A stretch of DNA of 64,000 nucleotides, taken from contig MU008236.1 in NCBI GenBank assembly GCA_010909165.1, positions 6,081 to 70,080 of the forward strand. The letters run 5' to 3'. The notes below the pieces were generated by a model. That model did no database searches, was not told the origin of the DNA, and saw nothing but the letters and a program-made list of their open reading frames with translations. This document shows positions 1-64,000 of the stretch, in pieces. Source of the stretch: Anthoceros angustus. Its lineage: Eukaryota > Plantae > Anthocerotophyta. A program made the position numbers and the translations under genes. How positions within the stretch are numbered: the stretch's first letter is position 1; every line of letters begins with the position of its first letter.

Positions 1-621
1 TGCGTCCGCTGGGGACTCCTCTTGTGGCCTCCTCCTACAGCAGTGCTCCCACTAACTCAGAGAATGTGAGCTCAGGGAGTTTGATATTGGCTACCTTAGC
101 CAATTTCTCAGCTTGCATCTGAGAGGTATTATAAGACGTCACAAAGTGTGACCAGGAGGCAGGCAAGGAGAGCAATAGATACATAACGTATAGCTCATCC
201 TTCAAGGGTTCCCTAGAGGAGCTTTCTAGCTTCGAAACTAGGGTCCTGAAGTTGCCTATATGTTTTTCTATTGACTCCCCTTCCTTCATTTTAAGGTTGT
301 GGAGATTCTTAAGAGCAGTCATCTGGCTTGTGGTGTTGGAGCCAGAGTACAGATCCTGGAGACGATTCCACACATCTGCTGCAGTGTTAGCTCCGACAGT
401 TTGCCTCAACATGTCTGATGTTAGGCCACTTCGGAGCAGATACAAGGCTGCGTCATTCTTGACTGACCATGCATCCTGATCCTCCTGAGCTTCTGATGTC
501 GGTTTCTCCGTTCCATCTGTTACCTTCCAAAGCTTTTTAGCCTGGAGTGCTCCCTTCATCCTCATGACCCAGATATCGTAGTCATGCCCTCCGAATCTAT
601 CTTTTTCCTTAAAACTATCAT
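1..621 (-). mobile_element. Ty1/Copia gag fragment (element continues beyond window start)
   Basis: ORF 35..565 plus a frameshifted 5' extension reading FGGHDYDIWVMRMKGALQAKKLW; TAADVWNRLQDLY, LKMKEGESIEKHIGNFRTLV and LLLSLPASWSHFV are typical Copia gag motifs. The stop at 35-37 replaces the expected Q of GALL(Q)EEA. Confidence 0.9.
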
Positions 622-769
622 ATGAGATTCCACGGAAGGAAGGCCATCACCCATCTTTGCTTTCCTATGATTGGGTTACCCACTCAACAAGAAATCTATG
701 TCGGAATCACTACTAATACCTCTTTCTGTTACAGGCATAACATGCACTCTGATCTGAAAAAGGAGACTA

Positions 770-3700
770 GAGTATTCATTCCAAGTTTGGAGCAGGTGCG
801 TTGAGCTAAGCCTGCACCTATGGATTTGTGTGCTACAGATCAATGATCACGATCTGTGCAACTAATCACAACGCTTCTGCAGGCCCTACAGGATCATGTA
901 AGGATGCAAGCTGTTCAGTTTCCCTTTGTGCAATCTGATTACGTCTAATTTCCCACCTATTATTTGCGTAGGTGGAACATGAGGGACAGGCATTGGGCTC
1001 ATTAAAACTATACTGATGATTCGTTTTCTTCACAGATTTCATGGCTTTGGCGAAACATAGGGTTACTAGCGATTCGCCTTGAGCCACTAGCGAAACCATG
1101 CCCTAACCTCGGTTATGGAGATGAGAGAGTGGAGCACTTTATCGTTTTACTACGGGGTTTACGGGCCAATTATTTTTAGGAGTATAGCCCTAGACTTTAC
1201 AACATGGGTTGCGTTGTTTTACTACGGTGGGGTTTCGCCACGACTCAATCGATGGCGTGGCATGGCGAAAGTCCGTTGAAAAGGGGCAATTGAGGTTGAG
1301 AACAAGATGGAGGACTTTACTACGCAAGTAGGGAAATTACTATAGGGGGTTTTACAAAGGAATCCGTTTTTTACTACAACCTTGTGTTACAACGGGCGTT
1401 TACCTTTTTCTAAGGGTCTTATTTTCTAAGCAGCCAGGTTCTAAACCCTACACGCCTTGATTTACAACGGATTTATTTTTATATTGTAGAATTTCCGTAT
1501 GGGATCACTACGGGCATATATGACACATGCAATGTGCTGTCTTTTACTAAGTTATTAATTGGATTACAACATGGCCTTTTTATGTTCGGGGTTTGCCACA
1601 AACCACGATTGAAAACCCTTCCATGTTCACACTAATGGGGGTTTGGGCCAAAGCGCCTTTATGGCATCCCACGGAAGCCTCATGGTATCTCGCTCGGCCA
1701 CCCATTGGAGAATCCGGAGTCCATGGCACAGGCATCAATTCGAGCATCGAATCTATCTCCGAAGGCAACGGCCCACTACCATGAACGCGTGCGAATTCTA
1801 GGAACTCCGCATCCGGACATCTGAACAATTCTCTGGGCATCTTCCGCGGTCACGATGGTGTCGCGTGGGGAGTTGACCCGCGCCCATGCGTGTTCAAAGG
1901 TGGCGGATGGTGGCCTCGCAGAGCAACTGCCTGCCACCCATCTCGGAGACCACACTTGGTCTGCGCCATCGATGCTTGTTAATCACAACCACAAACCCTG
2001 AAACCAAACACATGTGACCATCAATGCCCGATTAGGGGTTTGGGGAATCGCGACTTTGTTGCGGACACAGTGAAGGCAACATGCTCACCGTGTCTGGCGC
2101 TCAATCTCCGAATCGCAGGGCTAATCAGAATCACCTCCTTGAGATAAGCGCCGACGATGAGAAGAGGCCTCGAGGCGGTGGCCTCTTCTTATGGCCTCAG
2201 CCAAAGGCTGCCGCCACGTGTCTTGATCAAGCAGGCGTTTAGCCTGATCAACGGCATGCCGAATGATGCGTTGCCGCTCGTGCTTCTAATGTAACTCGAG
2301 TGGTCAAAGATGACTTGAGTGGTCAAGGCTTGATAAAGAACCCTCAGCCGTAGTTCCATGAGTGCCTTATGGATTAGGGTCCTTGGGTTTGCGGTTTCCA
2401 TGTGACTTACCTTATATTACTTGGGAACATTGCGCGTATGAAATTTTCGAAGGACAAGGACAAGCACTAGTAGGTAGGGGTCCTTGGCCTTTGGGTTTAC
2501 GATCTGTGCGGCCGGATCTGAGCCGTTCCCATGGTACAAGGATACATTACCTTAAATACACATCGAGTCGCAAAATCATCTAAGGGCGGGAACGCGGTGG
2601 GCCAGCAGCTTCGCCCGAGTTCCGCCCAAACCCTAAAAGCCATCATAGGTAGAACCACGTCCGGACGGGTGGAGCGATCGATCGACGACCAATTCTAGGG
2701 AGACCGGAGAACTTACCACGCTGTTACAACTAGGACACTTGGGCGCAAGCGGGCGGAGGAGGGATTGACGCCACATCAGCCCTCATTTGGAGTCTGTGGG
2801 ATATAGGGTAAGGGTGCACACTCCTCAGCAGATGCGCGTTGTGTGCCATGTGAGCTGCAAGTGTAGCTATATGCATGCCTTTCGTTTCCAGTGCTCTTGT
2901 TAATCACAACCAACCATGGGTCCAGATGCCAAAATCGCAGAAGATCGAGCCGCGAGGCGAACAAGGACACTCGAGTATTCATTCCAAGTTTGGGGCGAGG
3001 TGCGTTGAGCTAAACTGCACCTATGGATTGTGCTCTGAGATCAATGATCGATACGTGCAACTAATCACAGCAACTTACAGGCCCCTACGGGATCATGTAA
3101 GGATGCAAGCATTAGGTTTCCCTTTTATTGCAATGATTCGTCTAATTTCCCACCTATTATTTGCGTAGGTGGAACATGAGGGCGAACATTGGGCTCATTA
3201 AAACTATATCGATGATTCGTTTTCTTCCACAGTTTCATGGCGGTTGGCGAAACATAGGGGTTCTTGTTGATTACGCCAGCCACTATGAAACCATGCCCTT
3301 TACTAACCTCGGTTATGGAGAGATGAGAGAGTGGAGCACTTTATCGCTTTTACTACGGGGTTTCGGGCCAATTATTTTTAGGAGTATAGCCCTAGACTTT
3401 ACAACATGGGTTGCGTTGTTTTACTACGGTGGGGTTTTCGACTCAATCGATAATGATGGCGTGGCGAAAGTCCGCTTGAAAAGGGGCAATTGAGGTTCGA
3501 GAACAAGATGGAGGACTTTACTACGCAAGTAGGGAAATTACTATAGGGGTTTTACAAAGGAATCCGTTTTTACTACAACCTTGTGTTACAATTACCTTTT
3601 TCTAAGGGTCTTATTTACTAAGCAGCCAGGTTCTAAACCCTACACGCCTTGATTTACAACGGATTTATTTTTATATTGTAGAATTTCCGTATGGGATCAC

Positions 3701-5171
3701 TACGGGCATATATGACACATGCAATGGGCTGTCTTTTACTAAGTTATTAATTGGATTACAACATGGCCTTTTTTGCGTGCGTTCAGGGTTTGCCACAAAC
3801 CCTGATTGTAAACCCTTCCATGTTCACACTAATGGGGGTTTGGGCCAAAACGCGCCTTTATGGCATCTCACAGAAGCCTCATGGTATCTCGCCGCTCGGC
3901 CACCCATTGGAGAATCCCGGGCGTCCATGGCACAGGCATCAATTCGAGCATCGAATCTATCTCCGAAAGGCAACGGCCCACTACCATGAACGCGTGCGAA
4001 TTCTAGGAACTCGCATCCGGGACATCCTGAACAATTCTGGGCATCTTCCGCGGTCACGATGGTGTCGCGTGGGGAGTTGACCCGCGCCCATGCGTGTTCA
4101 AAGGTGGCGCGGATGGTGGCCTCGCGGCAGCTCGCCACCCATCTCCGGAGACCACGGTCTTCGCCATCGATGCTTGTTAATCACAACCACAAACCTGTAA
4201 ACCAAACACATGTGACCATCGAAATGCCCGATTAGGGGTTTGGAGTCGCGACTTTATTGCGGACACGCGAAGGCAACATGCTCACCGTGTCTGCGCTCAA
4301 TCTCCGTAATCGCAGGGCTAATCAATCACCTCCTTCAAGATAAGTCGCATCCGACGATGAGAAGAGGCCTCGAGGCGGTGGCCTCTTCTTATGGCCTACA
4401 GCCAAAGGCTCGCCACGTGTCTTGATCAAACAGGCGTTTGTCACATCCAACGGCATGCGGAATGATGCGTTGCCTGTGCTCGTGCTTCTACAACTCGAGT
4501 GGTCAAAGATGATGAGTGGTCAAGGCTTGATAAAGAACCCTCAGCCGTAGTTCCATGAGTGCCTTATGTCGGATTAGGGTCCTTGGGTTGCGGTGTTTCC
4601 ATGTGACTTACCTTATATTACTTGGGAACATTGCGCGTATGAAATTTTCAAGGACAAGGACAAGCACTAGTAGGTAGGGGTCCTTGGCCTTTGGGTTTAC
4701 GATCGTGGGGGCTGCTGTGAGCCGTTCCCATGGTACAAGGATACATTACCTTAAATACACATCCGAGTCTTGGCAAAATCATCTAAGGGCGGGAAGCGGT
4801 GGGCCGCGGCTGAACGCCTCTCGAGTTCCGCCCAAAACCCTAAAAGCCATCATAGGTCGAGAACCACGTCCGGACGGGGTGGAGCAATCGATCGACTACC
4901 ACGAATTCTAGGGAGACCAGAGAACTTACCACTGTTACAACTAGGACACTTGGGCAAAGCGGCGGGAGGAGGGATTGACGCCACATCGCCCTCATTTGGA
5001 GTCCATGGGATATAGGGTAAGGGTGCACACTCGGCGGATGCGCGTTGTGTCCCATGTGAGCTGCAAGTGTAGCTATAGGCATGCCTTTCGTTTCTGCTCT
5101 TGTTAATCACAACCAACCATGGGTCCAGATGCCAAAATCGCGAAGATCGAGTGGCAGAACAAGGACACTCG
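770..5171. repeat. Head-to-tail tandem duplication, 2 x ~2.2 kb (770-2972, 2973-5171)
   Basis: GAGTATTCATTCCAAGTTTGG starts at both 770 and 2973. The units are colinear to ...ACAAGGACACTC and differ mostly by 1-3 bp indels. Confidence 0.95.
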
Positions 5172-6015
5172 GGCTTGGCGGCATGCAATGGTTGCCGGAA
5201 ATGCCGCTGGAGGCAACCGTGGAGGGGATGACGGACCCAAAGTTGGTTGTACTTGACAAGAACATGGAAGTGGCGCCGCTTTCTTGGACCGTCACCCGAG
5301 ATTGAAGGCGCATGGCGGAATGTTAAAGCATCACGCGATATGTCTGTCCGGGGTAGAGAATGAAGAGCCGAAAAACGGGCTTCAAGCGGGCATGGGGATA
5401 CCGCGCAAACGGGCGGTGGGAAAGGCGAGATGGAACGCGCGGTGGTGGCGCTTGGTGCCGATGGCCATGGAAGAGCTCGAGTAGCGAGTTCACACCACGG
5501 CCAGCAAGCGTGGCGTGTGCACACCCCGGACATTGGGGCCCAAAACCCGTCGCCATGCGATGGCAAAGGCGCCGCTTGCTCGGGTCCGATGGTGATGTTG
5601 GGCGTGAGTCATGGTACAACGGTCTCGATGAAGATGCCTCGGATGAGGCGCCCGAAATGTGAGGGGGAGAGGTGGAGTCGGACATTGACGAGGAAGGCGC
5701 CGCAGTGAGGCGGTCAGTGGGTCTATGCCGGGCGTTATGGGCGATGTATGACCGACTGCGAGAAGAGTCTCGCGCCTCGCAATCACAACAATAAGGATTT
5801 GGCGACGAGACATGGTGGTTACCCTCGCCGCTAACCACGATGGATTGGTGGAACATGATGAGGGCCGGTAGGGATCGCCCAACGGTGAGACAACCAACGG
5901 CGGTTGTGTGTACCACAATCGTAAAAGCCAACAATGTGGGCAAATTTCGTGCGACATGTGAAGTCGCAAATGCGGAGAACCCTTTGAGAAGCCTGCAGAG
6001 CCTACCCATCGCGGT

Positions 6016-7150
6016 GTGGATGGATTTGGTGTCTCGACATTGGAGATTGTGTGTTGCCAGTGCGGTGTCTTACTTGGTGGTGCGAGTTTCAAAGAACTTC
6101 CTCGTGATGAAGATGTTGAGGAAGATGTTGAGGACACCCTTCCTCCGAATGCCGGATGTGGAGGTGAAGGGCAAGAGGGGTCCAAAGCGGAAGAGGGTTC
6201 ATCATATCTCCCAGTGTTGCCCAACATCCGCATCCTTTTGGTACGCAACTTGCGCTCATGAAATCTTGTTAGGGTTACATGGGGTACATATTTATCCACG
6301 AAATTCGGTGTGGATCCGAGTTTCGTTCAGCTGGATCGCCATGATAACCCGGCATGGTTCAGCTGTCTAACGTTCGGTAGTACTAACTCGTTGCAAGCGC
6401 TTGTTTTCCGTGGTTCATCTACCATGAGAGTCCCTCGTGCTTACCCATGAAGGAGAGTCCATTTTATGTCCGTACATATGCAATCCACTCATACATCCCT
6501 TTTGGAAACAGATCAAGCCATCCACTTCATGTTGAGACATGTATCGTGCAAACTATGGGCCATGGGAGTTTCAGCCTATTGTCCTGCAGTTTTGAGCATT
6601 AATTTGAAGTATTGGAGGAACAATGTTAGAAAGGAGGCCGTATCATTTGCGGGGAAAAAGTCGACCCCATTATGTCCCAAAGGTGTGAAGCGGGAGTATT
6701 GGGATGTGTTTTGAAGGAGGAGCAAGACAAGATAAGTGGAGTTGTGGCTCCTAGCCAGAAAAAGCGCGCCATGAGCGAGGATGAAGGAGGTAGGAAGCGG
6801 TTCATATTCATGCTTTGGGTACGGAGGTCAAGGGTTTTTAGACAGTTTAAAGCGAAGTACTCAAGGGACCCAAGCCCTGAATGAGATAAGGGCTGTAGGA
6901 AGTAATCATGGGTCTTGGCTTTCAAAGGCCGAGAGTGTATTGGAAGGAGTCCAAAATGGAGCGCTTTGGGTCCGTTGAGTGTAAATGGGGAGAAGGAGAA
7001 GGCTAATGTGGTGTGGGACATGTTGAAGGAGGCGGGATATCGGCGATGAATGCGATGGGAAAGTCATGGAGGCCATCATGAAGCACAATGTTGAGAGGGC
7101 GGGTGGATGGTGAGGGAATATCTTCCCGCAAATTGGCAAAGGATGCCGAG
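6016..7150 (+). pseudogene. Degenerate ORF inside the CACTA element, possibly a TnpA-like (Ptta/En/Spm) protein
   Basis: Joined frames read WRNNVRKEAVSFAGKKSTPLCPKGVKREYWDVF-KEEQDKISG...GGRKRF...QFKAKYSRDPSPE, loosely matching the P-x-V-x3-W ... GSKSF ... GREP pattern of Ptta/En/Spm proteins. By-eye match only. Confidence 0.4.
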
Positions 7151-7434
7151 GGCTAAGGATGCATAAGCCGCCTGTGAGAGTCCTTCTTGTCTTTAGACAC
7201 CCTGTTTGTCCATGCTTTTACATTTCTTTGCTAATGGCTGCTTTTTTGCAGTTGGACAATTTTGGGGCTCGCCATAGAGATGTTGTGTCAGGAGAAGACA
7301 CAAGTGCACCTTGTGCAGCAGGATGAGCCGAGACTCGAATGATGGCGTGGTCTAGATAGTAGATTCAGCCATATTTTGTGAACAAACTCCTAAACACTCT
7401 AAGCCCCTTTTCTTTTACAAATGCTTTTAGGGAT

Positions 7435-7675
7435 CATTCACTTACTACGATACTTTTACTACGGATATTTTCATTTCAGCGCTTTATTATAAGGGTTTTA
7501 CTACATTACTTTTACTACAAGAGTTTTACTATATTACTTTTACTACAAAAGTTTTACTACATTGCTTTTACTACAAGAGTTTTACTACATTGTTTTACTA
7601 CAAGAATTTTACTATATTACTTTTACTACAAGAGTTTTACTACATTACTTTTACTAAAGAGTTTTACTACGATCG
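7435..7675. repeat. Subterminal minisatellite of ~14-15 bp units alternating TTTTACTACAAGAG / TTTTACTACATTAC
   Basis: Directly visible tandem TTTTACTA(C/T) cores ~370-600 bp inside the right CACTA terminus. Confidence 0.9.
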
Positions 7676-8894
7676 TTTAAATTAGACCACGTTAATTAAC
7701 CATGGTTTATTCACACCGGTTAATAAACCATGGTTTGTTCTTGATGATTTAAACGACACGAGTTAATAACTAATCATGGTTAAAATGGGTTTACCCCGTA
7801 GTAAGCGATGAAAGTAATTTATGTCGTAATTACACAAGTGGGTAACTACAGGTGCGTGAAGAGAATACATCATATAAATACCGTATTAAATTATAGTATT
7901 TATCCCTATATACGGTATGAGGACATTACCACGGAAATTAACGCTTTGTCTTTACTACGGGTGTTTTACTACTGGAGTAGTAATTGCATAGTAAAGTCTG
8001 TTGTAAAGTCCGTTGTAAAGGTTATGTTTTCCTTGTAGTGAGCAAGGTGTGAAGTTTGAAGTCTATATGCCTGATCTGTTCCTGCACGTCTTTCAAATCT
8101 ATGCCAAGGGTTGCGATGGTTCTGTTGGTGTGAACATGACGCCTATCAACATATTGAGAATGAGTCTCGATTCTTTGGGCCAACTGATACTGAAGCCTGT
8201 TGTGCAGATTGTGCGGTCAGAAAACTGTTAGGGTTACCAATAGCAGTTTCTGGAGGACGCTGTAGAAGCCGCCTAGGATTAGTTGTGAAAGTCAGATGCT
8301 GGAAATCTGGGTAGAGAAGTTCCACGATGGTGTTGAAAGCCCGCTCAAGCTCAAATGTTTGGGCAGGCCTGTCCTGATTTCTGACAGTCCATTCGTAGGT
8401 TCTTTGATGTAATCTCTCCGCAATATTCCTATCTGCAGCTCTCGTCCTGGGGCGGTTCTGCCTTTGTTCAATCTGCTCAGCGCGAGGTTGCCATTGCTGG
8501 CCCTCGTCGCGTCGTGCCATCTAGGATGGCTGAAACTCTGATTGTAGGAATGCACTCAGAATGCATCCTGTAATTTTCTTTTGAATTTATATGTATTGCC
8601 TTGTAATGCCTATTGCCTGATCTGACAGGTGTCCTAGCGAACCTATATCAGAATTGCTCAAATAGCAATCTGATATAGATGCACTAGGGTGCTCTCCAGA
8701 TCTGCAAGTGCATTTGCAAAACCAGCAATTTAAAAACAACAAGAAAAACAATCAAAGTTTCATTTCTTGATTTGTGTTTTGTTTATCCTTTAAAGAACAT
8801 TCTTAAAAAGATAAGAACCAAAAACACACGTTTGTGCATATCCAAATATGCACAATTTGATGTGCATTCTCTAGAATGCAATCCACGCTATGTA

Positions 8895-9108
8895 CGTCTG
8901 ATACCATGACAAATAACATAAATAACGCAGACCAATTAAACATTAATTACATTGTGTATATCAAGAACAAGTAAGTGCTTATACAAAGTAAGACAAACTT
9001 AAACTAAAACTGAAAGGGTATGTCTATTCATCTAAGGGACGTAACCCTAGCCAAGAGGTAGGCTAACTTAGGTTCCTTTTAATCTGACTTCTTAACGTGC
9101 TGATAACA
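8895..9108 (-). mobile_element. 5' LTR (~8907-9108) and tRNA-iMet PBS (8895-8906) of the minus-strand Copia whose gag is at 1-621
   Basis: Minus strand reads ...TTTGTCA|TGGTATCAGACG (PBS consensus TGGTATCAGAGC). A candidate LTR start TGTTATCA is at 9108. Orientation matches the gag. The second LTR is outside the window. Confidence 0.6.
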
Positions 9109-9165
9109 CTCAAGTAACCCTTAAGTTCATCACAATCATTACCTACACGCGTTCACAACCTCAGC

Positions 9166-12100
9166 CGCCTCAACAAGCAAGGCGCCCTCTAACTCTCCCT
9201 CTACAGTAGCTGCACCACTAGCACTGCTCCAAAAATTCACCAACTCCCGACCTACAAAGACACCACAGAATTGTAGGCCATGCCTCAGCGGAAAGGAGTC
9301 CACCACGGGTGCCTAGGGACCCCCTGACCCACGCCGCAATTTTGTCCCCACCTCTAAGACTAACTCCTCCAACAATTTGAGCACCTTCTTGTTCTGATTT
9401 GGGATTCATCCCTTAGGCTCACTTGTGGCTTCCTTCCACTATTACCTACACTCTAATTATCTACTCATCTCCCTCCTCCACGCTCAACTCAACTCTCCAT
9501 TCTCCTCCTACTCTAACTTCACTTCAAGCTCACAGGCCCCGGCTCGCCCTTACGACACAACTGCCTAGGGTCCGCCTATAAGCCAACAAGTTCTTCCTTG
9601 GGCCGGTTGCTGAGGTTGACACTGTGCCGAGAACCTCCGAGTCTTTCCCACATGAGTCTACCCTCAAGCCGAGTTCCTTGGGCATCGCCACACCCAAAGC
9701 AAAGCAATTTCACAGCAACCATTCACGAGGGGAGCAACTCGTCGAGGCGCCCGTAGGGAGCGAGCCCTCTACCAAGCACTCCAATCACCGCGAACTTCCT
9801 CTCTACTAGACACTGCGTTAGCTTGCAGCCGGCACAAAATTCCTTCTCAGGGAGCAAAGGACTCGCGTGTATGGAAGTGCAAGACGTGATAATTTACTTC
9901 ATGAAATCCTCCCCCTCTTATAGGGGGATCCTCACATGCGACCTCCCTCTGGTGTTCCCGCTGTAGGCCACCTTTTCCAATAGTCTATTATTCCCTACCA
10001 CCAGTATTTAAGTCCTGGCATCCAAGTCTATTGTCTTATCCTAAGTAAAATTCTATTCTAGTAGGTTCACCAATGTCAATCTTTAAATGAGTTCAGCCTA
10101 CACCACCTAACGTTCCCATTTCCCAAAGCACATTTATGGCCATTGACCAATTTGATCCTTATCCTGCTGGGATGGTGACGGGTTCTCTTCTGGTTGGCCT
10201 CCTCCTGCCCTCTTGGCTGCTGGCTCTTCCATAGCCTCAGGCTCCTCTCTAACTTGTGGGGTAAGGGTCTTTCTTGCCCCTTCTTCATTCACCGCGGGGG
10301 GTGGCCCTCCGCTCCCTCTTTCCTCCGTTGGTCGTGCCTCGCCTCCATCACGGGCCGGCCCGTCATCGCTGGTCTTCATCGCTGGCCGCGCCTCTGCAGT
10401 ACCCGTCCTACCGAGGTAGGCTGGCAACCTACCGGGGTAGGCTGACACCCTACCGTGGTAGGTTGGTCACTTTCCTCCAGTGCTGCTCCCTTCTTTCCCT
10501 CATTTTTGGGGAGGGCTTTTGGGTCAAGTTCCCCTTTGCTCTCCTGCCTGTTGTTGGATTTGTCCATACATACCATAGAGCATCCTTAGTGATCCTTCCC
10601 TCCCATCAACCCACCGGGCGACGTCTTCTTCACCTATTGATCCCTCCTCATCCTTTAATGTTGATCTCCTCCGGCGTTGTCACTCCTTCCGCCGGTTTGC
10701 CATCCACTACAGGGGGTACGTTGTTGAGTTCCCCCGACTCTTCGTTGCTCTTGTCAGGCCCTCCATGGCCTGTCCCTTCCCTTGGACCTACGCCCGTAGG
10801 CCCTTGTTCTACCACGGTAGGCGGTAGATTGCCTTCCTACCATAGTAGGGTGATCACCTACCGTGGTAGGCTGATCACCTGCAAGCGTAGGTTGACTTTC
10901 TGCTTCTTGTGCCCTCACCTTCCCGTGGCGCTGTAGAATCCTCCCTCTCCATTCCTTCCTCCAACTCCTCATGGGCCCAAGTCGCTCCCGCCTCATGAAG
11001 TCGGGCCTCCCGGCCTCACTCTCATGAGGGCCTCTCTATCATCATCATAGGCCCTAGTGCCCTTCTTTGTGAGGCGTAGCACCTTATTATTGGCCTTGAG
11101 AATTTGATTGTGGAGATGAACTCCCAAGCTCTGGTACTTCATCTCAAGGTCGTCAAGGTCTTCAGGCCACGCCCCTTCTTCACACCTACATTTGTAGACG
11201 TCCCTTGCCAAAGTCAATTCCCCCACTCTTACATGGAGGGCGATGTTTTCTTCCCTGGCCTCCTTCAATTGGTTGGTCAATTTTTCTATGGCATAATCTG
11301 CCCGAAATTTTCTCTTCTTGACCACCAACATCCTATGCACCACTGCTTGGTGGTGCTTCTCTTGCTAAGCCTTCTCTTGCTCTCCTTCCTCGACTCGTCT
11401 CGTGAGTTCCAACTGCCGGGCATTCCTCTCGCATTCCATCTCCTTTTCGAGAGATCTTGTTTGACTAGCTCGGTGCCTCTCACCTCCAGACTTAACCGAG
11501 TTTTTGCAGCTCCTCTTCCACATCCGGATCTTGATGGCTTGGGTAGCCGCCTCCTGCGCCTCAACAAGCAAGGCGCCTCTAACTCTCCCTCTGATTTTGC
11601 ACCACTAGCATGCTCCAAAATTCACCAACTCCCGACCTACAAAGACACCACAGAATTGTAGGCCATGCCTCAGCGGAAAGGAGTCCACCACGGGTGCCTA
11701 GGGACCCCCTGACCCACGCCGCAATTTTGTCCCCACCTCTAAGACTAACTCCTCCAACAATTTGAGCACCTTCTTGTTACAGATTTGGGATTCATCCCTT
11801 AGGCTCTGCTTGTGGCCTTCCACTATTACCTACACTCTAATTATCTACTCATCTCCCTCCTCCACGCTCAACTCAACTCTCCATTCTCCTCCTACTCTAA
11901 CTTCACTTCAAGCTCACAGGCCCCGGCTCGCCCTTACGACACAACTGCCTAGGGTCCGCCTATAAGCCAACAAGTTCTTCCTTGGGCGGCAGGGTTGACA
12001 CATGTGAGAACCTCCGTGGAGTCTTTCCCCATAGTCTACCCTGGGCCGAGTTCCTTGGGCATCGCCACACACCCAAAGCAAAGCAATTTCCAAAGAACCA

Positions 12101-13907
12101 TTCACGAGGGGAGCAACTCGTCGAGGCGCCCGTAGGGAGCGAGCCCTCTACCAAGCACTCCAATCACCGCGAACTTCCTCTCTACTAGACACGTTGCTAG
12201 CTTGGTAGGCAAAATTCCTTCTCAGGGAGCAAAGGACTCGCGTGTATGGAAGTGCAAGACGTGATAATTTACTTCATGAAATCCTCCCCCTCTTATAGGG
12301 GGATCCTCACATGCGACCTCCCTCTGGTGTTCCCGCTGTAGGCCACCTTTTCCAATAGTCTATTATTCCCTACCACCAGGATTTAAGTCCTGGCATCCAA
12401 GTCTATTGTCTTATCCTAAGTAAAATTCTATTCTAGTAGGTTCACCAATGTCAATCTTTAAATGAGTTCAGCCTACACCACCTAACGTTCCCATTTCCCA
12501 AAGCACATTTATGGCCATTGACCAATTTGATCCTTATCCTGGGGATGGTGTTCTCTTCTTCCTCCTTGGCCTCCTCCCGCCTCTTGGTCAGCTTCTTCCA
12601 TAGCCTCGGGGCTCCTCTCTAACTTGTGGGTAAGGGTCTTTCTTGCCTTCTTCATTCACCGGGGTGGCCCTCCGCTCCCTCTCCTCTTGGTGGTGCCTCG
12701 CCCATCACGGGCCGGCCCATCGTGGTCTTCAGCCGCCGCGCCTCAGCATCTGGCCCCACCGAGGTAGGGTGGCAACCCACGGGGTGGTCTCACCGTGGTA
12801 GGTTGGTCACTTTCCTCCAAGGTCAGCTCCCTTCTTTCCCTCATTTTTGGGGAAGGCTTTTGGGTCAAGTTCCCCTTTGCTCTCCTGCCTGTTGTTGGAT
12901 TTGTCCATACATACCATAGAGCATCCTTAGTGATCCTTCCCTCCCATCAACCCACCGGGCGACGTCTTCTTCACCTATTGATCCCTCCTCATCCTTTAAT
13001 GTTGATCTCCTCCGGCGTTGTCACTCCTTCCGCCGGTTTGCCATCCACTACAGGGGGTTCGTTGTTGAGTTCCCCCGACTCTTCGTTGCTCTTGTCAGGC
13101 CCTCCATGGCCTGTCCTTCCCTTGGACCCACGCTGAGGCCCTTGTTCCCACGGTGGGCGGTAGATTGCCTTCACATAGTAGGGTGATCACCTACCGTGGT
13201 AGGTGATCACCCGAAGCGTAGGTTGACTTTCTGCTTCTTGTGCCCTCACCTTCCCGTGGCGCTGTAGAATCCTCCCTCTCCATTCCTTCCTCCAACTCCT
13301 CGCAGTCCAAGTCGCTCCCCGCCTCATCGAAGTCCGAGGCCTCCGGCCTCACTCTCATGAGGGCCTCTCTATCATCATCATGAGGCCCTAGTGCCCTTCT
13401 TTTTGTGAGGCGTAGCACCTTATTATTGGCCTTGAGAATTTGATTGTGGAGATGAACTCCCAAGCTCTGGTACTTCATCTCAAGGTCGTCAAGGTCTTCA
13501 GGCCACGCCCCTTCTTCACACCTACATTTGTAGACGTCCCTTGCCAAAGTCAATTCCCCCACTCTTACATGGAGGGCGATGTTTTCTTCCCTGGCCTCCT
13601 TCAATTGGTTGGTCAATTTTTCTATGGCATAATCTGCCCGAAATTTTCTCTTCTTGACCACCAACATCCTATGCACCACTGCTTGGTGGTGCTTCTCTTG
13701 CTAAGCCTTCTCTTGCTCTCCTTCCTCGACTCGTCTCGTGAGTTCCAACTGCCAGGCATTCCTCTCGCATTCCATCTCCTGCACTCAGAGATCTTGTTTG
13801 ACTAGCTCGGTGCCTCTCACCTCCAGACTTAACTGAGTTTTTTGCAGCTCCTCTTCCACATCCCGGATCTTGATGGCTTGGGTAGCCAAAACCCGCTCCT
13901 GCGCCTC
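9166..13907. repeat. Tandem duplication, 2 x ~2.39 kb (9166-11556, 11557-13907), of an LTR-retroelement non-coding repeat plus accessory ORF
   Basis: CGCCTCAACAAGCAAGGCG starts at 9166 and 11557. The 6-bp microhomology CGCCTC is also at the unit end (13902). Confidence 0.95.
10754..11618 (-). pseudogene. Retroelement accessory coiled-coil ORF (frameshifted), copy 1
   Basis: ORF 10993..11343 MVHRMLVVKK...ENIALHVRVGELTLARDVYKCRCEEGAW...HLHNQILKANNKVLR...DDDREAL is homologous to 13191..13679 and to the plus-strand ORFs at 29904-30659. Confidence 0.65.
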
Positions 13908-16650
13908 CATGCATTGAGCCGCTCATCTTTCCCTCCCTAGAGCATCGGATTTTACTCGTCGCTCTTGCTCTAGTTGGGCGTAATGATCCTTTGCCTTCTA
14001 CCACCATGTATCTTGTTGATTGGTGGATCGGAGGGCTCTCTCTTCCAATTGGGACAACTTCCCCTCCAACGTCTTCTCTGTCCGCTTGTGATCCAAGATG
14101 TCTTGTTGGAGCTTCTCTACGACCTTCTCCAACTTCGTGACCTTCTCGTCAGACTCCACGGCTTCAAGTTGCCATCTGGTCCCTGCTTGTCTCTCTCCGC
14201 CTCGGGCCTTGTTCACCTTGACCTCCTCTTGACATGCCATGAGAGAGGCTACTAGCTCCCTTGCCTTCTTCAAATCTCCTTGGCCTCCGCCGGCATGGGT
14301 AGATCCCCGCACCGCCGCCTCTCCATCTCCTCGCTGCACACCGGCTTGCCGCTGGCGCCTCCTTGGCGCCTCCGCCCTCCTTCTCCTTCCTACCGTGGGC
14401 TGCACGCCACCGACGTGGCAGCTTGCCAACCGCGATAGGTTGCTTCCCCACCGCCGTAGGTTGCTTGCCTATCACGGTAGGGTGACGCCTCTTGGCCGTG
14501 GCCGCCCTACCTACCATGGTAGGGTGACGGGGTGCACATCCTTCGAGCACCCAAGAAATGGTGGGAACTCCACCCACCCTTGGGATGACCCTCCACAGAG
14601 GGGTAGGCTGCACTCCTACCATGGTGGTCCCCTCATATACTACCACTTGGCCTTGATTGTACTGCGCATCTCCTGCCTCCCTTGAGGCTCATTTGAGGAT
14701 ATCCTCCACCTCCGGCAATCCCATATGTATTGCTATCACCTCCTCCTCTCGGTTTCTTGCGATGCTTGAGGATGCTTGTCCTCCCAAGGTCTTCCTTAAA
14801 GCCAAAGGCAAGGGCCTTTCTAAGCTTGGCTTGAGGTGAATAACCTCAAAGGGATGCCAAGAATCTTGAGCTCCTTGCTAGTCAAGAGCCCCTCCGCTTT
14901 CCCACCCTAGAGCATCGGATTTTACTCGTCGCTCTTGCTCTAGTTGGGCGTAATGATCCTTTGCCTTCTACCACCATGTATCTTGTTGATTGGTGGATCG
15001 GAGGGCTCTCTCTTCCAATTGGGACAACTTCCCCTCCAACGTCTTCTCTGTCCGCTTGTGATCCAAGATGTCTTGTTGGAGCTTCTCTACGACCTTCTCC
15101 AACTTCGTGACCTTCTCGTCAGACTCCACGGCTTCAAGTTGCCATCTGGTCCCTGCTTGTCTCTCCTCTGCCTCTCGGGCCTTGTTCACCTTGACCTCCT
15201 CTTGACATGCCATGAGAGAGGCTACTAGCTCCCTTGCCTTCTTCAAATCTCCTTGGCTGGCCTCCACGGCCTTGTGGATGGGTAGATCCCGCCGCTCCAT
15301 CTCCTCTTTGCCGCTGCGGCGGCTGCTGGCGCTCTCTTGGCGCCTCGCCCTCCTTCTCCCTTCCCTACCGTAGGCTGCACCGCCTACCGGCGTGGGCTTG
15401 CCAACCGCGATAGGTTGCTTCCCCACCGCCGTAGGTTGCTTGCCTATCACGGTAGGCTGACTGCCTACGGTCGTGGGCTGCCTACCTACCATGGTAGGGT
15501 GACGGGGTGCCTGTCCTTCAGGCACCCAAGAAATGGTGGGAACTCCACCCACCCTTGGGGATGACCCTCCTACAGTAGTAGGCTGCACTCCTACCATGGT
15601 AGGTCCCCCCTCATATACTACCACTTGGCCTTGATTGTACTGCATCTCCTGCTCTCCCCCTTGAGGCTCATTTGAGGGGATATCCTCCACCTCCGGCAAT
15701 CCCATATGTATTGCTATCACCTCCTCCTCTCTCGGTTTCGGTGCTGCGATGCTTGAGGATGCTTGTCCTCCCAAGGTCTTCCTTAAAGCCAAAGGCAAGG
15801 GCCTTTCTAAGCTTGGCTTGAGGTGAATAACCTCAAAGGGATGCCAAGAATCTTTGAGCTCCTTGCTAGTCAAGAGCCCCTCCGTTTCCCACAAATGCAT
15901 CAATTAAGTGCTAAGGTAGCAAGGCCTCGCACTTCCCTCATTCACAGTGTTGGGCTTGAGGAGCTTCTCCCTATGGTGGATGTAAGCCTCATACATAATT
16001 GTTCCCCAATCCGGCTTGGCTCCTCTCACAATCTTCCACAGGAACTGCAAGAAATTGATGTTAAAATAGGAGCTGCGCTGATAGTTCACCAACCCCAAGA
16101 CAATCTTGGAGAAGAGCCTCCACTGGAGCTCCTTGATGTTCTCCGTCTTCCAGCCACTCTTGGTCTTGGCCTTCATCCCCCCATTGACGAGGTCCAATAC
16201 CTCCTGGGGTATGTCCGTGGTAGGGGCTCTTTTCCCCCCATTTGACCTCTCAAGAAGAGCAATTCCGGAGCTCTCCTCCTCCGGTCTTCCATACACTTGG
16301 CGGATGCTCCTAACCTCCAGCAGTGGTTCGATCACAGCATTCCTCTCGACAGTGCCAGTGCATCAATTGGTGAAGATTGACATAGCATTCTTCAATTAGC
16401 TCCAAATTCGTGTAGGCCCATTGGCGACCATACACCCATCCCAACTGTATGTTATCCTCCTCTGCCCACTGCCTGAAATCTACCAAATCCTTGGGGTTCA
16501 GCTGCCCCGCGAAGCAAGTGAATTGCGGCATTTCCAGGCTGCATTCGCCTTATGGTAATCCTCCTGCTATCGGCCTCTTGCCTCTTCCCATGTCGCCGCC
16601 TGAGAGTGAGCCCCTGATGGGCGCCTCCTTCCCCTGTCCCTTCGCTCCTC
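13191..16650 (-). pseudogene. Long frameshifted accessory ORF of an LTR retroelement (N-terminal domain, transposon-protein-like middle, low-complexity spacer, coiled coil)
   Basis: Successive minus-strand ORFs 16310..16531 (MPQFTCFAGQLNPKDLVDFRQW...YTNLELIEECY), 15904..16335 (WRLFSKIVLGLV...GAKPDWGTIMY...CYLST), 14968..15903 and 13191..13679 appear to be one gene broken by indels and duplications. Confidence 0.55.
13928..15890. repeat. Tandem duplication, 2 x ~0.97 kb (13928-14897, 14898-15890)
   Basis: CCCTAGAGCATCGGATTTTACTCG follows TTTCCC at 13928 and 14898. ORFs 13974..14255 and 14944..15228 are near-identical. Confidence 0.95.
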
Positions 16651-16745
16651 AAGTCATGGTTCCTCCTTACTTCCCAAGCGTCTTCAAGGTTGGAAGGAAA
16701 TTACTTCCCAATTCCAGGCTGCTTGGGCAGTCTTGGAGCTTCACT

Positions 16746-19700
16746 CCCAGACACTTCTCCTTCTCGCCACTGGCAAACCACCCTGGTGCACAATTACAGC
16801 GTTAGTCATGGCTTGCCCTCCCCAACTGTTGTCCTTCCTCTCGTGGCCCCTTCCTCCAGGGCAAGGCACGCCGACAAGGCAGTCTCGATGCTTCTTCTCG
16901 TGCCTTCTCTCGTGCTCTTGGGTTTCTCTTCCCCTTGCGCCCTCAGTCTCCATAGCTCCTTCAATAAGTTGCGACGCGCCAGGCGCTCCGTCCTCGTGCC
17001 TTCTGCCCCTCACAGTGTTGTCATGAAAGACAAGCAGCACAAGGTGGGACATACTCGGGACAGTCCCAGCGACGAGTATACTCGGGACGGTCCCCAATTC
17101 AGCCATACTCGAGATTGTCCCACCTACAATTAAACAGCGGACAACTCAAGGTAAGAAAGAGTGTTTACTAAATAGAAGGAGCATATGGACAGAATGTTCT
17201 AGTATGGATCTTTTTTGCAAAATATGCTAGTATAGAAATTCTCTTTTTCTTTAAGACAGGTAATCGGCCGGTTATCATCCAAGTACACGTGCTAAATAAG
17301 CATGTTAGTTTCAAACCCTAGGTTAGAGGATGGGTTCACAAAACCCCTCACAGCTAGTTAGGCAGTGCAAAACGTGGGAGAAGCGTGCAGGCGGATCTTT
17401 CTTGCGAGAATGATGGAAATGGTGGCTGAGGCGAGCGGCGTGAAGATGGCGGCCTTGGAGCAAAGATAAGTGGCAGATTAGGGCTGTTGTATGCAGTTGT
17501 TGAAGTTGCACCTGTGAGCGCTGCGCATAGGGGAGAAATCCCAAGGCCCTTCTTGCAAAAACGCAATCTGTAATGCAATATGGAGTGGAAGCTTAGATTC
17601 AGAGCGTGTTTTTGAGCAACGGGATGTTGTGTGCAGGCTTGTGTGTGATTTTCCAACTCACAGTCATGCAAACTGCGTGACCCTCTTCAATGCTGGACAG
17701 CATGCTGCAAGCAATGCTGCCTGCTTGTTCACTTCAACAACTACCCTCTTGGGAGCATGGCGCCTAGGGAGAAAGCACAGCAGTGGCGCTGCCAAGCATC
17801 TATAGCGAGGCGGCCAGCCTGAAGACACCCAGCATTGGGTCATGGTAGCTGTTGTGTAAATCTGGACAGGGACAGCAAGCATTCGAGTCTGTCGGCTCCC
17901 AGCCAGGACTTGTAGGCAGATTGCTGTTGAGGATTACATCTTCTTTTCATTTCAATTCAGGGATTTTATTTGTTACATTCCCATTCAGATCCTTCTTGGT
18001 TGACATTTTGGTTGGAAGGCACTGATTTCAGTGCATCCTTTTATCAATCTGAGGAGGGATTTGACCAGATTCAGTGTTTCCTTGTTGATTTGAGAGGGGA
18101 GCTGACCATACTAGTGCTTGCTTTCATGGGTGATGCACCCAGATGAGAGTGAGACAAGTCCACGCTACCGCCTTCGAACTCGTGACATTCCCAGCAGGAT
18201 CACCCGTAAGCGAGTGCAAGCAAGGAGGAGGTGGGCAACCAGGAGGCAACAGCAGTGGCAGGAGAACATTCAGGACAACATTCAACCTCCAACACTGCAG
18301 CCAGCCACAAGTCCTATAGCTAACTGGTCACCTTTGTCACCAAATTTGTGCGTCAAGCGATTCGACTCGAGAATAGCGGCAAGGACATCCGAGGCAGAGC
18401 ACCTTTTTCCGGGCAGTCCGAGCTACAACCGTGCCCGGGCGGTCCAGCCGACAACCATACTCGGGGCAGAACTTAGCTGATTACTCAGGGGATTCAGACA
18501 CAATGGAGGGAGGAGGACCATATCAGCCGAGTGAAATTCAAACATGTTTCAGCATACAATCATCTATATATGTTTGAGTAGTTGGTTGGTATCTAGCCCG
18601 GACACTTCTCCTTCCGCCAGCAAAACCACCGTGCACAATTACTAGTCATGGCTTGCCCTCCCAACGTTGTCCTTCCTCTCGTGGCCCCTTCCTCCAGGGC
18701 AAGGCACGCCGACAAGGCAGTCTCGATGCTTCTTCTCGTGCCTTCTCTCGTGCTCTTGGGTTTCTCTTCCCCTGCGCCTCGGTCTATAGCTCCTTCATTG
18801 TTAGTGCGCCAGCGCCTCCGCCCTCGTGCCTTCGCCTCACGGTTGTCATGAAAGACAAGCAGCACAAGGTGGGACATACTCGGGACAGTCCCAGAAGTAT
18901 ACTCGGGGCGGTCCCAATTCGACCATACTCGAGATTGTCCCACCTACAAAAATGGACAACCCAAGGTAAGAAAGAGTGTTTACTAAATAGAAGGAGTATA
19001 TGGAGAATGTTCTAGTATGGATCTTTTTGCAAAATATGCTAGTATAGAAATTTCTTTTCTTTAAGACAGGTAATCGGCCGGTTATCATCCAAGTACACGT
19101 GCTAAATAAGCATGTTAGTTTCAAACCCTAGGTTAGAGGATGGGTTCACAAAACCCCACTACAGGCTAGTTAGAGCAGGCTGCAAAAACGTGGGAGAACT
19201 GTGCCAAGGGCGGATGCGCTGCAGAATGATGGAAATGGCTGGGCGCAAACGTGGCTGAGAGGCACGCGTGAAGATGGCGACGCACTGGAGCAAAGATAAG
19301 TGGTGACAGTACGTTGTATGATTGTTGAAGTTCGAGCTGCGCATGAGAAATCCCAAGGCCCTTCTTGCAAAAACGCAATCAAATGTACAATATGGAGTGG
19401 AAGCTTAGATTGAGCGTGTTTTTGAGCAACGGGATGTTGTGTGCAGGCTTGTGTGTGATTTTCCAACTCACGATCATGCAAGCTGGACCCTCTTCAATGC
19501 CGATGGCGATGTCGCAATGCTTTTGTTCACTTCAACAACTACCTCTTGGGAGCATGGCGCCTAGGGAGAAAGCATGAAAGAAGCGCCGCGCTAAGCATCT
19601 ATAGCGAGGTGACACCAAGACACCAAGATTGGGTCATGGTAGTATGTGTAACCGATGTGACTAAGCATTCGAGTCTGCCGGCTCTACCAGGGACTTGTAG

Positions 19701-20337
19701 GCGATTCTTGAGGATTACTTCTTTTCATTTCAATTCGAGTGGATTTTATTTGTTACATTCCCATTCGATCCTTCTTGGTTGACATTTTGTTGGAAGGCAC
19801 CGATTTCAAGCATCCTTTTATCACGGGAGGAGGATTTGACGATCTGATGTTCCTTGTTGATTTGAGAGGGAGCGGCCATACTAGTGCTTGCTTTCATGGG
19901 TGATGCACCGATGAGAGTGAGACAAGTCCACACGCCGAACTCGTGACATTCCCAGGATCACCGTGGCGAGTGCAAGCAAGGAGGAGGTGGGCAACGAGGA
20001 GAACAGCGGTGGCGAGGAGAACATTCGTGACAACATTCAACCTCCAACACTGCATGACCACACAGTCCTATAGCTAATCAATACCTTTGTCACACGGCGG
20101 AGGCCAGGCCGAGAATAGCGGCAAGGACATCCGTGAACCCAGAGCACCTTTTTTTCCAGGGGCCCGAGTACCGACGGACAAATCCACGACAACCATACTC
20201 GGGGCAGAACTTAGCTGATTACTCAGGGGATTCAGACACAATGGAGGGAGGAGGACCATATCAGCCGAGTGAAATTCAAACATGTTTCAGCATACAATCA
20301 TCTATATATGTTTGAGTAGTTGGCTGGGTATCTAGCA
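16746..20337. repeat. Tandem duplication, 2 x ~1.8 kb (~16746-18597, ~18598-20337), of an LTR/leader-like region
   Basis: GACACTTCTCCTT at 16750 and 18601. Both units end with ...CATACAATCATCTATATATGTTTGAGTAGTTGG and contain short ATACTCGGGAC(A/G)GTCCC repeats. Confidence 0.92.
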
Positions 20338-21559
20338 GATGAGGCTTTGGACCTGTATGAGGTGCACCAGATGGATCTCATGGCAATGGTGGCCACGCCT
20401 AATCCTCTTTTCCAGGGTGCTTTACAATTAGCCTACAACGCTAAACTGGCCACGGCAATCAATACTCACCTCGCGGGCATTGCTCTTTGGGCTCATGACC
20501 AGCAGCCACAACCACCTCGGTTTTAGCGACTATAGAGAGGTTGGTGGCTATAGTGGGGGTGGATGAGCACATCCTGACAGCTAAACACACCAATCCAGTG
20601 GAGGTTGTCATGTTGTTGCTGTATGGGAAACAGAGCACCTAAGACTCTATGTGGATCTTGTTGGAGCATCACAGGCATAAGCCGATCTTGAAGTGCTTGA
20701 TGATGTCATGTACATGGCCCATGGATGGCCTGACATGACATGTATGCATGTGTATGTATGCATATATGCGTATGGAGATGAAGGATGACATGATGTGTGG
20801 ACATGTGGCGGTGATGTGTCATGGCGCATGCAATCTATATGCATGGTTATGCATGTAAGGCGGTGCTATGGCGCATATATAGATAGATTTATTAGAAAAT
20901 ACATAAAATCATAAATCAAGGAAAAGGAATAGGCTGTTAAACACATAAAATATTATTATTTGAAGGCCAAGGAAAGTAGGATTATAAAGTGCCCACCATC
21001 GATACGGTGGACACTTCATCGAGAACTCCGGGGTTTTGCCTATATATGTAGGCACCACCATGGATTCTTGGATTGTTGATGTTTGTCTTGTTCTAATAGA
21101 CAGCCATACTTGTCCTCGTGTCTTTGTCTCCTAGAGGTTCTTGTGGTTCGTTGCATTACGGTTGGGAGAATTTTCCATCTTGATTTCACCACATCAACAA
21201 TCCTCTTGTTGGGGACTAAGATACTGATCTTGGAGGAGGCGCGCTGGAGATTGGAGGAAGAGGCGGAAGTCGCCCACCATCCAACCTGGAGGCAGTGCGA
21301 TCCGAGAAGGTTGAGTGTTGCGAGAACTAGAGATAGGCTGATGTTTTTCGATGGGAATTTCGCCATTGATTACACGGCTTAGGTGTGGTAGTCTCACGAT
21401 TCGAGTTAGCGTATGCGGAGAAGAGACGCATACATGAGCCGTTTGTGGATAGGCGGTGGATGTACTTTTACGGCTAGCTGGTTGGGCTAACGGTGGAAAC
21501 AATTTGCCCTTTGACAACATCCGTGCGCGTGGTGGGGCATAGGAGAAGTAACCATTGAT

Positions 21560-22620
21560 GGTGTTCACGAGATCGGGGTGGGTGACGAAAGGACACTGCG
21601 CCTTCATCGGAGAAGTGCACGCGTCTACTACGCCATTCAAGAGGACACGAACAATACGAGACAACGCCGATCACGGAGCAGTTTGGCGATTGGAGTCGCA
21701 AGAATGGAGCTTGAGTTCACACCAAGTAAGACGATGTCTTCACAGAAAACATGGAAGCATGTCTCTTGCGATTTCGAGGAGAAGTTTCGTTGGGCAATGG
21801 CGGAAAACAAGATGAAATACAAGGGAGTTCACTCGGAGGATGGCGTTCATGAAGATGTCATCCTACCTTGCGGTGAGGCTCTAATGTATTACGAGATGAG
21901 AAGGCGGGATCCCGAAGGTGGCAGAGAAGAGAAGCGGTGCATGAGGGCCAAGAGGGCTGGTTCGAGCACCCCCCTCTTCGAGGACAAGCTCGAGCATCCG
22001 TGGACTTGATGTTCGCCAAGTTAACCACCATGTTTCCCCTGACTGGAAAAGATCCGAGGTCGAGGTTTTCTTTCGGGCCTAATGAGACATTGCGTGCATC
22101 TTACCTCAGTTGAAGGTTACGGTGGAAGACACGGATGTAGAGGCGATGAGGAGGCTGAGATCTTCATGGCGGCTGCGAGACAAAGAAGGAAGGTGATGGA
22201 CTGCATGGAGCGATGGGAGAGATATCGGTTGATAGACGCCTCAAATTGCCGAGAAGGTGCTCAAAGGAGATGCGATGGCCAGGCTTACTTGGAGGATCAC
22301 GGAGTCGTGAAGGGCGCAGCGGAGAGAGGACACGGAATTCGTGTTTGTTCCAAGGTAGATCGGGAGCAGCACGATCCTCGGGACATGGCAAGCGGCCACA
22401 TGTGCGAAGGAGAGGCCCTAACAATGCAGTCAAGCGGTGTGAAGTGTGGCGGATCTTGGCGCCAAGGCGTTGAATGCGACTACAAGCGGTGGTCGAAGGG
22501 CAAGAACTGTAAGTCTTGTGGCGGATGGGGCACATGGAGGCAGCGTGTTGGGAAGCTCATCCCGAAGCCCAAGCTTGCATCGGGAGAAGGAGAAGGGCAA
22601 GGGCCCAAGTCGTAAGGCTC
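21560..22620 (+). mobile_element. gag of a Ty3/Gypsy-type element (capsid-like segment and CCHC zinc knuckle), frameshifted
   Basis: TWKHVSCDFEEKFRW (~21749) fits the gag 'TW-x-x-L-x3-F-x3-F' pattern. CKSCGGW(G)HMEAACWEAHPE at 22508-22563 is CX2CX4HX4C once one missing G in a homopolymer is restored. Confidence 0.75.
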
Positions 22621-23079
22621 TCCTCGGGCAAGTGGAGGAGCTCAAGAAGGAGATGGCCAACATGGCCCGGCAGAGCAGCAGGATTTTGTTCTCGACTGAT
22701 GAAGATGAGGCGTTTGGCATGATGGCGGTGCGCAAAAGAAAGAAAGGCATTGTTGACTTTGGTGAAGGCGTCACTGAGTGCGGAACGGAATCGACCAAGA
22801 TGCCGGAGAGTTTCCGGTCGAGGAAAACTCCACGAAGGTGTCAAGATCGGTCGAGACATTGAGGCGTTCTGGACAAGGCCATGGAGGTGCGATGAAGTCT
22901 TGTGGATCCGGGAGTGAAGGGCAACAACTTCAAAAACATCATGCGAGAATGGTGGAGAAAGGAGCTTGAATCCAGGATCTCTTCCTAGTATGGCCGGTTT
23001 GTGGCGAGCATCGATGCGAGGGCGAGGTGAAGGAGGTGTTGCCATGATTGATAACACGGATGACCTTTGATGGCTATGC

Positions 23080-23400
23080 TCCGATGAACGTGCTTGAACC
23101 GGAGCGGATCCGATCTGGGGAACACGGTGCGGGAGGCACTAAAGTTGTCGGACACAAGCTCGTTGCGGCGTGAACATCACCACCTCTGCAGTACCAAGGG
23201 CAGTCGGGAATGACGAGGAGGCCCGTGAAGATTGAATTGAAGCTCGAAGGATGCATCGTTGAAGTGAGATGTTTGGTCACCGGTGCAAAGACATATGATG
23301 TCTTCTGGTCGGACGGAACTCACCCGCCATGGGGTTGATCCCTTGCACCAAGCTTTCTGAGACCATTACGGTGGAGAGGAGATTTCACGCATGTTGCAAT
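23080..23400 (+). mobile_element. Retropepsin-type aspartic protease (frameshifted)
   Basis: GTGCTTGA-ACCGGAGCGGATCCG (23090-23112) reads VL(D)TGADP with a 1-nt deletion. Downstream VKIELKLEGCIVEVRCLVTGAKTYDV (YDV at 23294) fits the C-terminal YDVLLG motif region. Confidence 0.7.
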
Positions 23401-23699
23401 TCCTCTAAGGATGAATAGGAGTGGTGGCAAGAGCAGTGACGAGGATGACGCCATGATTGCCACGGTGCTCGAGTGAGCATCGACATGAGATGTGGGAGGA
23501 AAGCAGAGTTATCCTCTCTAGATGCCAAGCCAAGAGAGCGGAAGGTGTGCTTAAGGTTGTGCTCGATATTTGGATCAAGCGAGGGTTCGAGAACCGGTGA
23601 GGATCGACCTGGAATCTCACGGACACATGTCCCGAGAGGTCGATCCGGTATGAGGCCCGCCAAGTCGGAGATCGGCGACGATGCTCTGAACGATGGAAG

Positions 23700-24500
23700 G
23701 TGGTCAAGGCATCCATTTGTTGGAGCTCGCCGAAATCGCTGGCACAGGCGGTGTTGCGTGTGGCGATGGCAATATACTGCGTGGAAAAGGATGAGAAGAT
23801 TCCGCTAGGGTCGAATCTCGGTTCCTGGCGGTATCCAACACTCGAGCGAGAAGGAAGCGATTCGAGGCTGCGAGCTGCCTGACGTGAACTGGTTGGGAAG
23901 CGGGGTTGTCAAGCCGGTGGATATCGATCGCGGGATGGGAATGCAAGACATTTTCGGCGGTGGCAAAGGTGAAGGCGTTTTGTTGGCGGAGCTCGCGCGA
24001 ATCACGCGAGAAGTCCGCGAATCCACGATGTTGGTACATTCTGAGAATGTGTGCGACCATGGACAAAGCGTCCGGTAGGGCCCTATGAAGAGATTCGGGC
24101 GTGGTTCGGCAATGAGTTGATCATGGGCCGCGGTGCGTGTGGCTCATATGCACACAGAGCGATTCGGACAAATGTGGTGGAGGTGCTCGACGACAGAATT
24201 TGACAACTCAAGCGGAAGGTCGTGGATGATATCCTAGAGTTGGGAAGGTGCTCACAGTGAAGAGGATGGACAAGTTGCCATTTTACCACCGTGGTAGGGG
24301 AAGCCGAAGGGCATGGCCAACTCGTGAGCACACCGCAATCTTATGCCTTGACGGGAGGAGATGGTGTGATTCGGATTTGAAGGGAATGAGCTTGGAGCTC
24401 AATGTTGAGGAACGCGAGCAAGCGATGGGCTTTGCCAAGAAGGACACTCGGACCATGGGCATCAGATCGGATGCTGGATGGCATTTGACATTTGATGCGA
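23700..24500 (+). pseudogene. C5 cytosine DNA methyltransferase domain inside retrotransposon pol (frameshifted)
   Basis: Motifs in DNMT order across frames: GIHLLEL (23708, motif I region), AVLR...YCVEKDE (23775, motif II), RYPTL...AIRGCELPDV, PVDI-IAGWEC (Cys 23942-23944, motif IV), ELARI...YI(L)ENV (ENV 24043-24051, motif VI), GSYAHR..(W)TN (24141, motif VIII), RAWPT, ELNVEEREQAMGF..DT (24395, motif IX) and RML(G)xAFD (~24470, motif X). Confidence 0.82.
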
Positions 24501-24588
24501 GGTGGTGTAAGCCACTTGGCGTTCCAACTTGCAGCGAAGCGAAAGCCTTCCTCCAACTACAGGATAAAGAGGTTCCTAAGGAAGATGA

Positions 24589-25990
24589 GTGCGAGAGATT
24601 CAGATGGCGGTGGATCTTGAATCGTCTACCAAGAGTGTGACGAAAGAGGTTCATGTATGGCACATTGCAGAAGATGTGAGCCCGGAAGATAAGCAGAAAA
24701 TCATCAACATGCTTGAGAAAAACAAGGGTGCTTTTGCATTCAGTTGGAAGGAGCTGGGTAGGTATGAGAAGATCAAGTTCAAAGTAGTGACGACTCATGA
24801 AGAGCCCGTCTTCAGAAGGAGGCATCGCCTCAGTTCAGCAGAATGGGAGATTGTTGACAAACGCTGTCAAGACTTGTTCGAAGCAGGGTTGATAAGAAAA
24901 TCAAGCTCTCAATATGCTGCTGCGACTGTCCTACCGCTCAAAAAGGATGAGAACGGTGAATGGAAGGACAGGAGGATGTGTGGCGACTACCGACCTCTAA
25001 ACGAGGTGACTCCTATGGAGCGGTACCCCATGCCTACTCCAGACGAGATTTTCGATGCCATAGGTAAGGCAAAGTTCTTTACCAGCTTGGACTTCCGCTC
25101 AGGCTTCAACCAAATTGTGATTGAAGAGCAGGACAAGTGCAAGACCCTTGGGGAAGGACCAGCTTTGGGAGTGGGAGACAATGCCGTTTGGGCTGAAAAT
25201 GCTATATATTTCCAAAGAATTGCGGATCTGGGCTGCAGGTGCCATTTGTGCGTTGTTACATAGATGATATCCGGTCTTTGTGAGACAATCGAAGAACATA
25301 TGGAGCATCTAGAGATATTGCTCAGTCAAGCTCGGGTTTGAAAGCTCATCCTAAGAAATGCAAGTTTGCTTTCCAGGATCAGTATGGGGCATGAGATAGT
25401 ACCGAGGCATCATGCCTCTCGGTGGCTAAGGTGCGTGATGCAAATGCCTAGACCAAAGGATGTAGCTCTTAGAGCCTTCACAGGTTTGGTGAACTATTAC
25501 AGGAGGTTTATGAAGGACCTCGGTTCACATGTAAACCTGTATGAGCTGAAGAAAGACATTGCATGGAAATGGGACCAAGACCAGGAGTTGGCTTGGCAAG
25601 ATCTTCGGGACCAGTTGGCAGAGAAGCCTATGCTGGCCAGGCCGAATTTTGATCACCCTTTCACTCTGTACACATCGGAGCACTGAGGCGGTGTTGTCAC
25701 AACATGGTGCGATGGTGTTGAGCGAGTGATAGCTTATGCAAGCCGATCTAACAACTCCAAGTGAACTACCTCATATGAGGGAGAGTGTCTTGTCGCATGG
25801 GCGCTCGCATTTCGTGGTCTATCTGTATGGAAGGCGTTAATCGGTCACAGATCACCAGCCACTTCATTGGCTGATGACCAACATGAAGTTGAGTGGTAAG
25901 CTAGCGGTGGCTCTCGAGTACGATATGGAGATCGTGCACAGGGCAGGCAAGGTGCATCACAATGCAGATGGGCTAAGCAGAAACCCGCTG
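24589..25990 (+). mobile_element. Ty3/Gypsy reverse transcriptase and RNase H (frameshifted)
   Basis: ORF 24589..25263 has RRMCGDYRPLN, YPMPTPDEIFDAIGKAKFFTSLDFRSGFNQI and YIDD at 25257-25268. It is followed by LRAFTGLVNYYRRF, PMLARPNFDHPFTLYT, AYASRS, TDHQPL and YDMEIVHRAGKVHHNADGLSRNP. Confidence 0.95.
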
Positions 25991-26444
25991 GAGAGTGACA
26001 AGGATGTCACAGAGCTCGATGTGATGAGGGGCACGATGGTGCACCCAGCTTCATGGCACTCATGGCCGTGATAGATGATCATGAAGAAGGACATGTGCCG
26101 ACAGAGTCCGCTGTGATGTTTGAGACATCCTCAAGCCTGATTCAAGAAGGCAAGGTTCGAATGATCAAGGTGCTTGGCTAAACTCAGAAGGCGTGTGGCC
26201 AGATACTCCTAGGACTGGTAGTTCTCACCCTGCACAGCAGCCATGGAGGAGGTCTCGCACAAGCGAGGTGGAGATACTGGAATCTGTGCCCTCTAGGGTG
26301 TGCTATGACTGCCGTCAATTCCAGCAGAGTTTGCAGGACAGGATGGGACCCCAATTTGTGGATGACGAAGATGCGGGTAAGTGGAGCATCTTCTACTCCC
26401 GCAAGTATGACCCGGAACGAGGTATTCCACCTGCAAGTTATGAC

Positions 26445-29400
26445 GAGCTTCACATCTTCCTACTGTATGTTGAGGAGCATCATGACAGCTGTAGGGTGGA
26501 GCATTATCCCACAGAACATCGGGATTTATTTGAGCTCCAGGGGTCCTGGCGTTGCCTCGGACTGGACAAGCTATCTGAGAGGGTGCATGGAGGAATTTCA
26601 GCATCACTTCCAAATGCATCAATGGTTTGATGGGATGAGGTTGCAGTGAGTTCGTTGGTGGGAGACACATAGCCGCTTGATTTTTCTCAAGGAGTGGTTT
26701 CGAGTTTTCCACCATCCGCGACGGGGGCATCATGTGGTGGCCTCGGCAGTTTTACATTCTGACCAACAAGCTGAGGACCCCTCATGTTGATCAACGTGCT
26801 TGGACTCGAGAGGAGAAGGACGCGTTCAACTGTCTCAAGAGACTCGCCAGCCCGCACATCTACACTTCCTGTAAGTTACCGTTTTTCAATTACCCAACAC
26901 AGGAAGCTTACAATCGGGACATGGATGCTGGACAGGATGGCATACATCCTTTTTTCAGCCAGTTCGATGCACAGAAGAGCTTTGTGGAAGAACAGGTTGA
27001 CAATCTATCTGGATTCAAGCTGCCCAGCGAGATTACTATTAAGCAGGAGGCACAAGAAGACCCATCAGATGATGAGGATCTCGAAGATGACGCCATTCCT
27101 CCTCCTCGGCGTAACCACCGCTGTTGGACAAGCTACGCTCGCGGTGGGGACGCTGAGTAGTTGTTTGTTTTCTAGGCCAAGATGGTCTAAATAACTTTGT
27201 GGGAAACCGGTGGCTAGGCCTCCAAGTTTCAATTCATGGTCCGGTCCGCCTCTCTTAGGCAAACCCGTCTCTTTAGTTTTGCCCTTGGCCATAGGCCAAG
27301 GACAAATTAAGAGCTAGGATTATTGCTCGGCCAGGCCAAGGACGCCACAGCAGTGATGCTTAGAAAGGACTTAGCTTGTGGCGAGGCTAGGCAGGCATCA
27401 TATGCGGCTGGCTGACAAGGTGTTCATGAGGATTACGGAAAAAGCCTTTGAAGACTCTCGAAAAATTGCAAAGCTTCGTCCTTTGCATGAAGAAAGGAGA
27501 GCAGTCACGAGATGACTTTTGAAGGTTACTGTTGCGAAGGCAGGCATCTTGACGGATCAAGCCGTGGAGAAATTTGGTTGGAGGGGACTCCTTGTTCCAT
27601 TTTCAGCTCACTTCAGGTGGATAAGTATGGTGACAGCTACACCTTGGAACAAGTTCATGAAGAGGTAGAGCGCATAGAGATTGCCCCATGACCAAGGGCA
27701 AGGAGGTGGCTACCAAGGATGGGACGTCCACCAAGGGAGGTGGCACGGGGAAGGATAAAAACTCTAAGGCGGAGGTGGGGAAATGGAAAGTCCATGACTC
27801 ACACGTGCTATGGAGGCCAAATGTCCTCGGGATCTTGCAGGACTTTAGGCCACAGGCGTGAGAGAGCATCCAGGAGTGGGTGTTATGGGAGGCTGTCTTA
27901 CACCAACTTTGGAATTAATTGAAGAATGTTTTGCTAACTGCACCAAGCGAGGAGGAAGAAACAAGAGGTCCCAACGGCAAATAAAGGGTAGCACAAGGGC
28001 AAGACACATGAGGCGAGTCATGGCCACACAGTCATGAAAATCCGTGACTTGGAAATGGAGTTGGGGAAATTCCGGAGGTTGGAGCGAAAGGAGGAAGAGG
28101 CTGGAAGAGCGGACACATTTTGTCAGAAGATTGGAGATGGAGCGAGAATGCGCAGGAGCATGCACAACTCCCTAGGAGGATAGGGGAGTTAGAAAAGGAG
28201 AGCGAGAAGAGGAAGACCGTCCGGAAAGTGCGGCATGTTGGTGGTAAGGGAGCAGAGATTTTGGGCTAATTATGCCCTATAGGAGAAGTTGATCCACCAA
28301 CTGCAGACGAAAAGAGTGGAGAATGTGGCTCTTCACGTCAGGGTGGGGAGTTAACCTTGGGCGAGATGCTTACAAAAGTAAGTGTGAGCTTCACATCTTC
28401 CTACGTATGTTGAGGAGCATCATGGCGGTGTAGGGTGGAGCATTATCCTGAGGAACATCGGGATTTATTTGAGCTCAGTGGGGTCTGGCGTTTGCCACGG
28501 ACTGGACAAGCTATCTGAGAGGGTGCATGGAGGAATTTCAGCATCACTTCCAAATGCATCAATGGTTTGATGGGATGAGGTTGCCAGTGAGTTCGTTGTT
28601 GGGGAGACACATACCCTCGTCTTGATTTTTCTCAAGGAGTGGTTTCGAGTTTTCCACCATCTGCGGGGCCAGGCATCATGTGGTAGGGTGGCCTCGGCGG
28701 TTTACATTCGACCAACAAGTGAGGACCCCTCATGTTGATCAACGTGCTTGGACTCGAGAGGAGAAGGCGTTCAAGCTATCTCGAGAGACTACTTGACCCA
28801 TCTACACTTCACAGCAAATTCTGGTTTTCAATTACCCAACACGAGAAGCTTACAATCGGGACATGGATCTTTGGGCGAGGATGGCATACATCCTTTTTCA
28901 GCCGATTCGATGCGGAGCTTTGTGGAAGAAACGGGTTGACAATCTATCTGGATTCAAAAGGCGCGAGATTACTATTAAGCGGGAGGCCTGAAGACCCATC
29001 GGATGATGAGGATCTCGAAGATGGCGCCATTCCTCCTCCTCGCGGAGACCACCGTCGGTGTTGGACAAGCTACGTTCTCGTGGTGGGGGCGTTGGTGAGT
29101 AGTTGTTTGTTTTTCTAGGCCAAGATGGTCTAAACAACTTTGTGGGAAACCAGGTGGCTAGGCCTCCAAGTTTCCAGGGGCTTCATGTCCTGGGTGCTCG
29201 CTCTTAGGCAAACCCGGTCTCTTTTTGTGCCCTTGGCCATAGGCCAGGACAAATTAAGCTAGGATTATTGCTCTGGGCCAAGGCCAGGGCGCCTGAGCGG
29301 TGATGCTTAGAAAGGACTTAGCTTTGTGGCGAGGCTAGGCATGCACTATGCTCACAGGCCGCGACAAGGTGTTCATGAGGATTCTGGAAAAAGCCTTTCC

Positions 29401-30396
29401 GCTGAAGACTCTCGAAAAAATTGCAAAGCTTGCGTCCTTTGCAAGAAAGGAGAGCAGTCACGGATGACTTTTGAAGATTCTGAGTTCTTGAGAAAGGCGA
29501 GGCATCTTGACGGATCAAGCCGTGGAGAAATTTCCAGCGTTGGAGGGGACTCCTTGTTCCATTTTCAGCTCATCACTTCTACGGTGGATAAGTATGGTGG
29601 CACTACACCTTGAGAACAAGTTCATGAAGGTAGGCGCATAGATTGCCCCATGACCAAGGGCAAGGAGGTGGCTACCAAGGATGGGACGTCCACCAAGGGA
29701 GGTGGCACAGGGAAGGATAAAAACTCTAAGGCAGGAGGTGCAGGCTTCGGGAAATGGAAAGTCGACATGCCACAGCTCACGTGCTATGGAGGCCAAATGT
29801 CCTCCAGGGATCTTGCAGACTTTAGGCCCTGGGCAGCAGAGGAGAACATCCAGCTGGAGTGGGTGTTATGGGAGGCACTGGTCTTACACCAACCTGGAAT
29901 TAATTGAAGAATGTTTTGCTAACCTGCACCAAACAGAGGAAGAAACAAGACAGGTCCCAACAGCAAATAAGGGTAGCACAAGGGCAAGTAGAAGCACATG
30001 AGCAGGTCATGGCCACACAAGCTGTGAAAATCCGTGACTTGGAAATGGAGTTGGGGGAAATTCGCCGGAGGTTGGAACGAAAGGAGGAAGAGCTGGAAGA
30101 ACGGACACATTTTGTCCGAAGATTGGAGATGGAGCGAGAAGTACAGCAGCAGGAGCATGCACAACTCCCTAGGAGGATAGGGGAGTTAGAAAAGGAGAGA
30201 GCAGAAGAGGAAGACCGTCATGAGGCGGTTGTGCAGCACATGTTGGTGGTAAGGGAGCAGAGATTTTGGGCTAATTATGCCCTATAGGAGAAGTTGATCC
30301 ACCAACTGCAGACGAAAAGAGTGGAGAATGTGGCTCTTCACGTCAGGGTAGGGGAGTTAACCTTGGAGCGAGATGCTTACAAAAGTAAGTGTGAGC
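26445..30396. repeat. Tandem duplication, 2 x ~1.95 kb (26445-28385, 28386-30396)
   Basis: GAGCTTCACATCTTCCTAC at 26445 and 28386; the 4-bp microhomology GAGC is also at 30393. Confidence 0.93.
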
Positions 30397-30659
30397 AGGG
30401 AGTGTGGCTTGAGGATTATAAAGAATTGGAGATGGCACAACAACGATTTGCAGCCCATCTTCACAACAAGGTACTCAAGGCAACTAACGAATTATTGCGG
30501 GTTGCTGAGAAAAGAATGTTGGGACCTCATGATGATGATAGGGAGGCCCTTATGCAGGTCCAACCAAGAGCCTTAGACTTGGAGAATGCCCCAAGCGACA
30601 TGGATGAAGGAACTTCGCAACGGGGGAAACAAGTGGAGCGGCTCCACTTTCCTGTCTAA
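29340..30659 (+). pseudogene. gag-like segment followed by the accessory coiled-coil ORF of a non-autonomous LTR-element family
   Basis: FMRILEKAFPLKTLEKIAKLASFARK (~29371) and GGDSLFHFQLITSTVD, then MPQLTCYGGQMSSRDLADFRPW...YTNLELIEECF and ...ENVALHVRVGELTLERDAYKSKCEQGVW...DDDREAL. Homologous to the 10.7-16.6 kb minus-strand ORFs and to 43067..43729. Confidence 0.65.
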
Positions 30660-31257
30660 AAAACCAGGCCCTAACCCTTCTCTTCTTTTTTAATAAAATC
30701 TCCACTTTCCTCTCTAAAAAACCAGGCCCTAATAGGACATATCACTATCTTTGATAATTGTAATGGTGACCACGTCGGGGATTGCATTTTCCTCTAATTA
30801 ATTATCAGTAGATGTCTGTCGGAATTGGGGAAAACCCCTCCGCCCTCTGGGGTTAACTCGCGTGTGTCTGTAGAAGGTCGAGCGCGCCGGGAGACGGTTT
30901 GCGGTACTTAGGGCAAAGTTTTTTACAATCGGCCGTATCAACAATTGGTACAATTGGTGTCCGACCAGTATCTTCACCGTGAATACCCTACGAGGCCGTT
31001 ACAAATCCGGAGCTCTGCGGCCGCCGTTACAAATCTGGAGCTCTGCGGCCGCCGACTAGAATCTATCTATAGGCACGGCGCTGGCAGAGTGCACTCCATA
31101 CTGGCAGGCTTTGGAGGGGCTACCTACGGGCTTTGTAACGTCGGGGATGGCGCGTTGAGCTTGTAACTGCGCTTCCCAAGGTGCAACCTTGGGGGAGAAT
31201 ACCCTGTTGCGGTTTCATTTGTTGAGCACAAACACCTTCGCGTTTGAGGCGTACGCA

Positions 31258-31875
31258 ATGCCTAGGAAGCGCAAAACTCCGAAAGACGGTGAAGAGCAGG
31301 CACAGGGTCTTCAGGTCACTTCACAGCCCTCGGCAAATGTGCCACCGAGGGAGGCTGTCGAAATACTTGAGATGGGGCGGATGAATAGGGGGCGATTCGA
31401 TCTGGGGCCGGTGGCGGTCCAGTACAGGGAAGGGAGCACCTCCTTCTGTAGGTCCCGCTGGAGTGCCTAGCCTGGGATATTACCCGCCGCAGAACTCTCA
31501 AGAAGCAGTTTCCATTTCTGGGACAGCCTGCACTGCTGATCGAGACTTGCTGAAGGCGCCGAAGGCTTTGCAGCCTGTTGCTAAAGCTTCCACTGGACCT
31601 CCTTTTGAATCGATGCCTGACTCTGTCTCTCGCGTGGAACCCTCAACATCGCCAGCAAGCAGCTTTGTGAATGCTGGGGCTACAATTGCTAGGCGCATGA
31701 ATGACTTGCGGCTTCAGGAGCGTCAAGAAGCATCCGCTCCATCTTCGCCCACTCATGTGCAGGCCCCACCTGTGTCCAGCAAGTCACTGAGGTTTCCTTT
31801 GCGGCCAGGAAAGGGCCGCTCAGGTATCAGTGTTGTCAAGGCGAATCATTTCTTTGCGGAGTTGCCTGATAAAGA
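31258..31875 (+). pseudogene. AGO1: Partial duplicate of AGO1 exon 1 (copy 1, truncated at duplication junction)
   Basis: ATG at 31258 ([10 protein letters not shown]...) through [12 protein letters not shown], then a jump back to 30511 sequence across the AAAGA microhomology. Confidence 0.85.
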
Positions 31876-32611
31876 ATGTTGGGACCTCATGATGATGATA
31901 GGGAGGCCCTTATGCAGGTCCAACCAAGAGCCTTAGACTTGGAGAATGCCCCAAGCGACATGGATGAAGGAACTTCGCAACGGGGGAAACAAGTGGAGCG
32001 GCTCCACTTTCCTGTCTAAAAAACCAGGCCCTAACCCTTCTCTTCTTTTTTAATAAAATCTCCACTTTCCTCTCTAAAAAACCAGGCCCTAATAGGACAT
32101 ATCACTATCTTTGATAATTGTAATGGTGACCACGTCGGGGATTGCATTTTCCTCTAATTAATTATCAGTAGATGTCTGTCGGAATTGGGAAAACCCTCCG
32201 CCCTCTGGGGTTAACTCGCGTGTGTCTGTAGAAGGTCGAGCGCGCCGGGAGACAGTTTGCGGTACTTAGGGCAAAGTTTTTACAATCGGCCGTATCAACA
32301 ATTGGTACAATTGGTGTCCGACCAATATCTTCACCGTGAATACCCTACGAGGCCGTTACAAATCCGGAGCTCTGCGGCCGCCGTTACAAATCTGGAGCTC
32401 TGCGGCCGCCGACTAGAATCTATCTATAGGCACGGCGCTGGCAGAGTGCACTCCATACTGGCAGGCTTTGGAGGGCTACCTACGGGCTTTGTAACGTCAG
32501 GGATGGCGCGTTGAGCTTGTAACTGCGCTTCCCAAGGTGCAACCTTGGGGAGAATACCTGTTGCGGTTTCATTTGTTGAGCACAAACACCTTCGCGTTTG
32601 AGGCGTACGCA

Positions 32612-34120
32612 ATGCCTAGGAAGCGCAAAACTCCGAAAGACGGTGAAGAGCAGGCACAGGGTCTTCAGGTCACTTCACAGCCCTCGGCAAATGTGCCACC
32701 GAGGGAGGCTGTCGAAATACTTGAGATGGGGCGGATGAATAGGGGGGCGATTCGATCTGGGGCCGGTGGCGGTCCAGTACAGGGAAGGGGCGCACCTCCT
32801 TCTGTAGGTCCCGCTGGAGTGCCTAGCCTGGGATATTACCCGCCGCAGAACTCTCAAGAAGCAGTTTCCATTTCTGGGACAGCCTGCACTGCTGATCGAG
32901 ACTTGCTGAAGGCGCCGAAGGCTTTGCAGCCTGTTGCTAAAGCTTCCACTGGACCTCCTTTTGAATCGATGCCTGACTCTGTCTCTCGCGTGAACCCTCA
33001 ACATCGCCAGCAAGCAGCTTTGTGAATGCTGGGGCTACAGTGCTAGGCGCATGAATGACTTGCGGCTTCAGGAGCGTCAGAAGCATCCGCTCCATCTTCG
33101 CCCACTCATGTGCAGGCCCCACCTGTGTCCAGCAAGTCACTGAGGTTTCCTTTGCGGCCAGGAAAGGGCCGCTCAGGTATCAAGTGTGTTGTCAAGGCGA
33201 ATCATTTCTTTGCGGAGTTGCCTGATAAAGATCTGCACCAGTATGATGTAAGGACGCTTTTTCATGACTCTACTTTGTGTCATCGAATCTATCGGACCTT
33301 CGGAACCCATTTTCTCTGACTGTTCACCTGTCCAGGTTTCGATTACGCCGGAGGTGACATCCCGTGGGGTGAATAGGGCTGTAATGAAGGTTCTAGTCAG
33401 CACCCACAAGGATTCGGCTCTGGGTCAGCGTTTACCTGTATATGACGGACGGAAAAGCCTTTACACAGCTGGCCCTCTACCATTCCAATCAAGGAATTTC
33501 ACGTGAACCTCCTAGATGAAGAGGATGGTACTAATACTCAAAGGTTTGTATCTATTGGTTGAAGCTCTCTTGTTTCCTTTGTGCTAGAAGGTTGTCATAG
33601 CTTCTATCCTGTCTTTGCAGAAGGGAGAGGTCGTTTAGGGTTGTGCTGAAGCTCGCAGCCAGGGCAGATCTGCACCATTTAGGGCAATTCCTGCAAGGTA
33701 GACAAGCAGATGCACCACAGGAAGCTTTGCAGGTGCTCGACATAGTTTTGCGAGAACTTCCCACTCATCGGTATGCCTTTTTCCTGTGATGACGTTAATT
33801 CGTTCATCTGCAGCAGTGTTAGGCCCAGTCTAAGCTGCCTCACCCATTTTGTCTGACTGTAGATACTCCCCAGTTGGCCGATCATTCTATTCACCACATT
33901 TAGGACATCGACAACCTTTGGGAGATGGTCTGGAAAGTTGGCGTGGTTTTTATCAAAGCATTCGGCCTACTCAGATGGGTTTGTCTCTCAATATTGGTGA
34001 GGAATATCTTCAGCCTTGCTTTTGCGAGTATTTTATATTGTGCCTTCGTCTTGTGAGGCATGCTATCCTTCCCTTCGGTTGTTAGCTGCAGAGTGAAGGC
34101 AACCAGGTGTTAAAATCAAC
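32612..34120 (+). pseudogene. AGO1: Partial duplicate of AGO1 exons 1-4 (copy 2, truncated at duplication junction)
   Basis: ATG at 32612; exons read to MGLSLNI, then a jump back to 32294 sequence across the ATCAAC microhomology (34115-34120). Confidence 0.85.
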
Positions 34121-34432
34121 AATTGGTACAATTGGTGTCCGACCAATATCTTCACCGTGAATACCCTACGAGGCCGTTACAAATCCGGAGCTCTGCGGCC
34201 GCCGTTACAAATCTGGAGCTCTGCGGCCGCCGACTAGAATCTATCTATAGGCACGGCGCTGGCAGAGTGCACTCCATACTGGCAGGCTTTGGAGGGCTAC
34301 CTACGGGCTTTGTAACGTCAGGGGATGGCGCGTTGAGCTTGTAACTGCGCTTCCCAAGGTGCAACCTTGGGGAGAATACTGTTGCGGTTTCATTTGTTGA
34401 GCACAAACACCTTCGCGTTTGAGGCGTACGCA

Positions 34433-37400
34433 ATGCCTAGGAAGCGCAAAACTCCGAAAGACGGTGAAGAGCAGGCACAGGGTCTTCAGGTCACTTCACA
34501 GCCCTCGGCAAATGTGCCACCGAGGGAGGCTGTCGAAATACTTGAGATGGGGCGGATGAATAGGGGGCGATTCGATCTGGGGCCGGTGGCGGTCCAGTAC
34601 AGGGAAGGGCGCACCTCCTTCTAGGTCCCGCTGGAGTGCCTAGCCTGGGATATTACCCGCCGCAGAACTCTCAAGAAGCAGTTTCCATTTCTGGGACAGC
34701 CTGCACTGCTGATCGAGACTTGCTGAAGGCGCCGAAGGCTTTGCAGCCTGTTGCTAAAGCTTCCACTGGACCTCCTTTTGAATCGATGCCTGACTCTGTC
34801 TCTCGCGGAACCCTCAACATCGCCAGCAAGCAGCTTTGTGAATGCTGGGGCTACAGTGCTAGGCGCATGAATGACTTGCGGCTTCAGGAGCGTCAGAAGC
34901 ATCCGCTCCATCTTCGCCCACTCATGTGCAGGCCCCACCTGTGTCCAGCAAGTCACTGAGGTTTCCTTTGCGGCCAGGAAAGGGCCGCTCAGGTATCAAG
35001 TGTGTTGTCAAGGCGAATCATTTCTTTGCGGAGTTGCCTGATAAAGATCTGCACCAGTATGATGTAAGGACGCTTTTTCATGACTCTACTTTGTGTCATC
35101 GAATCTATCGGACCTTCGGAACCCATTTTCTCTGACTGTTCACCTGTCCAGGTTTCGATTACGCCGGAGGTGACATCCCGTGGGGTGAATAGGGCTGTAA
35201 TGAAGGTTCTAGTCAGCACCCACAAGGATTCGGCTCTGGGTCAGCGTTTACCTGTATATGACGGACGGAAAAGCCTTTACACAGCTGGCCCTCTACCATT
35301 CCAATCGAAGGAATTTCACGTGAACCTCCTAGATGAAGAGGATGGTACTAATACTCAAAGGTTTGTATCTATTGGTTGAAGCTCTCTTGTTTCCTTTGTG
35401 CTAGAAGGTTGTCATAGCTTCTATCCTGTCTTTTGCAGAAGGGAGAGGTCGTTTAGGGTTGTGCTGAAGCTCGCAGCCAGGGCAGATCTGCACCATTTAG
35501 GGCAATTCCTGCAAGGTAGACAAGCAGATGCACCACAGGAAGCTTTGCAGGTGCTCGACATAGTTTTGCGAGAACTTCCCACTCATCGGTATGCCTTTTT
35601 CCTGTGATGACGTTAATTCGTTCATCTGCAGCAGTGTTAGGCCCAGTCTAAGCTGCCTCACCCATTTTGTCTGACTGTAGATACTCCCCAGTTGGCCGAT
35701 CATTCTATTCACCACATTTAGGACATCGACAACCTTTGGGAGATGGTCTGGAAAGTTGGCGTGGTTTTATCAAAGCATTCGCCTACTCAGATGGGTTTGT
35801 CTCTCAATATTGGTGAGGAATATCTTCAGCCTTGCTTTTGCGAGTATTTTATATTGTGCCTTCGTCTTGTGAGGCATGCTATCCTTCCCTTCGGTTGTTA
35901 GCTGCAGAGTGAAGGCAACCAGGTGTTAAAATCAACTTTTTGGTGGTGCAGACATGTCGTCTACTGCCTTCATTGAGCCACTGCCTATTACTGATTTCGT
36001 GGCTCAGATTCTGAATCGGGATTTGTCAAGACCTTTGACGGATGCAGACCGGATTAAGGTATCATAGCTCTGCGTGCCAGGTGTTTTAAAGTTTGACCCC
36101 GTCCTTGAAATTCCTCTTCTATATTATTTTAGGAGGACATCATAGTATGCAGTTCTGCCATAGCGCCTACCAGCTTGGGCTGAAGCCTTGGATGGCAGCT
36201 TGTCCTTATCACCCTCATACTGATCTAGCCCATAGCGTCCTGCAGTTGTGCAACTTCATCTGGTCTGCTGGTTGTTACTTTAGTGGTGTCCTCCTGTGTT
36301 TGAGTAGCCTTTTCCATTCTGAGCTGCGGCTGCCCATAGTAGCCTTTTTTATTTCTCGGGGACTTTTAACTCCATGGCTTGGTGGCACCTTCTTTCTTTA
36401 GCCCTGAAGCTTATCTGTTGTGTTACAAGTAGATCTCTCATGCATAGCTAGCATTCTATTGAGTAGCACTTGTTGAATCTGAGCTCATTGTACTATCCAT
36501 GGGGGTGTTGTACTATTATCAAGTCAGGATTTGGGCTCGAACTAAATTTTGTGGGACTACTTGCTTCCTCCAGGTCAAGAAAGCACTTGAGGTATTAAAG
36601 TGGAGGTGACTCATCGGGGGCCAATGCGCCGCAAATACCGTATCTCTGGCATAACAGCTCAGGCAACACATGATTTAAGGTGTGCTTGTATAAGAATGGA
36701 TATGCCCTTTGGAATAGTGAGGACGTGTCTTTGAGTACCCCTGCCTTGTTTGATCTCGCGAAGTTCGTGGTGGCAGGACTGACAGCTTATTTTGTCCAGC
36801 TTTCCAGTAGATGAAGAGGATGGTACTAATACTCAAAGGTTTGTATCTATTGGTTGAAGCTCTCTTGTTTCCTTTGTGCTAGAAGGTTGTCATAGCTTCT
36901 ATCCTGTCTTTTGCAGAAGGGAGAGGTCGTTTAGGGTTGTGCTGAAGCTCGCAGCCAGGGCAGATCTGCACCATTTAGGGCAATTCCTGCAAGGTAGACA
37001 AGCAGATGCACCACAGGAAGCTTTGCAGGTGCTCGACATAGTTTTGCGAGAACTTCCCACTCATCGGTATGCCTTTTCCTGTGATGACGTTAATTCGTTC
37101 ATCTGCAGCAGTGTTAGGCCAGTCTAAGCTGCCTCACCCATTTTGTCTGACTGTAGATACTCCCCAGTTGGCCGATCATTCTATTCACCACATTTAGGAC
37201 ATCGACAACCTTTGGGAGATGGTCTGGAAAGTTGGCGTGGTTTTTATCAAAGCATTCGGCCTACTCAGATGGGTTTGTCTCTCAATATTGGTGAGGAATA
37301 TCTTCAGCCTTGCTTTTGCGAGTATTTTATATTGTGCCTTCGTCTTGTGAGGCATGCTATCCTTCCCTTCGGTTGTTAGCTGCAGAGTGAAGGCAACCAG

Positions 37401-40400
37401 GTGTTAAAATCAACTTTTTGGTGGTGCAGACATGTCGTCTACTGCCTTCATTGAGCCACTGCCTATTACTGATTTCGTGGCTCAGATTCTGAATCGGGAT
37501 TTGTCAAGACCTTTGACGGATGCAGACCGGATTAAGGTATCATAGCTCTGCGTGCCAGGTGTTTTAAAGTTTGACCCCGTCCTTGAAATTCCTCTTCTAT
37601 ATTATTTTAGGGAGGACATCATAGTCGCAGTTCTGCCATAGCGCCTACCAGCTTGGGCTGAAGCCTTGGATGGCAGCTTGTCCTTATCACCCTCATACTG
37701 ATCTAGCCCATAGCGTCCTGCAGTTGTGCAACTTCATCTGGTCTGCTGGTTGTTACTTTCGTGGTGTCCTCCTGTGTTTGAGTAGCCTTTTCCATTCTGA
37801 GCTGCGGCTGCCCATAGTAGCCTTTTATTTTATCGGGGACTTTTAACTCCATGGCTTGGTGGCACCCCTTCTTTCTTTAGCCCTGAAGCTTATCTGTTGT
37901 GTTACAAGTAGATCTCTCATGCGCATAGCTAGCATTCTATTGAGTAGCACTTGTTGAATCTGAGCTCATTGTACTATCCCATGGGGGTGTTGTACTATTA
38001 TCAAGTCAGGATTTGGGCTCGAACTTCTGAAATTTTGTGGGACTACTTGCTTCCTCCAGGTCAAGAAAGCACTTCGAGGTATTAAAGTGGAGGTGACTCA
38101 TCGGGGGCCAATGCGCCGCAAATACCGTATCTCTGGCATAACAGCTCAGGCAACACATGATTTAAGGTGTGCTTGTATAAGAATGGATATGCCCTTTGGA
38201 ATAGTGAGGACGTGTCTTTTGAGTACCCCTGCCTTGTTTGATCTCGCGAAGTTCGTGGTGGCAGGACTGACAGCTTGTTTTGTCCAGCTTTCCAGTAGAT
38301 GAAAGAGGAACTATGAAATCTGTCACCGAGTATTTTAAGGAAACTTACAGCTATATCATTCGACGGCCATCTTTGCCATGTTTGCAAGTGGGAAATCAAC
38401 AGCGTGTGAACTACCTGCCTATGGAGGTACTGCCTTTATCTGTCACATGCTGGAGGTTGGATCGTCAATCAAGACTTGCAGGCTGTGTCCCTGTCCTGAG
38501 CCCCATCATCCTTTGTGTGTTTTCTTGGTGTGTTTGAGTAGGCTGAAATTCTGTTTCTTGTAAAATATTCAGGTTTGTAAGATTGTAGAAGGGCAGCGAT
38601 TTTCCAAACGGTTGAATGAGAGACAAATCACTGCACTATTGAAAGTTACATGTCAGCGGCCAAAGGACAGGGAGATGGACATTGTGCAGGCCTGTCTTAT
38701 CCTCCTAATCATTATATATTGGCTGCTTGCCCTACTGCTTTAGCTTAGGTCTGTGGCCAATGGCTTGTGACATGCACAATTACTTATCTGTATGCAGACA
38801 GTCCATCACAATGCTTATGACAGAGATCCCTATGCCTGTGAATTTGGCATCAAAATAAGTGACAAGCTTGCTTCAGTGGAAGCTCGTATTCTACCCCCTC
38901 CACGGGTCAGTTTCTACTTGTGCCTGGGAATTACACTTGAAAGTGTGAAGTAATGTACCTGATTGTTGTTATTGTACGAGTACAGCTCAAATATCATGAT
39001 ACCGGGCGAGAGAAGGATTGTTTGCCTCAAGTTGGTCAATGGAACATGATGAACAAGGTAACAACAGACTGATTAACAGAGGACTTATCGGGTTTTTTCT
39101 ACTCACTGTTCTTCTGGGAAGTGCAGAAGATGGTGAATGGAGGTGTTGTAAACTTTTGGGCTTGCATCAACTTCTCCCGGAGTGTGCAAGAAAATGTTGC
39201 CCGCGGATTTTGCATCGAGCTTGCACAAATGTGTCTGACTTCTGGCATGGTAAGAACTAGAAGACTGCTCATGCATTTCACTATTTTCACCTGGCTTTGG
39301 GAATACTTGTACGCCTGCATGTTAAATAACTATTGTCATATGTCCGGTGTTTTGATTTGTGGCGTAAGAACATGTGTACAGGCATTCCAGAGTGAACCAG
39401 TTTTGCCAGTTCACATGGCCCGTCCGGATCAAGTAGACGAAGCTTAAAAGCTCTGTATCGGGATGCCCAAATGAAACTAAAAGGCAAAGACCTGGAGCTC
39501 CTTGTGGTCATTCTCCTGACAACAATGGTGCTCTCTGTATTGATTCAGTTGTTGAAGCTCGTTGTATGCCACTGAATTTGAAGGAGGTGGTCTAAGAACC
39601 TTTGAGTACAATGAGATTATCCTGTGAGGGTTTTCTTGGTGTGTTTTGAGTAGGCTGAAATTCTGTTTCTTGTAAAATATTCAGGTTTGTAAGATTGTAG
39701 AAGGGCAGCGATTTTCCAAACGGTTGAATGAGAGACAAATCACTGCACTATTGAAAGTTACATGTCAGCGGCCAAAGGACAGGGAGATGGACATTGTGCA
39801 GGCCTGTCTTATCCTCCTAATCATTATATATTGGCTGCTTGCCCTACTGCTTTAGCTTAGGTCTGTGTGGCCAATGGCTTGTGACATGCACAATTACTTA
39901 TCTGTATGCAGACAGTCCATCACAATGCTTATGACAGAGATCCCTATGCCTGTGAATTTGGCATCAAAATAAGTGACAAGCTTGCTTCAGTGGAAGCTCG
40001 TATTCTACCCCCTCCACGGGTCAGTTTCTACTTGTGCCTGGGAATTACACTTGAAAGTGTGAAGTAATGTACCTGATTGTTGTTATTGTACGAGTACAGC
40101 TCAAATATCATGATACCGGGCGAGAGAAGGATTGTTTGCCTCAAGTTGGTCAATGGAACATGATGAACAAGGTAACAACAGACTGATTAACAGAGGACTT
40201 ATCGGGTTTTTTCTACTCACTGTTCTTCTGGGAAGTGCAGAAGATGGTGAATGGAGGTGTTGTAAACTTTTGGGCTTGCATCAACTTCTCCCGGAGTGTG
40301 CAAGAAAATGTTGCCCGCGGATTTTGCATCGAGCTTGCACAAATGTGTCTGACTTCTGGCATGGTAAGAACTAGAAGACTGCTCATGCATTTCACTATTT

Positions 40401-42876
40401 TCACCTGGCTTTGGGAATACTTGTACGCCTGCATGTTAAATAACTATTGTCATATGTCCGGTGTTTTGATTTGTGGCGTAAGAACATGTGTACAGGCATT
40501 CCAGAGTGAACCAGTTTTGCCAGTTCACATGGCCCGTCCGGATCAAGTAGACCGAAGCTTAAAAGCTCTGTATCGGGATGCCCAAATGAAACTAAAAGGC
40601 AAAGACCTGGAGCTCCTTGTGGTCATTCTCCCTGACAACAATGGTGCTCTCTACGGTATTGATTCAGTTGTTGAAGCTCGTTGTATGCCACTGAATTTGA
40701 AGGAGGTGGTCTAAGAACCTTTGAGTACAATGAGATTATCCTGTGAGGGTTTAAAGTGACTTGTGGATTGTTGACATCTCTCACTGCAGGTGATTTAAAG
40801 AGAATCTGTGAAACAGATCTTGGTGTTATCTCACAGTGTTGCTTGACAAAGCACGTTTTCAAGATGAGCAAGCAGTACCTCGCAAATGTGGCACTAAAAA
40901 TTAATGTGAAGGTAGATATCTGGCTTGCATGATAAATGCTGAATGCCGAAGGTGTCAAGTTGAGCTTGGTGCTTTGCTTGTCTTATTTTGAACGGGTCAG
41001 ATTGATGACCCACTTTTTAACTTCATTGGGTTGTAACTTTTGTTGTAGGTTGGTGGTAGAAACACAGTGTTGGTAGATGCTATTTCAAGGAGGATTCCCT
41101 TAGTGAGCGATATTCCCACTATCATTTTTGGGGCAGATGTTACCCATCCTCATCCTGGAGAAGACTCAAGCCCATCTATTGCAGCTGTCAGTTTGGACCA
41201 TGACATTTCTCTATGTATTGAGGCCCTGGTCGTGCACTTTAAATTCATCCTCAAGCTCTATTGGTCCCTGTGTTTGAAAATCTGCAGGTAGTTGCATCAC
41301 AGGATTGGCCAGAGGTCACAAAGTATGCAGGCTTAGTGTGTGCTCAAGCACACAGGCAAGAGTTGATCCAGGACCTGTTCAAATCTTGGGTTGATCCAAA
41401 GCGGGGCCCATGCTCTGGTGGAATGATCAAGTACTTTCTGAACCAGACGGGGTCCATCTGGAGGTCCTTGATGGACCTGCAAAAGCTTCTCTTGCTATTG
41501 ATGGTTTTCTTCCAGAGCTTGAAAGCACGATACAATCTCCTTCGTTTCCCTTATATTGTGTTGATCTACAGGGAGCTACTTGTTGCCTTCCACCGAGCGA
41601 CAGGACAAAAGCCGCTCAGGATAATATTTTACAGGTGTTTGGTTTGATTCTTTTGTAATTGTGGTAATTGGGTCAATACTGGCTTTTAAGACCTCAATAA
41701 TCTTGTCCTGCAGAGATGGTGTTAGTGAGGGCCAGTTCTACCAGGTTCTTCTTTATGAACTGGATGCCATTCGCAAGGTGAGGATAGTCCTGAATGTTCT
41801 GCTTGGGGCCTCCCCTGATTATTTAATGTCTGACAAATCATGTGTTTTGTCGCATGCAGGCTTGTGCTTCCCTGGAGCAAGGTTATCAACCGCCTGTTAC
41901 TTTTGTTGTGGTCCAAAAGAGGCACCATACCCGTCTGTTTGCCAGTAACCACAACGATCGCAATACAACTGATAAAAGTGGGAACATCCTTCCAGGTTTG
42001 GCTCTCTGGTATCTGATATGCTGGCAGATAGATGTGAGTTTCAGAGCCCGAGGTCTGTGTTGGGAACGCTTGTTAATCTCTTCCATTTGATTTTGATGGG
42101 AGTTGCTTTCTGTTTTACTCAACTGCGCAGGTACAGTCGTGGACTCAAAGATCTGTCATCCTACAGAATTTGACTTTTACCTTTGCAGTCATGCAGGCAT
42201 ACAGGTCGCTGAAATGCAATTTGTCCTTTTGCAAGCTACTTAACCTCGGTGTTCTGAGGTGTGTGATGTTTACACATACGCCTGTTGTTTTCTATTGTCC
42301 GCAGGGAACAAGCAGACCAGCCCACTACCATGTGCTGTGGGATGAAAATAACTTTACTGCAGATAGCATCCAGTCCCTCACTAACAATCTCTGTTACACG
42401 TAAGTTCATCGTAGGGTTACAAGCAAGCACATGGTCATCTTCTGGAAGTGTTTTGACTGTTCAGGTTTAGCAGCGTTCACAGTTTTCAGCAGTGTGTGGG
42501 CTGTATTACAGGTATGCGCGGTGCACTCGATCTGTTTCTATTGGTAGGCGGCTGCAACCCTTGTTGGAACGAATGTGCTCTGCTTCATAGTGCTTGGCTT
42601 GCGTGGTTTTTGATGCTTGCAAGTTGATAATCCTCTATTTGTCCTGCAGTTCCTCCTGCTTACTATGCACACCTGGCAGCTTTCCGGGCACGATTTTACA
42701 TGGAGCCTGAAGCATCAGACAGTGGCTCCGTAACCAGTGGTGTGGGTCCTACTAGTAGCAGGAATCTGGCTACAGGGAGCTCAAGCTCTCGCACCACCCG
42801 GGTGGTTGCTGCTGGTCTAGTACGCCCATTGCCTGCCCTGAAGGATAATGTGAAGAAGGTTATGTTTTATTGCTAG
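34433..42876 (+). CDS. AGO1: Argonaute 1-clade protein (N, PAZ, MID, PIWI), 22 coding exons, with internal duplicated blocks
   Basis: Hand-built exon path: 34433-35063, 35152-35360, 36917-37066, 37157-37290, 37430-37536, 38060-38166, 38288-38426, 38573-38689, 38798-38905, 38986-39057, 39127-39249, 40496-40655, 40790-40911, 41049-41186, 41288-41430, 41572-41634, 41714-41777, 41860-41995, 42131-42204, 42305-42399, 42512-42543, 42650-42876. Splice phases close from exon 2 to the stop. Hallmarks: [116 protein letters not shown] and the C-terminus [17 protein letters not shown]. Exon 1 has indels in this copy that are complemented by the other two copies. Confidence 0.96.
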
Positions 42877-43239
42877 AATGTGTCTCGGGTGATTTCTCAT
42901 GAATTACAGGAAGGGATGACAGCTTTATCTGCTAGGTTGAAGCCTTTGTCAGTCGTCATGGACTTGTGCCCTGGACTTTTTTATGTTGAGTGTTGAAGCA
43001 AGCGTAGCATATCCAAATATGTTTTTTTGACGTTGAGAGACCCTATTCCTAGAAATTTGTTTTGTCATGATCGTGAAATTACGGAAGTCGCCATCCTCCA
43101 ATGCGTCTGCGTCTGTAAAGCACTATTTCTTTAAGGAAGGGCTTTTTCCCAAAAAATTGAAACAATTGCTTGTCATGAAAAAACACCCAAATGCTGGCAA
43201 ACTATGTTCCAAGCGGCATTGTATGATCTTCCTCTCCCC

Positions 43240-43730
43240 TTGCTTCCTCTACTTACGCAGGCGAACCGTGAATCCCCAGTTTCAAGGAGTGCTGCAGCTT
43301 GCCTACAATGGCAAGTTGGCCATGGTTGTGAGTGCCCACCAGGCTAAGATTGCTACTGGGACAGTCGCAGCCACCGTTCAGCCACCATCCGTGGTGAGTC
43401 TGACTGCTGCTGAGAGGGTGGCAGCCACGATTGGGGTCCCGGAGTTCATCCAAACTCCCAAGTACTTCAATTCGGTGGAGGAGTTCATGGCCATCCTTGA
43501 GAAGGCGTTTCCGCTCAAGACTCATGAGAAAATAGCTGAGCTGGCCAGTTTCACTCGCAAGAAGGTGAGGGCTCCGGATGACCTAAATGAGGCTCAGCGC
43601 AAGAAGGCCTTTGGGATGTTGATTGACCAAGGCGGCCGAGAAGTTTCTTACTGGCATTGGAGGGGATCCATTGTTCCACTTTCAACTTGTCACCTCTTTG
43701 GTGGACGGTATGAGACATACACGGAATAGG
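43240..43730 (+). pseudogene. gag-like relic of the same non-autonomous family as 20.3 kb and 29.4 kb
   Basis: NPQFQGVLQLAYNGKLA (43271) resembles NPLFQGALQLAYNAKLA (20401). YFNSVEEFMAILEKAFPLKTHEKIAELASFTRKK and GGDPLFHFQLVTSLVD resemble the 29.4-29.6 kb segment. Confidence 0.65.
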
Positions 43731-44564
43731 TCCATGAAGGCGGAACGGAAATCGCATTTTCAGCGTATGCTTCTCGACACTCCAAGGCCTTCACGCACTA
43801 TCAAAGCATGTTTTCCAGCAAGGGGAACACATCTGGAGGCGAGGGATCAAGGGTTTCCAAGCCCATTCGAGGCCAATCAAGTCGCAGCCATAGCCACCTC
43901 CACAGCGCTGTGCAATCGCTATGGCAACCCGGATCATTTGGCTCGTGAGCTTCTGTGGAAGGTTTGCATTGTTCCCATTGCAACAAGACTAGCCATTTGG
44001 TTACAATCTATTTCCAAAAGCATTCGGAGTGCGGATATCAGCAAGGATAGTCCACACCTTCAGGACTCCACAGCTACTGGCGGTTGAATGCATCGAAGGG
44101 TCGATCGCAGTGGAATGGGGCCAAGGCCAAGGGCGGCTAACGACAAGATTCTGCATTGGAAGCGGCTGGCAGCACTTACACTCGGCCAGGGGAGCCTAGG
44201 CTTGGCAACACCTCCACCTCCAAGCCTAACGGGACAGCCATTTTGGCACCTCGGCTGAGGAGGAGAGGAGGATTACGCTACATGAGGCTTGTCATCCCAG
44301 CATGGACTCCATGCCTGATTCAGTCTTGCCTGCCACATGGGTAGGATGTGACTTGAAGAAGGCGCATTTGGATGTTGCAGCTGGGGATGCTGATCCCCTT
44401 ACTCGGCAACAGAGGGCGAGGGCTGCCATGACTAAAAGGGAAGACGTTGAATTGAAAATAGTGTATAGAGAAATGACATTGTCCAGGCATAAGAAGATTG
44501 TCCAGGAAACGTCGTGTCTGTTCAAGCTAGGCTGGCTTATGCTAACGGATCGTTATTCCTAACA

Positions 44565-45581
44565 CGCCCCCTTAAGCTAGACTATGGATGAGCTATGAAC
44601 CATCAGCTAATGTCATCCCCAATCCACTACAGCAGATTTCGTGCTTGGGCTTCGGCATGGCTTTAGTAAGAACATCAGCCCACTGATCACTCGTAGGAGT
44701 GTAAGCTAAAGATAATTCTCCATTTTCCACCTTCTCACGAAGGAAGTAAAAGCGCATCTCGAGGAGTTTTGACCGATCGTGAGATCTTGAGTTTTGAGAA
44801 AGCGCAATTGTGGATTAATTGTCACACATCAGTCGAACGGGACCATCATGAGGAAAACCAATTTCACGAAGAAGACGACAGAACCACATAGCTTCCTTGG
44901 CAGCGGTAGCAGCAGCTATATACTCAGATTCGGTTGAACTTAGAGCAAATGTGATGCTTTAGGATCGCCAACTCAGCATTTAAAAAAGCAAAACTCAGTA
45001 TCGATTTAGAATCGGGATCCTGTCTAATGCATCACCAAATTACAAAGATTGTAGTGAATGCTTTCCATGGTAACATGCCTCGGCCGAGTAGCGGAGATAT
45101 CTTAATATCCTTTCAGGAGGATCAATGAGTAGGACTAGGGGACATAAAGGCGAGAAGTGTGAGAAGCCGAGAAAGCAATATCGTGGTGAGAGTGCACTTA
45201 GGTCTTTGAATAGAGCCTGTAGCTTGACAATAAGGTTGAGCTTTCATTTCAGCCCTAGCAGCATCGTCTTGAGGTGACATAGCCTTGGTCAACTTCACAC
45301 CAGCTTGTAAAGGAGTATCAATCGGCTTGCAATTCTCCATGTGGAACCTGGTGAGAACATCATCGACATACTTGGCTTGATGGATGGCGATGGTCTATTT
45401 TTCTGCATCATGTTTAACTTGAACACCAAGACAATACTCTAGGATGCCATTGTCAGTCATGTGGAATTCGGAGCTCAGCCCTGACTTGGCATGCTTGAGA
45501 ACCTCTAGATTGTCAGAAAAGATGGCTAGATCATCAACATAAAGAGCTATGATAACAAGACCTAAAGGTGAGCGTCTAACA
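44565..45581 (-). mobile_element. Ty1/Copia RT C-terminus and RNase H with PPT, interrupted at 45581 by another Copia
   Basis: Minus strand reads VIIALYVDDLAIFSDN, ENCKPIDTPL, SSTESEYIA, CDN..TI and LTYTPTSDQWADVLTK. The PPT AAGGGGGCG is followed by TGTTAGG (3' LTR start at 44564, extending leftward). Confidence 0.9.
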
Positions 45582-48500
45582 TGATGAAATAGGTCACTAT
45601 TAGGGCACTCTTCACTAGGGCACCTAGAACTTAATGATTTATTTATTTGGATAGGGCATTAAGTAGTTTTCTTCAGTTGGTTACTTAAGTGGTTATTTGT
45701 TACAACCACTAGGTGGTTATAACCACTTCTAGCCTTCTATATAAGGCATGTACTTTCTATCAAATGTAATGCAACACATATTGCTAGAGCTTGTGTATGA
45801 TTCTCATCATGGTATCAGAGCACACTTGCTCTTTGTTTGCTTGTGCATCCTCATGCATCTAAGTAGCTTATCTAGGAGACACTTCCTAATCTAGCATTTG
45901 CCTAGATGGATCGTGTTTATCCTAGAATTGCTATCTTTGCATGCATTCTTTTTATGCTAACATTTCTCTTTTAACAATGCTTTTATGCACTAATTCTTTG
46001 TTCTTCCTCCATGGATTTGTGTTCCTTAGAAGGAGGCATAGAGTTAAGAAGAGAAGTAGTCCGCAAGACAACAAGAACAAATTAGGAGCCCAACACATAG
46101 AAGCAATAGAAGACAACAAGCTATAGAGAGAGAGAGATAGAAACCTCCTCTTGTATAGCAAACTTCATTGCATCTATTTTAATTTCTAAACCGGATCAAG
46201 GGAAGTTTATCAAGCTAGCTAGAGATTTGCTAGAAGTTTTAGTCCAATTCACGTCAAGGCATTAGAATTAGCTCTCCAACATATCCCAAATTTGAATCGG
46301 TATTAGTACTCCTTTATCTTCTAGTCTCAAGACAAAAATAGCATAGAAACTCTTAGATTTCAAGAAATTGATAGTCAATTAGCAACTCTTAGAATCCAAT
46401 CCTTTGATCTTAAGGAGAATTATCTGAATTAAGGACAAAATTGTCTATTCTCTCTAAGGTTGATAATGCGAGATTTGAGAGCATGCTATCATCATCCGAA
46501 TCGATTATGATGCAAGAGAAGAGTTTCGCTGCAATAGAGAAGATCGAGGTCAGATGCGAGGCCTAGTCCTCTAAATCACCTACAATGGCTGGAGTGATCA
46601 ATGATGAAGAACAACTGCTAATTCCCCATTGGGTAATGATAATGCTAACACTTCATTGCATTATCATTATGGTGAGTTCAAAGAGAAAGATAGATTCAAT
46701 GGAAGGGATTATGACATCGGTCATTGAGAATGCGAGAGCTTTGCGGCAAAGAGACCTTTGGGGCATCGTCGATGGATCAATTCCAAGGCCACACGCCCGA
46801 TTTGAACGTGAACTTCAACCTTCCGGACGCCTTAGAAGGCACAAGATTTATTGGTCGGACTTTCTCAACATATGGTGAGACATGTCGCACACGCAAAGAC
46901 CTCCAAGGATATGTGGACTCACCTTGCTCAATTATATTCATCTCGAGATGTAATGAGTATTGTTGCACTTCACGTAACTTCCGCAACCTCTCAATGAAGG
47001 AGTCCGACACCATCGAACATCATGTTAATGCATTTCGCACGATCCCATTTGGAATCTTCAATGGCGTACCTATCTCGAGATGGAGGCTTACGTCATTCTC
47101 TTATCTTCATTGCCACCTTCTTATAGGGCTTTCATTACAACTCAAAATGATGATTCGCAATGTCGAAAAGCTGCAGATGAAGATCCAAATGAAGAGCCGA
47201 CATCGTGTTCCGAACTTATTGGAGCATTGCTACAGGAGGAGGCAAGGGACGTCATCATCACTCCAGCCAACAAGCGGTGATGTATTCACAAAGGGTAGAG
47301 GAAGAGGACGAGGGGAGGCCGAGGTTCTACTTTCCGACCCCATATCCTGCATACTTTCCATGATGGAGAGGCATCTTCTTCAACACCGCAAGAGGTAACA
47401 AGAAGATCGGGATTATATGTAATTGGTGCGAATCCAAATCACATGGAAAAGGATTGTCGAAGAAGAAGAATGGGAACCTCGAGGCCCCACCGGAGCTAAC
47501 ATTGCAACAAGAAACAATCTTCCTCAACTCCAGTGCTCACGTGCTTCTTCCAAGCCCTCCAATACCTCATGGTACTTAGAGGGAGCTACTTCACATATTT
47601 GTTACAATGAAACTCTTTTGAGTCTTACTCACCACACCCCGTCTCCTGGAGATGATCACAACCTACCCATTGCGGTTGGTTCGGTTGTATTCAAGTGTGA
47701 TTCGTTCTTCATCTTCATCAAGTCCTCCATGTTCCTTCAATGTGCAAGAATCTAGTATCACCGCAAGTCTTTGTCAAGAACACACTGCAGTGATCCTTTA
47801 TGATAGTTTCTCTTTCATAAGTGATAGAAACTATACAATCTGCAGCACTTTAGATGATGGTCTCTATAGATTGTCGACAAGTGGGAGCCACCCATTCGCT
47901 AATGTTGCCATTCCAAACCCAATGACACCTACCCAAACCATGCTTTGGCATTGTCGCCTTGGTCATCCTAATAGTCAAAAATTAATCCAAATGTCTAAGG
48001 AGCTTTATATAGAACCCTTGCCTTGCAAAGGTTGAACACCTACCTTGGTGCGAATCTTGTGTCCTCACGCGACATCAAGAGCCTTTCAAAATAAATCTCC
48101 ACAAAGGGCCAAGTCACCTTTAGAGATAGTGCACACATTTGTGGACCCTTGTCTACACCCTCCTTTAGTGGTAGTAGATATTTTTGACCTTCATGATGAT
48201 TTCTCTCGCTTTGTCTTTTCCTACATCCCGAAAAACAAGAGTGATGCCTTTCACTTCTTCAAGGACTACATGAAATGGGGAGAGACTTACGATCACAAAC
48301 TCAAGACCTTACGCTCCGACAATGGTGGAGAGTTTACATCATCGAATTTGAGGATTTTGTCGAGTGAAGGTATAGCTCAACAACTGCTTGTCTACACTCT
48401 CAACAAAATGGCGCCGAGAACAAGAATCTACGCCTCAAGAGATCAAGGTTGCTTATTGGTACAAGCTAAGTTATCTAAGGCTTATTGGGTGAGGCCCTCC

Positions 48501-50389
48501 TAAAGAACCTATCTCATGAATCGATTGCCTACATCGCAGTTCAAGGTATGACTCCATATGAAGCATTCATTGGCAAGAAGCCTTCTATTGACCACCTTGA
48601 ATTTTTGGATCCCATATGTTTTTATTCCCAAAGCAAGAAGTTGGATCCCAAAGTACACTTCATTGGCTACCGAAGGTATCAAAGGGTACAAATTGTTCAA
48701 CCCTTCTACAAGGCAACTTTTATACGCCCGAGTGTTACTTTTCATGAGTCTTACCTCTTTTCCCCACAGGTGATCGATAGGCTTGGTCCTCCTCTTGATG
48801 AGACCATTGACCCTTCTTATTTTTGATGATACGATTATTTCACTCCATTTCCCATTCCCGCTTCTCGTGTTCCTTTAGTTGAACCTATTATGCGGAGGAG
48901 GAGGAGTTAGCATCTATTCCACAACTGGTACAACTCAACGACGATGTTGACATCCCAGAGGCGCGCTTGACACTCATGATGATGAGTTTGATGACCCGGA
49001 GGATGACATTGTGGAGCCAGCAGATCCCGTGCTGATCCCGCCTCCCGTGGATGATGCAGCACAAAGGTACAACCTTAGATCCCGACCTACTATCTCGGTC
49101 CTGCAGTTGGAAGGAACCTCCTTTAGGATACCTAGCTGTTTTGATGATCCTATACCCCTATATCACTTTATTCTCAAGTCTACAAGGCAACTATAGACCC
49201 GGAAGAACCTCTTACCTTAAAACAAGCTTTCTCTTCTCCGAAAAGACTTATGGAAGGTAGTGAGATCGAATATAATTCCCTAGTTAATAACTCTACATGG
49301 GAATTGGTCAAACCACCTAGGGGTAGGAAGATAGTAACCAGCAAATGGGTATTCAAAATTAAAAGAAAAGGAGATGGTTCTATAGAAAGGTATAAGGCAC
49401 GCCTAGTAGCGAGGTTTTACACAATTCTGGTCTAGATTACATACCTTGGGCCACTTATGCCCCAAGTAAATTTGCCACACTTGAATGATATTTGCCTTAT
49501 GTGCCCAACATGATCTTGAACTCCACATGATGGATGTTAAGACAAGATATTTGTATGGGCTAAGAAGAGAAATATACATGAGACAACCCGAGGGTTCAAG
49601 TCAAAGGCAAAGAAGATTGGGTATGCCGACTCATCAAAGGTTTGTATGGCCTTAAGCAACAGCAAGAATTGGAATTTAACCATACATGTACAACTTATTG
49701 GGAGAGGATTTAAGCAAAGCCGGTGATGCTTGTATGTACATCCTAATATCCGCAATGATATATTTTATCTTCTACTTTATGTTGATGATGTTTTTATGGC
49801 AACAAACTCCCTCACTCTCCTAGCGAAACTAAAGCATGGCTTAGGACTCTATTTGAGATGTCCGATCTAGGAGAAATGACATATGCACTTGGTGTTAATA
49901 TTATAAATAGAGGTAATAAGACTCTAAGTATAGTTCAAACCAAGTATATTAAGGAGAGTTTAGCTAAATTTGGACTTGAGGATGCAAAGCTGCACCCACA
50001 CCTTTTGCAAGTGGTGTTAGGCTTACCTATATATGAGTCCCAAAACAAATTGAAGAAAAGCTAGAAATGTCGCTAGCTCCATTTTGTTGGCACTAATATA
50101 TTTATGCAATTTTACGAGACCAGATATATCTTTTGAAGTCGGCCTCGCTCACAATTCTTGGAGAATCGGACGTGAGCCTTTGGATGTCTGTAAGCGTATA
50201 TTCGATACCTTAAAGGCACTATGTACACGTGATCGATGTTCAAGCATACACCAGATCAACACATTAACTCTAAGATATGCCGATGCCGACTATGCCGGTG
50301 ACCGACACAAGAAAAATCAGATCGGTATGTGTACTCTTGGAGGAGCACCAATATATGGTCAAGTAAGAAACAACCTACTATAGCTTTTT
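45582..50389 (+). mobile_element. Ty1/Copia element (5' LTR 45582-45809, PBS 45810-45821, degenerate gag-PR-INT-RT-RH), 3'-truncated
   Basis: LTR TGATGAAAT...TTCTCATCA is followed directly by TGGTATCAGAGC. Then LWGIVDGS, LSMKESDTIEHHVNAF, WYL..ATSHIC, LWHCRLGHP, LRSDNGGEF, STWELVKPPRGRKIVTSKWVFKIK, YKARLVA, LYVDD and YADADYAGD. Confidence 0.92.
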
Positions 50390-51900
50390 TGTCAGGTCCG
50401 AGAGTTTAGAAAACCGTCTTGAGATTCTCCTCTAGCGCCACACTTATCCTTTCGTCGCCGTCGGTTTGTCCCATGAGACTTGTGGAAAGTTCGAGCGGAT
50501 GACGGTGCCTACCGCTATAACACACTTCTTAGCCTTCTAAACAAGCAAGGTGCCTCTACTCTCCTAATACGGCTGCAGCGCTTTGCTAAAAATCACCAAT
50601 CCTCGACCTACAGCGACACAACACACCAGGTCCCGCCTTAGCCGAGGGAGCCGCCCAGGACCCCCGATCCACACCGCAACCGTCCCTACTTAAGACCACT
50701 CTTCTCCACTCGGGGAGCTCTTTTACTTGCAGTTGGGATTCGTCCCTTAGGCTCTGCGTGTGGCCTTCCGCTAACGCCTACACTCTATTCCTCTACTCAT
50801 CTCCTCATCCTCTTCCTCCTATTCTAACCTCAGTTCGGGCTTAAGCTGACTCGCCCTTACGGCACAAGCTTGGCCTCCACCAGAAGTTCTTCCTTGGGCG
50901 GCTATGAGTTTGACACCAAGCAATGAGAACCTGTGAGTCTTTCCCTGTAGTCTACCCTCAGCCGAAAGTCTCTGGCATTGCCACACACCCAAAGCAAAGC
51001 AATTTCACAAAGAACCATTCACAAGGGAGCAACTGCTTAGGCGCTTGCAGGAGCAAGCCCTCCACTAAGCACTCACCCACAGACTTCCTCTCTACTGACT
51101 GCTTGGCTCACAGCCGGCACGAAATTCCTTTACAAGGGCAAAGGACTCGCGAGTATGGAAGCGCAAGACGTGATACTTTACTTTGTGAAATCCTCCTCCT
51201 CTTATAGGAGGCTTCCCACATACAACCTCCCTTAGGTGACCCTACTGCAGGTCACCTTTTCCAATATTCTATTATTTCCTACCGCCAGCATTTAATGCCT
51301 GGCACCTAAGTCCATTGTCTGATCCTTGGTAAATTCTATTCTAGTAACTTCACCTAAGATCATCCTTAAAGGATGTCAGTCTACACCACTTATCCTTTCT
51401 ATTCTCCTACTCAGCATTTATGGTCTTTGACCATACCTAGTCCTCACCTCGCTGGAATAGTGGCGTGTCCTTGGTGGATTGGCTTTCCTTGCCCCCTTTT
51501 GCTCTCGCCCCTTCCCAGATTCTGTCGTCTTCCAAGTGTGTGGGGCAAGTACAATTTTGCCCCTTCCTCCAGCTCCGCGGGGTGGCGCCCTGATTCCTCC
51601 ATCATCGGCAAGCGCCCCCTGCGCCAGGCGCGCCTTCTTTCCGATCTCCGCTCACCGGGCGCTCCTAAGGGCACCCTACGCGGTAGTCTGCGAGACCATC
51701 GACTACTATCATGGTAGTCGATCTTCATCTTTCTTCTTCTCCCCATCTCCGCCTCTTGAGTTGGAATCTTCCCGTGCTTTCTCCCGCTTTGATTTGTCCA
51801 TACCTATCAAGGAGCATTCACAAATTTTCCTCCCCAATAAATCACAACACTAAATACATGACAGATGGAACTGCGCCGTTAGAACTACCTACCAACTAAG
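50390..51900. mobile_element. Diverged LTR-like/3' fragment of the family seen at 9.2 and 11.6 kb
   Basis: Starts with TG at 50390, where the Copia RH stops. 50540-51300 aligns by eye with 9170-10030 (AACAAGCAAGG.GCC.CT, CACACCCAAAGCAAAGCAATTTC, AAGGACTCGCG.GTATGGAAG.GCAAGACGTGATA). Confidence 0.7.
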
Positions 51901-52248
51901 CTACATCATCAATAAAATACCTTGCATGCTTAACTTAAATATTCAGTAATTCTAGGGTGGTCAAACAAGCAAGAGATTTACTTAATAAAAGTAAGCCTTA
52001 CTCCATTAGGCAGGATCTTTTAATACCTATGGCAACCGGAGTTAAGTTGAGTTATTATAACGGTTTGTTATTCCCTAAGCTCATCTACATGTTAGGTCAT
52101 GCTCTCGCCACTAAGTGCACATTGTGATGGGGATGGGATTAGACCCACGCCTGCTAGGTCACGTTGATTATCCTAAGTGGTGATTATCTCAAAATGATAA
52201 TTAATCATATTATTATTTGGAAAATTGAGTGAAATTTTAATTAATCTA

Positions 52249-52250
<2 letters not shown>

Positions 52251-52306
<56 letters not shown>
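52251..52306. repeat. (TTA)n microsatellite
   Basis: Directly visible. Confidence 0.98.
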
Positions 52307-52590
52307 TATCCCTATTAAATTATTTATCAATTTTCATATTCCTAATTTCCATTGCATCAACTATCCTCGGAGGAAGAACTTTGTCCCAAAGTTCAATGAG
52401 CCCATAAATAAGAGCAAAGGATGTTGGGGTAGATTGAGAGGTGATGGGTAAGCTCTCATGTCGCATCCGAGTGCGGGTACCCTTTCCACATAACTAATTA
52501 AACATTGAAGCTGGATTTGGCGATGTCTATGTGCAAGGAGAGATTCAACCTCAATTTTGCATCCACGAGGTGCGGCGGGGGGGCAAGGTG

Positions 52591-52793
52591 GGAGGAGGAG
52601 GAGGAGGAGGAGGAGGAGGAAGGGAGGAGGGGAGGAAGGGAGGAGGAGGAAGGGAGGAGGAGGAAGGAGGAGGAGGAAGGAGGAGGAGGAAGGAGGAGGA
52701 GGAAGGGAGGAGGAGGAAGGGAGGAGGAGGAAGGGAGGAGGGGAGGAAGGGAGGAGGAAGGAGGAGGAAGGAGGAGGGGAGGAAGGGAGGAGN
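52591..52793. repeat. Pure-purine GGA/GGAA low-complexity tract ending in an N
   Basis: About 200 nt of only G and A, with N at 52793. Confidence 0.95.
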
Positions 52794-53175
52794 AAACCTC
52801 TTGAGTTGGTTCACGGTGATGTATGTGGACCTATGCTCTCATCATTAGGTGGTGCCTATTTTGTCACTTTCATAGATGATTTCTCGCAGGTGTGGGTTTA
52901 TCCTTTGAGGAAAAAGGATGAAGTTAGCGGTGTTTGAATTTGTCACCCTTAGAAATCGATCGATTGAAGTGTCTAACGGATAATGGTGGAAGTATGTTTC
53001 TTTCGGTCATTACGTGATTCCAAGGGAATCAAAAGAAATTAGTATCTCCTCCACAAAATGGTGTGTGGGCGGATGAAACGAGAACCATTCGAGAGGATCG
53101 TGGTTGTTGTCAAACTCTGGATTGCCTAATGGGTTTTAGGGGGCGAGCTTTTCTACTAATCATCTTATTAAGATC
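52794..53175 (+). mobile_element. Copia integrase, 5' part of the element that resumes at 59567
   Basis: [30 protein letters not shown]. The frame resumes after the 6.4-kb insertion with (I)SPNKAI...HLRVFG. Confidence 0.88.
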
Positions 53176-56100
53176 AGGTTGAATTGCTAATGCGAGACGC
53201 ATCAAAGATGATCTATTAACAATTGAATAGGTGGGTACATTGGTAGGCCTTAAATAAGCGGTTACCGAAGGTGCGTCCTATTAACTAGCCTGTTAGTTAA
53301 TTAACTACCAATCATAACTAGGTCTAGTCAGACTAACCAACGTGATACAGAACCACGTGGTCTGTCTTATATTCCAACTCTCCCTCTCAGACACGTGCTG
53401 GTTGCTGTGAACTGAGAGCTCCTAAGAACAAACAGAGATCACCGCTGTTGACGCCAAGCTTCAAATATCTCCAAATCGGCTATCACCTAGAGCCAGTCGT
53501 CCTTCCACTTGCTGAGCCTGTAGTCTACAGTGTCTCACAGTGAAGAACACCACTCTTGTGACCAGAAGAGAAGCATGCTTGCAGCTTCGAAACATCAACC
53601 TAAGTGACGGAACAAATGTCATGGAGGTCCTACCAGATGAGTGATCTGTCTAGTGTCATGAAACTACTACAATCCACCAATCCAAGCCCTTCCTGTGGAA
53701 AAGCAGTGTTTGAACTTAGGCAAGGATTTTGTCAACATCTGTCTCGTGTTGTCGCGATGTACATCGAACCTTGACGATACCCTCTCGCATCCCTAATATA
53801 ATGATGTTGAATTTGTATATGCTTGGTGCGTGCATGAAAGACGGGGTTAGCAACCAAAGCAATTGCGACATGTTGTCAACGCAAAATAGTTGGCCCTTCT
53901 TGCTTCATACCCAAATCTTCACAAAGCTTTCTTTCCCATTCAAGCCTCCTTAGTAGCTTCGGTGAGTGCCTTGTACTGGACTGCTGAAGATAAAGATATG
54001 GCAGCTTGTTTTCTACAAGACCAATTAACTACGTGGCCAAGCAAGAAAGCAATATCGATATACTCTTACGTATCAGAAGCCAATCTGCGTCATAACAAGT
54101 AAGGTGCGACGCTTCTTTCCGCTTATAAACATAACAAAAATTGGGTGTACCCTTAAGATACCTCATTATGCGCTTGAGTGCTATCCAGTGATCCTTCCCT
54201 GGATTCGTAGAGAACTGTGCAACAGCATTCACTTAGTTAGAGATATCGGGTCTTGTCTGATTACTTAAGAACATAAGAGTACCCACTCCCATGCGATAAG
54301 GAATATTTTCCATCTCCTTCTTGTCCTCTTCAGATTGTGGACATGATGCGGACGAGAGCTTGATGCCAAGAGCACTGAGTGGTGCGCCTAGCATTCTCCA
54401 TGTTGAACGTTTGAGCATACCGACCGTATCTGATGAAGGTAAATAGCACACACTATCTCTGTACATGCATGCCAAGGATATACTTAACCTTTCCCAGGTC
54501 CTTCATCTCGAATTCCTTCGAGGTCGTCTTGATCTTGTTGACTAGTTCTCGTTATTTCCTTGAATGACTAAGTCATCCACGTAAAGAGCAACTAGCACAA
54601 GTGAGCTATCCTTGCGTAGTACATAGATGTTAGTATCTGCCTCACTTTGGATAAAACCCAGTTGCTTAAGATAGGAATCCATTCTCTCAAACCACACACG
54701 TGGGCTTTGCTTAAGTCCATAGATGGAGCGATTAAGTTTACACACCTTGTGCGGGTACGTCTTATCTTCAAAGTCCTGAGGCTGATCCATGTAGATCTCC
54801 TCTTGAAGATGTCCATAGAGAAATGCCGTACACACATCTAGCTGATAGATCTCTAAGTTGAGTTCAGCACATAGAGCTAGAAGCATCCTAACTGATGCAG
54901 CTTTAACTACGGGTGAGTAGACCTTATCGCCCTGATAATCAACTCCCTCTTTCTGACTATACGCCTTAGCCACTAATCTTGCTTTGTAGCGGATTCTAGG
55001 CTCAACTTCCTGGAACTTAGTCTTAAGAACCCATTTGCATTTGACGGTAGTTCTACCCCTAGGCAGGCTGACCAGAGACCAGGTATTGTTTTTTATTAAT
55101 GAGTTATACTCATCATCGACGGCCAGCTTCCATTTAGCTGCCTCGGGTCTGGAGTAAGCCTCCTGTAAGGTTAAAGGATCTCCCTCTGCTGCAGCAACAC
55201 TTAAGGCAAAGAGAGTATCCGAGACACCAACATAGGTCAATCCAGCTTGATTAAACTCAATGTCAAATGGTTGTTCCTTCCAGATGCCTAGGTCTCTCAC
55301 GTGTAGGATCTAGCGGAGCGGAGCCTAGGAGGGGATGGAGGAGTGATCAAACCTAGATCAACATGTTCAACGGCACCTGTTGCTATGGATCTTTCTGTTG
55401 CTCCCTCGTGGTTTATCTCCACTTCCCCCTCTCGAGCGAGCAGGTGCACGGGTGGGCGCATGTGAAGCAGACCAACAACGGCACTGAATCTGCTGGAGGG
55501 AGAGGAGCCACAGGAGGCATAGGAAAAACAGCAGCAGGAAACGTAGAAGGCAGAACAAGGTGATCAATAGAAATGTCACCAGACGAGCGGGGAGTGCTGG
55601 AGCCAGAAGGAGCACCGGGAAGGACGTCAGAGGAAGACTTCAATGACATTACAAGAGCAGGCACTATCTTGGCCTCATCAAAGGTGACAGTGCGGGCATA
55701 GATTGGAGTCCGAGTAAGCAAGTCCACAAGCTTGTAGGCTTTGCGATCGTCACCATAGCCCACAAACACCAGCTTCCGAGCACGAGGATCAAGCTTGTCA
55801 CGGTGCTGCTGGGGGACAAGAGCATAGGCAGGGCAACCAAAAACACGAAGATGTGAAATTAAAGCTTGGTGCCAACACTGTTATGGCGTGCGGCTTGAAA
55901 CCGACTTGGTAAGAACTCTGTTTTAATGTATGCCGCGATGACACATCCTCATTAAGGACTTGGGCGGTGAGGCGGGTGAGCATGGCACGGGCCATGGACA
56001 TCAAATCGCCGTTAGCCTTCTCACGCCATTACGCCGGAGGTGTAAGGCACGGTGAACGCCTTAAGATGCGCGCTCCTCATAAATCGATGGTTGTTGAGTT

Positions 56101-59100
56101 CCCCCGCATTGTCGGATCGAATACACCGAAGCTTACGGCCAGTCTGTAACTCGGCCATAGCAACAAAGGGTGAGAACACATGATACGAGTCACTCTTAAG
56201 ACGGATTGGAAACGCAAACGTATATCGACTGAAGTCATCAACAACGGTCATAAAATGGTTGGCTCCGCCTAAAGACACAACAGGGAGAGGGCCACATAGA
56301 TCTATGTGGACCAGATCAAGGGGTGCCGTAGAACGACTAGCAGGAAGAGAGGGATAAGGAGAACTTCTCTTTGCAAACAGCCGAGGCCTCGAGAGGGAGA
56401 AATCCTTGGAAGCTTATCTCTATCTGAGATCCTGCGAGAGGTGGCAAGCGGTAGGGCATGATGGAATGCCCAAGCACCAAGGAGGGTGTGACCTCCTTTG
56501 GTGGGCTTCGTGAGAAGGACCACTGTGGAGGCTGCAGGAAACACGGCTCGTGAATACATACAAGTCATGATGGGGACGACCTCGCAGCGATAACGAGGTT
56601 AGAAGACCGATATAAAAGCGACCCAAAACCGAACTCAAGGCGGAAGCCGTCCCGCACAAGTTGTCGAATGGAGATGAGGTTCTTGGCCATCCGGGGAACA
56701 TGTAAAACGTTAGATAGATACATGAAGGATCTGGCGAGTGAAGACAGCGGAACCACTCCCAATCGAGAGACCGAGTCATCGCCCGGCGGCCTGGCGAGGT
56801 CGTGGCCGCCTCGTACTGTGTGAACATGGTCTTGTGACTACAGATATGCGCTGACGCGGCGGAGTCTATCAGCCATGAAGTTTTGTACTCAGAGGCCACA
56901 AGACAAACAGTGAGAGCAATCCCAGGTTGAAAAGAGTTCTTGGCCTTAGGCAAGACAGCAACGGCGTTAGCCGTTCAAGGCTCCCGCTTGGCCTCACCAG
57001 CTTGTTTCTTCCTGCACTCCCGTTCCCAATGACCGTGTCGACACATTCACGTTCCTTGCCGCTTTGATGTCTTGACGAGGAAGTGCTGAGAAGCGAGCTT
57101 GTCTAAGCCTTGGGAATTGTTCCCAGTTGTTTTATTAGAATTCTTACTGTGTGGTGGATGTCCTTTAGCGTGAACATGACCGGTCTCCTCCATGTTTTGA
57201 AGTCCCGGCGTTGAACTGGCGAGACTCCTCTTGAAGGAGAGCTCCAGGATCTCGACACGGTAATGTTGGGCACAGCCCGACTTCACACGGGTGAGCATTT
57301 CTCCTCGATTTTGTGAGGAGACAAAGGTCGGTAGCTAGCCGGAAGGCTAGCGAGTAATAGTGACGGTCAAAATTGATAATGTAGCGACGTGCTCGCAAAT
57401 CGAAACTTGCTAATATGGTGAGCAACACTATCGTTAGGTCCCATACGCAAAGAATAAAATTCAAGCGTCTTGTAACCAACGTCATAACATTGGTTGATTG
57501 ATAGATGTGGTAATTTGCTTCGCAGTGATGGACGCGCCATCCGTGTGGTGTAAGGTCACCTCATCAAGACCGAGACACAAGCATCACCTGTCTATCTGCC
57601 AAACGCGTCAATGGTGGTTGGGGACCAGGGAGGCGAGTACCTTCCACTATGGGAGTAAATCCCTCTGTATTGTCTTCATGCTTGGACCACACCTCAACTT
57701 AGTGCCGTTGAACTGTCCTTTCCTTGAAGTCGTGTTGGCGTTCACGATGTTGAATGCAGGCCGGTGTCGTAGTAGAAATCGGTGGTGGTGGATGGGTGCA
57801 CCCCTGGTGGTGGAGTGGGTGATGGAGGTCGTGAGGTGACCGGAGAGCCATACATGCCCGCCATCTCAAGAGCACTCAAACCGAGCGTGAGCCGGTGGTT
57901 ATGACAAGGCGTGAGCACGAGTTAGAATTTAAAGCACGATATTCTTTAAAGATTGGCAATGTTACTCATCAAGCCGGACTCCACGCACTAATTACACCCG
58001 GATCGCGGATCGAGCTTGCAAACTTGGAGTTGCTGAATTTTCCGGTGCGAACACGGCGTTAGATCCACCAAGAATCTTGTTGTCTTAAGCTAATCCCACA
58101 AGTAGCATGAGCCAAAGGAAGCGAAGGATCGGCGGTGGTGAACTTGGCTCAATCTTCAGGAGGATGTGTCTGAAATCACTTGGGAAATATGAATCATCGC
58201 CAAGAAGAATCAAGAAATTGTCAAATCTGGTGGTGTGATGGAAATTCAGGATACTACGCAAATGTGAAATGTGCACTAGTAAGAACGGTTCGGAACCGGT
58301 GCCAACATCGGCCGTTCACACCGGTTGGGGTATAATGACCCCCACCTCGAAACGACAACTTAAGTTATCGTTTGCGGTGGCCAAGCTTCGCAGGCGCGCA
58401 GCGGCGGCGCCACAGGCGGCTAACGCGAGCGCGATGGCGGCAGCGCGCTCCTCGTTGAGCGCCTGCAGCCTCGCTCGCTCGCGATGGGGTGCTGGCGGTG
58501 GTGCGCCCCCACAGAAGTCTTCCCCCTGCACAAAAATCAGTGGATTTTGAGCTCCTGTCGAGAAGATTTGCCCCTGCACCTGCACAGACTCAAATCCATC
58601 GCAATCCGGTCTAATCCTGACAAATCCTCGTCCTACTGGGTTAGAGAAGATAACATTATCAAGTATCTGCTCCTCAGGAAGTGGCAAGAGGCTCCGAGAC
58701 GCCCCGGGGACGAGATCGGCTTCAGAAAAGCCGTGTTGGAAAGAGTTTGCTTTTGGGCTGGATGTGGGTGTGCAGATGCAGGCACGGATGACTGAGTGGC
58801 CACTTGGATGGATCCTGGCACGGCAAGGATCGGTAGCGGAGATCCTCTCAAGATTTTTCAGCATTGCACACCAGTAGAATGCTGTAGATCTGCGATGGGC
58901 GGAATGGACGATTCTACGCATTCGATGATTATTGGAGTGCCTTGGGCGCGTCCGGATGACGAGTCCTTGCCATCGCTTGCGCTAAGAAATCCAGTGGTCG
59001 GAAGAGGCGGAGGGTGAGGAGGCCGTGTGCCTCTCCACTTGTTTCTGTTGTTCATCTTATACTTTAGAACCGCTCATATCCCAAAGGCTTCAAATTGCAA

Positions 59101-59566
59101 GCGTGCTCGAGTAAGAGTGGTGAATATCCGTCTGCAAAGAACTCTCGAGATGGGATACCTATCATGGTATTTATTTTGACGCGTTTCTAAATTAGAACTT
59201 CGTTAAGACCGAGAATGCATAGATCAACTTACAACACTAATCCAAATCATGATGCGATTTTATTAGGGAGAATCTTCGCTAAGCATTCTAGCGGTAGCAA
59301 CAACCTCCTTATCATATTGATCAAGGGATTTTGCTGGAAGCCATGAATCTACATTGGCTCGATGCAAGTTGGAATTGCTAATGCGGAAGCGAGGCATCAA
59401 AGATGATCTATTAACAATTGAATAGGTGGGTACATTGGTAGGCCTTAAATAGCGGTTCAAGGGTGCGTCCTATTAACTAGCTTTGTTTATTAACTACCAA
59501 TCATAACTAGGTCTAGCTGACTAACCAACGGATACAAAACCACGTGGTGCGCCTTATATTCCAACT
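53176..59566 (-). mobile_element. Full-length Ty1/Copia element (3' LTR 53176-53379, 5' LTR 59367-59566, TSD AGATC), degenerate gag-pol
   Basis: Two ~200-bp direct repeats. AGATC at 53171-53175 and 59567-59571. PBS-like TGCATCGAGCC (59356-59366) and PPT GAGAGGGAG sit next to the LTRs. Internal motifs: gag MGPNDSVAHHISKF, zinc knuckle GHWERECRKK, protease WLIDSAASAHIC, integrase VDDFSRY/RSDNAGE, RT ORF 54542..55300 (YKARLVAK, LDVCTAFLYG, YGLKQSPR, LYVDDL) and RNase H. Confidence 0.93.
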
Positions 59567-61795
59567 AGATCTCCTAATAAGGCTATTGATGAGCGGTGTT
59601 CTAGAGGAGCTATGGTCCGGAAAGAAACCATCCTACAAGCATCTGCGAGTGTTTGGTGAGGCATCGCCATGTTCCAAAAGAGTTTCGGGACAAGTTGGCA
59701 CCTAAGTCCAAGAAATGTATTTTTCTTGGCTATGGTGATTCGGTGAGATGGGATACCGTTTGTGGGATCCGGCTAGAAAGGTTGTTCGTACTAAACGTGT
59801 TCTTCAATGAGAACAAGATGCAAAGCCTACTCCAAAGGTGGAGGTGCGAAGGGTGATCTTCCAAGAAGATGGACATGATCATCATGGGCGGGTTGATACT
59901 TGAAGTGGTAATGTGCGAGCACATTCCTCCACCTAGATGAACCAAGAGTCGAACAAGCTATAGAGGTGCACATGCCGTGTCGGGAGATTACACGACCTCG
60001 GTGTGATCCATCTGGATTATGTATCTTTGACAGTTGTGGGGAACCCTCTTCTTACAAAGAGGCCATGTCAATGAGTAACAAAGAAGTGGGAGAAGGCCAT
60101 GCGATCAATGAATTGTGCATAAGAACCAAACTTGGGAGTTGGTTGGTTGCCTAGGATAAGAAGGCACCGCAAATGGGTGTACAAGATGAAGGTCATACCC
60201 TTGATGGCAAACCAAAGTACAAGGCACGATTGGTTGCTAAGGGTTTCAAGCAACAACCATTGACTTTGATGAGATTTTCTCACCGTAGTCAAAATGACAA
60301 CTTTGCGATGTGTTCTTGCTTTGGTTGCGAGAATGATATGGAACTTGTATGGGATGGATGTCAAGGCGGCATTCTTGCATGGTGACCTTCAAGAGGAAGT
60401 CTACATGCAACGGAAGGTTTTGTTGAGAAGGGCAAAGAGAATCGGTGTGCGAGTTGAGGAAGAGCCTTTATGGTTTGAAGCAGCACCAGTGGTATCACAA
60501 GTTCCACTCATTTATGCTTTCTCAAGGCTACAAAAGCGTAGCGATGAGGATCATTGCCTCTATCTGAAGCTAAGGATCAAAGCTTGCTCATTTTGATCCT
60601 CTATGTGGATGATATGCTAATTCTTTGGAAGCGATCTTGATGAGATTTCACGTTGAAGTCAAAGTTGAATGCTCACTTTGAAATGACAGACTTGGGAGGC
60701 GAGCCATATACTTGGCATGCGTCGTCGGAGCAGACATAAGCGTCGCTTTATTTGTCTCGACGGAATACATTAACAGGTGCTTCAACGTTTCAACATGGAG
60801 AAGGGAAGCCATTGGGTACTCCATTGCCTCCATATGTGAAACTTTCAAGCGGATTGCCCAAGCTCGAGGAGGACAAATGAAATGGAGAAGGTCCCATACT
60901 CATCAGTAGGGAGTTTGATGTATGCAATGATTGCTACGTCGACATTGCCTTTGCGGTGGGAGTGGTTAGCGAGTTTATGTCAAACCACGCAAGAAGCATT
61001 GGGAGGCGATAAAAGGAGTTATGAGGTATCCGAATGGTACAAAAGCTTTGTGCATATGTTTTGGTAGTGAAGATGCATGTGTGGTTGGGTACACGGATGC
61101 GATTATGCAGGATATGGACAAAAGGAGGTCCACATCGTTATGTCTTCATGTGCCTTTGGAGGGGTCATGGCGATCTCGTTTGCGATCGTGCATTACGCTA
61201 TCTACCAGAGGCCGAGTATGTTTGCACGAGGCTTGCAAGGAAGCCATATGGCTTGCTCGTTTAGTGGGAGACTTGGGGATCAAGGTTGAGTCGCCGGTGT
61301 TGCATTGTGATAGCAGTGCTATCCAATTGGCAAAGAATCCGATGTTTCATGCGAAGACTAAACATGTGGATGTGAAGTATCACTTCATTCGAGAGGTGTT
61401 GGATGACAAGAGGGTACAACTTGTCAAGGTTCACCGGCCCGAACCCCGGATATTCTTACCAAGGGACTCTCTACAGCAATTTGCACAAGCTCGGACAACG
61501 ATGGGCATGAGATAGTCCATTCTTCTACGAAGGTAAATTGGCCTTTAAGTGGGAGGTTGTAAGGGTATTAAAGCCCAATGTACTTAGACTAATACACTTA
61601 GTCTAAGTTAGGTGTCGATTAAGTATCATTAGTTTGTTTGAAGCTAATCACTAGGAAGCTTCTTGTGCTCCTTCCTAGTGGCTTCTTGTGGAGCTTCCTA
61701 GGGAGCCACATTGGAGGTATAAATACCCTCAAGCCTCATCTCAATGTGAGAGAGTTACTCTTGCCTCCTCCTCTCCTCTCCTCTTTCCACCATCA
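59567..61795 (+). mobile_element. Copia INT-RT-RH, PPT (61547-61556) and 3' LTR (61558-61795)
   Basis: HLRVFG, KLAPKSKKCIFLGY, YKARLVAKGFKQ, MDVKAAFLHGDL, LYVDDML, PYSSVGSLMYAM, GYTDA and HCDSSAIQLAKNPMFHAKTKHVDVKYHFIRE; then AAGTGGGAGG followed by TGTAAGG...CCATCA. Confidence 0.9.
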
Positions 61796-63050
61796 TGTCC
61801 GCCGATCCTTCACACAAGACGTGCTTTGTATGCGCCTACAATTCCGCGTGTTCAACTTCTTCTTGAAAACCCACTTGCATGCTACGGGCTTTCTTCCTTT
61901 AGGAAGGTGGGACCCGATTTCAAGTTTTGTTTTTTAGATGAGTGACTAGTATTCAGACTCTATGGCAACTTGCCAAAAAGGGGCCTCTCGGCCTTCTAAA
62001 GCTTCCTTATAAGTTGCTGGTTCTCCAAGGGAAGCTGAAACACTTGGAATTGACACTGGATAAAATTCAGAAATGGCTACATTTGCTGTGTAAGGTGGTT
62101 CTTTCCGCTCGGACATGGGTCTACGGATGCGAGTAGAACGACGAGGGAGTGAAGGCTCCTCTACTGGATCAGGCTCCTGGTCACTATCAAGTATGGTTAC
62201 AAAATGGTTGATTAGTAGCGATTGGTAAGACATCGAGTACCTAAGGAAACAATTTGAATCATTTTCATCATTATGGCTCTTTGAAAGCATGCGTCATTTC
62301 TGCCCAGGCCCATCAATGGATCATCATCGGAGCTGCCCCCTTTATCCGGAGAGGAAGAAGAATCCTCGTCGTCAAAAGCCGACTTCGCCGGTGTCAGAGG
62401 ATCGATTATCCTCAATACCATGAATAGAAGGAGGAGGTGTGGTAGCATCCAGAGACAAGGCAGCAGAGTGACATCGGAGCAAAGTTGCTTCATGGAAAAT
62501 CACACTACGTGATAAAGTGAGCTGGCGAGTGACACGGTTGAAAAGTTTGTAGCCCTTCACCTCTTCAGAGTAACCGACAAAGACATGCTTGGAGGCCTTG
62601 GGATCAAGCTTGGAACGCATTGCTGGAGGAACAAGAGCATAATTTGGAGCTCCAAAATTATGAAGATGGCGAACTCAAGGCTTCTTGCTGTCCATCTCTC
62701 AAAAGGAGCCGCGAGGTCCAAGTTCCTTGGTGGGCAGGCGATTCTAAACATAGTTAGCTGCCATCAAAGCTTCAGCCCAATACCCACGGGTAAGTCCAGC
62801 AAAAGAAAGTGAAGCCAAAGTGGCCTCCTGCAGTGTGCTATTTTTGTGCTCTGAAAAAGCATTCTGTTCAGGTGTGTAGGGCACAGTGAACTGATGGAGA
62901 ATGCCTTCCTGCTTACATAAGGATGCGAAAGCGTGGCTGGTGTACTCACCACCATTGTCTCATAAATTCGCACCTTGCGGAGGTTTGTCGTTGAGCATAG
63001 GCAACATAGGACTTGGAAGCGGTCAAAAGCTTTTGGCTGTAAATAGAGAA
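61796..63050 (-). mobile_element. Ty1/Copia integrase core to RT N-terminus, truncated on both sides
   Basis: Minus strand reads AFDRFQ, DNGGEY, KLDPKASKHVFVGYSEEVKGYKLF, EPATYKEAL...WQVAIESEY and LPKGRKPVACKWVFKKK...KARL. Confidence 0.9.
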
Positions 63051-63459
63051 ACAACAAGGTCTCCTAAAGTGAGACGACTCCTCGTCTCTACTTTTGAGTG
63101 TGAAATTTGGGGTTTGTGATGGAAAACCGTGCTTTGTCACGTTTTCAAAACTTTGGCCAAAACCTTAAGTGTGAAAGTCCAAGTGAAGAATGAAACCATG
63201 TTTTTGAGGTTTTACCTATTATGGTTTTTAAGGTAACACAATCCCTAATTACCCACCACAAAATGGTTACGATCGAAGATGGAAACCATATGTAACAAGC
63301 CATGTAGTCATATGGACATCATGAATTTCAAAATGCGACATAACGGGTTTGAAGGGTTGCATGCATGAGCGGTAAACAACAAAAGGTGGATGCCGCATCA
63401 CGTAATTCTATGACCGTGGATATGTGAGCGGCTTCATCGGTGAACTTGACTGGCCATGA

Positions 63460-64000
63460 TGAAAATAAGATCAGAACAATTAAAACCAGGATAGAAAAAT
63501 TCAGGTAAGGAAATGCCTACTTCAACCGAAGTATCATCATGGAAAACACCTGATTTGAATGATGATCAGTGGGCGAAAATTAATGTTCCGGTGTTTGGGA
63601 GCAGCAGGGATTGGAGGATCTGGATGTGTGGCTAAGAAAATCTATAATCCTGACGGCCGCTGAAGCAGCTCAACCTGCCATTCTTGAATTGTCTATGATT
63701 GATGATAGAGATGAAACCTATGTGAATGGTCAGCTGGTAGGAAAATCCAATGTTTACAATGATAAAAGGAAGTATAATATTGCTCCGGGTATTTTAAAGG
63801 AAGGTAAAACACCATTGCAATAAGAGTGCATGATACGGGTGGAGGCGGAGGGATTTATGGTGATTCTGCAGACCTTAAAATCACTATGGGAAGTATGGTC
63901 AAACCGCTCACGGGTAATTGGTTGATAAGAATTGAATCTGCACAGGAAGTCGGATCAAACACCAACCCAAACAGTAATCCAACCTTATTATACAATTCCA
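63460..64000 (+). CDS. Bacterial-type sialate O-acetylesterase-family fragment (sugar-binding jelly-roll insert), frameshifted, runs off window end
   Basis: Joined frames read WKTPDLNDDQWAKINVP..WEQQGLEDLD.VWLRKSI...ILELSMIDDRDETYVNGQLVGKSNVYNDKRKYNIAPGILKEGK.TIAIRVHDTGGGGGIYGD...LTGNW...NPNSNPTLLYNS. No introns. Confidence 0.8.

Follow-up and report, generated by a model that had tools for sequence, protein, structure and literature searches.

A truncated Ty3/Gypsy copy with a predicted DNMT3-type methyltransferase between protease and reverse transcriptase near a land-plant-like AGO1 gene

Transposon-borne cytosine methyltransferases

KnitGypsy-Dnmt3 of Klebsormidium nitens, which a preprint calls Gypsy-DNMT3 of streptophytes (bioRxiv 10.64898/2026.05.21.726589), carries split repeats in the arrangement A-coding-B-A-B (PMC5890265). 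Its enzyme produced no methylation in yeast, a result that the authors call inconclusive, and human DNMT3B likewise failed in that assay; Ka/Ks <0.2 on the DNMT was given as purifying selection in the same study (PMC5890265). Only the SymbioDIRS-Dnmt3 enzymes of Symbiodinium, a dinoflagellate, were shown to methylate CG de novo (PMC5890265), so the original prediction went too far in crediting charophyte enzymes with this activity. According to PMC6338049, transposon-borne DNA methyltransferases do not reach beyond the algae. No land-plant report of such elements was found in the literature searched, in agreement with the original prediction that embryophyte cases are little described; one opinion paper states their absence there, and PF00145 was not found in the text of a hornwort supplement.

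We analyzed a 64,000-nt stretch of DNA (the window) that quite probably holds a 3'-truncated Ty3/Gypsy copy whose Pol includes a DNMT3-type methyltransferase between protease and reverse transcriptase (RT), most likely belonging to a land-plant Gypsy-DNMT3 branch and predicted to methylate its own cDNA. KnitGypsy-Dnmt3, compared by its published description since no named Klebsormidium sequence was among the proteins looked up, resembles this copy in its Gypsy domains and in an intronless, non-permuted DNMT3-related domain within the Pol ORF, and the A...B-A-B repeats described for it recur in relatives of the window element; unlike KnitGypsy-Dnmt3, the window copy has a land-plant-like host and lacks integrase and repeats. 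SymbioDIRS-Dnmt3 also combines a DNMT3 domain in Pol with split repeats, but it belongs to the DIRS class with a tyrosine recombinase, whereas the relatives of the window element carry a protease and a DDE integrase. A DIRS element was accordingly excluded by the protease in the window and the rve integrase of its RT relatives. The EpiLTRs of Cymbomonas and Euglena are likewise LTR elements with a cytosine DNMT, but, in the available text, their DNMT is sister to DNMT4, is accompanied by DAM and a chromodomain, and is stated to be distinct from Gypsy-DNMT3 (bioRxiv 10.64898/2026.05.21.726589).

Element architecture and methyltransferase domain

A profile built from 74 related methyltransferase domains aligned across the frame breaks to the region between protease and RT/RNase H (Table 1). 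Its score was 213.6 for profile positions 8-329 of 335, whereas none of 40 shuffles exceeded 52.7. This bears out the original prediction of a Gypsy element that encodes a C5 methyltransferase at that place, and motif reading of the window likewise recovered the proposed order gag-protease-DNMT-RT-RNase H on the + strand. Frameshift-aware alignment of the same region with the relative P0005 was also far above chance (110; the maximum was 52 among 60 shuffles and 59 on 86 other tiles of the window). Of two partial relatives, one scored 60, above its shuffle maximum of 44, and the other 54, short of its shuffle maximum of 64 and not significant.

Table 1. Features of the element and its surroundings in window coordinates
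Feature	Coordinates	Strand	Remarks
Putative 5' repeat and leader	20710..21560	+	inferred
Gag-like region, broken CX2CX4HX4C knuckle 22508-22548	21700..22560	+	weak similarity to relatives' gag
Aspartic protease, frame break at catalytic motif	23090..23349	+	profile 70.5; highest of 40 shuffles 46.2
DNMT3-type C5 cytosine methyltransferase domain	23705..24517	+	9 frame breaks, 1 stop
Linker and Ty3/Gypsy RT, YIDD 25257	24589..25398	+	7 frame breaks, 0 stops
RNase H, SYEGECL 25771, HHNADGLSR 25955	25555..25981	+	7 frame breaks, 1 stop
Recognisable pol ends; integrase and 3' repeats missing	26014..26445	+	integrase profile below shuffle maximum
Tandem near-duplicate repeat block	26445..30396	+	87% alike, differences mostly gaps
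Host AGO1 gene, exon blocks tandemly repeated by assembly	31258..42876	+	22 exons, 896 codons

The flanking domains were read with unequal clarity. The gag with a CCHC knuckle survived in part: knuckle pieces were present (CKSCG at 22508, GHMEAAC at 22528), but the knuckle is broken and similarity to gag of relatives was weak: the best score was 67 where 8 shuffles reached no more than 49, and several of the 18 queries failed to exceed their shuffles. In the protease, TGADP at 23098 is preceded by a frame break where the catalytic Asp belongs. Alignments covered 223 of 234 RT positions and all 141 RNase H positions, without a shuffle control. At the 5' end, the contig depth of sequencing run X1 begins at the bin starting at 20734 and is zero in the preceding bin; the repeats of relatives matched the putative 5' repeat at shuffle level only, and no second copy of it occurs in the window. 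A terminal-repeat pair sought for this element within the window was not found either. The integrase profile reached 44.6 at this copy, below the 52.1 attained in 40 shuffles, while the same profile scored 64-114 on six window tiles with Copia pieces elsewhere. Since 51 of 54 related loci have an integrase downstream, we read its absence here as truncation. The original prediction mentions neither the missing integrase nor the missing repeat pair. The copy is incapable of moving by itself, and with integrase and 3' repeats missing and a DNMT about 16% short it cannot be the active epigenetic writer, as assembled, that the original prediction envisaged.

Within the methyltransferase domain, we read LLEL at 23717, VEKDE at 23781, AGWEC (motif IV) at 23930, ENV at 24043, GSYAHR at 24141, RTN at 24165, EEREQAMGF at 24407 and pieces of motif X at 24468-24492. 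The predicted set of C5-methyltransferase motifs thus stands as a colinear series with the catalytic Cys, the motif-VI Glu (ENV) and the AHR motif kept, in the window as across the family, but motif I (FxGxG) is unreadable in intact form, motif IV holds its Cys as EC instead of PC, and motif X is in pieces. Of 43 strongly conserved DNMT columns, 27 were matched in the window and 16 were not. Searches with individual pieces were uninformative: PF00145 matched no ORF piece from the DNMT region (4 of the 12 pieces scanned with Pfam), a homologue search with the C-terminal piece gave 0 of 187 candidates, and two pieces had chance matches only among PDB sequences. A phage search gave distant C5 methyltransferases only (25-33%) among the 10 matches listed.

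For the family, as tested on relatives by profile and by predicted fold, the nearest solved structures are DNMT3A/B. The family profile matched DNMT3A/B at about 1e-18 to 1e-21, M.HhaI at 1e-9 and DRM at 1e-8; the predicted model of P0096 (pLDDT 89) matched DNMT3A with an E of 3e-20 and a TM of 0.71, and ESM Atlas returned DNMT clusters for one relative. The motif order in the window (I-IV-VI-VIII-IX-X) is that of DNMT3 and not permuted, unlike DRM. DNMT3A/3B and the bryophyte host DNMT3 are closest among solved sequences and folds, but they read GGSPC where the window reads AGWEC, and the window domain lacks PWWP/ADD, is intronless and lies within a polyprotein. In the DNMT tree the window domain branched apart from the plant loci, at a position without support (0.53).

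Relatives, host and origin of the frame breaks

Among metagenome loci, which are redundant and drawn from few data sets, a DNMT was located upstream of RT in 63 of the 65 related loci with enough upstream DNA. Relatives share the layout protease-DNMT-RT-RNase H-integrase with split repeats A...B-A-B, found in full at 4 of the 23 related loci inspected and as partial pairs in 7 more. P0005 reads gag-protease-DNMT-RT (PF00145 at 1e-8), and in both P0005 and P0010 the DNMT lies within a single Pol ORF; named Closterium proteins have the DNMT at the same place relative to RT. The window RT clustered (support 0.84) with Calypogeia fissa, plant-flanked loci and four other proteins, not with Closterium; the Calypogeia sequence P0002 begins downstream of the DNMT position. 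Flanks of related loci included an intron-containing plant OPR1 and a weak DUF247 match below the cut-off.

The neighboring AGO1, which the original prediction rightly took for a land-plant type, was assembled from 22 exons of different tandem copies that splice through canonical sites into an open 896-codon frame, 79-85% identical to 17 land-plant AGO1s over 782 columns. Its branch is short (0.13), comparable to land-plant tips. In a tree made from these exons, without algal, hornwort, lycophyte or leafy-liverwort AGO, AU tests rejected a sister position to ferns or angiosperms (p about 0.002) and gave p of 0.64 for liverworts, 0.37 for mosses and 0.46 for euphyllophytes. By this sequence evidence the host appears land-plant-like and is likely early-branching; a hornwort is our best guess, at roughly even odds, with another liverwort or moss and a lycophyte each less likely. 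A host among the charophyte algae, or algal DNA brought in by contamination or misjoining, with no extension of the family to land plants, seems very unlikely: Klebsormidium is a known carrier of the family, which was also found in Closterium, the assembly contains artefacts and the AGO1 tree holds no algal AGO, but the identity and short branch of AGO1, the grouping of the RT, and a single run containing both the element and the DNA immediately upstream of AGO1 all speak against it. The GC content (48.4%) and the median AGO1 intron (106 nt) fit Anthoceros angustus, for which PMC7027989 gives a GC of 49.6%, but as a hint only.

The proximity of the element to the gene (about 3-5 kb) is the one observation in favor of the element or its DNMT having been co-opted to regulate AGO1, and we hold such co-option to be extremely improbable. 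AGO matches occurred in 0 of 80 related loci, the window is dense in transposon pieces on both sides, and a different repeat block separates the element from AGO1. Inside this block are fragments of gag from a related lineage, along with a coiled-coil ORF for which ESM Atlas gave nothing reliable; the duplication of the block is probably an assembly artefact, and such duplicate DNA makes up about 1.95 kb of the 5.2 kb gap. Furthermore, AGO1 is the Argonaute of the miRNA pathway and not a DNA-methylation one, according to the available part of PMC9033089, and nothing supports the link to a host silencing gene drawn in the original prediction. A search for a miR168-like site gave one match with 3 mismatches, outside AGO1 and at chance level.

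The frame breaks are likely mostly long-read errors at methylated sites, in which case the assembly may greatly overstate the decay of the real DNA. The rival view, that the lesions are real, that the copy is an old fossil with a DNMT decaying ahead of its other parts, and that the family is extinct in this host, is in our judgment rather doubtful. It draws on the missing integrase and 3' end, on the stops in all 28 single-frame DNMT domains of related plant loci, and on a length loss that is greater in the DNMT (16%; 813 nt versus 963 nt in relatives) than in RNase H (10%) or RT (5%). Against it, the breaks over DNMT, RT and RNase H comprise 22 of deletion type, 1 of insertion type and just 2 stops, whereas 37 decayed relatives had 291 stops versus 52 frame changes. 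The tandem near-duplicates show the same gap-dominated, CWG-biased differences: 103 of 317 single-base gaps fell in CWG and 31 of 317 in the control GWC, against a background of 11% for each. Gaps were also enriched in CG (86/317), but the GC control showed enrichment as well, and we dropped this signal as unspecific. Moreover, some AGO1 exon copies are also frame-broken, and 200 of 365 contigs on 20000-31000 are at least 95% alike. One DNA sequencing run contained a small share of the window, and no RNA run was listed. Run X1 contigs insert letters at several window places; they extend over gag, protease and RT, leave 23808-24674 empty and never connect DNMT to RT, a coverage hole that proves nothing, just as contig depth is not copy number.

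Predicted activity and implications

In complete members of the family, the protease would cut the polyprotein inside the particle and RT would make cDNA, whose cytosines, probably in CG, the co-packaged DNMT would methylate with SAM and its motif-IV Cys. Integrase would then insert an already-methylated copy, host MET1 would maintain its methylation, and the element would either be hidden from surveillance or have its own spread damped. The domain may instead not be a working methyltransferase and be kept to bind DNA, flip bases or act as a decoy, for example in competition with host DNMT3, or it may act on another substrate; we consider this unlikely, if far from negligible. The inactivity of KnitGypsy-Dnmt3 in yeast is consistent with it, as are a motif IV that reads xEC in 52 of 94 relatives and PC in 21 (pattern unmatched in 18) and a CpG observed/expected of 1.09, without depletion, in the window DNMT. 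On the other hand, the Cys, the motif-VI Glu and the AHR motif noted above are retained, the fold matches DNMT3A and human DNMT3B failed the same yeast assay. In related plant loci, moreover, dN/dS of the DNMT (0.41) resembles that of RT (0.36) and integrase (0.38), with non-DNMT domains at 0.27-0.38, all values being biased by C-to-T decay, which makes up 72-79% of changes.

The kind of element was already described in a freshwater alga, and the host lineage added here is likely an early-branching land plant. Its presence in a land plant outside the mosses, Marchantiales, ferns and angiosperms suggests a family as old as land plants. We tentatively propose, as a speculative extension, that the common ancestor of land plants already carried Gypsy-DNMT3 when it came onto land, that the family survives in at least three land-plant lineages, among them a leafy liverwort and the hornwort- or lycophyte-like host studied here, and that in this host it may be young, with a working EC-type DNMT3 pre-methylating its own cDNA. 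Should the host be a lycophyte, this would run counter to the published statement that transposon-borne DNA methylases are absent from vascular plants. Such elements can inflate host DNMT3 gene counts in annotations, and the role of these enzymes in the life of the element would become a question for transformable plants with known methylation pathways.

Methyltransferase domain of a truncated Gypsy copy

Between 21.7 and 26.0 kb of the window, the + strand holding the Ty3/Gypsy copy is split into short ORFs, and a Pfam scan of 12 single ORF pieces matched RT and RNase H (RH) weakly and gave no match to the C5 cytosine methyltransferase (DNMT) family PF00145. The longest RT piece retrieved seven proteins from 351 candidates. 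In three of the seven a methyltransferase precedes RT; among these are a Closterium protein and the related protein P0005, whose layout is gag knuckle, protease, PF00145 (1e-8) and RT. In frameshift-aware alignment, the P0005 DNMT domain scored 110 against the window, where 60 shuffles reached at most 52 and 86 other tiles at most 59. Of two partial relatives, one scored 60 and the other, at 54, did not exceed its shuffles. A profile of 74 DNMT domains, drawn from the 150 best matches, scored 213.6 compared with at most 52.7 in 40 shuffles, with nothing above 55 elsewhere in the window. Frameshift correction recovers the methyltransferase of the original prediction, with the motifs on the + strand where they had been placed, and profile alignments locate protease on one side and RT and RNase H on the other, as had been proposed.

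Motif IV of the element reads AGWEC and motif I is unreadable; 27 of 43 strongly conserved DNMT columns are matched. No integrase (IN) was found after RNase H in the window copy (44.6 versus at most 52.1 in shuffles), although the same profile does detect Copia pieces elsewhere in the window (64-114); a partner repeat for the 5' region was likewise not found within the window. In the assembly the copy loses its 3' part near 26.1 kb, and a different repeat block comes next. It is a real, truncated element, most likely of the Gypsy-DNMT3 kind. Pieces akin to the gag of the Gypsy-DNMT3 family at plant loci (related metagenome loci with plant flanks) also occur elsewhere in the window (best scores 67-115 versus at most 51 in eight shuffles), suggesting that relatives or non-autonomous derivatives are common there.

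Features of the window and their coordinates
Feature	Position	Strand	Basis or remark
DNMT domain	23705-24517	+	74-domain profile, positions 8-329 of 335
Gag pieces	20320-20700; ~27370-27500 (duplicate 29340-29470); 43260-43570		similarity to plant-locus family gag
AGO1	31258-42876		22 exons splice to one open frame
Coiled-coil ORFs in a pair of related repeat elements	29904-30659 (+); ~11000-15900 (-)	+ and -	no reliable family
Copia-type gag, integrase, RT, RNase H fragments	38-646 (-); 46700-49000 (+); 52900 (+); 54500-56900 (-); 61000-62300	+ and -	by eye and integrase profile
14-nt tandem array	7441-7693
Purine-rich simple repeat	52574-52792		holds the window's single N
Tandem near-duplicates (examples)	756-5171; 9166-13887; 16746-20336; 26445-30396; 30495-40752

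Origin of the frame breaks

The window copy has 22 deletion-type breaks, one insertion-type break and two stops across its DNMT, RT and RNase H, compared with 291 stops and 52 frame changes in 37 decayed relatives. Tandem near-duplicates that differ mainly by gaps run throughout the window, AGO1 exons included; ten pairs span 0.9-2.4 kb, with 98-99% identity at AGO1 and 85-94% in repeats. In the five pairs below 95% identity, CWG holds 103 of 317 single-base gaps (background 11%) and the control GWC 31 of 317, an enrichment that would fit long-read errors at methylated CHG sites. The pairs probably arose in assembly, with read errors linked to methylation. Contigs from the DNA sequencing run X1 carry extra letters relative to the window at several places in the element. 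The length lost, however, is larger in DNMT (16%) than in RT (5%) or RNase H (10%), so the breaks may also stem from real decay. In the assembled window DNMT and RT lie next to each other, but no X1 contig joins them.

Relatives of the element

RT alignment found 378 related stretches in metagenomes, of which the best 80 were compared. Among these, DNMT lies upstream of RT in 63 of 65 loci with at least 900 nt before RT, although these are not 63 independent events, being redundant, from few data sets and mostly of one decayed family; integrase lies downstream in 51 of 54 with enough 3' DNA. An intron-containing plant OPR1 gene adjoins the element in one locus, and stops interrupt all 28 single-frame DNMT domains. 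Relatives also show the A...B-A-B repeats that de Mendoza et al. (PMC5890265) state for the Klebsormidium element KnitGypsy-Dnmt3: of 23 loci examined, four have the complete set, seven one pair (A inverted in one) and the rest none. A 15-protein family profile ranked DNMT3A/B/C first in the PDB (~1e-18 to 1e-21), followed by M.HhaI and DRM, and the predicted model of the relative P0096 (pLDDT 89), which represents that protein's domain and not the window's, best matched DNMT3A (E 3e-20). The anatomy, the DNMT3 affinity of the family's methyltransferase and the domain's retention across the family are shown.

The RT tree was built with FastTree from 142 sequences over 220 columns and rooted at the midpoint. 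A group supported at 0.84 joins the window RT to a protein of Calypogeia fissa, 13 of the 14 included loci and four further proteins, with Closterium lying elsewhere. The window DNMT takes an unsupported position in the DNMT tree (0.53), not beside the plant loci. One related locus, L015:3-3380, keeps an unbroken DNMT-end/RT/RH/IN frame on a contig of GC 0.50 and belongs to another branch than the decayed plant loci. A second Gypsy architecture occurs among related proteins P0019-P0142, in which a DNMT of this kind sits after RNase H and before integrase. It accounts for 56 of the 94 related DNMT domains placed in the tree and belongs to a distinct RT clade (0.89) that also contains two type-A sequences. 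No description of the RT-RH-DNMT-IN order was met in the literature surveyed.

Proposed function, host setting and significance

Following the proposal in PMC5890265, the DNMT domain would be packaged together with RT and would methylate new cDNA ahead of integration. The original prediction had cited de novo CG activity of retroelement enzymes; in that paper, activity is reported for dinoflagellate DIRS enzymes only, whereas the Klebsormidium Gypsy enzyme, like human DNMT3B, was negative in yeast. The domain may instead have a non-catalytic role, for which the motif IV sequence, EC in 52 of 94 relatives (PC in 21), and the lack of CpG depletion in the window copy's DNMT (observed/expected 1.09) leave room. 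In plant loci, dN/dS is 0.41 for DNMT versus 0.27-0.38 for other domains, values biased by C-to-T decay.

The neighboring AGO1 shares 79-85% identity over 782 columns with 17 AGO1s (13 named, 4 source-labelled) chosen from 120 listed, a set without hornwort, lycophyte, gymnosperm, leafy-liverwort or algal AGO. It falls outside the Marchantiales and Sphagnum clades (each 100%); AU tests rejected sister placement with either ferns or angiosperms (p ~0.002) and did not discriminate among liverworts, mosses and euphyllophytes. An algal orthologue would be expected on a far longer branch. One AGO1 intron, at 39802-39911, is of the GC-AG type. The window's GC content (48.4%) and short introns resemble Anthoceros (PMC7027989). 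On these grounds the host is probably an early-branching land plant, with a hornwort as the likeliest candidate. No AGO was found near the element in any of the 80 related loci (best 80 of 378), and the proximity noted in the original prediction is therefore taken as chance.

In the hornwort Anthoceros agrestis (PMC10952607, Dataset S4), the silent, TE-overlapping cluster P2 takes in 32 of the 39 genes annotated with the GO terms DNA methylation and N-methyltransferase, possibly representing another transposon-borne methyltransferase family. In the literature searched, which included few subscription papers, no retrotransposon with a DNMT was reported from any land plant. The window element would take the known Gypsy-DNMT3 kind into a further land-plant lineage, a finding that would gain interest if the family were young and active in this host, or if the host were vascular.
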